This document shows positions 1 to 36,337 of a stretch of DNA of 36,337 bases, piece by piece. Within the stretch, counting starts at the first letter, position 1. The number at the start of each line of letters is the position of its first letter. The DNA lies in the IMG/VR virus record IMGVR_UViG_3300031224_000002; one strand, 5' to 3'. The position numbers and the translations under genes are program-made. Source of the stretch: a virus. Below the pieces are notes generated by a model. It worked only from the letters and a program-made list of their open reading frames with translations. It had not been told where the DNA came from and did not search any database.

Positions 1-127
1 TCGCCAGCCGCTTCGCCCGTCAGATCGTCAATTGAAATGTCGCCTGCCGCGCCGACGTAAAGAGCGCGGCACGTGCCGAGTGCTAAATCAGTGGAGTCGT
101 TCGGAGTGACTGCGCGAGTTGCGCCGC
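1..127. repeat. Terminal self-overlap, copy 1 (identical to 36211-36337)
   Basis: Compared base by base: nt 1-127 (tcgccagccgcttcgcccgt...tgcgcgagttgcgccgc) recur exactly at the other contig end. The unit length is 36,210 bp. Confidence 0.97.
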
Positions 128-155
128 TTGAGTGTGTTGATGTTTGGATTGGCAT
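1..155 (-). CDS. 5' part (ATG at 155) of an 86-aa spike-base-like small virion protein. The ORF runs off nt 1 and continues at 36210.
   Basis: Manual translation across the junction gives MPIQTSTHSSGATRAVTPNDSTDLALGTCRALYVGAAGDISIDDLTGEAAGESVVFVGVTAGSILPVQTARVNATGTTATSIVALY*. The pattern (TP.D.TDL ... RALYVG.AGD ... G.ILP ... ATGTTA..IVAL) matches my recollection of the RcGTA rcc01079 head-spike-base family. This is not verified by search. Confidence 0.6.
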   Translation of the reverse strand, partial: MPIQTSTHSSGATRAVTPNDSTDLALGTCRALYVGAAGDISIDDLTGEAAG

Positions 156-156
156 A

Positions 157-181
157 ATGTTGTATTAGGTTATTGGATACG
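157..181 (-). promoter_or_regulatory. 25-nt leader CGTATCCAATAACCTAATACAACAT, copy 1 (identical to 9011-9035)
   Basis: An exact 25-mer is shared immediately upstream of two late-gene start codons (155 and 9012). It contains a GTATCCA half-site. Confidence 0.6.
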
Positions 182-195
182 TTTTGTAAAGATCG

Positions 196-2001
196 TTATG
201 CTTTGAATCCCGTGTTAGTTATAGCCGAGCCACCCGACAGCGTTATATCTGCTGCATCAAAGGCGTGTGTCTGATTGAGTATGCCTTGGATGTAAACTGT
301 CTGTGCCGATGGTGCGTCGATTGAGACGCCACCTGCACCCGTGATGATTCTAGGGTTATGGAGTTGAACGTTGCCCGTAACGGTAGCCCCGTAGGAGATG
401 CCCTTAGACGAGGCTGTGGTGTTTACAAATGCGCAATTGTTGGCGATGAATGTGCCAGACCAGCTTGCAGCAAACTCAACTACGTCTCCACCTGATTCGG
501 TGGATTCGATTCGGGAATTGTTTATGGTTAGCGAGCCTGAGCTAGTTAAGTAGATTGGAGGGAAAGAAGTTCCGTCGTGTGAGTTGTTGGCGTTGTTAAT
601 GGTCTGAGTTCCACCAAGGCATAGAATAAAAGTCCCAGCGTTACCCACCGTTTGTGTTCCACCATTGCATCGAATATAAGTCCCCGCGTTACCTGCTATT
701 TGAGTTCCGTTAGCGCATTCAATTACAGTTCCAGCGTTACCCGCTATTTGAGTTCCGTTAGCGCAATAAATATAAGTCCCAGCGTTACCTGCCGTCTGGG
801 TTCCGCCATCGCATTGAATATAAGAACCAACATCTCCCTTGCAGACCACATTTGCGCTTGCGTTACGGACTCTAAAATTCCCGCCAATATCGCCGTCAAT
901 CGTGAACGTAAATGCTCCTATGACATCAAAGCTTGGGCTAATTGCACCCTGCTCGATTGTCAAGTCCACACCATCTTTACCGCCTAATGCTGACTCTGCC
1001 GAATAGTCACCAGCAAATACGTGTATCGTGTCTCCGCTAGTTGCTGCTGCAAGTGCTGCTGTGCAAGTCAGAAATGGATTACCAAAATCATGAACGTCTA
1101 GTCCTGTCCGAGTGTCGGTTCCGCTCTTCGCTACAAATATCACGTTGGAGTAAATGATTTCTGACAGCACGCCTAAAGCCGTGGCCCAAGTCGCCGAGCT
1201 AAAATTGCCATTGGAATTAGGATTTGCCGCGAACTCGTCAAGCGCGTCCGGCAAGTCTGCCGCCGGAAATGCTGCCGCCGTCATGCCCGAAGAAGCGACG
1301 CGGCAAGGCACGCGTGCCAGCGCATCGCCGTCAACTGATACTTCTAAGATAAAATTGCCATATGGATCGTCTGCGACTGCTTGCGCGAGGCGTGCAGTGT
1401 TTGCGTCCAGCGTGCCGCTAAATCCGCTTGTGATTGTGGTCCATGAGCTAGTGTAGATCGCTGGCTGCCGTCGCACCTCGACGACTTGCTGCGCTCTTGT
1501 CGTGGCTGTGCCTGTGACTGATGCGCTCGGCGTGACTGTCGATTCAGGCGTGAGGTCAACTGAGTTTGCCGTCAACGTGGTTCTAGCCCCGACTGTTCGC
1601 CAAATTAAAGAATATAGCGAATCGCTGATTTTGTAAACATCAACGAGAGCGCCGTCCGGCCCGGTGCCAGCATTTAGCGCGTTTAAGTAGTCCTCGACTG
1701 CGCTGCCGCTTGCTCCATATGGAATCGCGCTCGTGACTGCCGCCCCTGCGTCAGTAATAGTAAACGAGCCGCTTGACGGCTTTGCGCCGGGCTTCGTGAT
1801 CGAGACTTTGACAGACGCCGCCCCTGATCCACTGAGCGAGTCATATGTGCCGTTGCTTTTGACGAGATACAGATTGATGTCTTGCGTCTCGCCTTCGACG
1901 ATTGTCCACATTGGGACGGGTTGCCGTGGTCGAGTTAGGCCCGCGACTACTGCGGTTTCGATGCTTCCTGCGTCGGTGTTAATAAATAGATCGCGGCTCA
2001 T
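196..2001 (-). CDS. Tail fibre/tailspike, beta-helix type
   Basis: A 601-aa ORF with ATG at 2001, located at the distal end of the tail module. It has a GDTIHVFAGDY motif like right-handed beta-helix (pectate-lyase-like) spikes. It also carries five tandem 16-aa C-x-GGTQ-x-GNAGT-x-I repeats. Confidence 0.7.
   Translation of the reverse strand: MSRDLFINTDAGSIETAVVAGLTRPRQPVPMWTIVEGETQDINLYLVKSNGTYDSLSGSGAASVKVSITKPGAKPSSGSFTITDAGAAVTSAIPYGASGSAVEDYLNALNAGTGPDGALVDVYKISDSLYSLIWRTVGARTTLTANSVDLTPESTVTPSASVTGTATTRAQQVVEVRRQPAIYTSSWTTITSGFSGTLDANTARLAQAVADDPYGNFILEVSVDGDALARVPCRVASSGMTAAAFPAADLPDALDEFAANPNSNGNFSSATWATALGVLSEIIYSNVIFVAKSGTDTRTGLDVHDFGNPFLTCTAALAAATSGDTIHVFAGDYSAESALGGKDGVDLTIEQGAISPSFDVIGAFTFTIDGDIGGNFRVRNASANVVCKGDVGSYIQCDGGTQTAGNAGTYIYCANGTQIAGNAGTVIECANGTQIAGNAGTYIRCNGGTQTVGNAGTFILCLGGTQTINNANNSHDGTSFPPIYLTSSGSLTINNSRIESTESGGDVVEFAASWSGTFIANNCAFVNTTASSKGISYGATVTGNVQLHNPRIITGAGGVSIDAPSAQTVYIQGILNQTHAFDAADITLSGGSAITNTGFKA
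583..822 (-). repeat. Five tandem 48-bp (16-aa) repeats inside the fibre gene
   Basis: Protein units: YIQCDGGTQTAGNAGT / YIYCANGTQIAGNAGT / VIECANGTQIAGNAGT / YIRCNGGTQTVGNAGT / FILCLGGTQTINNANN. The DNA units are visibly repeated (gttacc.gc...tgagttcc). Confidence 0.9.
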
Positions 2002-2047
2002 TTGTATTCAGATTGTTGATACGTTGCTCAGATTGTCAATTTGATAG
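2002..2047 (-). promoter_or_regulatory. Promoter-like spacer upstream of the fibre gene
   Basis: Minus-sense sequence: aaaTTGACAatctgagcAACGTATCAAcAATCTGAATACAAATG. TTGACA is at 2039-2034. The 14-mer AATCTGAATACAAA (2014-2001) is repeated at 7317-7304. Confidence 0.35.
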
Positions 2048-3007
2048 TTAGAGCGGCAGGCCCGTCGTGGCGCTATACATTGGCGTGCCGTCTTCTTTGG
2101 CGTAAGGCCACCATGCAACCGGTTGCATGGTGAAGTCGGTGATACTCGTTGCAATAGGGGACAAATAGAGTTTGCAACTCAGCGAACTGCCACCCGCCAG
2201 TTTAATTATTAAGTCGGCCAGATAAGTGAGACTGCCCGCCGCAAGTGTATTTGCGAAATCTCCAGTTAAACCATCGTCAGCAAAAAGCTCAAAGCGAAGA
2301 TTCAACCAAAGCTCGCCTGCTGCGTCGGTTGGCGACGATCCAGTAAATGCGACTTGTAGATTAGATTCACAGACTGCTTCAATTTCATCGCCTGTCGTGC
2401 CATTGACCAAAGATTTAATTCCGAACTTCGGCGCTGCTGAATATCCACCGGTCGTGTTCTGGTAAAAGCTAAGTCCGAAAGGAAGAGAAGTTGCAGCAGG
2501 ATTGAGATCGCCACCATTACGAGGCATCGGAGTCCCTAGCCACATTGCTTCTTCAGAAATGAAATCTCGATAGTCGATATCAGTCACTCCCGCGACATTA
2601 ACTGTGTATTCTGTGTCGAGAGATGCGCGATCAATGTCTTCATCATTTGCGCAGACGAGGAAAGTTCTTTCAGAAAAATCGAAGTCACTTGATTCATTGA
2701 TGCTCGACGCGAGCTTTGTCGGTGGCGCTGCTGTGATCGCGCTGATGACTCGATCCGTGCTTCCGTCGATTGCGGCAGTGAATCCACCACCATCAAAGCG
2801 AAAGTCACGAATTTGATAAACGATTTGATGCAGCTCTTCGAGCGTGACTTGCAAAGGATAAGCAGTTCCATCTCCACATTCAACTTGACCTGTCACCGGA
2901 GTCGTCTTCACGCCTTTGATGTATTTGACCTTTGGCTCGTTGAGCGAGACAGCGAATCCGTTTTTAATGACGGCCCCTTTGCGCTTAAAATGTATGCGCT
3001 CTCCCAT
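2048..3007 (-). CDS. Tail-tip region structural protein (function unassigned)
   Basis: A 319-aa ORF. Its ATG at 3007 overlaps the upstream stop (TAATG). It sits between the tape measure and fibre genes. Confidence 0.6.
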   Translation of the reverse strand: MGERIHFKRKGAVIKNGFAVSLNEPKVKYIKGVKTTPVTGQVECGDGTAYPLQVTLEELHQIVYQIRDFRFDGGGFTAAIDGSTDRVISAITAAPPTKLASSINESSDFDFSERTFLVCANDEDIDRASLDTEYTVNVAGVTDIDYRDFISEEAMWLGTPMPRNGGDLNPAATSLPFGLSFYQNTTGGYSAAPKFGIKSLVNGTTGDEIEAVCESNLQVAFTGSSPTDAAGELWLNLRFELFADDGLTGDFANTLAAGSLTYLADLIIKLAGGSSLSCKLYLSPIATSITDFTMQPVAWWPYAKEDGTPMYSATTGLPL

Positions 3008-3603
3008 TATGCCGACCCTCCTGCGAAGATTGGGGCGTAGTAAAACTGTCCAGAAGTGAACGCTTCAACTAGCTCGGCGTTTCCTGATCGGTGTTGGAGA
3101 AGAACGCCGCCGCTGACTTCTGCTATGAGGGTTCTGTGAAATTCAACGTATGTGCTGCCGCTATCAAACGTAATCTCGTTTTGCGAAGAACTTGTGACTT
3201 CGAGCGTAAATGGAGTCGTCGCGTCGAGAACTCCTGCGCTCGACTGTTTGAGTTTTATATATGCGTAAGAGCCTGAAGTCGAGCCAAGTGCTGATACCGC
3301 TGTCGCGGCATTCGCTATAACATAGCGGCCTGCTGAAATGGCGATGCTTCCAGCGTCGAGCGTCCCGGTAAACGGCAAAACGCTTGGAGTCCCTGTGGCT
3401 ACTGCGGATGGATCGGAATTTAATTTTAGAATTGACGACTTCTCCCCGACTTCGAGCAGCTCAGCTGTGCCGGCTTCGCCGTCCGAGTTAGCTTCGACAC
3501 GAGCTATTGTCTGATTAGAGAGCGCGTTTACGCGGGCGATGAGTTCGGCGATGCTTTTACGCATCGAGCGCCAGCCGCGTGATAAGTCTTTGATGTTTTG
3601 CAT
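3007..3603 (-). CDS. Tail-module structural protein (function unassigned)
   Basis: A 198-aa ORF, coupled by TAATG overlaps at both ends. It is Ala/Ser/Thr/Gly-rich with an N-terminal helical segment, like a fibre or connector protein. Confidence 0.6.
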   Translation of the reverse strand: MQNIKDLSRGWRSMRKSIAELIARVNALSNQTIARVEANSDGEAGTAELLEVGEKSSILKLNSDPSAVATGTPSVLPFTGTLDAGSIAISAGRYVIANAATAVSALGSTSGSYAYIKLKQSSAGVLDATTPFTLEVTSSSQNEITFDSGSTYVEFHRTLIAEVSGGVLLQHRSGNAELVEAFTSGQFYYAPIFAGGSA

Positions 3604-4238
3604 TATCTAGCTTGTATCTCGTATTTTTGCACCTCGAATATGTTGCCCATATATCTGAGTGGTGTGTTGCGAATGACGAGCCAATCTTTCGCCGTGATGC
3701 TTGCAGTGTATTCGGCGAAGGTTGGCGAAGTATCTTCGCCTCGCACGTAAGGCACGACTTTGCTGGCACCAGTCACTTGGAATATTGCGCTGAAGGTAAA
3801 CGTCTGTCCGACTTGATATGTATGCGTGACGCGCACCGGCGACTGCTCGGCTGTCGGCGGTCGCTGTATGACATAACTGTTGTTGATGAGTCCGGGGAAT
3901 TCTTTGATTTCGGAGCCGACAACTTCCGTCCATGTGCCGGGGACAGTCGCAAACTTTCGAGTAAATTCGACGATCCCGCCGTCAGAATATGAGTGGCCAA
4001 AGTCGCCAACAAAAAACGCGTTTGCGTTTGCCGTGAATGGCAATGCTATGACGCCTGCTGCTGCTGCGGTTGTCATTGCTGTGCCGATTGTGACTGCCGT
4101 ATAAGCGGAGACGTTCACCTTGCAATTCATGCAGTAAACTTTCGCCGTAGGAACGCCCTCCTCTATGAACGGGTATTCGATCCAGCTCTCTTCTGCGCGA
4201 GCCGTATTAAAGGCGGTTACGTTGTATGGAATGCTCAT
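3603..4238 (-). CDS. Protein in the distal-tail-protein position
   Basis: A 211-aa ORF starting 3 nt after the tape measure stop. The call rests on synteny only. Confidence 0.55.
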   Translation of the reverse strand: MSIPYNVTAFNTARAEESWIEYPFIEEGVPTAKVYCMNCKVNVSAYTAVTIGTAMTTAAAAGVIALPFTANANAFFVGDFGHSYSDGGIVEFTRKFATVPGTWTEVVGSEIKEFPGLINNSYVIQRPPTAEQSPVRVTHTYQVGQTFTFSAIFQVTGASKVVPYVRGEDTSPTFAEYTASITAKDWLVIRNTPLRYMGNIFEVQKYEIQAR

Positions 4239-4241
4239 CCT

Positions 4242-6077
4242 TTAAGTTCCTTTTAGCTCCTTTTCGATTGATTTTAATATATTCGTGTGACGTTCAAGTT
4301 CTTTGTCTTTTTCGGACCTCTCGGCTTCCGGGCCGCCGCGAAGCCCGGACTGTAATTGTTCTTCGGTAAAGTTGCCTACTCTCCACCCGTCTTTGTATTT
4401 ATTAAAAGTGCCATCTGCGTTGCGGGCGAATCGCATATCTTTTCCGAGAGACTTTGCGTAGGCGTTTGCAGCGCGTCGTAAATCCGCCCCTGTTAGTTCT
4501 CCGAGTTTCGTAGCCACCGAACTGTAGTTTCCGCCGCCATCACCGCCGCCATCGCCGCCGCCAGTTGATCCACCGCCGGTTGATCCGCCACCTCCTGATA
4601 ACTCAGCTTTGATCTGTTTGTTTGCTATGATGATCGCCTCGCGCTTGGTCGCGCCAGTTTCATTCATTATTTCGAGTATGCGCTCGGCTAGTTTTATTCG
4701 ATTTCTTAGTGCCTCAGCCAATGCGTCTTCCCCTCGCGTCTCCGCTTTGAGCGCGGCAAGCTTCATGTCCATCAGCTTTTTTTGCCACTCTAGATCGCCG
4801 CCATCGCCGCCGCCAGTTGATTCTTTCTCAGCTCTATTAATATTTTTTACTAAATTTACCGCTTTTAGGAGGGAAATTTCGTATTTGTTTGAAATCTCAA
4901 TTGCTTTTTTCATCGACTCAATTTTCGATTCAAGTTCTTCTGCTGCTGCTTTTTCTCCCTTCGCCCGAAGCTGTAACGCTTCAAGCTCTTTGCTGTTTAT
5001 GAATCGCTCGCGTTCAATGTCTATCGCATCTTTAACCTTTTTGTAGTATTCTTTTATTTGATCCTCTAGAGATTTAATGGCAGTCTCTTGATCATTGATT
5101 GATCCTGTCGTTTTATCAATTGCTTCAGTGACCGGCTTTTGTGCATCCGCAACGCCTTCAGCTGCTTTTTCCTTCTCTGCTAGCATTCGTTTTTCTTTAG
5201 CTATTATTACATCCTGCTCTCTTACAAATTTATCGGTGTGTTTATTGATGGCTCCTTTCCATTTATCGAACCATGAATCTGGAATGACAGGGCTAAAGGC
5301 AAGGAGCTCAACTGTCACGTTAGCCATAAATTGAGCCAGCCGAAGCCCTATTTTTTTTAGTTTTGCCTCTAGCCCAATACCGCTAATCAGGTCAGCTACG
5401 TAGATCGTAGACTTATTCTTGAACCGCTCAATCGTGTCAGAAGCTTTGTCTAGCGCCTTCTGAGTTTGCTCATCCATCACGCCATAAGCCTTTTTAATAT
5501 CTTCAGCCATTTTGCCGTAGCCATCTTTGTCGAGTCGCTTGAATACTTCGATCAGGCGCGGTGCGTTACGCTGTCCGAAGATTTCAATTGCTGCCGTCAG
5601 AGCGCCTTGCTTATCCTTTGCTCCAGCAATCGCTCGACCAATAGTCTCAAACTGTTCCTCGGGCTTCATTGCTCTAAGGTCTTCAACATTAAGGCCAAGT
5701 CGCTCAAAAGCTCGCACGTATGTAGTCAGCCCCTCAGAGCCTTGGACTACGGCTTTTTGCATTACAAGGATGGCTTTCTCCATGCTCTTTGCCTCGCCGC
5801 CAGCATCAAGTAAAGCGCCTCGAAAGACTTGAAATTCCTCCGTCGCGAAGCCTGTCGAAATCGCAATATCCGACAACTCAGAACCGAGCTTGATCGCGCT
5901 TCGCGAAAGCATAACGAATCCTGCCGCCGCCGAGGTAAGCCCGATCTTCGTGAGTTTGTTTGCAACGCCGACGACGCCCTTGCCAAATCGACTGAGCGAC
6001 TTTTTCGAGCGTTGCATACCGCGCTCGAAGCCCGACGAGTCGAGTCCGAGCCTTGCGTTAATATCAGCTTTGGCCAT
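4242..6077 (-). CDS. Tail tape measure protein
   Basis: A 611-aa ORF. The N-terminal region (..FGKGVVGVANKLTKIGLTSAAAGFVML.. / ..AIEIFGQRNAPRLIEVF..) resembles the conserved tape-measure core. It also has a long coiled-coil-like K/E-rich centre and Gly-rich STGGGSTGGGDGGGDGGG tracts. Confidence 0.85.
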   Translation of the reverse strand: MAKADINARLGLDSSGFERGMQRSKKSLSRFGKGVVGVANKLTKIGLTSAAAGFVMLSRSAIKLGSELSDIAISTGFATEEFQVFRGALLDAGGEAKSMEKAILVMQKAVVQGSEGLTTYVRAFERLGLNVEDLRAMKPEEQFETIGRAIAGAKDKQGALTAAIEIFGQRNAPRLIEVFKRLDKDGYGKMAEDIKKAYGVMDEQTQKALDKASDTIERFKNKSTIYVADLISGIGLEAKLKKIGLRLAQFMANVTVELLAFSPVIPDSWFDKWKGAINKHTDKFVREQDVIIAKEKRMLAEKEKAAEGVADAQKPVTEAIDKTTGSINDQETAIKSLEDQIKEYYKKVKDAIDIERERFINSKELEALQLRAKGEKAAAEELESKIESMKKAIEISNKYEISLLKAVNLVKNINRAEKESTGGGDGGDLEWQKKLMDMKLAALKAETRGEDALAEALRNRIKLAERILEIMNETGATKREAIIIANKQIKAELSGGGGSTGGGSTGGGDGGGDGGGNYSSVATKLGELTGADLRRAANAYAKSLGKDMRFARNADGTFNKYKDGWRVGNFTEEQLQSGLRGGPEAERSEKDKELERHTNILKSIEKELKGT

Positions 6078-6687
6078 TGTTGTTGAGTTGGATTAAGATT
6101 TCACGTTTGATTGAGCGGACGGATTCCGGCTCAAGGGTTTTGTATTCTGGCAACGTCGCGATGCGGATCGCAGTCTGCAGTTGTAGAATCTGGCAGAGCG
6201 GCCAATCGAGAACGCTTTGCGGTGCTTGCCCGTATCGGTGCGCCACTTCGTCAATCGCGCTCACGATTCCCTCGGTCGCCGGAAACTTGTTTGATCGCGA
6301 GACGCCAGAGCCGCCAGTCGATTGCTCAATTGCTAGAGTCTCAAATGCGGCGTTTAAATGCTCTGTGGCGTCGCCATATACTTCAAGCGCGTCCTTAGAC
6401 TCGACTGCTTTCTTAATCGCTTCCTTACGTTGTTTTACGTCGCCACCGATTAAATACTCGGTTGAGTTGCGCCAAATGTAATTTAGCAAGTCATTTACTG
6501 TCAAATCGTCGCCAGTAAAGAGCGCGTTCTTCGCAAGTCGCAAGTCGATCCATGCGCGTGCCGTCAATGGCTTGACTGCGACGCCTGCGATCTCGTCAGC
6601 GTGGCCGACGCTCGACCAAGCAACAAGTCGCGCCTGCGTGATGCGGGCTTTTTCTTCGGCAAGTTGCTGTGCTAGTTCGTCAATCAT
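6064..6687 (-). CDS. Protein in the tail assembly chaperone position
   Basis: A 207-aa ORF between the tail tube candidate and the tape measure, overlapping the tape measure start by 14 nt. I saw no slippery frameshift site. Confidence 0.5.
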   Translation of the reverse strand: MIDELAQQLAEEKARITQARLVAWSSVGHADEIAGVAVKPLTARAWIDLRLAKNALFTGDDLTVNDLLNYIWRNSTEYLIGGDVKQRKEAIKKAVESKDALEVYGDATEHLNAAFETLAIEQSTGGSGVSRSNKFPATEGIVSAIDEVAHRYGQAPQSVLDWPLCQILQLQTAIRIATLPEYKTLEPESVRSIKREILIQLNNNGQS

Positions 6688-6694
6688 TTTGGAT

Positions 6695-6724
6695 AAAAAA
6701 GCCCCGCCCGCACGTGGGCAGGCG
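6695..6724 (-). terminator. Intrinsic terminator candidate
   Basis: Minus-sense sequence: CCUGCCC-acgugc-GGGCGGG(G)C followed by UUUUUU. It lies just after the tube gene and a small ORF, and before the chaperone and tape measure genes. Confidence 0.6.
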
Positions 6725-6751
6725 AGGCTAAACTATGAACCATGAAAAAAA

Positions 6752-6898
6752 TTACTTATCGGCCTTTGGCTTGGTTAGTTTCTCAGCTGCGCCGCGCTCG
6801 ATGAGCCATTCGGCTACGCCGTCAGAAACTTCGACGATATCGCCTTTTTTACAAGGCTCGCCAGCGATGAACTTTGCGCATGTCAGTTTGATTTTCAT
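6752..6898 (-). CDS. Small ORF (48 aa), unknown function
   Basis: Manual translation: MKIKLTCAKFIAGEPCKKGDIVEVSDGVAEWLIERGAAEKLTKPKADK*. It is below the ORF-track cutoff, fills the gap after the tube gene, and is followed by a terminator. Confidence 0.4.
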   Translation of the reverse strand: MKIKLTCAKFIAGEPCKKGDIVEVSDGVAEWLIERGAAEKLTKPKADK

Positions 6899-6902
6899 AT
6901 AA

Positions 6903-7277
6903 TTAGGCTTGGTAAGATACTAAGATCGCGGTCATCTCGAACGTGTCGAATTCGTCTTTGTCGCGAGCTACGGTCACGTCCTTGACAACGAGCGTCGAAG
7001 CTGTGCCGCTGCGGTCGTAGTCGTGAGTGAACTCAGTGCCTACGGGCGGAAGAACGGTCGCAGCCAAAGCGCGTTGCAACGTGTAGCTGACCTCGATTTG
7101 ATCCGAGCCAGCGCGAAGCATGAAGTCAGCGCGGTCGCCATTGGCGTCGGTGCGACTAATTATGCGGTTTTCTTTCGATGCCCCAGATACGGAGTCTGCG
7201 ATGTAAGCGATAGCGTCGATAGTTACGGTTTCAAGCCCTTGACCGAGGCTTGCGGTTGTTGAATATGGAACTGACAT
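6903..7277 (-). CDS. Major tail (tube) protein candidate
   Basis: A 124-aa ORF upstream of the chaperone and tape measure genes, followed downstream by a terminator. It has a G-poor CCAATAACC leader like other high-expression late genes. The call rests on position and size only. Confidence 0.5.
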   Translation of the reverse strand: MSVPYSTTASLGQGLETVTIDAIAYIADSVSGASKENRIISRTDANGDRADFMLRAGSDQIEVSYTLQRALAATVLPPVGTEFTHDYDRSGTASTLVVKDVTVARDKDEFDTFEMTAILVSYQA

Positions 7278-7321
7278 GATTTGAGTTGGTTATTGGTTTG
7301 AGGTTTGTATTCAGATTACAA

Positions 7322-7831
7322 CTACACCCAGGCAGTTGGCAAGATTGAAAATTGAGAGTCAAAGGTCAGCGTCGTCTCGTCGTAGATGCCATCTACTGAA
7401 TGACTTGTGCCGCTTGGCCTAAAAAACTGGATCGCGTAGTATTCGAGATACGTTTCGAGCGCCGAGCCTTTCGCTTGCGATAAGCTCACGACTTGGCGAA
7501 CAAGAGCGACAAGCTCCTGGTGTCTCGATCTTAGCCCCTCTGAAATATCGCCTCCATCATCAAAGCGTTTTGTGCGAACGATGAACTCGAACTCTGCCGC
7601 GTATTGATCGTATTCAGGTTTGTCTCCGCCTGCAGGTGATGGATTGTAGTGGCCAGTCACTGCGCCTGTCGTCATTGTGACGCCCGTATAATCATCAGGG
7701 AGCGTCTCAAACTGAATCGACTGCTCGCACTCGACGAGGTTCTCAGCGAGCCAGAGACGCAGAGCGCCTTCGATGTTTCCTTCAAAGTTGTAAAGTTCGG
7801 CTAGGCTCGCGGCTGGCATATCTGTATCCAT
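7322..7831 (-). CDS. Neck/tail-terminator-position protein
   Basis: The start listed in the ORF track (7855) is a TTG that lies inside a TTGACA hexamer. The first ATG codons are at 7831 and 7819. The function call rests on synteny only. Confidence 0.5.
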   Translation of the reverse strand: MDTDMPAASLAELYNFEGNIEGALRLWLAENLVECEQSIQFETLPDDYTGVTMTTGAVTGHYNPSPAGGDKPEYDQYAAEFEFIVRTKRFDDGGDISEGLRSRHQELVALVRQVVSLSQAKGSALETYLEYYAIQFFRPSGTSHSVDGIYDETTLTFDSQFSILPTAWV

Positions 7832-7855
7832 AAAATGGATACGCTGATTTGTCAA
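7824..7855 (-). promoter_or_regulatory. TTGACA plus GTATCCA-N5-TGGATAC inverted repeat
   Basis: Minus-sense sequence: TTGACAaatcagcGTATCCAttttaTGGATACagatATG. The 7-bp arms are perfect (plus strand 7824-7830 and 7836-7842). Confidence 0.5.
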
Positions 7856-7859
7856 TTCA

Positions 7860-8696
7860 TTATCGAAGCCCAGCTTTACGCGCCGCTTCTGGAGTGAGCT
7901 TCTTCAGTCGCTTCTCCATCAATATCAACCGATTTCGCTTAATCATCGGCAGTAGACGCTGCGCCGACTGTAATCCCGCCGAACTAGCCTTCATTACTGC
8001 ATACCAGGAGCCATTTAGCTTTGCCATTCGACCAGAGCCGCGAGCCGTTCCTCGGTGATTTTTCACCCACTTCGGCACGTTCTTAATTCGCTTCGGATCA
8101 ATCGCTGATGCGGCTTTCGCTGGCGCGGCTTTCGCCATGCCGACGCGATCAGATAGCCGAATAAATACTGAGTCCCAAATCTCTTTCGTTATCCACATTA
8201 CCTTTCGAGACTTCCATCGCCCTATGTCCTTAGAGTTGCCGCCTTTCATTTTTCCTTGCACTCGCCCATCTGATCGGCGCATAGATTCGTGGAAGTCCAG
8301 CGCTTCGCCCACTGAGTCGTAGTTTATGTAATCAACATCCACTAAGTAAGGCACTCCCGCTTTAGTTCTAAGCGTTCGGTTGATATTTCGCTTTGATTTG
8401 GTGACTTTATGTAAAAACTCTAGATAGCCGCGCTCACGGATTCTGAAAATGATTCCCATGTCTGCGATTATCGCGTTTCTACCTGCATCCTTGTCTGCCT
8501 TCGTGCCCATCGTAGCTCGTCCGAATGTCGGAAGTTTGCCCTTTGAGTATGGCGGCGTGAACTTTGCTACGTCGCGCATAAAGAATCCGCCCTGCTCCCG
8601 GACAAACTCCTTTTCGTCAATGTTCATGCGCTTGGCGAGATCGCGAATCTTCTTTTTAAAGATCGCGTCGTCCATCGTGATCATTTTCTTAGCCAT
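7860..8696 (-). CDS. Basic head-completion/neck-position protein
   Basis: A 278-aa Lys/Arg-rich ORF between the adaptor-position gene and the tail genes. Its start overlaps the upstream gene by 8 nt. Confidence 0.5.
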   Translation of the reverse strand: MAKKMITMDDAIFKKKIRDLAKRMNIDEKEFVREQGGFFMRDVAKFTPPYSKGKLPTFGRATMGTKADKDAGRNAIIADMGIIFRIRERGYLEFLHKVTKSKRNINRTLRTKAGVPYLVDVDYINYDSVGEALDFHESMRRSDGRVQGKMKGGNSKDIGRWKSRKVMWITKEIWDSVFIRLSDRVGMAKAAPAKAASAIDPKRIKNVPKWVKNHRGTARGSGRMAKLNGSWYAVMKASSAGLQSAQRLLPMIKRNRLILMEKRLKKLTPEAARKAGLR

Positions 8697-9012
8697 CGCG
8701 CTTAGTTTCGTTCTGCGCCGTCAATTCGACGTTGCCTGTTGACATATTGACTTCAGTAATGATGAAAATTTCGCTGGTATTGATTCGCGTTAGTCGCTGT
8801 GTCTTCTTCGGCGTGACGCTTAGTGCAAGATCCGGAATGACGAGCTTGACTGTCGGTTCAGAACGCTCGCCGTGCTCGGTCAAGTCCCAAGGGTTAATCT
8901 GCTCGTAAAAGATCGCGTTGACGGTCTGACCGCTTGCGAGCTGGATAGGCTCGCCCATGATGTCGGCTGCTTCGCTGTTCGCGTTTTCGAGGAAGGTTTC
9001 AAAGTTGCTCAT
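8689..9012 (-). CDS. Head-tail adaptor-position protein
   Basis: A 107-aa ORF and the first gene after the post-capsid terminator. It is preceded by the 25-nt shared leader. Confidence 0.5.
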   Translation of the reverse strand: MSNFETFLENANSEAADIMGEPIQLASGQTVNAIFYEQINPWDLTEHGERSEPTVKLVIPDLALSVTPKKTQRLTRINTSEIFIITEVNMSTGNVELTAQNETKRDG

Positions 9013-9035
9013 GTTGTATTAGGTTATTGGATACG
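9011..9035 (-). promoter_or_regulatory. 25-nt leader, copy 2 (identical to 157-181)
   Basis: Exact match to 157-181. It ends in the ATG of the 8689-9012 gene. Confidence 0.6.
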
Positions 9036-9053
9036 CGCCGAAAATCAAGACGC

Positions 9054-9082
9054 AAAAAAGCCGTCACCCTTTCGAGTGACGG
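9054..9082 (-). terminator. Intrinsic terminator
   Basis: Minus-sense sequence: CCGUCAC-ucgaaagg-GUGACGG-c-UUUUUU. It lies directly after the capsid-proximal small genes. Confidence 0.75.
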
Positions 9083-9116
9083 ACTCTCTATACTACCTTA
9101 AAAGCCGCTATTAAAC

Positions 9117-9332
9117 TTAAGTAGCGATCAGGCCTTTTTCGCGCAATACCGCGAGGATGCTATTTACTGCGGTTCCTGCGGTCGTGCCGTCTGCTGCTGG
9201 TGTAATGTCGGCGATTGCCGCTACTTGATCGGTAGGAGTCGCACCGTGAAAGGCAACGAGATCAGTCGATGCTTCTCCGATTAAAACTCCGCCGTCTTGA
9301 GCGCCGCCGCCTGTGATTATATTTTTTGCCAT
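9117..9332 (-). CDS. Small Gly/Ala/Thr-rich head-associated protein (unknown)
   Basis: A 71-aa ORF two genes downstream of the capsid gene, followed by a strong terminator. The motif VAFHGATPTDQ...LREKGLI resembles small proteins I recall next to capsid genes. This is unverified. Confidence 0.5.
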   Translation of the reverse strand: MAKNIITGGGAQDGGVLIGEASTDLVAFHGATPTDQVAAIADITPAADGTTAGTAVNSILAVLREKGLIAT

Positions 9333-9356
9333 GATTTTATTATTTGATTGTTAGTG

Positions 9357-9626
9357 TTAGTCAGCCTTCTTGACTGCCTTCTTGACTGCCTTCTTGATTT
9401 CAGGTTTCTCGGTTTTACCCTCGAACGATTTGCCCAGGATCAACTTATTCGCGACCTTGAACTTTTTATTACGAACCCGGCCAGAGCCAGAATCCCAAAG
9501 CTCGCAAGTGCCGCTTTTAGGCGTGAGAGTTTTGAACTCCGCACGCGCTTCGGATGCACTTGCAAACCATTTGAGGATAGGCGCTTTTGCGCCGTCCTCG
9601 TTTATGATTATGATTGAACTTCTCAT
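9357..9626 (-). CDS. Hypothetical protein (89 aa)
   Basis: The ORF has its ATG at 9626, 5 nt after the capsid gene stop. It ends in a Lys-rich KAVKKAVKKAD repeat. Confidence 0.5.
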   Translation of the reverse strand: MRSSIIIINEDGAKAPILKWFASASEARAEFKTLTPKSGTCELWDSGSGRVRNKKFKVANKLILGKSFEGKTEKPEIKKAVKKAVKKAD

Positions 9627-9631
9627 CGGGA

Positions 9632-10522
9632 TTAGGCGCTTACGATGCGTTTGATAGCGGCAGGGTTGCCGAGTGCATAGCCGTAATTAATTTCAAGAAC
9701 TCGATTAGTCGTGTCAGTGTCTGGGTTAGTCCACTCGCGATAAACGAGAGTCAAACCGCTGACCGGATCTGTGAACGTCTCGAAGTTGATGACGCCGGAT
9801 GGATCTTCGGGGACGAGAACGCGGGATGCCCAGAGTATAGCGTCAGGGTTAGCAGCGAAGCCGACAAGGTTTTCGCCATTGGCAGGAATCAACGTGGACT
9901 TGAAGCAGTCGAAGCCACCTACGCGAGACACGATGCCGCTCTTGATAGCGCCGTCGCCGCCATATGCAGATGCGTCGTTGATCGACGTGTCCTTGAGCAT
10001 GTTGCCGTAATAAGTCTCCTTTAGTATCAGCGAGCGCATGAACTCAGGCCAATCGGCAGTGTCACAAACAACGCTCAGGTCAATTACATCGTCCGAGTCG
10101 AAATTTGTAGCAAGCGAAGTGAGCCCAGCCGCGCCAAAGTTGGCGGCAGTGATCGGGCTCCAGATGTCTTGCAGGAATGCTTTTGCGAGTTGGTTCGCCT
10201 TGTTGTCGATGAACATTTCGCCAGCTAGCTGGGGATTGTCAGCAAGTTCGGCAGTAGTTAGACCCCAAGAAACGTATTTGCGCTTGTTGATGGTGATGTC
10301 TTTGCCTTCCGCGTTTGCGTCTTGCATGGTATAAGAACCCGCGAAGTCTCCCGCAGCGTCTTGAGACGATACGAATGGAACCTTTACGACTCCACCGCGT
10401 TGCACGGTTTCGTCAGAAAAGTTATTTGAGAAGCGATTCGCGGGGGTAATTTTCGCGACGAAAGCCTCAAAGATACGCTGCGCTAGCAACGTATGGGCCA
10501 TGTTGGTTATTGTGTTAGCCAT
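9632..10522 (-). CDS. Major capsid protein candidate
   Basis: A 296-aa ORF immediately downstream of the protease/scaffold gene, with a G-poor CAAACCAATAAAATCAA leader. The call rests on position and size, with no motif proof. Confidence 0.7.
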   Translation of the reverse strand: MANTITNMAHTLLAQRIFEAFVAKITPANRFSNNFSDETVQRGGVVKVPFVSSQDAAGDFAGSYTMQDANAEGKDITINKRKYVSWGLTTAELADNPQLAGEMFIDNKANQLAKAFLQDIWSPITAANFGAAGLTSLATNFDSDDVIDLSVVCDTADWPEFMRSLILKETYYGNMLKDTSINDASAYGGDGAIKSGIVSRVGGFDCFKSTLIPANGENLVGFAANPDAILWASRVLVPEDPSGVINFETFTDPVSGLTLVYREWTNPDTDTTNRVLEINYGYALGNPAAIKRIVSA

Positions 10523-10547
10523 TTGATTTTATTGGTTTGGTTGTGGA

Positions 10548-11579
10548 TTATCGGTTGGATTTGTTTTCTTTTTGAAGTGTCGCGAGATGCTTTTGACGGA
10601 ACTGATCGCGCTCTTTAGGCGTTTTAAGTTCGCCGTATTGCTCGGTAATACTCTTGCCGCTTGGTGCGCTTTCGTCGTTCTCAGGTTCGGCGATTGCCCC
10701 CTGAGTTTGAAGCCCTACGATCTCAGCGGCTTGAGCTGCGACGGCTTGCGCGGTGACGGCTTCGGCTGCTTCAAGTTCGGCTTTGTGATCTGTATTCATT
10801 TTCTGAATACGATCATTAAAGTCTGTTACTTGATTTTGCAAGTCAGAAATCGTGACGGAGTTTTCAGCGAGTGCGTCGCAGTTGCTTGCGTTTTCATTGT
10901 TGAGTGTTTCAACCTCGGATTTGTGTTTCGATTGCAGACTCGCGACGATCTTTTCAATCGGCAGAGTCGTTTCAGCTTTAGCGGCCACGGCTTGCATGTC
11001 AGCAAGCGACGCTGCGGCTTTCATGCCAGTCTCGATGTGGTCAATGAAGCCAGCTTCGAGTGCTTCGTCAGCAGTCAGCCAAGTCGTATCGTCCATGAGC
11101 GCAGTCAGTTCGTCAGCGTCGTAGTTGCTGCGCCCGTATGCGTTCACGATTGCAGACTTCATCTTGTCCATCAGGTCGGCGTCTTTGCGCAGTTGCTCAG
11201 AGTCTCCGATGCTGACAGTCCAAGGGTTGTGAATCATCAGCAGCGCGTTGTCAGCCATGACGATTTCATCGCCAGCCATTGCGATGACAGATGCCATCGA
11301 AGCGGCGAGGCCGTCAATGTAAACAGTGACGCTTGCTGCGTGACGCTTGAGTGCGTTAAAGATTACGTTGCCTTCGATGATACAGCCACCGGGCGAGTTT
11401 ACGCGGAGGTTGATTGTTTCGACTTCGTTGAGGCTTTCAAGCGACGCGATAAAATCGTTCGCTGTAACGCCCCATCCGCCGATTTCGTCGTAAATATAGA
11501 TTTCGGCGTCAGAAGTCGAATTGCCTTCGGCGTCAGTTTTTTGCTCCATTGCATACCAGTTATTGGGTTGAGTTTTCAT
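10548..11579 (-). CDS. ClpP/S49-type prohead protease fused to a coiled-coil scaffold-like C-terminus
   Basis: The protease-type motifs are AEIYIYDEIGGWG, NSPGGCIIEG and AASMASVIAMAGD. The C-terminal half is Ala/Glu/Gln-rich. I chose the start at MKTQ (11579); the alternatives are 11621 and 11549. Confidence 0.8.
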   Translation of the reverse strand: MKTQPNNWYAMEQKTDAEGNSTSDAEIYIYDEIGGWGVTANDFIASLESLNEVETINLRVNSPGGCIIEGNVIFNALKRHAASVTVYIDGLAASMASVIAMAGDEIVMADNALLMIHNPWTVSIGDSEQLRKDADLMDKMKSAIVNAYGRSNYDADELTALMDDTTWLTADEALEAGFIDHIETGMKAAASLADMQAVAAKAETTLPIEKIVASLQSKHKSEVETLNNENASNCDALAENSVTISDLQNQVTDFNDRIQKMNTDHKAELEAAEAVTAQAVAAQAAEIVGLQTQGAIAEPENDESAPSGKSITEQYGELKTPKERDQFRQKHLATLQKENKSNR

Positions 11580-13101
11580 TGTGTTTTTCTTTAGTGGTTT
11601 TTGTAGTTGGCTCATCCTCATCGTCAGCCTCCTCGACTGGGATCGGATCGCCGGGCTTGGCTAGTGTGCCGAGGTCAGAAACCTCGATGTTAAATTCTGC
11701 TGCGATGTCTTGGCGCAAGACGACGTTCGCCGCTAGCTTGCGCAACATTTCTTCGTAGTCCATGCCGCGAGCTTCGACGATACTGTCCTCAGTCGTGAGT
11801 CCAGCGCGTAAGTCTTCGATGTCAGCTTTGCGCATGCGCCCTTCATCGACCGTAAAGTTCGCGGGCTTTGTAAAGCCGATCTTATACCAGTCCTCGGGTA
11901 GATCATAAGTGCCTTGCTTGGCGCGTTTCGCGATCACGTAGAGCGCAGCTCGTTTCATTGCCGACTCGATCACTTCGCAGCGTGCCGCGATTGATTTGTT
12001 TATGTCAGCCGCGAAGCCGCGAACGCCAGCGCCGCCGATAGCGGAACTGTCCAACATTTCGCGACGCCAGCCCATTGCATAGAACGCAGAGCTTTCGACG
12101 AGCTTGGTAAAGTTTAGCCATTGGTCAGACGGTCGCGCCGATTCGTGCGCTTTGAGTGAGCCGCCATTCTTGATGTAGCGAATCATGCCGCTGTCCATAA
12201 GCTGCGTCTGCATACGCCCGCCGCCGCTTGGAGATGGATTGACAATTGAGTTGCCCATATCGGCGCGTCCGGTCTCGTTTGACTCAACCATCGTGAGCGC
12301 AGAATTGACTTTCTGACTGATCTTCTCCGCGTCGCGTGTCTCGCTTAGGTCATACCAGTCGAGTATTGCAGCGGCGATTGACGGTTGCCCGCGCCCTTGA
12401 GAAAACCATTCATAGTCGGTAACGTGGATGACGCCATTGGCGGGCACGTCTTGAAAGCCTGCCGCGCGTGAATCGTCTTTGAAGCGATACGCGAGCGGCT
12501 GCATGAAGTCATCGACGATCACGCCAGAGAAAATGCGACGCCCTTTATATTTGCCTTCTTCGATGTGAGTCTTGCCTTGCATCTCAAATGCTCCGCACCG
12601 GTGCGCTTCAAGATATTGCAATTTAGGAAAGCCACTCTTTGGGTCTTCTGAGAGTAGAATGAAAAAGTCGCCATCTACATCGAGCGTCTTCGAGCCGAGC
12701 CATGCTGACTTGCGAAATGAGAAGCCCGCGCCGCGCTGGTCGAGCATTCTGTCAATCTGAGCAAAGTCCTTTTCAACTGCTTCGGCGAACGCTCTGTCTT
12801 TCGAGTAGCTTTGCATTCTCCATGAACCGCCGTAAACGTAGTTCGCCTTCTGTTTCACTGCGCCGCTGACAGTCGAGAATGCTTGGTAGATGTAGCGCGA
12901 ATCACCGAGAAGCATCTTGTGGCGATTCTCTACGATCAATTCTGCGATGTCGCGAGCGAGTTTTCCGCGCCCGAACCTGCGTTGATCGTCCATGCCTCCG
13001 GGGTAGAACTCATTTGAGCCGCCGCGCCCCCAAAATGACTGCCAGCCCGTTTGAGTGGCTTGCTTGATGCGCGGTAAAAGTTTGATCGAATTGACTGCCA
13101 T
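11560..13101 (-). CDS. Portal protein (lambda-type by context)
   Basis: A 513-aa ORF taken from the ATG at 13101, which lies 1 nt after the upstream stop. The track start at 13131 is a TTG. It is located between a GpA-type terminase and the protease. Confidence 0.8.
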   Translation of the reverse strand: MAVNSIKLLPRIKQATQTGWQSFWGRGGSNEFYPGGMDDQRRFGRGKLARDIAELIVENRHKMLLGDSRYIYQAFSTVSGAVKQKANYVYGGSWRMQSYSKDRAFAEAVEKDFAQIDRMLDQRGAGFSFRKSAWLGSKTLDVDGDFFILLSEDPKSGFPKLQYLEAHRCGAFEMQGKTHIEEGKYKGRRIFSGVIVDDFMQPLAYRFKDDSRAAGFQDVPANGVIHVTDYEWFSQGRGQPSIAAAILDWYDLSETRDAEKISQKVNSALTMVESNETGRADMGNSIVNPSPSGGGRMQTQLMDSGMIRYIKNGGSLKAHESARPSDQWLNFTKLVESSAFYAMGWRREMLDSSAIGGAGVRGFAADINKSIAARCEVIESAMKRAALYVIAKRAKQGTYDLPEDWYKIGFTKPANFTVDEGRMRKADIEDLRAGLTTEDSIVEARGMDYEEMLRKLAANVVLRQDIAAEFNIEVSDLGTLAKPGDPIPVEEADDEDEPTTKTTKEKHNENSTQ

Positions 13102-13102
13102 G

Positions 13103-13456
13103 CTAATATCGACTCCCTGCGTTCTGCGCAAAGCGTGCGCGTGTGACGTTGGTTACTTGATCATCTGCATCGAGAACGAATGCCTCAAGTTCGGCGTCGG
13201 TCATTTGAATACCAGTTGCGCCGCCAGTCGTGATTATCTTATAAAGCGAGCGAAGATTTTCGACGAACTCAGAAGCCGACCAGCCGGGCGGCAGTTCGTA
13301 GGAAAAGGTTTTGCCTGCCACCGATGCGTTGATGATTCGCGCTCCGCCTCGGCTCTGAGTTTCGTATTCGCCGAGCGCGAGCGTCTCGATAAGCGCGAGC
13401 GTTTGCGCCACGTCCTTGCTGGCTTTGATCCAGATTGCGAATAGTAGAGACCTCAT
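13103..13456 (-). CDS. Protein in the gpW (head-tail joining) position
   Basis: A 117-aa ORF taken from the ATG at 13456. The track start at 13495 is the TTG of a TTGACA hexamer. It lies between the large terminase and the portal. Confidence 0.5.
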   Translation of the reverse strand: MRSLLFAIWIKASKDVAQTLALIETLALGEYETQSRGGARIINASVAGKTFSYELPPGWSASEFVENLRSLYKIITTGGATGIQMTDAELEAFVLDADDQVTNVTRARFAQNAGSRY

Positions 13457-13457
13457 T

Positions 13458-13495
13458 TGTATCCACAAGTTGGATACAGAATGCGGGTTTGTCAA
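13458..13495 (-). promoter_or_regulatory. TTGACA plus TGTATCCA-N5-TGGATACA inverted repeat
   Basis: Minus-sense sequence: TTGACAaacccgcattcTGTATCCAacttgTGGATACAaATG. The 8-bp arms are perfect (plus strand 13458-13465 and 13471-13478). Confidence 0.5.
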
Positions 13496-13503
13496 TTTGC
13501 TTT

Positions 13504-15288
13504 TTACTCAGACTCTCGCCCGACTTCTGACCAATCCACCATTGACTCGGCGAGCGCCACCATGACCTCGCAGTCATAGTAGTGATCGTCGCGATTCGTA
13601 TTGATCCAATCGTGGTAGGTCGAACCGTCTGGACGCGTCTTTACAATCTTCGCCCATGCGTTGATCTGAGCATCGTATTGCGCCCCGGCGTCGTCGGAGT
13701 GCGTCCAAAGCGGCAGGCCTTTGTTGTCTTTCAGGCCTCGAAGTAATGAGAGTTTATTTTTCGCCGATTGCTTCGAGAATTGAATCTGCTTGCAGAACCG
13801 CCGCCCGGCGTTGCCCGTTCCTTCGTCGGCGTCAATGCGCTGCGGCTGATTGTAGATTTGCCGTGATCCGTCAGGCGCTTTGAAATCCTTTGCGGGCTCG
13901 CCGCGCAAGACAATCCAGCCCATCTCGGCAGCGAGTCTTTGCACTTGTGCCGTGTTATAGTTGCCGTCGATAAAGACGCGGCAGCCGGGATAGCCCCACG
14001 GATTCTGAGGAATGTCAAAACGGTTGCACGCTTCCTCAATCTCGTATTCAGTCGATACTCTGCCGCGCTCGATTAAGCGCGATCTCAGCTTGCCGTCGAT
14101 CATTGCGAACTGACGAATCGCGAAATAATAGTGATCTTTTTGAACGTCCACCCCAACGAACATAAGCGACTTCTGCGCGTCCATCAGTTCGCCGAGCTGG
14201 TAGCCTCCCGCAGCTGAGTGTGAAATGTCCGCGCTCATGTAGTCGGCCTCACTCCAAGGCTCGGCCAGCCGCTTGCGGATAAAGTTCTCAAGTGGTTCGA
14301 GGTTGCCGCGCTTCCGGGAAATGTTTGCAAGTTTAAACTGCTCGACGAGCGACGGCCAAGGAATGTGCGCCATCGCATTGTAGTTAAAAAACTCAAATTC
14401 AGCCGAGCCTTTCGGGTTCGTGGCGATGTATTGCCCGGACTCATTGCGCCGCTTCTGCGCTGCGATGCCCGGCTCGTTGCGACCGCCGCAGAGTTGGCAC
14501 TCGTAGAAAACGGAATCCTTGAGCGCGTCCCAGTCGATCACATCCCCGTCCATGTAATCGGCTTTTGCCGCCCATCGCATACCGCCGACCGGGATCGCGT
14601 CACCAATTGCAGGCGCTCGCCAGATGTATGGAATCAACTCGCCGCAGTAGTCACATTTGACGTGCCAGCGCTTTTGCGTCGAGCGTTGCCACATAGCGTC
14701 AAGCTCGCCGCCCTTGGTCTGCCCGGACGAGGGAAGAAACATTTGCCATGACCAAGCGAACGAACTCGTCCGGTCTTTGATCTGGTCTAGCCAGTTTTCG
14801 CCATACGCCCATGACTCGTCTGCGCTCACTCGCTCCAATGTCTTCGAGTTTCGAGAAGCTAGAACATTAGCAGACAGCAGGCGAATCGCGCCGTAGTTCG
14901 TCGATGTATAAAATTTCGTTTTGCGGTAGAGTTGATTTGGAATCAATCGAGTGATCGCTTCGGTCGAATCAATCAGCGGCGTGAACTTGTCATCGCTGAA
15001 CTCTTTAAGTGCAGACTCGGTGAGGTCATACATTGCCGCCCGCGCCGGATCTGTTGCCAGTCCGTAGAGTTGCCAAAGTTGCGCGGTCAGAGTTTTGATG
15101 TGCTGCACCGATCCAATCAAGCCGACATATTTTCCGCGAGTCGTCGCGAGCGTTTCCATCGGCTCACGCATTAGCGGATGATTCGCCATATCGAATGCGC
15201 CGTAGTCAAGCGACGTATTTCGCTCACACCACTTGCGCGGGCTGATCGGTTTGTAGTCTACTAGTTTAATTTTACCTGTGCAATTCAT
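13504..15288 (-). CDS. terL: Terminase large subunit, GpA (lambda) type
   Basis: A 594-aa ORF. It has HPLMREPMETL..VGLIGSVQHIKT near the N-terminus and the Cys pairs VKCDYCGELIPYIW and FYECQLCGG, as I recall for the GpA family. Confidence 0.85.
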   Translation of the reverse strand: MNCTGKIKLVDYKPISPRKWCERNTSLDYGAFDMANHPLMREPMETLATTRGKYVGLIGSVQHIKTLTAQLWQLYGLATDPARAAMYDLTESALKEFSDDKFTPLIDSTEAITRLIPNQLYRKTKFYTSTNYGAIRLLSANVLASRNSKTLERVSADESWAYGENWLDQIKDRTSSFAWSWQMFLPSSGQTKGGELDAMWQRSTQKRWHVKCDYCGELIPYIWRAPAIGDAIPVGGMRWAAKADYMDGDVIDWDALKDSVFYECQLCGGRNEPGIAAQKRRNESGQYIATNPKGSAEFEFFNYNAMAHIPWPSLVEQFKLANISRKRGNLEPLENFIRKRLAEPWSEADYMSADISHSAAGGYQLGELMDAQKSLMFVGVDVQKDHYYFAIRQFAMIDGKLRSRLIERGRVSTEYEIEEACNRFDIPQNPWGYPGCRVFIDGNYNTAQVQRLAAEMGWIVLRGEPAKDFKAPDGSRQIYNQPQRIDADEGTGNAGRRFCKQIQFSKQSAKNKLSLLRGLKDNKGLPLWTHSDDAGAQYDAQINAWAKIVKTRPDGSTYHDWINTNRDDHYYDCEVMVALAESMVDWSEVGRESE

Positions 15289-15438
15289 AACCAGTCAGTT
15301 GTCACGATTCCTTCGTTCCTCATTCATGATTCAGTTCTACGGTTCTGGGAGCTACCCGAATTTAAAGCCGCAGCTACTTCGCTTTGGGCATTCAGATTCC
15401 ACCCCGCGATACCACTCTTGACCGCACTTACTGCAAAC

Positions 15439-15606
15439 TCAAAAATACCGCAGCCCCCGAATAGCAAGAGCGGCTTCCTCCGTGATTCCATTTTTTCCGC
15501 TTTCGCGCTTGTTGACCGTTTCGCGACTGACTTCCAGCCTTTGAGCTAGAGCCGTCTGCGACAGCCCTAGCTCTTTGCGAGCGTCCTTATATTCGCGGGC
15601 ATCCAT
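15439..15606 (-). CDS. XRE/Cro-type helix-turn-helix protein (55 aa)
   Basis: Manual translation: MDAREYKDARKELGLSQTALAQRLEVSRETVNKRESGKNGITEEAALAIRGLRYF*. It contains the classic LGLSQ..LA..L.VSR.TV...E.G HTH pattern. Its ATG overlaps the upstream stop (TAATG). It is below the ORF-track cutoff. Confidence 0.7.
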   Translation of the reverse strand: MDAREYKDARKELGLSQTALAQRLEVSRETVNKRESGKNGITEEAALAIRGLRYF

Positions 15607-15830
15607 TATGCTTCGAGGCTCGCAGAAAGTTGACCCTTATTCCAAGCAGCGCAAAGCAAGCTTACGATTCCAGTCCCTATCGGACCGCTATGCTTTACGA
15701 TCATAGCGTAAAGGCGCTTATCTTGCACTGGAGCTTTAGCCGCGCCAGATTCAAAAGCATCACGCCCGAAGGATTCCGCGATGATGATATCAGATGCTTG
15801 GTCGTTTGTGAGTTGTTTTGCGTTGTTCAT
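15606..15830 (-). CDS. Small protein of unknown function (74 aa)
   Basis: The track start at 15857 is a GTG inside an inverted repeat. The first ATG is at 15830 (MNNAKQLTNDQ...). The gene is translationally coupled to the HTH gene. Confidence 0.55.
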   Translation of the reverse strand: MNNAKQLTNDQASDIIIAESFGRDAFESGAAKAPVQDKRLYAMIVKHSGPIGTGIVSLLCAAWNKGQLSASLEA

Positions 15831-15840
15831 GCTTTTGAAT

Positions 15841-15859
15841 ATGTGGCATATTCCCACAT
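15841..15859 (-). promoter_or_regulatory. Inverted repeat ATGTGG-N7-CCACAT (operator candidate)
   Basis: Plus-strand sequence: atgtggcatattcccacat. It lies 11 nt upstream of the ATG at 15830, in the 49-nt gap after the preceding gene. Confidence 0.4.
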
Positions 15860-15879
15860 GCGCAAGCTTTATTTGTGCA

Positions 15880-16689
15880 TTATGTCACTTTTATTTCTGT
15901 GGTGTTCTCAAAATAGTTCTCGCCCTCGCTTATCATGCAATCAATCGCCCACTGAGGCAGGTTGACGTCGCTAGGCGATTTCGCGACGGCCTTCATTCCC
16001 TCAAATATTCGACCGCCCAGAACCATTGCGGGCAGCAGATTGTAAACGTCATTCGGCGTCTCGCAGTCAGCGATCACCTCGCAGACTTCTTTCAACTGCT
16101 TGCGCACGCAGGCGTTCCCGGCGTAGACAATCGCTTTGAGTATGCGCTCGACTTCCTTTTTTGTAAGCGTCTCGCCCTTCTGGATTCCTAGCTTCTTCTC
16201 ATCGAGCGCCGTCTCCCTTATTTGCTTGTCAATCTTGAGATAGGCATTTAGCGCAACCTTCTCCCGCTCGCTATTCCCGTTCGCCTTCGCTATCTGTAAC
16301 TCGGCCAAATACTCATCGCGCAACTCATCCGGGGATTTCGTGTCAGACTCGGCTTTATAAATCTCCGCCTTTATGTCGTTTTTCTTCTCGTAGGCCTTCA
16401 CCCACTTGACGCACATATTCTTTGCCTTAAGTCCCTCGTAGCAAAGCGCGTCATCTTGGTCGAACTTGACCCCCGCCTTTTTTGCCCGGTGGATCGTCGA
16501 ACGCTGGACTTTGAATTCATCCGCCAACTCCAGGTCGGTCTTGTCTGGGCGCATCCCATCTCTCTCCCGCTCGGCGTTGTCCAGAGTCTTAGTTTCCGCC
16601 GACGTCAGCGGCCTGCCCGCTTTGACCTTCGCAACGATGTTCGCGAGGTTCTTTTTACGGATCGCGTCGAATGGATTTTTATCAATCAT
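15880..16689 (-). CDS. Terminase small subunit candidate (HTH-containing)
   Basis: A 269-aa ORF with an HTH-like segment LADEFKVQRSTIHRAKKAG and a charged helical remainder. It lies upstream of terL, separated from it by two small genes. The assignment is positional. Confidence 0.45.
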   Translation of the reverse strand: MIDKNPFDAIRKKNLANIVAKVKAGRPLTSAETKTLDNAERERDGMRPDKTDLELADEFKVQRSTIHRAKKAGVKFDQDDALCYEGLKAKNMCVKWVKAYEKKNDIKAEIYKAESDTKSPDELRDEYLAELQIAKANGNSEREKVALNAYLKIDKQIRETALDEKKLGIQKGETLTKKEVERILKAIVYAGNACVRKQLKEVCEVIADCETPNDVYNLLPAMVLGGRIFEGMKAVAKSPSDVNLPQWAIDCMISEGENYFENTTEIKVT

Positions 16690-16775
16690 ACGCCGCTTGG
16701 ATCTTGGAGCGTTGAGGTCGGAGTCGAACCGCCTGCAGTTTCTTGATTATACCTGCGTAGATGGCGCGGTTTATT

Positions 16776-17579
16776 TTAGTCTTTTCCATTTGCCTTGATT
16801 AGCTTGTTGTTTTTAAACTTTCTAAAGTTGCAAGAATGCTGATACCTTCCCCAGCGTTTATTTATTTTACATACGTCTGGATGCTGGTCTCTTAGGCTTT
16901 TTGCCATCGCATAGCGCCCATCAAATTGTGAATCTTGCTGATAAAGCTGGTCTGTGTTTCCGCCTTTCATTGTCATCGTCGCCGACTTGTCGCAGAGCAG
17001 GCCATTAAATAACATAGTGCAATAGCCCTGCTTTAGAAATCTGATCGAAAGATCAGTGTCTTCATTATATCGGCCTCGCCACCTGGTCGAGACTTTGTTT
17101 GAAAGTAACATGCATGAGTAAACTCTGGTGTTCATCGTGACAGGCAGCTTGGCCGCTCCCTGTGCCGTCGATGAGTTAGTCACAGCAAAGCCCGTGTATT
17201 GCATCCCCGCCATCGGCACATTGACAAATCTAGAGACAAACTTTTCTATTAAGTCAAAGTTAGAGCGGTCCAGAACTGCCACTCGTTTTTTGTTTTTAAG
17301 GATGCGAAAGCCAGAAATATTATCGTCAAGAATCCAGTGTGAGGCGTGACCCTCTTGAATCGAGTGCTCCCACACCCAATTACGCGCCGGTATTCCACCA
17401 AGTCCAAGGTTTGAAAATGGCAAGGTTAGTATCTTTGACGGCTCAATGACAGAGGAGTAATCCGCAAATTCTTGCGGCTCTATCACAATGCGATAAGAAA
17501 CGCCCATAAGCTCCAGGGCTTTAGATGTGAGCCGCGATTCGTGCCGACCTTTTGAAATAATGTAAATTGGTGTAGTCAT
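16776..17579 (-). CDS. Glycosyltransferase-like protein (GT-A/TET-associated-GT-like candidate)
   Basis: A 267-aa ORF taken from the ATG at 17579; the track start at 17603 is a TTG. It has an N-terminal PIYIISKGR strand-loop and a WILDDN acidic motif, as in GT-A DxD enzymes. The resemblance to the TAGT family is from memory only. Confidence 0.45.
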   Translation of the reverse strand: MTTPIYIISKGRHESRLTSKALELMGVSYRIVIEPQEFADYSSVIEPSKILTLPFSNLGLGGIPARNWVWEHSIQEGHASHWILDDNISGFRILKNKKRVAVLDRSNFDLIEKFVSRFVNVPMAGMQYTGFAVTNSSTAQGAAKLPVTMNTRVYSCMLLSNKVSTRWRGRYNEDTDLSIRFLKQGYCTMLFNGLLCDKSATMTMKGGNTDQLYQQDSQFDGRYAMAKSLRDQHPDVCKINKRWGRYQHSCNFRKFKNNKLIKANGKD

Positions 17580-18169
17580 TATGGCTTGGAGGGATACCAG
17601 CAAAACTTAACGTTGTCGGTAATTTTAATGTCAAGCGCCTTCGCGAAACTTGCGCGGCTTTCAGGGTTTGTAAAATGAACTATGATGGTTCCATAACCTT
17701 CCGGAGATCCATCATAGTCGGGCATTTTAGAATTACTCCACTCTTTACTAAGATCAGCCTCTTCGGTCGCAAGGATCGCATCAATCCTCGCTTGGTCAAA
17801 ACCGAGCAAGCTAATGTCAAAATCTTCCGCCTCCAGTTTGGCAATCTCAGCAGCCAGCATTTCCTCGTCCCACTCGATGCCGTAGTCTGCCAGCTTGTTG
17901 TCAGCGATCACGTAAGCGGCCTTCTCGGTTTCGCTGAGTCCGTCGATCACGATGCAAGGGATTTCCTTGAGACCCATTTGCACGGCAGCAACTGAGCGGC
18001 CATGCCCAGCAAGTATCATCCCCGCTTCGTCGATCAGCACTGGGGCGGTAAAACCGAAGCGTTTGATGCTCGCAACAATCTTGTCGATCTGGTCTGCGCT
18101 GTGCTTTTTGGCGTTTCCCGCGTATGGTATCAACGTATCTGTTTTGATTGATATTATTTTATGTTGCAT
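17579..18169 (-). CDS. ParB-like N-terminal (nuclease/NTP-binding) domain protein
   Basis: A 196-aa ORF with a ParB/Srx-type core: LIPYAGNAKKH...RFGFTAPVLIDEAGMILAGHGRSVAA. Its stop overlaps the next ATG (TAATG). Confidence 0.8.
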   Translation of the reverse strand: MQHKIISIKTDTLIPYAGNAKKHSADQIDKIVASIKRFGFTAPVLIDEAGMILAGHGRSVAAVQMGLKEIPCIVIDGLSETEKAAYVIADNKLADYGIEWDEEMLAAEIAKLEAEDFDISLLGFDQARIDAILATEEADLSKEWSNSKMPDYDGSPEGYGTIIVHFTNPESRASFAKALDIKITDNVKFCWYPSKP

Positions 18170-18228
18170 AGTTTTGTTGATTTTGATTTGCGTATAAAAA
18201 TACGACTAGGCGCTAAACCCAAGATCGT

Positions 18229-18468
18229 CTATGGTGAAAAAGATTCCTTGCCAGCCCCCCTCGCCCTCGCCAGCCCCCCCCCTCGCCAGCCCCCCCTCGC
18301 CAGCCCCCCCCTCGCCAGAGAATCCACCGCCTCGACCATCACAGCGGTTTTGCTGATGCCGTTGGCCGTCGCCAGTCCGTCAAGTTGTTTGATTGTCTCG
18401 TGCGGTAGCCGGAGCGATATCATGCGCCGCTTCTCGGTGATTCGTTTCTGTGATGCTTTTGTTTCCAT
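18229..18468 (-). CDS. Ribbon-helix-helix (CopG/Arc-like) DNA-binding protein with a repeat-encoded tail
   Basis: Taken from the ATG at 18468: METKASQKRITEKRRMISLRLPHETIKQLDGLATANGISKTAVMVEAVDSL, which reads as strand, helix, helix. This is followed by LARGGLARGGWRGGGLARARGAG encoded by the G-tract array. The track start at 18555 is a TTG that spans the operators. Confidence 0.7.
   Translation of the reverse strand: METKASQKRITEKRRMISLRLPHETIKQLDGLATANGISKTAVMVEAVDSLARGGLARGGWRGGGLARARGAGKESFSP
18251..18318 (-). repeat. Tandem CTGGCGA-Gn array (G8, G7, G9, G3, G6 on the minus strand)
   Basis: Counted on the plus strand: ccag-C6-tcgccc-tcgccag-C9-tcgccag-C7-tcgccag-C8-tcgccag. The unit lengths are 16, 14 and 15 nt. 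Confidence 0.95.
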
Positions 18469-18476
18469 GTCGTTGA

Positions 18477-18544
18477 TCAATACGTTGAGTGTGAGATTGT
18501 CAATACTCTGTATTAATACGTTGAGCGTTGAGTCAATACGTTGA
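18477..18544 (-). promoter_or_regulatory. Operator/promoter cluster of the RHH gene
   Basis: On the minus strand there are three boxes: TCAACGTATTGA (18544-18533), TCAACGTATTAA (18524-18513) and TCAACGTATTGA (18488-18477). GTATTGACA sits between them, with TTGACA at 18503-18498. The ATG at 18468 lies only about 9 nt from the last box. Confidence 0.6.
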
Positions 18545-18577
18545 CATGAGATCAAGTCTCATAAATACGTTTTTTCA

Positions 18578-18712
18578 TTTATACAGCTTCAAAAAATGAT
18601 CTATACACCCTCTACATCTATTATATTTATACAGCTTATACATCTTCCTATAGATAAGAGACTTATAGAACTACTAAAAAGGAAGCTGTATAAGCTGTAT
18701 AGTTGTAGAGGG
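18578..18712. other. AT-rich iteron/inverted-repeat region (replication origin candidate)
   Basis: The 10-mer TATACAGCTT occurs at 18580-18589 and 18628-18637, and inverted as AAGCTGTATA at 18683-18692 and 18692-18701. A 20-bp inverted repeat (18629-18648 and 18681-18700, 1 mismatch, 32-nt spacer) is flanked by CCCTCTACA (18608-18616) and TGTAGAGGG (18704-18712). Confidence 0.45.
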
Positions 18713-18735
18713 AGGGTTCCGCTTCATCTCAATGA

Positions 18736-20847
18736 CTAAATAAATTCGACCAGATTGCCTACTTTTCGCTCGAATTTGTGATAGTTCCAACCGCTCGTTT
18801 GCCCCTTCGATTTGCCCCACAATTTGCCAGAGTAGCGATCAAGCACCTTCTCCCGTTCAGCGACCGACCCGGTGATTCGATCAAGATTGTTGCGAGCTAA
18901 TGCGCTGTGCGACTTCGCGCCGTCGTCCAATTCGCCGAGAATGTAGTCAATGATCGCCGTGTCCTCAATACGTTGAGCAGCTTCCAATGCCTCGATTTCT
19001 TCGCGTTCAGCAGTCTCGGCGTCAATACGCTTTACCGATTGAAAACGTCGATGCCAGCTCTTTTTCTCGCTCGCATCATATTGAAAGACCGCCTTCATCG
19101 CGTTCGGCCCTCGCAGCTTCGTATTTTCAAAAGCGATTTTGCGGTCGCCAGACTCGCCAGTGATCTCGACTGCTCGCTCGATAGTATAGGCGCAGTCGAA
19201 GTCGCTTTGGAAGTCGCCGACGCCCTCAGCGATAGATTTGCCGTCTGCTGATTTGTTTTTGTTAGTATGAGCGAGCGCAATCAAGGTGCCGCCAGCCTGA
19301 GTGAAGGTGCGCACCATGATGTTAAAGATTCGCGCATCATTCTTATCCATCGTGCTTACAAATTTCTTTAACGTGTCGAGTATGATGACCATCTTGCCGC
19401 AGGCGTCGGCTTTGATCGCCGCCTTTATGATTTTCGAGAGATCGTTCGAGTCGAATCCGTTCTGGTTCGGAATGAGCGTCGTAATGCCCTCGCCGCGTAG
19501 AATCTCCATTTTTTCGATGCCGCCATTAAACGAGTCATCGGCGTTAATGTAGTAGATGCGCAGGTGCTTTGTTTTCGCGCGGTCGCGCTTCGAGAGCAGC
19601 CAGAGCGTGAGCAGAGTTTTTCCCGTGTTCGGCCCGGCGTTCAGTATCGTGCAATCTCCGATCATCGCGATTTCGGGCAGTATGAATACGGCGTCCTGCG
19701 CTCGCCGCTTCATCGCGTTGATATTTGCGTCAGTCGAGGCAGCGAGCTTGTCGAGCGCGTTGAGAAAGTCGTCGTCTGGCGCGTCCGCGATCTCAGCAAT
19801 CGACGCCTTGGCGTCCTGAATCTCGTCGTCAATTGCTTGCCATGAGTTTGCTTCTTTCTCGATCTCGCGCTTGACGAGCGCCTCAATCGAGCGAGCCACT
19901 TCTGGCGAGACGTCTTGCACGCTCGACTCGCCGAAGCCGTCCTCAGCGAGTCTCGTAGCAGCAAGCGCGTAATCGCCGCTATGATAGAGCGTCGCAAACA
20001 GTGCAAACGGGTTGTATGACTTATTCGCTTCGAGTGGCGCGGCCGACGATGACCAACACCAAAACTGCTTGTCTGCCGTGACGCCGAGCGTGCCACTGAC
20101 GCCCGATTCTTTGCCCGGTCGTGTCCAGTGCGAGCCGTTGCGAGTCGTCCAGCCCGCAGAGCGTAGCATCTCAGCCGGATCGGTCTTCACGTTGAAGTCA
20201 TCGCCCGGCGTCAAGCCCTCGTTGGCAGTCGTTGAAGACTTCGGCGACCAGAACGGCAGCGCAGACGGCGCTTCTTTGGTGACTGTCGCAATCGTCGCAG
20301 ACTTCGGATTGTAGTGCGCTTCAGTGTCGTGTGACAAAAAGCACAAGCGCGAGACATCCGAGCAAGCGGCATCAGTCTTAAGACCGAGGTGCGCGAAGTA
20401 ATCGCGCACTGTTGAGAACGCCGCTTTGTGCGTCGCTGCGCAAGTTGCGTCGATCTTGACGCCGATTTTAAGCCCGCCCGACGGCGAGACGAATAAGAAG
20501 TGCGTGTGTTTGTCTGCTCGTAGAATCTCGACAATCTGCGTGAGTTGGCAACTGTTCTCAAACTGCGGATTGTCTTCGAGGTCGAGATCAGCGACCAAGA
20601 TGCCGCTATGCTCGACAAGCGCCGACGCTGATCGCTTTGAGAATACGCCAGACGCCGTGACAGCGGGCAGGCGAGCTTTCAATTCGCTTCGAGTGTCTTT
20701 GTCTGGCGCAGCACGTATCGCGTCGCATTCGTCTTTCAGGCGGTCGCTTTTGATATATTCGATAAGCAATCGAGCGTCGAAATCGCTTGTCGGCGTCGTG
20801 TCTTTGACTGTTTTGAATGTGGAGAATTTTTTCATAGTTTCTTGCAT
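18736..20847 (-). CDS. DNA primase/helicase-like replication protein
   Basis: A 703-aa ORF. The N-terminal region (..ILVADLDLED..THFLFVSPSGGLKIGVKI..) resembles VirE/BT4734-type primase-like N-domains. The C-terminal P-loop ATPase has Walker A GPNTGKT and Walker B MVIILDT. Confidence 0.65.
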   Translation of the reverse strand: MQETMKKFSTFKTVKDTTPTSDFDARLLIEYIKSDRLKDECDAIRAAPDKDTRSELKARLPAVTASGVFSKRSASALVEHSGILVADLDLEDNPQFENSCQLTQIVEILRADKHTHFLFVSPSGGLKIGVKIDATCAATHKAAFSTVRDYFAHLGLKTDAACSDVSRLCFLSHDTEAHYNPKSATIATVTKEAPSALPFWSPKSSTTANEGLTPGDDFNVKTDPAEMLRSAGWTTRNGSHWTRPGKESGVSGTLGVTADKQFWCWSSSAAPLEANKSYNPFALFATLYHSGDYALAATRLAEDGFGESSVQDVSPEVARSIEALVKREIEKEANSWQAIDDEIQDAKASIAEIADAPDDDFLNALDKLAASTDANINAMKRRAQDAVFILPEIAMIGDCTILNAGPNTGKTLLTLWLLSKRDRAKTKHLRIYYINADDSFNGGIEKMEILRGEGITTLIPNQNGFDSNDLSKIIKAAIKADACGKMVIILDTLKKFVSTMDKNDARIFNIMVRTFTQAGGTLIALAHTNKNKSADGKSIAEGVGDFQSDFDCAYTIERAVEITGESGDRKIAFENTKLRGPNAMKAVFQYDASEKKSWHRRFQSVKRIDAETAEREEIEALEAAQRIEDTAIIDYILGELDDGAKSHSALARNNLDRITGSVAEREKVLDRYSGKLWGKSKGQTSGWNYHKFERKVGNLVEFI

Positions 20848-21189
20848 TTAGTCTTTTACCTCAAAGTGAATCTCCAGTCTCGGCCGCTCACGATCAATCT
20901 CGAATCGAACGCCATCAAAGCCCCACTCGCTGTCGTCTTGCTGACAGCAATCAGCGACGCCGTCGAGATACGCCTTGCAGCTTGCCGAGGCGTTGTCGCG
21001 GTCATGTCTCCGCGTGTCTTTCCACAAGAAGACGAGCCGATAGCTTGCGAACTTCTGAATGCCGACCTGCCTGAACGTCTCGCGCTTCGCCATAGCCCGC
21101 GCGAGCTTCTTAGCCTTTGCGAGCTTGGCCCAATGCACGCGAGCGTTCGGTGACAGCGTTCGGTCTGGTAGCGGGAGGGTTATGGTCAT
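20848..21189 (-). CDS. rusA: RusA-like Holliday junction resolvase
   Basis: A 113-aa ORF with LPLPDRTLSPNARVHW at the N-terminus and RRHDRDNASASCKAYLDGVAD acidic motifs, typical of RusA. Confidence 0.75.
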   Translation of the reverse strand: MTITLPLPDRTLSPNARVHWAKLAKAKKLARAMAKRETFRQVGIQKFASYRLVFLWKDTRRHDRDNASASCKAYLDGVADCCQQDDSEWGFDGVRFEIDRERPRLEIHFEVKD

Positions 21190-21887
21190 AGTTCTTCGTT
21201 CCCCCTCGCTCGCTTCGCATCTGTGGCGTTCGCCTCAAGGCTCAAAGTCGTCTGGCTAGTCTCACGTTCCACTCTTTCGCATCCAGCTTTGAAGTAGTCC
21301 TTGTCTAACTCTGAGCCTGTGAGGTGTATTCCAGCGTAATGTGCTGAGATTGCGCTACTCATTGAGCCTAGATGCGTATCTAAGACCTTCATGCCCTTCT
21401 CTGCGTAGTTGGCGAAAATCCAGTCGTATAGCTTTACGGGCTTCTGAGTTGGGTGGATTTTTTTATCATAACCCGCACTAAAATGGTGCATGCTAAAACG
21501 TCTAGCTGGCTTATCAAAGCTAGACCATGCTAATTCAAAATCTGACATGTCGTTAGTCCCATTCATTTTATCCCAGCTTAATAGGCTTTTAGTGTTACTT
21601 AAAAAATCAAAAAAATAGTTAGCACCCCATATTATTTGATGATTGCTAACCCTGAAAAGTTCTTTAAAATAAATTTCGTTTGGGGTTTCTCTATCCCAGT
21701 TCTTGTGTTTGTCTTTGGTTAGGCTACCAAATCCACTTTGCTTATTTATATTTATCCCATAAGGCGGATCAACCACGCAAATATCGTAGTAGTTATCAGG
21801 GGTTTGTTTGAGTAGCTCCATGCAATCGCAGTTATATAGCGCGAGTGAATCCGTCTTGTGTGGTGTTCCTAGGTTTTTATAGTTCAT
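21186..21887 (-). CDS. DNA methyltransferase (N6A/N4C, beta-class), paralog 2
   Basis: A 233-aa ORF. It has DPPYGI (motif IV) near the N-terminus, and HPTQKPVKLY...VLDTHLGSMSSAISA (AdoMet motif I) near the C-terminus. The 5' half is conspicuously AT-rich. Confidence 0.9.
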   Translation of the reverse strand: MNYKNLGTPHKTDSLALYNCDCMELLKQTPDNYYDICVVDPPYGININKQSGFGSLTKDKHKNWDRETPNEIYFKELFRVSNHQIIWGANYFFDFLSNTKSLLSWDKMNGTNDMSDFELAWSSFDKPARRFSMHHFSAGYDKKIHPTQKPVKLYDWIFANYAEKGMKVLDTHLGSMSSAISAHYAGIHLTGSELDKDYFKAGCERVERETSQTTLSLEANATDAKRARGNEEL

Positions 21888-21910
21888 TTAAGCATCTTTC
21901 TAATGTGAAT

Positions 21911-22666
21911 TCATGATTTTCGCTGGTCGGTATCTATGCTAAGGACGTTCGCCTCAAGATTCAAAGTCGTTTGGCTAGTCTCACGTTCTATCCGTTTACA
22001 AGCCGCTAGGAAGTAGTCCTCATCGAGTTCGCAAGCTGTCAGGTGCATCCCCGCGTAATGAGCCGCTATCGCTATGCTTCCGCTTCCCATGTGGGTGTCT
22101 AATACCTTCATCCCATTCTCGGCGTAGTTTTCGAAGATCCAGTCGTATAATTTGACGGGCTTTTGGGTGGGGTGGATGCGTGATTCTTTATTTTTCATAT
22201 CACCCTGCCTCATACCCATCCATGCGAAAGTGAACATCCTCAAAGCTCTGTTGAATGAAGTGTAGGCAAGCTCACCATCTGAGAAATCTCCAGACGCTTC
22301 TTTATTCCAGAATATCCACCCCATACTACTTTGGAAGTGTTGAGGGTAATAGTTCGCGCCCCAAACAATTTGATTTTTTGATACTCGCTGCAGCTCTTTG
22401 AAATATTCACTAGTCGGCGCTGACCCGTCCCAGTCTTTAACTGTATAATCTCCAGCCATTGCGCAAGTCCCCATCCCTCTGCTTTTCTTGCCTTCACCTA
22501 TCCCATAAGGCGGATCAACAACCGCAAGGTCAAAGTGATTGTCTGGATAACTTGCCATCAACTCCATGCAATCCATCCTCTTTAAATCCAAGAAAGGAGA
22601 ACAAGGCGATGATGCCAAGCCCGTTGGGGCTGGTGGCGGAATCGGGGCTGTAGGGCGGGCTGGCAT
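21911..22666 (-). CDS. DNA methyltransferase (N6A/N4C, beta-class), paralog 1
   Basis: A 251-aa ORF with DPPYGI, HPTQKPVKLYDWIFENYAENGMKVLDTHMGSGSIAIAA and a Pro-rich N-terminal extension. Confidence 0.9.
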   Translation of the reverse strand: MPARPTAPIPPPAPTGLASSPCSPFLDLKRMDCMELMASYPDNHFDLAVVDPPYGIGEGKKSRGMGTCAMAGDYTVKDWDGSAPTSEYFKELQRVSKNQIVWGANYYPQHFQSSMGWIFWNKEASGDFSDGELAYTSFNRALRMFTFAWMGMRQGDMKNKESRIHPTQKPVKLYDWIFENYAENGMKVLDTHMGSGSIAIAAHYAGMHLTACELDEDYFLAACKRIERETSQTTLNLEANVLSIDTDQRKS

Positions 22667-22668
22667 AT

Positions 22669-23214
22669 CTAGGCGTTCGACAAAGAAATTACCGCAGCCA
22701 CGATTTCGCGCGGGGAGACGCCATCGCCTAGCAGCCCGACTGCATCTCGGATTTCTTGCAAGGCCCGGATCAATGCCAATTTCTCAGCCTTGTCCATCGT
22801 CTCGCACATCTTCTCTCGCTCAAGCAGCCGCTGATTCTCGCGCTCAAATTTACACCCCTCAAGGTAGGTTGACTGCATAGACGTTTGAACCGCTGAGTCC
22901 ATTATTGGAGTTTCTGTGATTTTCATAAAATTATCGAACCATTCAGTGCTACGAATGTATCGAAAAGCTGTTTCGTGCCGTGTTTCATTCGGCCATTTTT
23001 GAGATACGGCATAAATCAAATCATAGTATTTTGCCTCCAATTGTTCAATTTCGTCTGCGGCTTTTACCATGAGTTCATCGGTCGCGATTTCGTCCACAGT
23101 GGACATTTCTCCGCAGTCGCCAGACCAACGTCGCGGAGTTTGAATTGCGCCCTCGCGTAGTCGCTCAACTAGAGTCGATTTTACATTGTCGGCGTTCCGC
23201 TCGCCATTATCCAT
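22669..23214 (-). CDS. Hypothetical protein (181 aa)
   Basis: A long ORF with ATG at 23214. Its stop lies 2 nt before the methyltransferase start. I recognise no motif. Confidence 0.6.
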   Translation of the reverse strand: MDNGERNADNVKSTLVERLREGAIQTPRRWSGDCGEMSTVDEIATDELMVKAADEIEQLEAKYYDLIYAVSQKWPNETRHETAFRYIRSTEWFDNFMKITETPIMDSAVQTSMQSTYLEGCKFERENQRLLEREKMCETMDKAEKLALIRALQEIRDAVGLLGDGVSPREIVAAVISLSNA

Positions 23215-23221
23215 CTAGATG

Positions 23222-23395
23222 TTATCCATTCCAGTAGTTTCTAGCGCAGAACCATCCAGTCCCCTTGCCCCAATAGCTGACTGATAAGCATGTGAAGTCT
23301 ATCTGGAATCTTAGGCCATTCAGTGTTGGCGAATGAATTTGAAATCCGATCCCGAATGATCGAACTAGTTTGAATGTTATTTTTGCGTTTCTCAT
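23222..23395 (-). CDS. Possible small ORF (57 aa)
   Basis: Manual translation: MRNAKITFKLVRSFGIGFQIHSPTLNGLRFQIDFTCLSVSYWGKGTGWFCARNYWNG*. It would fill most of an otherwise 265-bp gap. There is no supporting motif. Confidence 0.25.
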   Translation of the reverse strand: MRNAKITFKLVRSFGIGFQIHSPTLNGLRFQIDFTCLSVSYWGKGTGWFCARNYWNG

Positions 23396-23480
23396 ATTTT
23401 TACTTTGTCGTTGTGTCGAACCATACGGATCTGCTCAACTCGGCAGACCTCGCGGCAGTCCTATTTGTTCATCCAAGAAT

Positions 23481-23852
23481 TCATGGCAGCAGTTGTTTGA
23501 GTGCCCAATACTCAGGGTTCATCGTGGCCGTTATCACATGCGAGATTGTGCAGCACACCATGATGAGCGTGATTATGGCGTAAATTGCGAGTATTGCCCA
23601 CGCGATGGATTCACCTTCACTATCCCATTCCGCACGCGGGTATCTGTCTTCCTCGGTTTTCGGCGGTTCCGTCGTTTTCGATTTGATCAGCTTGTAGCCT
23701 GCCCAAAGCACCGCCAACATTATCAGCATGATCAGTGTGTCTGTCGCTGCCGTGATCGGAGCCTGCTTTAAGAGGACTGCCCATAGGTGTTCGGTTGTGG
23801 TTCCAAGTTTCTCCGCAAGTTCGCGGACTAGTTTTTCAGTCGTTTCGTTCAT
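23481..23852 (-). CDS. Two-pass membrane protein (unknown)
   Basis: A 123-aa ORF with two hydrophobic segments: DTLIMLIMLAVLWAGYKLI and IAWAILAIYAIITLIMVCCTI. Confidence 0.6.
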   Translation of the reverse strand: MNETTEKLVRELAEKLGTTTEHLWAVLLKQAPITAATDTLIMLIMLAVLWAGYKLIKSKTTEPPKTEEDRYPRAEWDSEGESIAWAILAIYAIITLIMVCCTISHVITATMNPEYWALKQLLP

Positions 23853-23894
23853 ATTTTTTTTCGTTTATTTGTTGGTGCTGAGAGAGTTAGTATT

Positions 23895-24188
23895 TTAGCC
23901 ATTGGCTCGGTGTCTCCTCTCCACGTTCTGTAAAGGTGTTTTCCATGCGCGGTCGAATTCGAGCATTGCTTTCGCTGGCGAGTCGCCAAATCCCACCACA
24001 CAATCTTGCAGGTTCTCACCGTAAAAGGCACACCACTGATTTCCGTCGAAGCTCAGTTTCGGCTTCCATAGGTAGGATGGCCGCTCACGCTCTCCTATTA
24101 CCATCCGTTCCGCCTGTTGGTTAATCGCTATCGCATGGCAAGCTGCCTCCACGACCATCATTTGTTTGTCATCATCTAAATTGCTCAT
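23895..24188 (-). CDS. Hypothetical protein (97 aa)
   Basis: The ORF has its ATG at 24188 and overlaps the upstream gene by 4 nt. Confidence 0.6.
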   Translation of the reverse strand: MSNLDDDKQMMVVEAACHAIAINQQAERMVIGERERPSYLWKPKLSFDGNQWCAFYGENLQDCVVGFGDSPAKAMLEFDRAWKTPLQNVERRHRANG

Positions 24189-24394
24189 ATTTGTTGTCGT
24201 TTGGGGTTCCGCGAAAGCTGCACTAAAACTTTTTCAATGCGCTCAAGCTCTTCATCCGACAGCGTTTTTACCGCCCCAAACTTCCAGTTTCTAAATCGCA
24301 TGTAATCGACCTCTGCCTCTAGGCAGACGCCCTTTGCGTTTAGGAGGGGCAGCCTTTCGGCTAGCCCCTCAGATGTTAGTTTAATCCGTGACAT
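24185..24394 (-). CDS. Hypothetical protein (69 aa)
   Basis: The ORF has its ATG at 24394. Its first 20 codons have a degraded paralogous copy at 24982-25043. Confidence 0.6.
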   Translation of the reverse strand: MSRIKLTSEGLAERLPLLNAKGVCLEAEVDYMRFRNWKFGAVKTLSDEELERIEKVLVQLSRNPKRQQI

Positions 24395-24635
24395 AAAATA
24401 CGGTTTCTTCGGTTTTATAACCCCTCAATTTCAAATCGAAACGTAACTCTGTGTCAGGCTTCTTTGCTCCCCGGCTGTCGAGCATATGGAGTTTCATCTC
24501 CCCCTTAAATCCATCCTGTTCGCGTCGCTCTCGAGCCGCAATAACTGCGCCCTCTAGTGTATCCGCCTCAACCTTAAAGGCTTTACTGTTGTCGCCTTTA
24601 TCGACGTTATTTAAAATATCTACTGCAAATTTCAT
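24381..24635 (-). CDS. Hypothetical protein (84 aa)
   Basis: The ATG at 24635 is preceded by a strong Shine-Dalgarno sequence (AAAGGAGGAATTTAATTATG). Confidence 0.65.
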   Translation of the reverse strand: MKFAVDILNNVDKGDNSKAFKVEADTLEGAVIAARERREQDGFKGEMKLHMLDSRGAKKPDTELRFDLKLRGYKTEETVFYVTD

Positions 24636-24655
24636 AATTAAATTCCTCCTTTATG

Positions 24656-24931
24656 TTATTTCGCACTTTCAAGAAGATCCTCGATTTCGGATTCATTGAG
24701 CATATTTAGCCCGCCGCTTGAAGCGTTAGCGTGATAGTATTCATCAGATATATAGCATTCTGGGTCGCTCAAGTCCCATCCGGTCATATTACCACCATCC
24801 AAGATAGATTGTAGTGTTTCGGCGTCGGCATAGCTCTTATCTCCAAAATTGGCAACCGCCTTTGTTTGGGTGTTCTGGATTGTCAGTCCGCCAGCATTGT
24901 CTGCAATTACTTCGATATTTTTGTGGATCAT
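24656..24931 (-). CDS. Hypothetical acidic protein (91 aa)
   Basis: I placed the start at MIHKNIEV (ATG at 24931) because the 62-bp leader repeat ends in ATGATCCAC in both copies. The longer track ORF would read through the repeat. Confidence 0.6.
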   Translation of the reverse strand: MIHKNIEVIADNAGGLTIQNTQTKAVANFGDKSYADAETLQSILDGGNMTGWDLSDPECYISDEYYHANASSGGLNMLNESEIEDLLESAK

Positions 24932-24984
24932 TTTTATATTTCTCTTTTTCGTTTTTTTGTCGTTGGGTTTGTCCCTCTGATCTA
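24923..24984 (-). repeat. 62-bp leader repeat, copy 1
   Basis: It matches 25360-25421 with 4 mismatches. Minus-sense sequence: TAGATCAGAGGGACAA.CCCAACGACAA..AA.AACGAAAA.GAGAAATATAAAAATGATCCAC. Confidence 0.9.
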
Positions 24985-25043
24985 TTTTGCGTTCAAGAGG
25001 GGTAGACTTGCGGCTAGCCCCCCGTTGTGAGTTTAGCGGGCAT
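24982..25043 (-). pseudogene. Frameshifted, truncated 5' remnant of a paralog of the 24185-24394 gene
   Basis: The ATG at 25043 gives MPAKLTTGG* . Adding one G to the G6 run gives MPAKLTTGGLAASLPLLNAK*, compared with MSRIKLTSEGLAERLPLLNAKG in the intact gene. The remnant is cut off by the leader repeat. Confidence 0.45.
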
Positions 25044-25044
25044 T

Positions 25045-25368
25045 TTATTGATTGTAGCATTTGAGTTCTTTTCTTACGTCGAAATCGTCCGACTCAACTT
25101 GATACGATTGGTTATAATCGTTCTGGATTACCATGTTTCCAATTTGATGAATCATAACGTGCCAATTTTCGGCAGTCTCCGAATACAGCTTGTCGCCGTG
25201 CTCCTGAAAGAAATCATCCTCGTCGATATAATCGCGGTCGCCGTCCTCATCGATCACATACAAGGCAAATAGCTTGTCCGCTTTTTTGATTTCCCAGTCA
25301 ATCAATACGCCCTCGTCTTCACATACTGATTCAAATTTTGATTGGTCTAGTTTTGGTGTGTGGATCAT
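25045..25368 (-). CDS. Hypothetical acidic protein (107 aa)
   Basis: The ATG at 25368 is preceded by copy 2 of the 62-bp leader. The protein is very Asp/Glu-rich. Confidence 0.6.
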   Translation of the reverse strand: MIHTPKLDQSKFESVCEDEGVLIDWEIKKADKLFALYVIDEDGDRDYIDEDDFFQEHGDKLYSETAENWHVMIHQIGNMVIQNDYNQSYQVESDDFDVRKELKCYNQ

Positions 25369-25421
25369 TTTTATATTTCTCGTTTTCGTTGTGTTGTCGT
25401 TGGGCTTGTCCCTCTGATCTA
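25360..25421 (-). repeat. 62-bp leader repeat, copy 2
   Basis: See copy 1 (24923-24984). This copy starts just downstream of a TTGACG-N16-TAGGGT promoter-like element. Confidence 0.9.
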
Positions 25422-25424
25422 CCT

Positions 25425-25472
25425 ACACCCTAAACACAAAAGTTTACACGTCAACCCCAAATGTAAACTTTT
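25425..25472 (-). promoter_or_regulatory. 11-bp perfect inverted repeat with an embedded promoter-like element
   Basis: The plus strand reads AAAAGTTTACA (25438-25448), then a 13-nt spacer, then TGTAAACTTTT (25462-25472). On the minus strand the spacer holds TTGACG, followed 16 nt later by TAGGGT. Confidence 0.4.
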
Positions 25473-25594
25473 TTGTTTATTTATCACGGTAGGCATTTCG
25501 GGACAATCCCAGAGGCCGAACCTTTGCATCGACTCAACTCGCAGACTCGCGAGTCATGCCGGAGTTCGACGGAAAGATACGATCCATCACCGAC

Positions 25595-25819
25595 TCATAA
25601 TTTTAGTCTTTGGTTGATTTTACATTGTCGGCGCTTTGCCTGCTCCGCCCTTGCGCGGTCTGGCAAAAACAGTTCGCCCGGTCGATTTATCGCAGCGAGA
25701 TTCTTGACTGCTGCGACCATCTGCCGGCGTTCTTTGTATTTGTCAAAATTCGGATCGAACTTCTTCGTGATTTCATCGAGCAAAAGCCCCGTAATTAATG
25801 CGTGTTCTTGTTGGCTCAT
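25595..25819 (-). CDS. Hypothetical protein (74 aa)
   Basis: The ATG at 25819 forms an ATGA overlap with the upstream small ORF. Confidence 0.55.
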   Translation of the reverse strand: MSQQEHALITGLLLDEITKKFDPNFDKYKERRQMVAAVKNLAAINRPGELFLPDRARAEQAKRRQCKINQRLKL

Positions 25820-25914
25820 TTGATGCAGTCCTCCACGTAGCCGATTTGCAGATTGAGCGCCTTAGCTATCTCGACTTCGAGCCGAGCGCCTGCGATGTAA
25901 ATGGTGTAACTCAT
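25816..25914 (-). CDS. Possible small ORF (32 aa)
   Basis: Manual translation: MSYTIYIAGARLEVEIAKALNLQIGYVEDCIK*. It has ATGA overlaps at both ends and so links two neighbouring genes. Confidence 0.4.
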   Translation of the reverse strand: MSYTIYIAGARLEVEIAKALNLQIGYVEDCIK

Positions 25915-26117
25915 GCTACTCTCCCTTGATTCATGGTGGCTTCGTCGATGATCTCGGCGCAACGTTCGTTTCCGATCACGTTGACAAAATCACCGTCGCT
26001 GAGATTTAAAATAGCTTGAGATGTTTTCAGATAAGCTCGAAGGCTCGATCCGTCAGCCATCCTGATTCGGCCATCAGTGATGATCATTCTTTCTTGTGGC
26101 GGTCGATATATCTTCAT
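25911..26117 (-). CDS. Hypothetical protein (68 aa)
   Basis: The ATG at 26117 is preceded by AAGGAGCAAAAATAA. Confidence 0.55.
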   Translation of the reverse strand: MKIYRPPQERMIITDGRIRMADGSSLRAYLKTSQAILNLSDGDFVNVIGNERCAEIIDEATMNQGRVA

Positions 26118-26159
26118 TTATTTTTGCTCCTTACGCGGCGATAGTGTATCGACCGCTTG

Positions 26160-26342
26160 TTAAGATTCACGCCGCGCAAATATGCCGTCGTCGCCGTAGC
26201 GCATCCAGTAGCCCGGAAAGGCGTCTTTCAAAGCCGCGTAGTTTATATTGTCCGCGACTCTCGCCGCCTCAGCTATTGATCGAATAAACGATCCGCCGTG
26301 GCGTGTCATTCGGTCGAGCGTTCTCATGTCTTCGTCGCTCAT
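26160..26342 (-). CDS. Hypothetical protein (60 aa)
   Basis: The ATG at 26342 forms an ATGA overlap with the upstream gene. Confidence 0.55.
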   Translation of the reverse strand: MSDEDMRTLDRMTRHGGSFIRSIAEAARVADNINYAALKDAFPGYWMRYGDDGIFARRES

Positions 26343-26599
26343 AGTGCTGACCTTTCCGATTCAATGTTCGGCTCGCTCACATCGCCGTCATAGACCCTGC
26401 CCCAAAACATCGTGCCTTCTGGCGAGTTTGGCGCTGCCCAAATAAAACTCATAGCGAGCGCCTGCTTAAGCGTCTCATGCTCCACGTCGAGCATATCCAG
26501 CCCGCTGTGCTGCGCCTCGGTGTTTCGTATCGCCATCGCGCAAATGTCTGCTGGCAACTTATCGAACCATTCGCTAGCGGTTAGCTTTTTGCGTCTCAT
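26339..26599 (-). CDS. Hypothetical protein (86 aa)
   Basis: The ATG at 26599 forms an ATGA overlap with the upstream micro-ORF and is preceded by GAAAGGAAAACT. Confidence 0.55.
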   Translation of the reverse strand: MRRKKLTASEWFDKLPADICAMAIRNTEAQHSGLDMLDVEHETLKQALAMSFIWAAPNSPEGTMFWGRVYDGDVSEPNIESERSAL

Positions 26600-26694
26600 A
26601 GTTTTCCTTTCAGTTCTTCGGCGATCAGAAAGATCGCCATTGTAGTTGGCATCGCGAAGATCGCGAGTGCTAAAATTTGGATTATTTCAGTCAT
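26596..26694 (-). CDS. Possible single-pass membrane micro-protein (32 aa)
   Basis: Manual translation: MTEIIQILALAIFAMPTTMAIFLIAEELKGKL*. The ATG lies 4 nt after the ASCH gene stop. The longer track ORF (26596-26832) overlaps the ASCH gene. Confidence 0.4.
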   Translation of the reverse strand: MTEIIQILALAIFAMPTTMAIFLIAEELKGKL

Positions 26695-26698
26695 GTTT

Positions 26699-27277
26699 TT
26701 AATCGTCTGAGTTTTGATTGTATTTATCCCAAGCGAGCCAGCAGTCTTCGCAGAGGACTTCTTTGCTTGGCTCGATTGGCTTATTGCAGTCTTGGCATAA
26801 TGCCCATGGCTTCTGTAGATTGAAAAATCCAAGCGCCCCTTTGCATGGCGTGAATGGAAGCGGACGGGCGTTCTTTAGCAAAAAGCCGTAATCACCCATA
26901 AACCAATTGGAGTCGGAACTATCCACGCAATCAACTATTTCGGCCACACCGACAACGCCGCCCCGTTGCAACTCGGACAGTTTCGGCAGGTTGTTGACCC
27001 CGCAATATTGGATGGCGAAAAATTTAGCATCATCGTATTCATCGCGGGTGCAGCCCTTCCCGGCGTGAACTAAAAAGCGACCTCGAAAGTTTGTCTTCCA
27101 GCTACGATTCTCTATGTCTTTGCCAGCATTGACAATGAGCCATGCCCAAGGCTGTCTGATCGAGAGCGCGGGCAGTTTCGGCAAGTCCAAAACAGAACCA
27201 GCCGGAGCAGGACAGTCCAGCTCGCGCTCGGTTATTTGAGGCATTTCATCCTCTAGTAGATTCATTTGTTTTTCCAT
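26699..27277 (-). CDS. ASCH (PUA-like) domain protein with a C-terminal Cys-rich tail
   Basis: LSIRQPWAWLIVNAGKDIENRSWKTNFRGRFLVHAG is a typical ASCH N-terminus. The tail is CQDCNKPIEPSKEVLCEDC. I placed the start at MEKQ (27277); the track start at 27334 is a GTG inside the promoter-like element. Confidence 0.7.
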   Translation of the reverse strand: MEKQMNLLEDEMPQITERELDCPAPAGSVLDLPKLPALSIRQPWAWLIVNAGKDIENRSWKTNFRGRFLVHAGKGCTRDEYDDAKFFAIQYCGVNNLPKLSELQRGGVVGVAEIVDCVDSSDSNWFMGDYGFLLKNARPLPFTPCKGALGFFNLQKPWALCQDCNKPIEPSKEVLCEDCWLAWDKYNQNSDD

Positions 27278-27322
27278 AGTTTTAGTATTTCGTTCGTCAC
27301 GTTTGTCGCTTCGATGACAAGG

Positions 27323-27356
27323 AAAGTAGCGCACCGAATACCCTTGTCAATACGTT
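27323..27356 (-). promoter_or_regulatory. Promoter-like site A (AACGTATTGACAAGGG-N12-TACTTT)
   Basis: On the minus strand, TTGACA is at 27350-27345, followed by a 16-nt spacer and TACTTT at 27328-27323. The 16-mer AACGTATTGACAAGGG is identical to site B. Confidence 0.55.
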
Positions 27357-28948
27357 TATTGATTTAATTCATGTCTTTTGATTTTTAGATATTTGCCCTC
27401 ATACGCGACCTCAATCCGAGCAGTCAAAGCATTGATGCGCTCGCCGTTGCAATCTGCGAGCATATCGGCAGTCGATTCGTAGCGAGGCAGGCCGCGCTCA
27501 TGTAGCCATTCGCTCGCTTTCGTCCTGCCGTAGCCTTCGTGGTCAAGGACTAGCCATTCTTTTACCAACGTTAGCCCGCAGCGATAATTGACGACGACTG
27601 AATCGGGCTTGCCCTGCTTGCGATGTAGCGCAAGCGACACGCCGTCCACGTTAAGCCATCGCGACGCATTCAAAAGCTCGCCATGCGCTGCTCTCGCTTC
27701 GTGCATCGTCCGCTCGCGCTTTTCCTCTGCCTCAAACATCTCTCGCTGAATCGGCGGAATAACAGTGCCGCAAGACGGACATTTTTTCACCGCGCGACTG
27801 AATACGTTTTCGCAGTTGCCGCAGGTCGCGAGTCGCACGTCATCATCGTCGACGAGATCAATCGGGCCATGTCGCATGATGTTGTCTCCGTAGTCAAGAA
27901 CTAGGCAGTCAGTCTTGCCGTCGAATAAGCGAAGCCCTCGGCCTACCGCTTGCACCCATAGACCTTTGCTCTGAGTCGGTCGAAGCATCGCGACACAATC
28001 AACTCGCTTTGCGTTAAAGCCTTCAAAGAAGACATTGACCGACAATAAATATTGAATCCGCCCGGCTTTGAATTCGTCGACCAGGCGCTCGCGTTCTCGC
28101 ATCGGCGTCTTGCCTGTTACCGTTTCAGACTGCACGCCATATTTGCGCAGCTCTTGAGATACGTGTTCACAGTGTTCAATGTCGATGCAAAATACGATGA
28201 TGCTTTTGCGTGCTTCACTGCGCACTTTGTCAACCATATCGCGCACCGCTTGAGTCACAACGTCCGCCTTGTCCACTCGTAAAGCCAAGTCCTTAAGATT
28301 GTATTCGCCAGCAGTCTTTTTGACGCCTTCGAGATTGAGCGCCGTATGCTCACCCTCGACTGTTCGCAGTCGAGAGAGATAGCCATCGCGAATCAACTCG
28401 CCGAGGTTCGCAGAGTAGCAGACGTGATTGAGTATGTGATCGCGGTGGCAGATTGCGCCCGTCCCCATTCGATACGGCGTCGCAGTCAAGCCGACGATTC
28501 TGAGTGACGCATTGCGCTCAGTCATCGCGTCAATAAACTTTCGATATTTGCCTTCGCCTCGAACCGGGATCCGGTGCGCTTCGTCGATCAGTAGAACGTC
28601 CTGTGGCGGGAAGTCCGACGCTCGCTTGGCGACTGAATCAATCGAAGCGAACGTGATCGCGCTGAGAGTCTGGCGAAGCTTGAGCGACGCGGCGAATATG
28701 CCAACGTCGAGCGTCGAGTCGATGTCGTGAAGCTCGGCGGCGTTCTGCTCGACCAACTCTTTGCGATGCGCGAGAACCATCACGCGCAAAGTCGGGCAGA
28801 CGTTGAGCCATTGGCGAATGAGTAGAGCCATGACAAGCGATTTGCCGCTTCCAGTTGGCAATACGATGCACGGATTGTCGTCTCGGTCGCGCAGGTGCGC
28901 GTTTACGGCGTCGATGGCTTCGTTTTGATAGAGGCGTGGTTGTAGCAT
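27356..28948 (-). CDS. SF2 DEAH-box helicase with a Zn-ribbon
   Basis: It carries motif I LPTGSGKS, motif II LIDEAHR and motif III GLTATP, plus CGNCENVFSRAVKKCPSCG. I placed the start at MLQPRLYQ (28948). The start at 29092 would overlap the upstream gene by 100 nt. Confidence 0.85.
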   Translation of the reverse strand: MLQPRLYQNEAIDAVNAHLRDRDDNPCIVLPTGSGKSLVMALLIRQWLNVCPTLRVMVLAHRKELVEQNAAELHDIDSTLDVGIFAASLKLRQTLSAITFASIDSVAKRASDFPPQDVLLIDEAHRIPVRGEGKYRKFIDAMTERNASLRIVGLTATPYRMGTGAICHRDHILNHVCYSANLGELIRDGYLSRLRTVEGEHTALNLEGVKKTAGEYNLKDLALRVDKADVVTQAVRDMVDKVRSEARKSIIVFCIDIEHCEHVSQELRKYGVQSETVTGKTPMRERERLVDEFKAGRIQYLLSVNVFFEGFNAKRVDCVAMLRPTQSKGLWVQAVGRGLRLFDGKTDCLVLDYGDNIMRHGPIDLVDDDDVRLATCGNCENVFSRAVKKCPSCGTVIPPIQREMFEAEEKRERTMHEARAAHGELLNASRWLNVDGVSLALHRKQGKPDSVVVNYRCGLTLVKEWLVLDHEGYGRTKASEWLHERGLPRYESTADMLADCNGERINALTARIEVAYEGKYLKIKRHELNQ

Positions 28949-28991
28949 TAAAAAGTGCCGCAGATTTCCCGCTGCGGCGCCGGGTTGGTAG

Positions 28992-29354
28992 TTAGATGAC
29001 AGCGACCGTGACCGCCGCCTTGCGCGGCGTTGTCGTGACCATTTTCGAGACGCGACCGAACTCCATCGGATCGGATTCGCGCAGAGCCTCATATGCTTTC
29101 ACATCGAGATCGGTCTTTGTCGTCACCTTGAGGCAGTGCGCAGGGATGTCCGCGCCCTTGTCCAGCTTGTAACTCAGCCCGGTCTTGAGCGTCAGTTTTA
29201 TGCCGTTGTCGGTCTTGACTGTTTTCGAGCCAGATTCAGCGAGATCAAACTGCGCCAGAATCGCGTCCTCGCATTCGATGCGCTGTGCTTTCGCCTCAGC
29301 TTCGGCGAATCTCGCATTGACGAGATTGAGGGCTAGTTGGTTTACATCTCCCAT
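28992..29354 (-). CDS. Hypothetical protein (120 aa) in the recombination module
   Basis: The ATG at 29354 is preceded by AGGAGG. I recognise no motif. Confidence 0.6.
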   Translation of the reverse strand: MGDVNQLALNLVNARFAEAEAKAQRIECEDAILAQFDLAESGSKTVKTDNGIKLTLKTGLSYKLDKGADIPAHCLKVTTKTDLDVKAYEALRESDPMEFGRVSKMVTTTPRKAAVTVAVI

Positions 29355-29839
29355 GGTTTTTTGCCTCCTGCTGCTGCTGGTGCTGGTGCTTGAGGCGCTG
29401 GCGTTGCGGCTGTCTGCGTTTGTGTAGCCGCTGACGAATACTTCTTTATTACGTTGCGAGTCGCGTCCTTTTTGTCGATGCCCACGCTCGCGATAAACGT
29501 GCCGCCGATCAACTCGTCTGAGTCCTGGACGATAGGCTTGCCAATAGCTCTGCCAAGCGCGGCAAACTCAGCATTGCCGATCTTCTGCGCCTTTTCGTTT
29601 GAGTGACGCAGATTGAACCAGACAAAGAGTTTGCGCCCTTTGTGCGATTGATCGTCGACGTGGCCGATAACGTCAAACTGCACGTTACAGCCGACCCCTT
29701 CGCCGTTCTTGGTTTCTTTGACTTCCGCCTTCTCGATTTCGAGAAAGTAGTCGCCTACTGGCAGCGGCGAATCATCGCGCATCTGTTCATGTTCCTCGGC
29801 TTTAAATCCGCCGTCGAAGTATTTTGATATATCTGACAT
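29342..29839 (-). CDS. DUF669-like (SSB-like) protein
   Basis: A 165-aa ORF. The pattern PLPVGDYFLEIEKAEVKETKNGEG..FVWFNLRHSNEKAQKIG..L matches my recollection of DUF669 proteins that accompany Sak4. It also has a Pro/Ala/Gln-rich tail. Confidence 0.65.
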   Translation of the reverse strand: MSDISKYFDGGFKAEEHEQMRDDSPLPVGDYFLEIEKAEVKETKNGEGVGCNVQFDVIGHVDDQSHKGRKLFVWFNLRHSNEKAQKIGNAEFAALGRAIGKPIVQDSDELIGGTFIASVGIDKKDATRNVIKKYSSAATQTQTAATPAPQAPAPAAAGGKKPWEM

Positions 29840-29855
29840 AGTTTTTTATTTGGTT

Positions 29856-30629
29856 TTATTGTTGAGCCGCTTCTGCGACTGAGTTCGTGAAATCCACCCA
29901 TGAGAGCGGAAGTTTATAAGGCAGGCGTCCGTAAACGCCGCGCCCGCCGCCCGGATGACCCGGACGCTTCTGGGTGAACAGAAAGCGAGCGCCGGTAAGA
30001 TCCTTACCGGTTTTCTTTTCCTTGTTGAATCCGACCTCCTCCGTCTTAACGACTGTCTCGTTATTGGCGAACAGAATTGAGTCGGCCCAACGCTGTAGCG
30101 AGAGATGCACTTTCTCGTGCAGGTCGAACTGGAACTGATCGTATGACGCGCCAAGTGGATCGTCGAAGCGTTTTACTTTGACGTGACCGATCAGAATGAC
30201 GGCGATGCCTTTCTGGCGGAGCATATCAAGTCCCTCCATCAAGTCCCGCCACTTGTTCGCTGCTTCGATATAGCCTTTGCCGTATCCGCCGCCGACTTTC
30301 TCGATTGAGTCGCACTTGTTTTCAGCGCATAGCTTCGCCCAAATGACAGGTTCGAGCGCAGATGCCGAATCAATGATGAACGTTTTGTATTCATGCTCCT
30401 CTTTGATGAGAGTGGCGACGGCATTGAGAACATCGTCAAACGTCTCGGCGCGTGGGAATTTCGCCACATCGAGATCGTCGACGCCTTCCTCACCTTTGAT
30501 CGGCAAGAAAATTGGCGAGTCTGCGCCAGCGGCAAATGTGCTTTTGCCGATCTTCTCGACTCCGAGTAGAACGATGCGCGGTGCTTTATGCTCCACGCCT
30601 TTTTTGATGCTGTTGAGGTCAAAGCTCAT
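29856..30629 (-). CDS. Sak4-like (AAA_24) RecA-core ATPase
   Basis: A 257-aa ORF with Walker A GVEKIGKST, Walker B-like TFIIDS and VILIGHVK. It sits next to the DUF669-like protein and the helicase. Confidence 0.75.
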   Translation of the reverse strand: MSFDLNSIKKGVEHKAPRIVLLGVEKIGKSTFAAGADSPIFLPIKGEEGVDDLDVAKFPRAETFDDVLNAVATLIKEEHEYKTFIIDSASALEPVIWAKLCAENKCDSIEKVGGGYGKGYIEAANKWRDLMEGLDMLRQKGIAVILIGHVKVKRFDDPLGASYDQFQFDLHEKVHLSLQRWADSILFANNETVVKTEEVGFNKEKKTGKDLTGARFLFTQKRPGHPGGGRGVYGRLPYKLPLSWVDFTNSVAEAAQQ

Positions 30630-30796
30630 GATTTGCGCCCTCCCTTATCGTCTGGTGTGATTGTCACCGAGGCTGGATAGCCGCGTTGCCCAATGATGTT
30701 GATACGGAATGCTCGCACTCCGACAGTAGTTTCTAGCTGATCGAGAATCTCCTCGATAGCTTCTTCCGCGTCGCGGATCGTTTCTTTAATGTCCAT
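30626..30796 (-). CDS. Possible small ORF (56 aa)
   Basis: Manual translation: MDIKETIRDAEEAIEEILDQLETTVGVRAFRINIIGQRGYPASVTITPDDKGGRKS*. It forms an ATGA overlap with the Sak4-like gene and has a CCAACCAATAATAAC leader. Confidence 0.45.
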   Translation of the reverse strand: MDIKETIRDAEEAIEEILDQLETTVGVRAFRINIIGQRGYPASVTITPDDKGGRKS

Positions 30797-30832
30797 GTTA
30801 TTATTGGTTGGTTTTCTTTGTTATCTTAGTTT

Positions 30833-30860
30833 TTCAAGATGGAATAAATCCCATCTTGAA
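30833..30860. other. Perfect 10-bp stem-loop in an AT-rich spacer
   Basis: Sequence: TTCAAGATGG-aataaatc-CCATCTTGAA. On the plus strand it is followed by tagaTTTTATTTTTT, and on the minus strand by AAAACT. Confidence 0.5.
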
Positions 30861-30902
30861 TAGATTTTATTTTTTCGTAAAACTCCGTGAACTCTAGAAT
30901 AT

Positions 30903-32171
30903 CTAAAACGGAATGAAACTTTCCCGAATCTCGGCAGAGTTGCCGGAAATTATAATGCAGCATTGACCGCGAAACGCTGCTGCGCTCCATCCGTCGCCGT
31001 CTTGAGTGTAGTTCGGTCGAACCATCGGCACTTGGTAACGATCCTCGAAAGCGCCCTTGAGTTGTTCGACCGTGCCGGCCCATACTTGATTCACTTCTGC
31101 ATTGTTGAGCGAATACATTTGCTGCAAATCTGGCTTGCCGTCGTTAGCGTTATCGCCGCTAAATACAAGATGCTTGCTTGTCGTCTGCAAGATGGCCGAT
31201 GGATATTGTCCGCGAGCCTCGTCGCTGCCATGCTCCCAAATCGTGCCGTCTTCGCTTGTAAACTCAATCGCGCTTGATCCGTCAGCATTCGTAATCGAGT
31301 CAGTCGGCTCGGCGAATCCAATTAAGCCGGGCAAAAATAAATGCTCGCTGCAGACCTCGACGGCTTCTTTGTCGTGCTTCGCGCAGTGCCAATTGCCGTC
31401 TTTGACGGGCGAGGCGTGGACGCATTGGCGGCAGTGCAGCTTCGGCACATCGACTGCGACCTCAGAGACGCCGTGGCATAGCTCGCGAGCGTCGCAGAAC
31501 TTGCAAGCGAAGGCATCTGGCCGGTCGCTTATTCGCTCAGGTGGCGTCGTCGCATTGATAATAGATTGAGCCTTCGCGATAATCGCCTCGCTGCGCGTCT
31601 TATCGTAGCGCAGGCGCTCAGTGTAGAGCGCGTCTGTGTCTTTGTTTACGACCATGTAAAGAGCGCGTTTAAGCCCCGTCAGATGCATGTAAACTTGCAT
31701 CTGAGCAAAGTGCTGCGGCTTCGCTTTCTCGCAGCCTTCCTTTTCGACCTTCGCGAAAAGCTTTGCGCTCGACGTTTTCATTTCGAGCAAATGCCAAGTT
31801 TTCGGAGCTTCTGGAATGCCGAGAGCCGCGCCGTCAGTGTGGCCTTTGAAATGCCCGTCGCAGGCGATGACTTCAAACTGATTGCCGTCTGCGCCGACTT
31901 CGTGGACTTCGCAGCCGATGCCGCGAAGCTCCTCGACGAAGGTCGGCTCTTCGCGATGGCCGCGATTAAATAAGCGGTAAAGCCGGGCGTCGAATTTCGG
32001 CTCGCTACACTTGCGAAACGAATACCATAGCTGTCGACTGCATTCTGCGCCGATACTCGATGCGCCGAGATAGCCGCGCGGCTCCTCAGATTGCCCGCGC
32101 TTGAGCCAATACGCTTCGATGGCTTCGACTGTTGCCGATTTAGTCGGCAAGACTTTTGATAGGTCTGTCAT
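30903..32171 (-). CDS. Cas4/RecB-like PD-(D/E)XK exonuclease (Fe-S type) fused to an unknown Cys/His-rich C-terminal domain
   Basis: A 422-aa ORF. It has GHTDG...LLEMKT (D...ExK) and QMQVY (QxxxY). It also has Cys at AECSRQ plus CKFCDARELC, which gives the Cas4-type C...CxxCx5C pattern. Residues from about 235 to 422 add CRQCVH..WHCAKH..VCSEH and have no motif I recognise. Confidence 0.75.
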   Translation of the reverse strand: MTDLSKVLPTKSATVEAIEAYWLKRGQSEEPRGYLGASSIGAECSRQLWYSFRKCSEPKFDARLYRLFNRGHREEPTFVEELRGIGCEVHEVGADGNQFEVIACDGHFKGHTDGAALGIPEAPKTWHLLEMKTSSAKLFAKVEKEGCEKAKPQHFAQMQVYMHLTGLKRALYMVVNKDTDALYTERLRYDKTRSEAIIAKAQSIINATTPPERISDRPDAFACKFCDARELCHGVSEVAVDVPKLHCRQCVHASPVKDGNWHCAKHDKEAVEVCSEHLFLPGLIGFAEPTDSITNADGSSAIEFTSEDGTIWEHGSDEARGQYPSAILQTTSKHLVFSGDNANDGKPDLQQMYSLNNAEVNQVWAGTVEQLKGAFEDRYQVPMVRPNYTQDGDGWSAAAFRGQCCIIISGNSAEIRESFIPF

Positions 32172-32205
32172 GATTATTTAGTATTATTATTTATTCCCTG
32201 CGCCC

Positions 32206-32232
32206 AAAAAGCCCGACTCTTTCGAGTCAGGC
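32206..32232 (-). terminator. Stem-loop with U-run (terminator or 5'-UTR hairpin)
   Basis: Minus-sense sequence: GCCUGACUC-gaaa-GAGUCGGGC-UUUUU. It lies between promoter-like site B and the nuclease ATG at 32171. Confidence 0.6.
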
Positions 32233-32278
32233 TGTTGAGGTTCAATGGTTGGCGAGTTAGTCGTTGATGACGAAGGCC

Positions 32279-32294
32279 CCCTTGTCAATACGTT
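32279..32294 (-). promoter_or_regulatory. Site B: AACGTATTGACAAGGG
   Basis: An exact 16-mer match to site A (27341-27356). I found no convincing -10 hexamer at 16-18 nt. Confidence 0.45.
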
Positions 32295-32311
32295 AATCAA
32301 ATAAAACTCAT

Positions 32312-32485
32312 TTATTTTTTTCGACGCAATCTGCCGACTGAATCGCGCTCGAATCGCTGTGGATACGCGATGCGCTCAAGCTCGTTGAGACCGCGCTGAA
32401 CTTCCTCGCGAAAAATCGGAACTCTCGACTCCGCTGCGTTATACAATGCCCGAAGGCTTTTCGTTTGTCGTGTTGTCAGTTGCAT
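32312..32485 (-). CDS. Hypothetical basic protein (57 aa from the ATG at 32485)
   Basis: The track start at 32509 is a GTG only 9 nt from the TTGACA of site C. The first ATG gives MQLTTRQTKSLRALYNAAE... Confidence 0.5.
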   Translation of the reverse strand: MQLTTRQTKSLRALYNAAESRVPIFREEVQRGLNELERIAYPQRFERDSVGRLRRKK

Positions 32486-32512
32486 AGGCTCGCAACTTGA
32501 GCGAGTCACGTC

Positions 32513-32528
32513 CGCTTGTCAATACGCT
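32513..32528 (-). promoter_or_regulatory. Site C: AGCGTATTGACAAGCG
   Basis: It matches 14 of the 16 positions in sites A and B. It lies in the gap between the last late gene (stop at 32532) and the first early ORF. Confidence 0.45.
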
Positions 32529-32531
32529 GTA

Positions 32532-32981
32532 TTAAGGCTTCGCCGCCCCTTGGCCAAAGTAGAAGGCGATGACGTGACCGAATCCAACAAGCAGAGTCGG
32601 CATGTGAACGAAGCCTTGCACGCTGACAAACTCCGTTCGTGTGCGTTCAGGTATCAAACCGAATAGAAAACCGCCCGAAGTTTTGACTGTCTCGATCACG
32701 CTTGGCTTATCTAAGAAGCCAGGCACAAATACCAGAGCGACGACTGCGCCGACGAGAATCAGCGCGACAAGTCGCCGCGTTGCTTTGCCCGTTGATCCGT
32801 CGCGCTTAGATGCGCGGTCTGATGCTTCCATCGTCTCACCCATGCCGACTTTGAAGGCGTCGAGAGTGTAGAGTCGTTCTTCGGATTGCCGAGCCGCCTC
32901 TAGCGCCTTGAGCTTCATGATAAAACCAGCGACGGCAGAGACGCCCATCGTGACAGCAGGATTTGTTAGTAATTCGATCAT
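32532..32981 (-). CDS. Membrane protein (holin-like by position)
   Basis: Taken from the ATG at 32981, which is preceded by GAAAGGAATAATCAA; the track start at 33005 is a GTG. The hydrophobic segments are VTMGVSAVAGFIM, LVALILVGAVVALVFVPGF and MPTLLVGFGHVIAFYFG. Confidence 0.55.
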   Translation of the reverse strand: MIELLTNPAVTMGVSAVAGFIMKLKALEAARQSEERLYTLDAFKVGMGETMEASDRASKRDGSTGKATRRLVALILVGAVVALVFVPGFLDKPSVIETVKTSGGFLFGLIPERTRTEFVSVQGFVHMPTLLVGFGHVIAFYFGQGAAKP

Positions 32982-33030
32982 TTGATTATTCCTTTCGATT
33001 TCCACTTTTTAAACTGTGACTTTACTATCA

Positions 33031-33276
33031 TTAGTTGTTGGCGCAACTCCCGTTACACTTCTGTTCAATGTCGGTGAGTCGCTTGTCCATGTTGTCTAGC
33101 CTGTCTGCTGCCCTTGTGACCGCGCTAGAGAGTCGCCACGCTGCACCAACTAATACTGTCGCTGCTACAATAAAGATGCCCAACGGAATCAGTGTCCCCT
33201 CGTTAATGACGGAAGCCGCGCCGCTTGCTGCTGCTATGGCTGTTACGCCTGCGGATTTAATTGGAACCTCATACAT
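33031..33276 (-). CDS. Small membrane protein (holin-like by position)
   Basis: An 81-aa ORF with hydrophobic segments GVTAIAAASGAASVI and LIPLGIFIVAATVLVGAAW, followed by a charged C-terminus. Confidence 0.55.
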   Translation of the reverse strand: MYEVPIKSAGVTAIAAASGAASVINEGTLIPLGIFIVAATVLVGAAWRLSSAVTRAADRLDNMDKRLTDIEQKCNGSCANN

Positions 33277-33278
33277 AA

Positions 33279-33419
33279 CTATTTCTTTTGGATCTTGAAC
33301 TTGGCAACCTTCGGCTTCTTGGCCTTGGCTTTGGTGATTGTATCGGAAAATTCTGTGTCTGGTATCTTAGACTTCTTGGCCTCGGCGTTAATTAGCCAGT
33401 TTTCTGAGTGTTTATCCAT
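33279..33419 (-). CDS. Possible Lys-rich small ORF (46 aa)
   Basis: Manual translation: MDKHSENWLINAEAKKSKIPDTEFSDTITKAKAKKPKVAKFKIQKK*. It fits exactly between its two neighbours, and the next ATG is 2 nt after its stop. Confidence 0.35.
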   Translation of the reverse strand: MDKHSENWLINAEAKKSKIPDTEFSDTITKAKAKKPKVAKFKIQKK

Positions 33420-33423
33420 GTTA

Positions 33424-33828
33424 TTAGACGAGCGATTCGGGGCTTTCCCCCGTTGCCAGGTAGTGCATTAAGTCGGAGTGACCGAGCCACACCTCGCGAT
33501 AAGGAACCCCTGCGGCAGTTGCTAGGCCAATGACAACCTCGTCAAAATTAGCTGATGTATTGTTGAGCGGTTTGATCCAGTCTGTAACGGTATTGATATA
33601 CTCGCCGCGTAACGGTGCTTGCCCGTCGCGCTCCTCGATAGCGAAAGCAGGGGCAGAACCAAGGCTGGCTTGCTCAAAGGCTTCCTGTGGCGTGTAATTG
33701 ATCGCCACAGGGTCGCTGTCGTCCTCTGGAGACGTGACAATGGGAAGACCTAGATAGACTGCTAGATTGTCGGGAATTGTGTAGCCCGTATAGGTTGCGT
33801 TTGAAATAATTGCGTATCTGTGAGCCAT
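33424..33828 (-). CDS. Hypothetical protein (134 aa) in the fibre-chaperone position
   Basis: The ORF starts 4 nt after the stop of the large fibre gene. I saw no lysozyme, amidase or peptidase motif. Confidence 0.55.
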   Translation of the reverse strand: MAHRYAIISNATYTGYTIPDNLAVYLGLPIVTSPEDDSDPVAINYTPQEAFEQASLGSAPAFAIEERDGQAPLRGEYINTVTDWIKPLNNTSANFDEVVIGLATAAGVPYREVWLGHSDLMHYLATGESPESLV

Positions 33829-33832
33829 AATT

Positions 33833-36103
33833 TTATAGTCCGTAGGAGGGTGAAAATGCCGTGGAGTTTTGAAGCTGGTCGGCGAGTGTTAGCGCGTTTG
33901 GATCGTAGGCGAGAAGGTTGCCAGATGTCGCGACCATCTTACCGCCACTCAGATCCTTTGCAGCGTCGAATGTGATGCCGACAATGTTCCAACCTGCCGC
34001 GAGGGTAGTCGTTGCGACTCCGCCGACGTAGTAAGCGTGTGTGCCTGACTGATCGGTCTGCAATACATTGGCCGCAATGTCTACGAATGATGCGCCTGCG
34101 GCTGCTTGCAAAATGTCTTTAGTCGTGCCGTCGTTGTAGACTGCGAGCGTAATGGATCGCACGTCCTCAAGGCTGGCTACGTCTGGCAGTTCTACAAATT
34201 CGCCTTCTTCAAAAAGGTTGAGCACCTTGGCGTTCGGACGAGGGTTTGCAATTGCTGTGCCGAAAGCGTCGAGGGTTGGGGTGGTGTCGGATACTGGAAC
34301 TAGCTGGCGTGTGAATGTGCCGCTCTCTGTGCCGTTGTTTGAGCCGATGGTGTCTTTCCAAGGATCGTTGCCGAGTCCGGTGTAGGAATCAATTGCTACG
34401 TCGTCCTTAAGCACGGTAACATTTGATATGCTACCAGTAAAGAACCTAGCCAAGTCTTGGCTGTTGCCGATCCTTGTATTATTTACCGAACCTTCATATG
34501 TAAATGTGGCGTTTGCAAAGGTTGCTACTGCCGTCTCATATGCCCCGCCGTTTAGACTTATGCCGATCTCGTCATTGGCATAGTCCAAGTAGGCAGATAC
34601 AGTATTCAGCCCTGCTGACAAAGTTGTTGATGAGATAAAACTCTCGTAAGAATCAGATGCCGCACTTCTCCCTGACACTCTAATTGCTCCGCTTGCCTGC
34701 AAGTCGAGCGAGAATCCAACCGAGCCTTCGCTAATGTATTGGTAAAATATATCCTCAGTTCCAGACGGAAGTTCGCTAAAATAAATTGTGGCAGAAAACT
34801 CAATTTTACCGACACCGTTGAACCCCAATGGATCCCCAACACCTAGACCAATAAAATTATCCACGCCATTGAACCAAGAATACTTATTCCAGTCCATCCC
34901 CGCCGTTTGGAGGATCGTCTCGCGCTTCTGGGCCACGGTTACGGGGTTGCCTGATACTGTGCCGTCGTTGCTGCCGATGGTGTCATCAAATGGGGTTGCG
35001 CCTCGGCCTGTGTAGGCGAAGTTTTTAACTGACGAATCAGCTATTTCGAAGTTGTAAATCAGTCCATTGAAAAATAAGCCGACAGTAGTGCTCAGGCGAG
35101 CGCCTAAATAGAATGATGTGCCAGAGCCAGAGCTTACAGCCGTTCCAGTCCAGACTTCGATTTCGTCGATTCTAAATGAAATCGCGTAGCCAGACAAATT
35201 AAAAGTAACAGATACATTTTGAAACCCCGACTCCACTGATACGCCCGTGACTGTTCCATCTCCCAAATTCCACTCACCACTGACTAGTAAGAGACGATAA
35301 GCAGAAGAACCCAAGGACCAAACAACTTGAGTAGAGGACGTGTCACCAACATAAATGTCGGCAGAAATTGTGCATGATCCAAAATAGTCAACGACAGAAA
35401 CCATTCCTGTTGTCTCGACATAATCATCAACCGCATCAAACAGAATGTAATCAGAATACGCCGCAAGTTCTCGCACATCAGCGTCCGTTCCTTCCCCGCT
35501 ACCACTTGACCCTCCGTCATGCACTCCATGGAACCCTCCACCGCCTGAGTCAATGGCTGGATAGCCGTCAAGGTCTGCTGCGGCTGAGTCGTTGAGTTGC
35601 CAGCGCGGGATTACAGTCTCGCTACGTGCTGTATCAATCAATCTGACGTCTGACCAATCTGCGCCCGTAAACGTTGACGTGCCATCCCAACCGACAATGA
35701 CTGCCGAAGGTGCAACGCTGGTTGTCACTGAGGTCTCGAAGTCCTCCCACACATTCGCAGCTAATACCGTGTAGCTGATTGCCTGACCGCCGATAGTGGC
35801 AACCTTTGCCCCTGTTGACGTCGAGCGAATCTTGCCAGTAAGTTTATACGTTGATGCCCCTAATGCCGAGCAGTTCGCATTGATCGCCTTATCGTTGCTG
35901 CCGTCCGTATAGACGTAGCGACCCGTGTAGGGGATAGCGTCGTTGCCCTCGCCAGACTGGTCTGTGATGGACGTGTCCGAACTGAAAAAGTTCGTAAACA
36001 GATCGAGCACGCGGCCGACCTTGAAGTAGTTCGCAAATACAGCGATGGACGTGCGCAGCGACAAGCCAAGCCCGATGCCGATTGATGGAGCGTGACGCCT
36101 CAT
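33833..36103 (-). CDS. Large LamG/ConA-like-lectin repeat fibre (receptor-binding candidate)
   Basis: A 756-aa ORF taken from the ATG at 36103, which lies 1 nt after the spike-base gene stop (TAGCATG). There are three modules. Two are introduced by D(D/T)IGSN(D/N)GT.SG, and the module starts read FDAVDDYVE, FNGVDNFIGL and GEFVELPD, like LamG_3 domains. Confidence 0.7.
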   Translation of the reverse strand: MRRHAPSIGIGLGLSLRTSIAVFANYFKVGRVLDLFTNFFSSDTSITDQSGEGNDAIPYTGRYVYTDGSNDKAINANCSALGASTYKLTGKIRSTSTGAKVATIGGQAISYTVLAANVWEDFETSVTTSVAPSAVIVGWDGTSTFTGADWSDVRLIDTARSETVIPRWQLNDSAAADLDGYPAIDSGGGGFHGVHDGGSSGSGEGTDADVRELAAYSDYILFDAVDDYVETTGMVSVVDYFGSCTISADIYVGDTSSTQVVWSLGSSAYRLLLVSGEWNLGDGTVTGVSVESGFQNVSVTFNLSGYAISFRIDEIEVWTGTAVSSGSGTSFYLGARLSTTVGLFFNGLIYNFEIADSSVKNFAYTGRGATPFDDTIGSNDGTVSGNPVTVAQKRETILQTAGMDWNKYSWFNGVDNFIGLGVGDPLGFNGVGKIEFSATIYFSELPSGTEDIFYQYISEGSVGFSLDLQASGAIRVSGRSAASDSYESFISSTTLSAGLNTVSAYLDYANDEIGISLNGGAYETAVATFANATFTYEGSVNNTRIGNSQDLARFFTGSISNVTVLKDDVAIDSYTGLGNDPWKDTIGSNNGTESGTFTRQLVPVSDTTPTLDAFGTAIANPRPNAKVLNLFEEGEFVELPDVASLEDVRSITLAVYNDGTTKDILQAAAGASFVDIAANVLQTDQSGTHAYYVGGVATTTLAAGWNIVGITFDAAKDLSGGKMVATSGNLLAYDPNALTLADQLQNSTAFSPSYGL

Positions 36104-36104
36104 G

Positions 36105-36337
36105 CTAGTAAAGCGCGACGATGGACGTTGCAGTGGTTCCGGTCGCATTGACGCGAGCCGTTTGCACTGGCAGAATCGAGCCGGCAGTGACGCCGACAAA
36201 TACGACTGATTCGCCAGCCGCTTCGCCCGTCAGATCGTCAATTGAAATGTCGCCTGCCGCGCCGACGTAAAGAGCGCGGCACGTGCCGAGTGCTAAATCA
36301 GTGGAGTCGTTCGGAGTGACTGCGCGAGTTGCGCCGC
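36105..36337 (-). CDS. 3' part of the 86-aa spike-base-like gene (same gene as 1-155, seen through the overlap)
   Basis: The reading frame from the ATG at 155 continues through position 36211 (equivalent to nt 1) to the TAG at 36107-36105. Confidence 0.6.
   Translation of the reverse strand, partial: GATRAVTPNDSTDLALGTCRALYVGAAGDISIDDLTGEAAGESVVFVGVTAGSILPVQTARVNATGTTATSIVALY
36211..36337. repeat. Terminal self-overlap, copy 2 (identical to 1-127)
   Basis: See copy 1. Confidence 0.97.

Follow-up and report, generated by a model that had tools for sequence, protein, structure and literature searches.

What might a glycosyltransferase of the TAGT family do in a phage genome that appears to encode nothing to prepare its acceptor, and why should its gene be coupled to that of a ParB-like protein? 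The locus that raises this question lies in the window, that is, the whole 36,337-nucleotide stretch of IMG/VR virus record IMGVR_UViG_3300031224_000002. The family itself was reportedly defined by Iyer et al. in 2013 (NAR). Phage GT-A/TAGT genes are mostly solitary and their function is unexplained (10.1101/2023.12.21.572611; PMC13216743): about 65% of glycosyltransferase contigs are without 5mYOX or ThyS (Pyle et al., 10.1101/2023.12.21.572611), and a solitary TAGT is present in 288 of 753 phage genomes (PMC13216743).

The locus and its two coupled genes

The two ends of the window are identical (Table 1), which shows that the genome is circular and complete, with 36,210 bp of unique sequence. 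A megablast search of GenBank phages with the 10 kb surrounding the locus returned zero matches; at the DNA level, the phage has no close relative in culture. A scan for promoters and terminators gave matches at chance level.

Table 1. Coordinates of the features discussed, with the evidence for each
Feature	Position	Strand	Evidence and remarks
Terminal direct repeat	1..127	.	Identical to 36211-36337 (exact string comparison)
Large terminase (TerL), GpA type	13504..15288	minus	Pfam GpA_ATPase E 3e-25, GpA_nuclease E 1e-11
Small-terminase-like gene, 269 aa	15880..16689	minus	Directly downstream of TAGT; packaging operon
TAGT-family GT-A glycosyltransferase gene, 267 aa	16776..17579	minus	Pfam PF20691, PHROG 842; ATG at 17579, stop 16778-16776
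TAATG stop/start overlap	17577..17581	minus	Sequence; translational coupling of both genes
ParB-like protein gene, 196 aa (ParB_N + mini-domain)	17579..18169	minus	ORF list and sequence; coding 18169..17582, stop codon 17581-17579
Predicted ParB-CTPase-fold N-domain with short helical extension, residues 1-133	17771..18169	minus	AF2, Foldseek, profiles
TAGT-associated mini-domain, residues ~134-196 (..EWSNSKMPDYDGSPEGYGTIIVHFTNPESRASFAKALDIKITDNVKFCWYPSKP)	17582..17770	minus	Domain HMM, alignment A1
Two tandem paralogous N6/N4 DNA methyltransferases, DPPY motifs	21186..22666	minus	Pfam N6_N4_Mtase E 2e-8, 2e-14; genes at 21186-21887 and 21911-22666

Both ORFs lie on the minus strand exactly where the first-pass annotation had put them, and the translational coupling that it had proposed is borne out by the junction CCA TAATG ACT, in which stop (TAA) and start (ATG) share one A, so that the genes overlap by 1 nt at 17579. 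Both methyltransferases that it had seen nearby are indeed of the N6_N4_Mtase type and lie 3-4.5 kb upstream of the module; we treat them as context only. The small-terminase-like protein has no Pfam match and is 46-56% identical to the same-position proteins of locus L005 and phage P8625, the L005 homologue giving weak HTH and Phage_terminase matches.

The ParB-like ORF includes MILAGHGRSVAA and ends in ..VKFCWYPSKP. The earlier description of its N-domain as ParB-type was corroborated from several directions. The whole protein matches PHROG 620, 498 and 15396 at E values from 1e-51 (PHROG 620) to 2e-44, and a profile search of the PDB retrieved Noc and ParB at E 4e-8 (Noc) to 1e-5. The AF2 model, with pLDDT >90 across residues 1-133, matched Noc (7nfu, E 2e-7), ParB (6sdk) and KorB (8qa9) in a Foldseek search of the PDB, at E 2e-7 to 1e-5. 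The Pfam ParB_N (PF02195) match is borderline (24.8 bits, cut-off 26.3). Taken together, profiles and model support a predicted ParB-CTPase fold. The GHGR P-motif (G55, H56, R58) and N91 of the N-motif are invariant in 121 homologues (alignment A2); with the nucleotide-binding P-motif (GxxR) and the N-motif both conserved, NTP binding is predicted. A ParB of a ParABS partition system was considered and rejected: the protein has only 196 aa, its AF2 model contains neither a central HTH DNA-binding nor a parS-binding domain, an acidic linker and the mini-domain follow residue 133, and no ParA-type ATPase was found among the Pfam-scanned ORFs of the genome.

By its sequence relationships, the N-domain is a member of a DNA-modification subfamily. 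The corresponding domain of the ParB-N6/N4-methylase fusion in Verrucomicrobia phage P8625 is 57% identical to it. Among cultured phages, 419 records match the ParB N-domain, and in 3 examined records the subfamily is fused to N6/N4 DNA methylases. Homologues stand directly upstream of Mom in two loci (L004, L005), and in another (L003; gene order ParB-TET-ParB-TAGT-like) Tet_JBP lies directly behind the same ParB_N subfamily. The window protein itself has no methylase domain according to Pfam. E. coli genomes gave matches to the ParB_N part only (Rac ynaK), and the TAGT module was not found in the E. coli genomes searched.

The partner gene product begins with MTTPIYIISKGR and contains HWILDDN. 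Its noted resemblance to TET-associated glycosyltransferases turned out to extend over the full length of the Pfam profile: residues 3-207 align with positions 1-205 of 205 in TAGT PF20691 (E 7e-39, 134.3 bits, cut-off 27.5), and PHROG 842 is matched at E 2e-34. The protein has >8000 homologues, the closest non-identical ones at 73-76% identity; the T2/T6 TAGT is not among its tblastn matches at E <= 1e-10. Motifs conserved in its clade are SKGR (10-12), HWI.DDNI (D85, D86), WRG.YNEDTDLS (E172, D173, D175) and GGNT. R12, D85-D86-N87 and E172-D173-T174-D175 are at least 90% conserved in a 93-sequence clade alignment that includes the window protein. The third motif positions depart from those of the phage GT-A enzymes of Pyle et al., being DDN rather than DDD and EDT rather than EDY/F. 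At the level of family, these matches show a bona fide TAGT-family GT-A protein; its activity, DNA glycosylation, is predicted.

A mini-domain that accompanies TAGT

The C-terminal ~60 residues of the ParB-like protein are, judging from alignments and gene neighbourhoods, a conserved and previously unnamed mini-domain that belongs with TAGT. Its consensus reads EWxGMPEFxQE..I.VHF...D..FA.L.GQ..T.KTK.IW.P. The window copy matches the local domain HMM at E 1e-20; in alignment A1, P18 and P61 are invariant, and W12, M17, F34, F43 and W59 occur at a frequency of at least 90%. The mini-domain has no Pfam family, and its sole PHROG match is weak (22103, function unannotated). This region is of low confidence in the AF2 model of the whole ParB-like protein. 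Modelled alone (131 sequences), it reached pLDDT 77, with two short helices and no sheet, and a Foldseek search of the PDB with the isolated model gave zero matches.

The question of co-occurrence posed by the first-pass annotation has a clear answer: the mini-domain has TAGT as its neighbour or fusion partner in 78 of 84 viral (IMG/VR-type) and 72 of 80 genome loci, with 4 of the 6 viral exceptions at contig edges. It comes in three forms: the tail of a ParB, an ORF standing alone and a fusion with TAGT. For stand-alone proteins, TAGT lies directly downstream in all 3 contexts reached. Stop and start codons overlap or nearly abut in 33 of 35 ParB_N-mini loci and in 21 of 29 stand-alone-mini loci. 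One locus (L016) encodes a ParB_N-mini-TAGT single-chain fusion of 515 aa, and L021 also carries a natural fusion; mini-TAGT fusions are present in 14 + 12 loci and, among cultured phages, in Aeromonas 65, Vibrio 1.076.O, Kuja, henriette and PTm1, the TAGT of PTm1 being the only tblastn match of a mini-domain sequence. Because the juxtaposition recurs in so many independent loci, with a conserved overlapping stop/start, the pairing is non-random, far beyond chance. About 40% of the loci have the mini-domain without any ParB_N, which suggests that catalysis can do without ParB and that ParB is an optional addition, a point against the split-enzyme reading given below.

The first-pass annotation had taken the ..F..W(Y/F)P segment for a linker that precedes the methylase domain in ParB-methylase fusions. 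As a generic linker it had to be given up, since the mini-domain is absent from three ParB-N6/N4-methylase fusions at maximum HMM sensitivity; the segment is instead part of the conserved ~60-aa TAGT-associated domain. What stands is that it precedes methylase domains of other types in some fusions: in some loci the mini-domain is followed, within one fused protein, by an FkbM-type O-methyltransferase domain, ParB_N-mini-FkbM and ParB_N-mini-Methyltransf_23 architectures exist, and TAGT directly follows in both contexts retrievable. The TET- and Mom-linked ParBs do not match the mini-domain profile, the Mom-linked tails bearing a weak resemblance in the form of MPEL..beta..helix.

The first iterative profile searches joined ParB and TAGT in one family owing to real fusion proteins, and the searches were redone per domain. 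A HMMER search with profile A3 over 1.84 billion representatives gave 30,585 matches at E <= 1e-3, a count that is not mini-domain-specific because the profile picked up ParB_N columns; only the architectures of its top hits were used.

TAGT has further partners. In L076 its fusion partner is DNA polymerase A (PDB 7pbk, E 7e-14), and in L046 and L065 it is joined to UDG-like C-termini, a tentative assignment that rests on GQAPG and HPSG motifs seen by eye (22.8 and 16.5 bits, below the Pfam threshold; no PDB sequence match). In 6 loci, an NAD-dependent sugar epimerase gene lies directly downstream of TAGT.

The window, L005 and P8625 are syntenic relatives (TerL 55-58%, portal 62% identity; for the window and P8625, TerL 58% and TerS-like 56%), among which only the enzyme behind ParB_N differs. 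In the slot before terS-terL, ParB_N is followed by an N6/N4 methylase in P8625, by Mom in L005 and by a T-dioxygenase in L003; the fusion of P8625 agrees with the earlier remark that a glycosyltransferase-like gene has taken the usual methylase place. TerL starts <=4 kb downstream of the module in 22 of 60 evaluable loci. Elsewhere, the module lies between portal and head-morphogenesis genes (Vibrio 1.076.O) or, in T4-like contexts (L089, henriette), in the replication region near the clamp loader, gp45 and UvsW; the Ackermannviridae phage Kuja has two mini-TAGT genes. Cultured carriers include Vibrio phages 1.076.O and 1.124.O, and the genomes of Pantoea stewartii ATCC 8199 and of Erwinia, Pseudescherichia and Chryseobacterium type strains contain loci as well, with Chryseobacterium daeguense DSM 19388 and C. 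gambrini DSM 18014 among the prophage carriers.

What the module may modify

We consider it probable, at roughly 60%, that ParB and TAGT constitute a split DNA glycosyltransferase that is assisted by ParB and co-expressed with the packaging genes. The catalytic part would be the TAGT-family GT-A enzyme, and the accessory part, as co-occurrence and fusions show, its obligate ~60-residue mini-domain, carried here on the C-terminus of a ParB-CTPase-fold protein and neither on TAGT nor on a small ORF of its own. The overlapping stop and start would ensure stoichiometric co-synthesis, the mini-domain might dock on TAGT, tethering the ParB N-domain to the enzyme, and the NTP-binding ParB domain may engage duplex DNA, open it or keep the enzyme in place there. 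This last role is proposed by analogy with the ParB-like activators that phage thymine dioxygenases require for dsDNA and with the ParB-methylase fusions of relatives. TAGT would then take a hexose from a UDP-sugar of the host and attach it to phage DNA at a late stage of infection; co-transcription with terS-terL would place the transfer just before packaging. The likely benefit would be protection from restriction or other DNA-targeting defences.

DNA is the favoured target, supported by the ParB-Mom and ParB-TET pairings and by the TAGT-PolA and TAGT-UDG-like fusions. Against it stand the absence of an acceptor-generating enzyme from the genome, the protein-modifying GREB1 within the TAGT family, and the many module loci that adjoin head or packaging genes, a location also compatible with virion-protein glycosylation.

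The missing acceptor pathway had been pointed out in the first-pass annotation, and our searches of the complete genome agree. A Pfam scan of ORFs >=97 aa found no Tet_JBP, ThyA-like hydroxymethylase, kinase or sugar-nucleotide gene; jackhmmer/phmmer searches seeded with T4 gp42, E. coli ThyA and phage TET had no match in the six-frame translation; and the genome has no C5-methylase, alpha-GT or beta-GT able to make the known TAGT acceptors. The window's unassigned ORFs and ORF parts are those of 181 aa (22669-23214), 157 aa (32532-33005) and 177 aa (7322-7855) and the C-terminal half of the 422-aa YqaJ protein. In the fetched 8-10 kb flanks of 160 related loci, TET was detected in 2 (L026 and L166, near mini+TAGT) and a ThyA-like gene in 0, TET having been sought by Pfam in the window and with narrow seeds elsewhere; the L003 TET, used as a broad profile, yielded just 3 near-identical loci. 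Of 12 T4-like Aeromonas phage records with a fused mini-TAGT, at least 11 have no gp42/ThyA-family homologue, and neither the whole record of Vibrio phage 1.076.O nor the prophage loci of cultured bacteria gave a 2OG-oxygenase or ThyA signal. The mini-domain TAGT clade is thus almost never linked to TET or ThyA, and the canonical TAGT substrate is not accounted for. Given a complete genome with no TET/JBP and no ThyA, the acceptor in the window would be either a hydroxymethyl-pyrimidine made through an unrecognised activity or a base that needs no precursor.

The second of these options, by which the mini-domain TAGT clade would attach sugar straight to a base of dsDNA that is canonical or at most methylated, with no hydroxymethyl-pyrimidine needed, is tentative and on balance unlikely. 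The mini-domain, plus the ParB NTPase domain where present, would assist TAGT, and the reaction would be post-replicative. Direct transfer is favoured by the orphan state of the clade in small siphovirus-like genomes, in prophage-like loci and in the same Aeromonas records. GT-A enzymes able to form N-glycosidic bonds are known, for example the NleB/SseK arginine GlcNAc-transferases.

The first option, in which the module glycosylates 5-hydroxymethyl-uracil or -cytosine supplied by a divergent or host-encoded dioxygenase or hydroxymethylase, is likewise doubtful. It is a sub-variant of the split DNA glycosyltransferase that differs in the acceptor only, and the novelty would then be the ParB tether. 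For all characterised TAGT/JGT relatives, the acceptor is a hydroxymethyl-pyrimidine or a sugar already borne by one (PMC13216743; 10.1101/2023.12.21.572611), thousands of 5mYOX-like contigs lack a Pfam Tet_JBP match (O'Toole et al., PMC13229309), and the TET genes of L003, L026 and L166 as well as the two mini-TAGT genes of Kuja would fit such a pathway. However, every window ORF >=150 aa is assigned or lies in the structural module, with no 2OG-oxygenase or ThyA signal at E <= 10, and the negative results for Vibrio phage 1.076.O, the prophage loci and the Aeromonas records point the same way.

It is quite improbable that TAGT glycosylates a virion protein (capsid, portal or tail), an envelope polymer or a host target, with ParB in a packaging role or as a scaffold; glycosylation of virion proteins was the alternative raised in the first-pass annotation. 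A connection between ParB and packaging is an idea of Iyer et al. 2013, as relayed in PMC8256090. A protein target would suit the many loci beside terS, terL or portal, including those with TerL close downstream and that of Vibrio 1.076.O; moreover, GREB1 of the TAGT family O-GlcNAcylates a protein (PMC7968844), and TarP and the PBCV-1 capsid glycosyltransferase are structural neighbours of phage GT-A enzymes (Pyle et al., 10.1101/2023.12.21.572611). Yet methylases and Mom occupy the same pre-terminase slot in related phages, so the position implies no structural target. The ParB_N subfamily is otherwise paired or fused only with DNA-base modifiers (N6/N4 methylase, Mom, T-dioxygenase), and both the TAGT fusions with DNA polymerase A and tentative UDG-like domains and the location in T4-like replication regions speak for DNA. 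Strongly disfavoured is the notion that the adjacency is meaningless, with ParB an independent partition, nuclease or regulatory gene and TAGT a stray or decaying moron: although TAGT is without an evident acceptor pathway and many GT-less phages commonly have a ParB-like gene ahead of their terminase genes, it is contradicted by co-occurrence in ~150 of 164 independent loci, fusions in both directions, the conserved stop/start overlap, putative catalytic motifs conserved across 93 clade members, and the lack of both ParA and an HTH/parS-binding domain.

Implications and relation to known systems

The solitary TAGT clade now has an unannotated 60-residue partner domain, often delivered by a ParB-CTPase protein whose subfamily also serves DNA methylases, Mom and T-dioxygenases, and related phages exchange the cassette at a single site in front of the terminase genes. 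Should DNA be the target, the principle that ParB activates DNA modification would extend from dioxygenases to glycosyltransferases, and the module may reveal a sugar modification needing no hydroxymethyl precursor, which would be relevant to restriction and CRISPR evasion, to the specificity of type IV restriction and to enzymatic DNA-labelling tools. Were a base glycosylated directly, the modification would be a sugar added after replication and chemically of a new kind, with a logic like that of Mom and the methylases in the slot. The cultured carriers make the target of the module directly testable.

The closest enzymatic comparison is with the T2/T6 TAGT (beta-glucosyl-HMC-alpha-glucosyltransferase) and the TAGTs of 5mYOX clusters, phage-encoded proteins of the same Pfam/PHROG 842 family, to which the window protein adds putative GT-A-type motifs (the SKGR arginine, an acidic DD(N) and NEDTD) with the departures in third position given above; the trypanosome base-J glucosyltransferase JGT is a distant relative. 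The TAGT of T2/T6 and JGT glycosylate DNA (PMC13216743; bioRxiv 10.1101/2023.12.21.572611). The window genome differs in having no TET/JBP, C5-methylase, ThyA-type hydroxymethylase or alpha-GT/beta-GT, and its clade has the extra 60-aa mini-domain, either N-terminal or encoded in trans.

For the ParB-like partner, the nearest parallel is provided by the 5mYOX-ParB pairs, in which ParB-like proteins stimulate phage T-dioxygenases, an effect specific to dsDNA (O'Toole et al., PNAS 2026, PMC13229309). There, too, a short partner of ParB-CTPase fold with no HTH is encoded beside a DNA-modifying, post-replicative enzyme, and its C-terminal domain is needed for the partnership; the architecture of the window protein appears analogous, and a ParB 44% identical to it sits in the ParB-TET-ParB-TAGT-like cluster of L003. 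The likeness is one of analogy: the window partner is a glycosyltransferase in a genome with no 5mYOX, and its C-terminal domain is TAGT-specific, whereas the TET-linked ParBs of L003 have no mini-domain.

The ParB_N-N6/N4 methylase fusions of P8625 (gp03), Psychrobacter phage pOW20-A and Streptococcus phage Javan105 are 50-57% identical to the window protein over 132 aa and occupy the same slot immediately upstream of terS-terL, P8625 being a relative of the window phage. In these fusions the methylase directly follows the acidic linker, with no mini-domain between them, whereas the window has a separate glycosyltransferase, translationally coupled and presumably contacted by way of the mini-domain. 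Mom of phage Mu (adenine N6 carbamoylmethylation) has another fold and chemistry, and its substrate is canonical adenine, but the Mom-family gene (PF25680) of L004 and L005 lies exactly at the TAGT position, behind a homologous ParB_N protein and ahead of terS-terL, and both would be late, pre-packaging DNA modification cassettes. T4 alpha-glucosyltransferase, for its part, has a GT-B fold, a different accessory protein (the clamp gp45) and an acceptor, 5hmC, made pre-replicatively; the concept of a DNA glycosyltransferase brought to its substrate by a DNA-tracking accessory protein (PMC13216743) is nevertheless the one that we propose for ParB and TAGT.

A translationally coupled ParB-TAGT gene pair in a complete phage genome

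In the window, a gene for an enzyme of the TET-associated glycosyltransferase family (TAGT; ORF2) is translationally coupled to one for a ParB-fold protein (ORF1), the stop and start codons sharing one base within the junction CCA-TAATG-ACT. A re-check of the sequence confirmed every coordinate, length and motif that the first-pass annotation reports for both ORFs, the overlap between them, and the two methyltransferases that it places nearby. The likeness of ORF2 to the TAGT family, which it had also noted, spans the entire 205-position profile of Pfam PF20691 (E 7e-39; 134 bits, cut-off 27.5), and by sequence the membership is unambiguous. ORF2 also matches PHROG 842 ('beta-glucosyl-HMC-alpha-glucosyltransferase'); a sequence search for relatives with known structure returned none.

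The match of ORF1 to Pfam ParB_N is borderline (24.8 bits, cut-off 26.3). Nonetheless, the ParB-like N-domain (ParB_N) proposed earlier is borne out by ParB-like PHROGs (E 1e-51), by a PDB search with a profile of 121 ORF1 homologues, which retrieved Noc, ParB and Spo0J (E 4e-8), and by Foldseek with an AF2 model (residues 1-133 at pLDDT >90), whose neighbours are Noc, CDP-bound ParB and KorB (E 2e-7 to 1e-5). All members of the ORF1 family share the P-motif GHGR and N91, and ORF1 has no HTH DNA-binding domain. Beyond residue 133 lies an acidic linker, followed by about 60 C-terminal residues that the whole-protein model leaves unfolded.

Coordinates of features in the window and in comparison records
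Record	Feature	Coordinates	Strand	Details
Window	Terminal direct repeat	1-127; 36211-36337		exact, 127 nt
Window	ORF2 (TAGT)	ATG at 17579, stop 16778-16776	minus	267 aa; N-terminus MTTPIYIISKGR; includes HWILDDN
Window	ORF1 (ParB-like)	18169..17582, stop 17581-17579	minus	196 aa; contains MILAGHGRSVAA; C-terminus VKFCWYPSKP
Window	RHH protein	18229-18555	minus	108 aa; low-complexity GGLARGGWRGGGLARARGAG stretch
Window	Tandem paralogous N6/N4 DNA methyltransferases	21186-21887; 21911-22666	minus	DPPY in both; C-terminal halves very similar
Window	ASCH (PUA-like) domain protein	26699-27334	minus	C-terminal CxxC...CxxC zinc-ribbon-like tail
Window	Gly/Ser/Thr-rich protein	33833-36199	minus	788 aa
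L004	ParB_N gene + Mom-family gene (PF25680)	10001-11342		overlaps preceding ParB_N gene
L005	ParB_N gene + Mom-family gene (PF25680)	49-1382		overlaps preceding ParB_N gene
L028	NAD-dependent sugar epimerase/dehydratase gene	4571-5497		directly downstream of TAGT
L046	mini-TAGT, UDG-superfamily-like C-terminus (tentative)	9638-11275		GQAPG/HPSG visible
L065	mini-TAGT, UDG-superfamily-like C-terminus (tentative)	9286-11019		GQAPG/HPSG visible
L076	Mini-domain + TAGT + family-A DNA polymerase	4184-7813		one 1210-aa ORF
L089	Mini-domain ORF, two tandem TAGT genes, DUF3310, 2OG-FeII_Oxy_3 (PF13640)	6001-9049		T4-like replication-gene context
L142	ParB_N-mini + TAGT, immediately upstream of terS + terL	7328-11481		Pantoea stewartii ATCC 8199 chromosome
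L181	ParB_N-mini-methyltransferase context	1-2195		
L182	ParB_N-mini-methyltransferase context	93-1909		
NZ_CP122620.1	ynaK match (example)	2094748-2095107		E. coli

The terminal repeat, typical of circular assembly overlap, shows that the window spans one full circular genome (36,210 bp, GC 50.8%). Every gene lies on the minus strand, in the order tail-fibre-like protein, YqaJ exonuclease, AAA_24, DUF669, helicase; ASCH protein and small ORFs, 181-aa protein of unknown function; two DPPY N6/N4 methylases, RusA, primase-helicase, RHH protein; ParB, TAGT, 269-aa TerS-like protein; TerL (GpA), portal, ClpP protease, head and tail genes. The Pfam scan of all ORFs >=97 aa (unassigned ORFs additionally at E <= 10) detected no Tet_JBP, thymidylate-synthase-family protein or sugar-nucleotide enzyme, and jackhmmer/phmmer searches seeded with T4 gp42, E. 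coli ThyA and phage TET gave no match in the six-frame translation. Since the genome is complete, the claim that the enzyme has no hydroxylase partner holds genome-wide, and the Pfam scan likewise upholds the reported lack of a sugar-nucleotide gene; an acceptor pathway is not recognisable anywhere in the genome.

Immediately upstream of the ParB gene, the RHH protein owes its low-complexity stretch to a G/C-rich repeat motif (GCCAGCCCCCC...), unusual in a CopG-like regulator. Composition and position make a tail-fibre or receptor-binding role probable for the Gly/Ser/Thr-rich protein, which had no match in Pfam and PHROG searches. Archaeal ASCH domains occur fused to ParB folds (PMC12704722).

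The acceptor and the slot before the terminase genes

We favour the reading, at a probability of roughly 0.6, that a ParB-assisted TAGT glycosylates the phage DNA. The missing acceptor-making enzyme is a general trait of the window's TAGT clade. Across the fetched flanks of 160 loci (8-10 kb per locus, narrow TET seeds), two (L026, L166) contain TET and no locus has a ThyA-family gene, in agreement with reports that most phage GT-A contigs are without 5mYOX (TET/JBP-type dioxygenases) or ThyS (10.1101/2023.12.21.572611) and that TAGTs are solitary in 288 of 753 phage genomes (PMC13216743); many 5mYOX-like proteins are missed by Pfam (O'Toole et al., PMC13229309). Neither gene is present in the whole record of Vibrio phage 1.076.O or within +/-8 kb of the loci in Pantoea stewartii ATCC 8199, Erwinia sp., Pseudescherichia vulneris, Acidobacteriaceae KBS 96 and Chryseobacterium daeguense. 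Twelve T4-like Aeromonas phage records (65, Aeh1, phiAS5, Ah1 and others) carry a TAGT fused to the mini-domain, the C-terminal domain of ORF1. A gp42/ThyA-family homologue occurs in 48 Aeromonas records and no TAGT carrier is among the 47 listed, so at least 11 of the 12 carriers are without dCMP hydroxymethylase. Two ideas about the acceptor overlap the main reading: a classical hydroxymethyl group from an unrecognised source, which we regard as tentative, and a hydroxymethyl-independent acceptor, to which we give about the same low weight. In some carriers, the non-TET 2OG oxygenase seen at L089 could be an alternative hydroxylase.

Among cultured phages, ORF1 residues 1-132 find their nearest matches in the N-domains of fusions between ParB and an N6/N4 methylase, encoded by Verrucomicrobia phage P8625 (57%), Psychrobacter phage pOW20-A (55%) and Streptococcus Javan phages (50%). 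All of these fusions lie directly upstream of the terminase genes; ORF1 ParB_N thus belongs to a subfamily partnering DNA-modifying enzymes. Metagenomic homologues of full-length ORF1 are short stand-alone ParBs. Separately, 1521 of the 5426 complete E. coli genomes contain ynaK ('ParB/Srx family N-terminal domain-containing protein') as a match to the ParB_N portion of the Pseudescherichia locus, with no accompanying TAGT.

At L004 and L005, a Mom-family gene comes next after a short ParB, and then a terS-like gene, TerL and portal. Protein identities mark the window, L005 and P8625 as true relatives (TerL 55-58%, TerS-like 46-56%, portal 62%; ParB_N of L005 and P8625 86%). Phages of a single lineage therefore differ in what they encode behind ParB_N, be it a methylase, Mom or TAGT, and the earlier remark that a glycosyltransferase occupies the usual methylase position stands, P8625 having its methylase there. 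L003 encodes, in this order, ParB, Tet_JBP, a second ParB (44% identity to ORF1) and a weak TAGT-like protein. Both other occupants, methylase and Mom, are DNA-base-modifying enzymes; that the TAGT instead acts on protein or envelope seems to us distinctly improbable.

The mini-domain as partner of the TAGT clade

Domain-level HMMs built from 80 IMG/VR loci with TAGT homologues (50-70% identity), loci fetched earlier and the window delimit a conserved domain at ORF1 residues ~134-196 (consensus of alignment A1: EWxGMPEFxQE..I.VHF...D..FA.L.GQ..T.KTK.IW.P). What had been taken for a generic '..F..W(Y/F)P' ParB-methylase linker is instead this TAGT-specific domain, absent from Mom-paired and TET-paired ParBs and from three N6/N4 ParB-methylase fusions. 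The notion that the motif precedes a methylase domain fails for those three fusions and survives for some ParB_N-mini proteins extended by FkbM-type (Methyltransf_21, O-methyltransferase-like) or Methyltransf_23/11 domains (P0429, P0448, P0468, P0474, P0477). The mini-domain has no Pfam family, a faint match to PHROG 22103 (unknown function) and no structural neighbours in PDB. The tails of Mom-linked ParBs (L004, L005) bear a weak 'MPEL-strand-helix' likeness to its first half.

The mini-domain is a real, constant partner of the window's TAGT clade. Among 84 TAGT loci, 35 share the window's arrangement, with the mini-domain ending the ParB_N protein encoded directly upstream; it is a stand-alone ORF of 75-152 aa in 28, an N-terminal fusion to TAGT in 14 and part of a single ParB_N-mini-TAGT polypeptide in one (L016, 515 aa); it was not found in six, in four of which the TAGT lies at a contig edge. 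An independent set of 80 bacterial and archaeal assembly loci gave 36, 23, 12, one and eight, respectively. A mini-domain partner thus accompanies TAGT at 78/84 and 72/80 loci, and chance adjacency of ParB and TAGT is hardly credible. Mini-domain and TAGT genes overlap or abut at 33/35 ParB_N-mini and 21/29 stand-alone loci. A search with the mini-domain profile returned 509 proteins at E <= 0.001, the best 120 of which have 68-118 aa and no Pfam domain; in all three contexts examined the next gene is an overlapping TAGT. Cultured phages with the mini-TAGT fusion include Aeromonas phage 65, Vibrio 1.076.O, henriette and Kuja (two tandem copies), and Tenacibaculum PTm1. The window's gene pair would be the fission form of a ParB_N-mini-TAGT protein, and the mini-domain may dock on TAGT, so joining ParB_N to the enzyme.

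Further fusions occur. The polymerase part at L076 matches Pfam DNA_pol_A (E 2e-22) and PDB 7pbk (E 7e-14). The UDG-like domains of L046 and L065 are tentative because Pfam matches are sub-threshold, with the motifs visible; if real, they would point to a flipped-out pyrimidine as target. TAGT lies directly downstream in both retrievable ParB_N-mini-methyltransferase contexts (P0448, P0474), an architecture hinting at methylated sugars or an additional modification step. A sugar epimerase/dehydratase gene follows TAGT at six loci; the donor sugar is apparently tailored in some carriers, not in the window phage. TAGT is often duplicated in tandem, and TerL starts <=4 kb downstream at 22/60 evaluable loci. 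ParB_N-mini and TAGT also occur in genomes of cultured bacteria (L139, L140, L142, L174, L177, L178), which offer ready experimental systems.

Proposed mechanism and known systems

We propose that the mini-domain binds TAGT, while ParB_N, probably NTP-dependent, would keep the enzyme on duplex DNA or render bases accessible, by analogy with the 5mYOX-ParB system; TAGT would then move host UDP-hexose onto phage DNA. The module genes appear co-expressed with terS-terL, as no terminator-like site intervenes on the coding strand (in a scan at chance level); modification would therefore come late, ahead of packaging, and may serve anti-restriction.

The kinds of component, a TAGT GT-A enzyme and a ParB-CTPase fold, are already known. 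We found no description in the literature searched of the TAGT-specific mini-domain with its near-universal coupling to the clade, its delivery by ParB_N, the ParB-Mom pairing, the exchange of MTase, Mom and TAGT cassettes within one phage lineage, or the consistent lack of an acceptor-making enzyme in the mini-TAGT clade. The module could credibly lead on to new chemistry. A survey of ParB folds (PMC12704722) lists methylase fusions and no glycosyltransferase link, and the idea of ParB-directed modification during packaging is credited, as cited in PMC8256090, to Iyer et al. 2013. That a ParB-like protein can assist a DNA-modifying enzyme is known for dioxygenases from work published in 2025-26: experimentally, a subclass of phage thymine dioxygenases requires ParB-like proteins of ORF1-type architecture, specifically on double-stranded DNA (O'Toole et al., PMC13229309). 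In that system ParB assists a dioxygenase, whereas in the window it is paired with a TAGT.

Follow-up and report, generated by a model that had tools for sequence, protein, structure and literature searches.

Among double-stranded DNA viruses, the best described cut site for genome packaging is that of phage lambda and its relatives, in which the chromosome carries 12-nt 5' extensions and the cos site is composed of the subsites cosQ, cosN and cosB (PMC4669245). The first of these, cosQ, is required when packaging ends and the downstream cos has to be cut (PMC4669245). Lambda and phage 21 share an identical cosQ/cosN side and differ by a swap of the cosB side together with the DNA-binding end of TerS (PMC4669245). 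Herpesvirus and phage terminases are homologous (PMC13595911, PMC4669245), and the herpesvirus pac1 element consists of a T-rich stretch flanked by G-rich, quadruplex-capable tracts, with cleavage at a fixed distance (PMC13595911). G tracts are also known from SSR contingency loci, where poly-G phase variation occurs, for instance in Campylobacter (PMC6321876), and from mitochondrial CSB II, where a hybrid quadruplex leads to termination and variation in tract length works like a rheostat (PMC4176368, PMC5027508).

The locus described here belongs to a 36,337-nt stretch of viral DNA (IMG/VR record IMGVR_UViG_3300031224_000002), hereafter the window, which is a circular assembly (positions 1-127 are identical to 36211-36337; unit length 36,210 bp) with all its long ORFs on the minus strand. 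What was initially annotated as the odd tail of a regulator gene, an array of long G tracts, can be recast as a variable element at the end of the chromosome. In the reading that we prefer, to which a probability of roughly 0.6 is given, the array would be a conserved cos subsite that has undergone lineage-specific amplification (from 1 to 2.5 to 4.5 units), the tract aiding the terminase and the extra copies being neutral or modulatory. The gene order around it is primase/helicase, ribbon-helix-helix (RHH) regulator, ParB-like, TAGT, 269-aa protein, TerL, portal and ClpP-like protease, and the genes that concern the argument are the following:

18229..18468, minus strand: ribbon-helix-helix-like regulator gene, 79 aa, named from weak RHH matches, PHROG and AlphaFold2 (AF2)
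17579..18169, minus strand: ParB-like gene, the first after cos, forming a swappable cargo block with TAGT
16776-17603, minus strand: TET-associated-type glycosyltransferase (TAGT), in the cargo block with the ParB-like gene
15880..16689, minus strand: TerS-like gene, 269 aa, so called by position only
13504..15288, minus strand: large terminase (TerL) of the lambda gpA family (Pfam GpA_ATPase, E=3e-25; GpA_nuclease, E=1e-11)

The TerS-like protein gave no match in Pfam, PHROG, NCBIfam or PDB; in every case its homologues are encoded downstream of the cos box and ahead of TerL.

Read on the minus strand from 18318 to 18251, the array is CTGGCGA-G8-CTGGCGA-G7-CTGGCGA-G9-CTGGCGA-GGG-CGA-G6-CTGG; a second reading of the window agreed exactly with the sequence and the coordinates first reported for it. 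Its parts are:

18318-18304, minus strand: unit CTGGCGA-G8
18303-18290, minus strand: unit CTGGCGA-G7
18289-18274, minus strand: unit CTGGCGA-G9
18273-18264, minus strand: unit CTGGCGA-GGG
18263-18255, minus strand: unit CGA-G6
18254-18250, minus strand: partial unit CTGG(C)

On the plus strand the corresponding C runs (18304-18311, 18290-18296, 18274-18282 and 18255-18260) make up four of only five C runs of at least 6 nt in the 36-kb window, and no G run of at least 6 nt was found on the plus strand anywhere in it. The array is unique within the 36.2-kb circular phage contig. TRF describes it by a period of 14 nt, 3.7 copies, 92% matches and a score of 94, and it is the sole canonical G3+N1-7 quadruplex motif of the window, with a G4Hunter peak of 2.72 vs 1.68 at the next best site.

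The regulator ORF (18468..18229, minus strand) runs through the array to a TAG at 18231-18229; the fold is encoded to about 18310, and the last ~24 codons consist of array and spacer. Its assignment is drawn from a Pfam RHH_1 match of E=1.3e-3 and 19 bits, under the 20.5 cut-off, from sub-threshold NCBIfam RelB/BrnA-like models and from PHROG transcriptional regulators at E=2e-5. The AlphaFold2 monomer, modelled on a shallow 4-sequence alignment, has two helices, at residues 23-36 and 40-52, the strand being modelled as helix, and pLDDT falls below 50 from residue 56, which agrees with the earlier observation that the tail begins where the fold ends. The distance from the end of the array to the ParB-like start, put at about 80 nt before, is 81 nt to the ATG at 18169.

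Downstream of the array, the ends of assembled contigs point to a cut site, whose elements are:

18238..18249, minus strand: AAGGAATCTTTT box, cosQ-like, abutting the array, with its first base exactly 30 nt before the nick
18220..18237, minus strand: spacer between box and nick, TCACCATAGACGATCTTG; the right end of the virion chromosome would be G18220 on the minus strand
18208..18219, minus strand: 12-nt 5' cohesive end (cosN), GGTTTAGCGCCT, inferred from contig ends
18204..18205, minus strand: module junction, with complete divergence of contig L020 after ...GCGCCTAGT

On the left side, eight contigs, each from a different sample (JGI and MEGAHIT k141 assemblies), stop at the same final base, ...GGTTTAGCGCCT (...GATCTTGGGTTTAGCGCCT), and at least three right-side contigs carrying the downstream gene (L043, L044 and L045, with 4 more listed as similar) begin with GGTTTAGCGCCT (GGTTTAGCGCCTAGTCG...). 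The two groups overlap by 12 nt and not by k-1, and since MEGAHIT was run at k=141 the assembly graph does not account for this overlap. Branching of the graph at the module junction was also considered as the cause of the eight ...GCGCCT ends and rejected, both because they stop 3 nt before the divergence and because of the size of their overlap with the right-hand contigs. Contigs that end or start at a common 12-mer are the product to be expected from filled-in 12-nt 5' cohesive ends, and 18219-18208 can be read, from these contig ends, as a putative lambda-style 12-nt 5' cohesive end. A contig of another lineage (L054) ends exactly after its own 12-mer, which would support the cut site independently. 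No window-type contig ends at cos; the circular window and other contigs continue across the site, as replicating or annealed DNA would lead one to expect. Such a cos site would explain the frequent contig breaks at this spot in the phage group.

The nick lies 31 nt from the array, and the array would be placed on the cosQ side, among the final ~100 bp before the right end of the chromosome, its G strand running 5' to 3' toward that end. By analogy with lambda, the right end of the virion chromosome would be the end packaged last. The regulator gene, the last one before this end, overlaps the G-tract subsite.

Several features bring the site close to lambda cos: a TerL of the gpA family, a portal of the lambda family, a position just upstream of TerS-TerL, a 12-nt overlap of contig ends, and a short element at a fixed distance before the nick, in the position of cosQ. 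The comparison of lambda with phage 21 also has its equivalent here, as L020 shares the cosQ/cosN side with the window, and the cosB side and the TerS N-terminus have been swapped. Thus, relatives diverge right after the 12-mer (after ...CCTAGT): downstream of cos the window has ParB and the glycosyltransferase, L003, L008, L030 and L032 have a ParB-methyltransferase fusion, and L020, with no ParB or TAGT, has the TerS-like gene directly after cos. The N-terminal half of this L020 protein is unrelated to that of the window, and its C-terminal 83 residues are identical at DNA level. Cos and TerS/TerL are adjacent in L020, L047 and L056, the ParB+TAGT block being inserted between them in the window.

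Unlike lambda cos, the 12-nt box is accompanied here by a G/C homopolymer, which in addition is tandemly amplified and translated within a gene. To our knowledge, a G/C homopolymer has not been described for lambda cos, and a limited literature search found no phage cos with a homopolymer subsite, nor one that is amplified and translated. The lambda cohesive end, GGGCGGCGACCT, matches GGTTTAGCGCCT at only 5/12 bases. The window site, which appears to work like a lambda cos, therefore falls outside the group defined by a 'lambda-like cohesive end'.

The box and its spacing are found well beyond the window. The nearest cultured phage, Verrucomicrobia phage P8625, was found via TerL (58% identical), and its positions 558-640 align with the cos region of the window. 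It has an identical AAGGAATCTTTT, the same 30 nt from the first base of the box to TTG/GGT (the slash marks the nick) and a C4 run at positions 561-564; as it was found via TerL, it constitutes independent evidence for the box and for the 30-nt spacing. A scan of IMG/VR with AAGGAATCTTTT-N15-TTGGGT gave 17 loci, in which the invariance of the box is by construction, box and spacing being part of the search pattern. In most of them the box is closely followed by TerS-like, TerL and portal genes, which is likewise independent evidence for it; wherever TerS-like/TerL were located, the box lies 45-320 nt upstream of them. L051 and L054 show no queried gene, but the contig of the latter ends at the site itself. 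TerL is 53-67% identical among the pattern-locus lineages, and the upstream flanks are unrelated and do not align.

In 11/15 distinct sequences the box is preceded, at a distance of 2-4 nt, by a run of at least 4 G or C, the background in these loci being 0.7% (naive binomial 2e-21, for sequences that are related). These homopolymers are 4-7 nt long, with C4, C6 or C7 in some lineages and G6 or G7 in others. The layout of the family on the gene strand can be written as a G or C run of 4-7 nt, 2-4 nt, AAGGAATCTTTT, 18 nt, nick, GGTTTAGCGCCT, TerS-like and TerL, and its signature as [G/C run]-N2-4-AAGGAATCTTTT-N15-TTG/GGT.

A public protein search (5.8 billion proteins) with the regulator returned only three clusters, and three alleles of the element can be distinguished in relatives of the window. 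Type A, found in 16 distinct contigs of 5 haplotypes, reads ...GATTCT ATGGCGA-G7-CT followed by AAGGAATC, and its protein ends ...DSMARGG at TAA (tail ARGG and stop). This G7 would be the homopolymer subsite of cos seen in the family. Type B, in L020 only, has 2.5 units, ATGTCGA-G9-CTGGCGA-GGG-CCA-GGG-CTGGC followed by AAGGAATC, and the tail SRGGAGEGQGWQGIFFTLDDLGFSA before the stop. Type C is the window clone, with 4.5 units, the last 2.5 of which correspond to those of L020, and a tail beginning LARGGLARGGWRGGG... In both expanded alleles the proximal G run lies 5 nt from the box, not 2-4 nt, and the amplified tract may not be functionally equivalent to that of the family.

No other site in the terminal 520 bp comes near the array in variability. 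Since L029 is the haplotype nearest to the window and yet has a single unit, the expansion is recent. The three alleles lead to three unrelated tails, in two downstream frames and with three stops, so that the regulator tail is a side effect of a DNA-level repeat, as the initial annotation had proposed from the window.

In the common allele, the final RHH codons (R-G-G-stop) are the G7 tract itself. A slipped-strand duplication of a 14-16-nt unit (GGCGA-Gn-CT) would have occurred in the window clone, as a tandem duplication of GGCGA-G7-CT within ATGGCGA-G7-CTAAGG would give CTGGCGA junctions like those observed. In this process the TAA spanning the 2-nt spacer and the first two box bases would have been lost, the array now ending ...CTGGC/AAGG, and about 24 unconstrained, disordered residues would have been added to the RHH protein. 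The window array would thus be the subsite plus about 7 nt of flank, copied 4.5 times. Judging from conservation, the single tract would assist the terminase in recognising or cutting the downstream cos when packaging ends, presumably as a property of duplex DNA because G or C serves equally. The extra copies would be neutral or at most modulatory, and not a dedicated quadruplex or phase-variation device.

It could also be argued that the array is pure junk, a neutral microsatellite expansion next to a homopolymer that has no packaging role either, in which case the array would merely be a tolerated microsatellite. The recent date of the expansion, its restriction to one sub-lineage and the fact that relatives dispense with it fit this idea, as do the box loci with no homopolymer of at least 4 nt: L049/L055, which have none and a distant TerL downstream, L058/L059, with GGG only, and L052, with none. 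This last locus has none of the queried genes nearby and may be a chance match. Nevertheless, pure junk is an unlikely account of a G/C homopolymer that keeps a fixed offset from the box at the frequency given above despite unrelated flanks.

Another explanation is that the G tracts act through their structure, as a G-quadruplex, hybrid-quadruplex or R-loop regulator in which co-transcriptional folding attenuates transcription running on through cos to ParB/TAGT and the packaging genes, to a degree set, as by a rheostat, by how many tracts there are and how long they are. The genome is transcribed one way, the mRNA and the non-template strand carry the G tracts, and ViennaRNA gives -80.7 kcal/mol with quadruplexes vs -48.4 without them, which goes along with the G4Hunter value of 2.72. 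CSB II offers a precedent for both termination and rheostat, and it resembles the present case in having non-template G tracts that vary in length or number between lineages. Moreover, in the single-unit allele the tract lies in the loop of a hairpin that is followed by a U run, the arms of which are defined as follows:

18319..18325, minus strand: GGATTCT, 5' arm of an imperfect inverted repeat with its partner GGAATCT at 18247-18241, the array or tract lying in the loop

This hairpin has a dG of -14 kcal/mol, a z of -2.4 and U4-5 in the single-unit allele; in the window allele, however, its signal is at the level expected from composition (z 0.07). An intrinsic terminator is at best faintly indicated in the single-unit allele and not in the window allele, and a scan of the gene strand called no terminator-like site at the array, a further difference from CSB II. 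The formal quadruplex pattern noticed at the outset does hold for the window allele (at least four G runs, loops of 7 nt or less), but not as the reason for the element: with at least four runs of at least 3 G and loops of 7 nt or less as the pattern, the 2.5-unit allele is marginal and the single-unit allele fails, its G7 being unable to fold into an intramolecular quadruplex. Nor was quadruplex potential found to be conserved in relatives: 16 contigs have a single G7, and members of the wider family carry one run, which in many lineages, half of them, consists of C on the same strand. A G-strand-specific structure is thereby ruled out as the conserved function, and this indifference to strand also separates the family feature from CSB II. 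In the distant relative L009 (primase 67% identical), the RHH homologue terminates in EAIDGKAEG and a G tract is absent. On balance, regulation through a quadruplex seems quite unlikely.

The herpesvirus terminus provides a different model, in which the homopolymer and AAGGAATCTTTT would be the phage counterpart of pac1, a structural DNA cue at which the terminase halts its translocation and cuts, and the amplified array would be quadruplex-capable and telomere-like, tuning the termination of packaging, ejection or the protection of the end. Both systems have, at a genome terminus, a G/C tract beside a T-rich element, and in both a short, constant distance separates these from the point where the terminase cuts. 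In HSV-1, G-rich tandem repeats are found near the termini. Unlike pac1, only one flanking tract is present here, and it can be C on the same strand. The resemblance, compared by description, is to be taken as a lead and not as membership, and we hold the telomere-like counterpart to be quite improbable.

The array could furthermore be a contingency locus, in which slippage at G7-G9 would switch between three C-terminal tails and alter oligomerisation or stability. In common with SSR contingency loci, runs of this length lie inside an ORF and their slippage shifts the frame. All three frames through the array are viable, giving total proteins of 74-87 aa; the other two frames stop within about 45 nt, in line with the initial statement that all frames close soon after the array. 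The prediction that slippage would swap tails and spare the fold was likewise borne out in silico, since the first 52 residues or more stayed intact every time that 1 or 2 G were added or removed, or one unit was lost. No ON/OFF switching thus emerged from the simulated variants, and the maintenance of the fold in every frame is unlike SSR loci. Unit copy number varies between lineages, and the Logan assemblies of two samples break, with branching, at a 30-mer just inside the last unit of the array; the overlap of one such pair (L006/L024) is 30 nt, that is k-1, and is put down to graph branching. Consensus contigs could therefore mask tract heterogeneity within the population.

Nevertheless, the tract lengths do not vary at consensus level: G7 is found exactly in 16/16 single-unit contigs (5 haplotypes), and G8/G7/G9/G3/G6 in 5/5 window-type contigs, so that the 21 contigs lack the length polymorphism of SSR loci. 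As window-type contigs are one clone, matching the window at 100% identity across as much as 10.2 kb, their identical tracts say nothing of long-term stability. Samples with this clone include SRR8862135, SRR8862141 and the runs behind ERZ27316648 and ERZ27317230. In addition, frame-shifted tail variants were absent from the collection of 5.8 billion proteins, tails are unconserved between alleles and predicted to be disordered, and relatives have the same tract outside any gene of the RHH kind. The suggested phase variation by slippage is consequently unsupported at consensus level, and a contingency locus is very unlikely.

Illumina reads are prone to error at homopolymers and GGC motifs, and the array is a breakpoint of two Logan assemblies, but an artefact of sequencing or assembly is scarcely credible when the array comes out identical with three different assemblers and in five samples (L004, L005, L006 and L023 match the window, contigs from four other samples in MEGAHIT k141 and Logan assemblies have its tract lengths, and these are all equal in five independent assemblies of the clone).

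Should the homopolymer prove to function within cos, a previously undescribed subsite would be added to the cosQ-cosN-cosB scheme, and it would echo the G-tract/T-tract logic of herpesvirus pac1. A natural allelic series is at hand, with 1, 2.5 and 4.5 copies and with G or C, as is a relative in culture, P8625, with its host IMCC8625. In a poorly known phage family, the array has exposed a cos site, 12-nt ends and a conserved homopolymer-plus-box signature, which can be used to orient and terminate the metagenomic genomes of the group.

Other searches concerned the surroundings of the element. Megablast retrieved no close phage relatives at DNA level, no two-unit array pattern was found in IMG/VR, and the one-junction pattern had 4 matches only, which were discarded as chance hits in unrelated phages. 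Neither the flank pattern nor TerL revealed a host or prophage in 185,579 genomes; P8625, a Verrucomicrobia phage, is the only hint to the host of the window phage. The upstream sequence of L042-type contigs was looked for and not found. A Chi-like recombination signal was rejected, as 7-/8-mers derived from the unit are not over-represented outside the array against a Markov expectation and show no more strand bias than is usual in a one-strand genome. The ACCCTAGT/AAGGAATC junction occurs in ERZ27317465 and six similar contigs.

Upstream of the RHH gene, a further set of repeats is found:

18476..18712, no strand assigned: operator- or origin-like repeats, with four TCAACGTATTGA copies and nested TATACAGCTT inverted repeats

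An Rfam match on the inverted repeat was dismissed as sub-threshold plant miRNA noise. The repeats are kept in all haplotypes, and it is plausible that the TCAACGTATTGA copies, at 18476-18571, and the nested inverted repeats are operators.

The first 127 nt of the window (1-127) recur as an exact match at its end (36211-36337), and this terminal overlap indicates that the window is a circularly assembled phage genome of 36,210 bp. All its long ORFs lie on the minus strand. Directly 3' of the inferred cos site, the window (16776-18169), the related locus L003 (2301-3497) and the locus L020 (721-1416), which carries the 2.5-unit allele of the G-tract array, differ in content; this block is swappable DNA-modification cargo. 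In the window, it comprises:

16776-18169, minus strand: ParB-like gene and TET-associated-type glycosyltransferase gene (PF20691, E=8e-39)

No TET/JBP was found among the window ORFs scanned. The cargo position is occupied in relatives by a ParB-N6/N4 methyltransferase fusion, as in L003, and L020 has no cargo genes at this post-cos position.

The TerS-like proteins of L020 (721-1416) and the window (15880-16689) have their C-terminal 83 amino acids in common, with 100% DNA identity, and N-terminal halves that are unrelated to each other. The cosQ/cosN side has the same sequence in both. This arrangement is similar to the packaging-specificity swap described between lambda and phage 21 (PMC4669245). 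The RHH ORF of L020 (1489-1806) extends across the cohesive-end site, its stop codon, TAG, being formed by the last base of the 12-mer and the following two bases; thus, this ORF would be unbroken only on circular or concatemeric DNA.

Seven contigs (L042, positions 1-30, and six similar ones) start with ACCCTAGT, immediately followed by AAGGAATCTTTTT, and the 8 nt ahead of their cos box match no RHH 3' end. Possible sources of this start are an artefact, a duplicated stretch of 22 nt and a further, fourth allele. In two samples, the Logan contigs (the ends of the window-type contigs L005 and L006, and the start of L024) break at window 18223-18252 with a 30-nt (k-1) overlap from GGCAAGG, meaning that the assembly graph is joined by a second path within the array's final unit. 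This path may come from true heterogeneity or from Illumina errors that follow G runs. The 12-mer at the contig end of L002 and L018 is GGTTTAGTGTCT, with C to T changes at positions 8 and 10.

The GenBank record of Verrucomicrobia phage P8625 (NC_029047), the nearest cultured phage, does not start at the cos site, and no termini are given in its genome paper. By homology, the P8625 genome is predicted to be cut between TTG and GGTGATATGACT, at approximately 597-609, within a cos-like region at 558-640.

In the region 5' of the RHH gene, the window contains two sets of repeats that are kept in all haplotypes and look like operator or origin elements:

within 18476-18712: four direct repeats of the TCAACGTATTGA type, just before the RHH start
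within 18476-18712: nested inverted repeats made of TATACAGCTT (22 nt at 95%, 30 nt at 80%), in the interval from the primase stop to the RHH gene

Other repeats and paralogues of the window are as follows:

21186-21887 and 21911-22666, minus strand: N6/N4 DNA methyltransferase genes, a pair of paralogues in tandem, with blocks of 75-83% nucleotide identity
605-824: 48-nt tandem repeat, 4.6 copies, 77% matches, inside the 601-aa ORF 196..2001
157-181 and 9011-9035: dispersed intergenic repeat, 25-nt exact pair
24922-24984 and 25359-25421: dispersed intergenic repeat, 63-nt pair at 94%
24333-24368 and 24986-25021: dispersed intergenic repeat, GC-hairpin pair

Only one of the two methyltransferase genes is present in some relatives. 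The 48-nt repeat would encode a 16-residue protein repeat, and the ORF containing it is possibly a tail fibre gene. The dispersed intergenic pairs may be promoters or terminators.

Follow-up and report, generated by a model that had tools for sequence, protein, structure and literature searches.

Promoter-operator region of a CopG/Arc-type RHH gene in a family of uncultured phages: a candidate palindromic operator, lineage-specific boxes and a possibly leaderless transcript

In phage lambda, the mRNA of the repressor cI transcribed from PRM is leaderless, and this promoter is flanked by operator sites. Among small RHH regulators, the operators of Arc (TAGA) and CopG (TGCA) consist of inverted 4-bp boxes 5 bp apart, and one dimer is bound to each half (PMC2724298). 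The CopG/Pcr operator of plasmid pMV158 is a 13-bp symmetric element with two 4-bp inverted boxes separated by 5 bp, and the longer contacted region covers the promoter; the Arc/immI operator of phage P22 serves two divergent promoters (PMC2724298). Furthermore, the sigma-A promoters of Flavobacterium have a -33 TTG and a -7 element that reads TAnnTTTG or TAnnTTGY at -12..-5, of which a one-base-shorter variant exists, and 5.5% of the Flavobacterium mRNAs are leaderless (PMC9723704).

We analysed the DNA around an RHH gene in an IMG/VR virus record that is complete, has direct terminal repeats and measures 36,337 bp; it is called the window below. The window derives from salt-lake metagenomes, whose listed sequencing runs were all of DNA and none of RNA, and its likeness to isolated phages was limited to a short stretch, to Verrucomicrobia phage P8625. 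All of its genes lie on the minus strand, in the order of two DNA methylases, a 703-aa primase-helicase (20847-18736), a 180-nt origin-like region with inverted and direct repeats, the RHH gene (18468-18229), a ParB-N protein, a TET-associated-type glycosyltransferase and the large terminase. The RHH gene has replication genes on one side and packaging and structural genes on the other. No sign of lysogeny genes was found in the phage. The coordinates of the features are collected in Table 1.

Table 1 Features of the RHH control region and of related sites in the window, and conservation of the RHH promoter among nine lineages. Positions with a minus sign are numbered from the RHH ATG.
Feature	Position	Strand	Remarks
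Box 0, weak copy AAAACGTATTTA	18562..18573	-	9/12 match; sequence reading, repeat family D1
Palindrome ATGAGA-N5-TCTCAT, perfect	18546..18562	.	holds 13-bp GAGA-N5-TCTC at 18560-18548; -93 from ATG
Promoter-like site TTGACA-N15-TAAATA	18541..18567	+	spacer is the palindrome; points into origin-like region
Box 1, TCAACGTATTGA	18533..18544	-	sequence reading, motif search, repeat family
Half-box TCAACG	18526..18531	-	sequence reading
Box 2, TCAACGTATTAA	18513..18524	-	3' end is part of TTAATACAG, common to promoter at 32522
GTATTGACA, family-wide -35/-33 promoter element	18498..18506	-	hexamer 18503-18498; exactly 29 nt before ATG
Box 3, TCAACGTATTGA	18477..18488	-	fills -20..-9, where relatives carry proximal palindrome and -10 box
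Palindrome TTGATCAA	18480-18473		
Half-box TCAACG	18476-18471	-	sequence reading
9-mer ATCAACGAC (half-box and AC)	18469..18477	-	also at -10 position of promoter at 32288
RHH gene, 79 aa	18229..18468	-	core is first 55 aa (18468-18304)
Fourth exact box	18965..18976	-	within primase gene, codes AQRIE
Early promoter P2	27341..27356	-	box core fused to -35 (AACGTATTGACAAGGG), TACTTT 16 nt later
Promoter-like site P1	32279..32294	-	16-mer of P2, AACGTATTGACAAGGG; CAACGA where relatives have -10 box
Mean pairwise identity 0.89	-38..-32		nine lineages; GTATTGA
Mean pairwise identity 0.48	-12..-6		nine lineages; CAAnTTG
Mean pairwise identity 0.49	-5..-1		nine lineages
Mean pairwise identity about 0.3	-100 to -13		nine lineages; other stretches sampled

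The RHH identity of the protein, which had been proposed in a reading of the sequence only, was borne out. The family profile matched CopG (1b01) over the strand and both helices with E = 5e-4, and Pfam RHH_1 was found in 8 of 10 family members (best 7.6e-5); the window protein alone scored 19-20 bits, just below the cut-off of 20.5 bits. The AF2 monomer model (pLDDT 80.8) showed an extended segment and, after it, two helices (23-36 and 40-52). Every top Foldseek match of this model was an RHH protein, including Arc (1par) and CopG, on which it superposed with an rmsd of 1.0 Å and a TM of 0.85. Judged from the predicted fold, the protein is a CopG/Arc-type RHH, although identity amounts to about 22% with CopG and about 24% with Arc. 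By alignment to CopG, M17, S19 and R21 would be its DNA-facing residues. When the 58-aa core was used as the query, the homologue search returned just three clusters, all of the window's lineage.

In relatives, the RHH protein stops after 55 aa, ending in ...ARGG. A G-tract repeat array at 18249-18305 extends the window protein to 79 aa; this array is strain-specific and absent from all relatives, and four other salt-lake runs have contigs that skip it (55 nt). A comparison with a sister lineage showed no change in the beta strand, in the N-terminal arm or in the second helix, and about 20 changes in 50 nt of the first helix (18352-18400), which look like a recombination patch or diversifying change.

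The gene resembles copG in that a small RHH protein of similar size is encoded first in its operon and adjoins replication functions. The sequence-only reading had also made it the first gene of the late block. The gene order does place it at the boundary between the replication and the late genes, and in relatives a strong intrinsic terminator stands directly after the primase, between it and the RHH promoter, so that the RHH gene needs a promoter of its own. Such terminators with a 10-bp stem follow the primase stop at 6107-6140 in L008 and at 4620-4653 in L039. The claim needs a qualifier in that, if the genome ends near 18208-18222, the RHH gene is first in the late block only after circularisation. 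The contigs of three relatives stop at the same point, about 40 nt past the RHH stop. In four other runs, the contigs break at 18219-18222 in window numbering. These contig ends fit a physical genome end (cos) shortly after the gene, at about 18208-18222 of the window; if so, RHH would be the last gene on the packaged DNA.

At 18736-18700 of the window no terminator was found after the primase, nor was one found in the sister lineage. Read-through from upstream into the RHH and late genes is therefore possible, in this lineage only. With such a transcript the repeats upstream of the gene might act in RNA as small hairpins of a 5' leader, since a short hairpin is possible in each box and in the palindrome. 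However, the box stems comprise only 4 bp, and the 18580-18455 fold was no stabler than those of shuffled sequences (z = -0.92; 34 of 200 at least as good). We consider a role in RNA highly improbable.

Next to the window, we used eight further diverged lineages with an RHH gene downstream of the primase. The nine lineages, with 62-74% primase identity, were aligned without gaps and anchored at the ATG. As a result, the TTGACA that had been pointed out earlier at its correct position was found to lie within a real promoter element, because GTATTGACA stands exactly 29 nt before the RHH ATG in all nine diverged lineages. The element recurs in intergenic DNA of the relatives, which had been found through the primase. 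About ten of these sites have TACTTTG, or a sequence close to it, 16 nt further on, and the window site at 27350 fits with TACTTT. Numbered from the ATG, the family promoter has its -35 hexamer at -35..-30 and its -10 box at -12..-7, which agrees with textbook numbering provided that +1 falls on the A of the ATG. The start codon itself appears firm: M1 is invariant in the family, two lineages have no alternative start codon upstream, and two have in-frame stops at -24.

We infer the transcription start from this promoter geometry: the RHH mRNA would begin at or within 1-2 nt of the A of the ATG, and a leaderless start across the family is rather probable. The missing Shine-Dalgarno sequence before the RHH gene is no argument for this, because a Shine-Dalgarno core of even 4 nt precedes just 9 of the 42 window genes. 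The window itself has kept the -35 element, with an identity of 0.93 to relatives, and the spacing of 29 nt, whereas -12..-6 reads TTGATCA (TTGATC at -12..-7) with an identity of 0.23 to relatives. The family -10 box is missing since box 3, with the adjoining half-box, occupies its place. No recognisable -10 box was seen in the window's RHH promoter, and a sigma-70 consensus scan called no promoter there. TATTGA (18482-18477), which ends 8 nt before the ATG and had been suggested as the -10, is present but makes a poor one: the spacer is 15 nt, the final T is missing, and the family's CAAnTTG is not matched. A leaderless or nearly leaderless transcript, as proposed earlier, is the best reading of the geometry found in nine lineages; the family -10 box is lacking in the window. 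For the window's lineage we rate a leaderless start as evenly balanced between yes and no.

As in the case of cI, a phage regulator gene would be read from an mRNA that begins at the A of the AUG, with the start here placed by geometry only, and putative operator sites stand on both sides of its promoter. Unlike lambda, the regulator is an RHH protein rather than an HTH repressor, and the host appears to be poor in Shine-Dalgarno sequences anyway. The family promoters resemble those of Bacteroidota sigma-A in TTG at -35..-33, in TAnTTTG or CAAnTTG with the G at -6, and in the scarcity of Shine-Dalgarno sequences; they differ in that the full TTGACA is kept in many phage promoters and that the RHH-type box begins with C, not T. 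By this analogy the host would be Bacteroidota-like.

Other genes of the phage showed a similar arrangement. TTGACA-N17-CAAGTTG at 32522 and TTGACA-N17-CAACTTG at 13495 are followed by an ATG 8-10 nt after the -10 hexamer. In the former (32528-32312, minus strand), TTAATACAGCGTATTGACAA, 17 nt and CAAGTTG precede the ATG at 32485, which opens a 57-aa ORF without family match, a second candidate leaderless gene. This promoter and the RHH promoter have a common upstream module, TTAATACAG-N-GTATTGACAA, an imperfect inverted repeat. In front of late genes at 13495-13456, 7855-7819 and 2039-2001 (minus strand), TTGACA is 30-33 nt away from the ATG, and the interval holds GTATC...GATAC inverted repeats. 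Near-leaderless starts may be a frequent feature of the phage.

Directly upstream of box 1, just outside the span of 18477-18544 that had been noted earlier, we found a perfect palindrome. The 13-bp element in it reads GAGA-CTTGA-TCTC and has the layout of the Arc and CopG operators. In the 41,106 nt over the nine loci, GAGA-N5-T[CA]TC occurred in eight copies in six of the nine lineages, all of them at most 260 nt upstream of RHH starts, and none was found in the rest (about 39 kb); in the 36-kb window it occurs once. This association with RHH genes is exclusive. Four lineages (L044, L053, L067 and L070) have a copy at -24/-25 that is placed between the -35 and the -10, with its right arm extending into the -10 box, and by analogy with known repressors this is the classic place for autorepression. 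L044 has two copies, at -93 and -24. The window has the -93 copy only (-93..-79), 78 nt from the ATG as in L044; this copy stays clear of the core promoter, the -35 hexamer lying 42 bp downstream of it. The -93 palindrome is likely to be the primary RHH operator of the window, as a candidate. The three boxes, for which this role had been claimed, are not the conserved operator: what the relatives carry is GAGA-N5-TCTC.

Compared with the CopG operator, the arms are GAGA/TCTC instead of TGCA, and the element is upstream of the promoter in the window whereas that of CopG is on the -35. Moreover, it belongs to a phage rather than to a plasmid, the transcript probably has no leader, and additional 12-bp boxes are present. 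The similarity to the Arc operator extends to the sequence, TAGA-N5-TCTA being close to GAGA-N5-TCTC, and to the setting in a phage, where the window palindrome lies within the spacer of a promoter-like site on the plus strand. In this site, TTGACA is formed by the reverse of box 1 and TAAATA by the reverse of box 0. In contrast to Arc, the divergent promoter is here a sequence match only, with a 15-nt spacer owing to which the promoter scan did not call it, and no antirepressor or Mnt partner was seen. Controlled by the same repressor, the site may serve as a promoter that is directed at the origin or antisense. Among the relatives, TTGCAA-N18-TATAAT in the same orientation was seen in L008 only; a divergent promoter was not found in L039.

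Two further observations concern the surroundings of the palindrome. Four lineages that have otherwise diverged (L040, L049, L060 and L008) share an identical 17-mer, TTTGCGCATTTTTGCAA, at -75 to -87, about where other lineages carry the distal palindrome; this 17-mer is absent from the window. In addition, the centre of the origin-like inverted repeat (18655-18664), alignable between the window and the L038 lineage, reads AAGTCTCTTA. In inverted orientation, this sequence matches the RHH palindrome in its left half (GAGACTT) at 9/10 positions, which may be an extra half-site or chance.

Boxes 1 to 3 are located where the sequence-only reading had placed them; its list had omitted box 0, the TCAACG half-boxes, the copy in the primase gene, two further core sites and the palindrome at 18562-18546. 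The box motif is not a product of chance. The 12-mer gave 10 matches with at most two mismatches against 2.6 ± 1.6 in shuffles, none of 100 shuffles reaching 10, and the 8-mer AACGTATT of the box core occurred nine times against 0.8 expected. Exact copies in the window amounted to four 12-mers and five 10-mer cores, all on the coding strand. The 10-nt core, AACGTATTGA, was also observed at the intergenic promoter-like sites 27356-27347 and 32294-32285. Each box is a 12-bp element with the arms TCAA/TTGA 4 bp apart, which is not the layout of the Arc and CopG operators. Boxes 2 and 3 have a common 17-nt unit (88%), and box 3 and the half-box together fill -20..-4 of the RHH promoter.

The three boxes are confined to the window's lineage and missing from the others, and they stand where relatives carry unrelated sequence and the proximal palindrome. 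A scan of IMG/VR for tandem box cores gave at least 119 matches, which we roughly estimate to be the chance level for 18 specified bases; an RHH gene was nearby only in the window's own lineage, and the other multi-copy matches were coding repeats. Against the sister lineage, the control region (18466-18579, 114 nt) showed zero substitutions and the flanks differed by 3-6%, the origin-like region (156 nt) having nine substitutions and one indel and the 3' end of the primase (310 nt) about ten substitutions. About 4.6 substitutions would be expected in the 114 nt by our estimate, and this is effectively one comparison. For covariation of the boxes, close relatives are too alike and distant relatives have no boxes. 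The boxes appear to be a lineage-specific overlay in place of the proximal operator and the -10 box.

It might be supposed that the three TCAACGTATTGA boxes, together with GTATTGA within the -35, are themselves the RHH operators, that TATTGA is the -10 which RHH blocks when bound to box 3, and that the palindrome is secondary. Each box is indeed pseudo-palindromic (TCAA-N4-TTGA), which is common in RHH subsites; their tandem array is non-random, and box 3 covers -20..-9. The sister lineage is identical both in the boxes and in the beta strand and N-terminal arm of its RHH protein, and lineages without the proximal GAGA palindrome carry TTGA-N(1-4)-TCAA palindromes at -12 to -21. However, all other lineages lack the boxes and GAGA-N5-TCTC is shared, the arms are 4 bp apart instead of the 5 bp of the Arc and CopG operators, and TATTGA has no final T and is 15 nt from the -35. 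L053, whose RHH has the same predicted DNA-facing residues (M, S and R), has only the palindrome and no boxes; this, and the unlikeness of the boxes to the conserved palindrome, mean that homology does not imply binding of RHH to the boxes. An unrelated phage, L019, with the same RHH beta strand also has no such boxes in a contig that is 21% complete; in these 10 kb the palindrome was not found either, and the gene lies inside an operon, so that this case is uninformative. We regard it as rather unlikely that the boxes are the RHH operators in this sense. RHH nevertheless appears as the leading candidate for a protein that binds them. Such binding is putative, as is the role of the region as main switch of the phage that had been proposed earlier.

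Several other binders or readers of the boxes were considered and set aside. A 55-aa HTH protein (15606-15439) is less likely, with a palindrome of its own, ATGTGG-N7-CCACAT, at 15859-15841. In the ParB-like protein only the ParB N-terminal domain and no HTH was detected. An ECF-type promoter (AAC ... CGT) did not fit in its spacings. As for a phage RNA polymerase, no such gene was found, the 788-aa ORF being without family match.

The occurrence of the core at P1 and P2 may point to control beyond the RHH gene. At P1 (the promoter at 32288), CAACGA stands against TAGTTT or TACTTT in the orthologues, and the 9-mer ATCAACGAC is common to the RHH promoter. GTATTGACA is preceded by T in 14 promoters of relatives and by C in three of the four window promoters, as in the boxes. 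This suggests that some factor may read ACGTATTGA at several promoters. The leader after P1 (32294-32205, minus strand; CGCCAACCA...) is conserved in relatives and is followed by a GC-rich hairpin and a T run before the Cas4-like nuclease gene; it could be a small RNA or an attenuator.

The same similarity could mean that the boxes have no dedicated binder and are duplicated pieces of a promoter module, AACGTATTGA being its upstream part as in the -35 region of P1 and P2, which would act, if at all, as decoys or as weak sites for RNA polymerase. At 27350 and 32288, the promoters have a -35 region identical to the core, box 1 reads TTGACT, the 88% match of the 17-nt unit of boxes 2 and 3 suggests a recent duplication, and a box can be read as TCAAC, the 5' half of the family -10, joined to GTATTGA. 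On the other hand, every box lacks a -10 partner at a usable distance, the region has no SNP relative to the sister lineage, and the change from T to C before GTATTGACA is explained more easily by a factor that reads ACGTATTGA. Duplication without a binder seems quite unlikely to us.

The boxes could also be architectural or replication sites, at which a host IHF-like protein or the phage primase-helicase as an initiator might organise the origin-like region or a genome end in replication. Copies lie on both sides of the origin-like inverted repeats (18976-18965 and 18573-18477), and the contigs of three relatives that end about 40 nt past the RHH stop agree with a genome end nearby. Four exact or near-exact boxes fit TCAANNNNTTR, the G-to-A change of box 2 keeping the purine. 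We take this to be the IHF core consensus, and WATCAANNNNTTR, with an A/T-rich flank, to be the fuller one; its preceding WA is not kept in the boxes, which have TG, GC and AC. However, the central CGTA is invariant in every copy although IHF does not require it, the origin-like region has its own, different repeats, and the core is also on early promoters far from the origin. The host, moreover, looks Bacteroidota-like from the few Shine-Dalgarno sequences and the -7-type boxes, and to our knowledge an IHF of the E. coli type is not expected in Bacteroidota. An architectural role is, in our view, very unlikely.

Taken together, these findings suggest that 18573-18469 is the promoter-operator region of a CopG/Arc-type RHH gene that follows the replication genes and the origin-like region. 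With GTATTGACA as the -35/-33 element, its mRNA would be leaderless. The RHH protein would most likely repress its own promoter as a dimer of dimers, with the 13-bp GAGA-N5-TCTC as the target, which in relatives lies between the -35 and the -10 and overlaps the -10 box. In the window just the distal copy would have been kept; the TCAACGTATTGA boxes would have replaced the proximal operator and the -10 box, and they flank the surviving palindrome. They would probably be extra operator sites for a phage regulator, RHH being the first candidate, and the box core at two early promoters would link the control of these to that of the RHH promoter. This model as a whole, comprising the leaderless promoter, the palindromic operator, the autorepression and the boxes as an overlay, has in our judgement an even chance of being correct.

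A more far-reaching version can be formulated, in which the boxes are a recent second type of operator that copies the promoter module ACGTATTGA, so that one 55-aa RHH protein shuts off two early promoters as well as its own leaderless promoter, and the palindrome within the divergent promoter couples the early-to-late switch to origin activation. We offer this as a speculation that is probably incorrect by a wide measure. The sequence-only reading was correct in its general lines. The switch described here is of an ordinary kind with some unusual local detail, and no new principle is involved.

For this family of uncultured phages from salt lakes and the sea, the analysis provides a testable regulatory map with a promoter consensus, a palindromic operator and a probable leaderless regulator. 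It also points to operator turnover on a fixed promoter scaffold, where the -35 element and its spacing to the ATG are kept and the sequence between them is replaced lineage by lineage. The family would thereby constitute a natural series for the co-evolution of RHH specificity and operators, and the leaderless geometry in a phage poor in Shine-Dalgarno sequences bears on how translation may start in such hosts.
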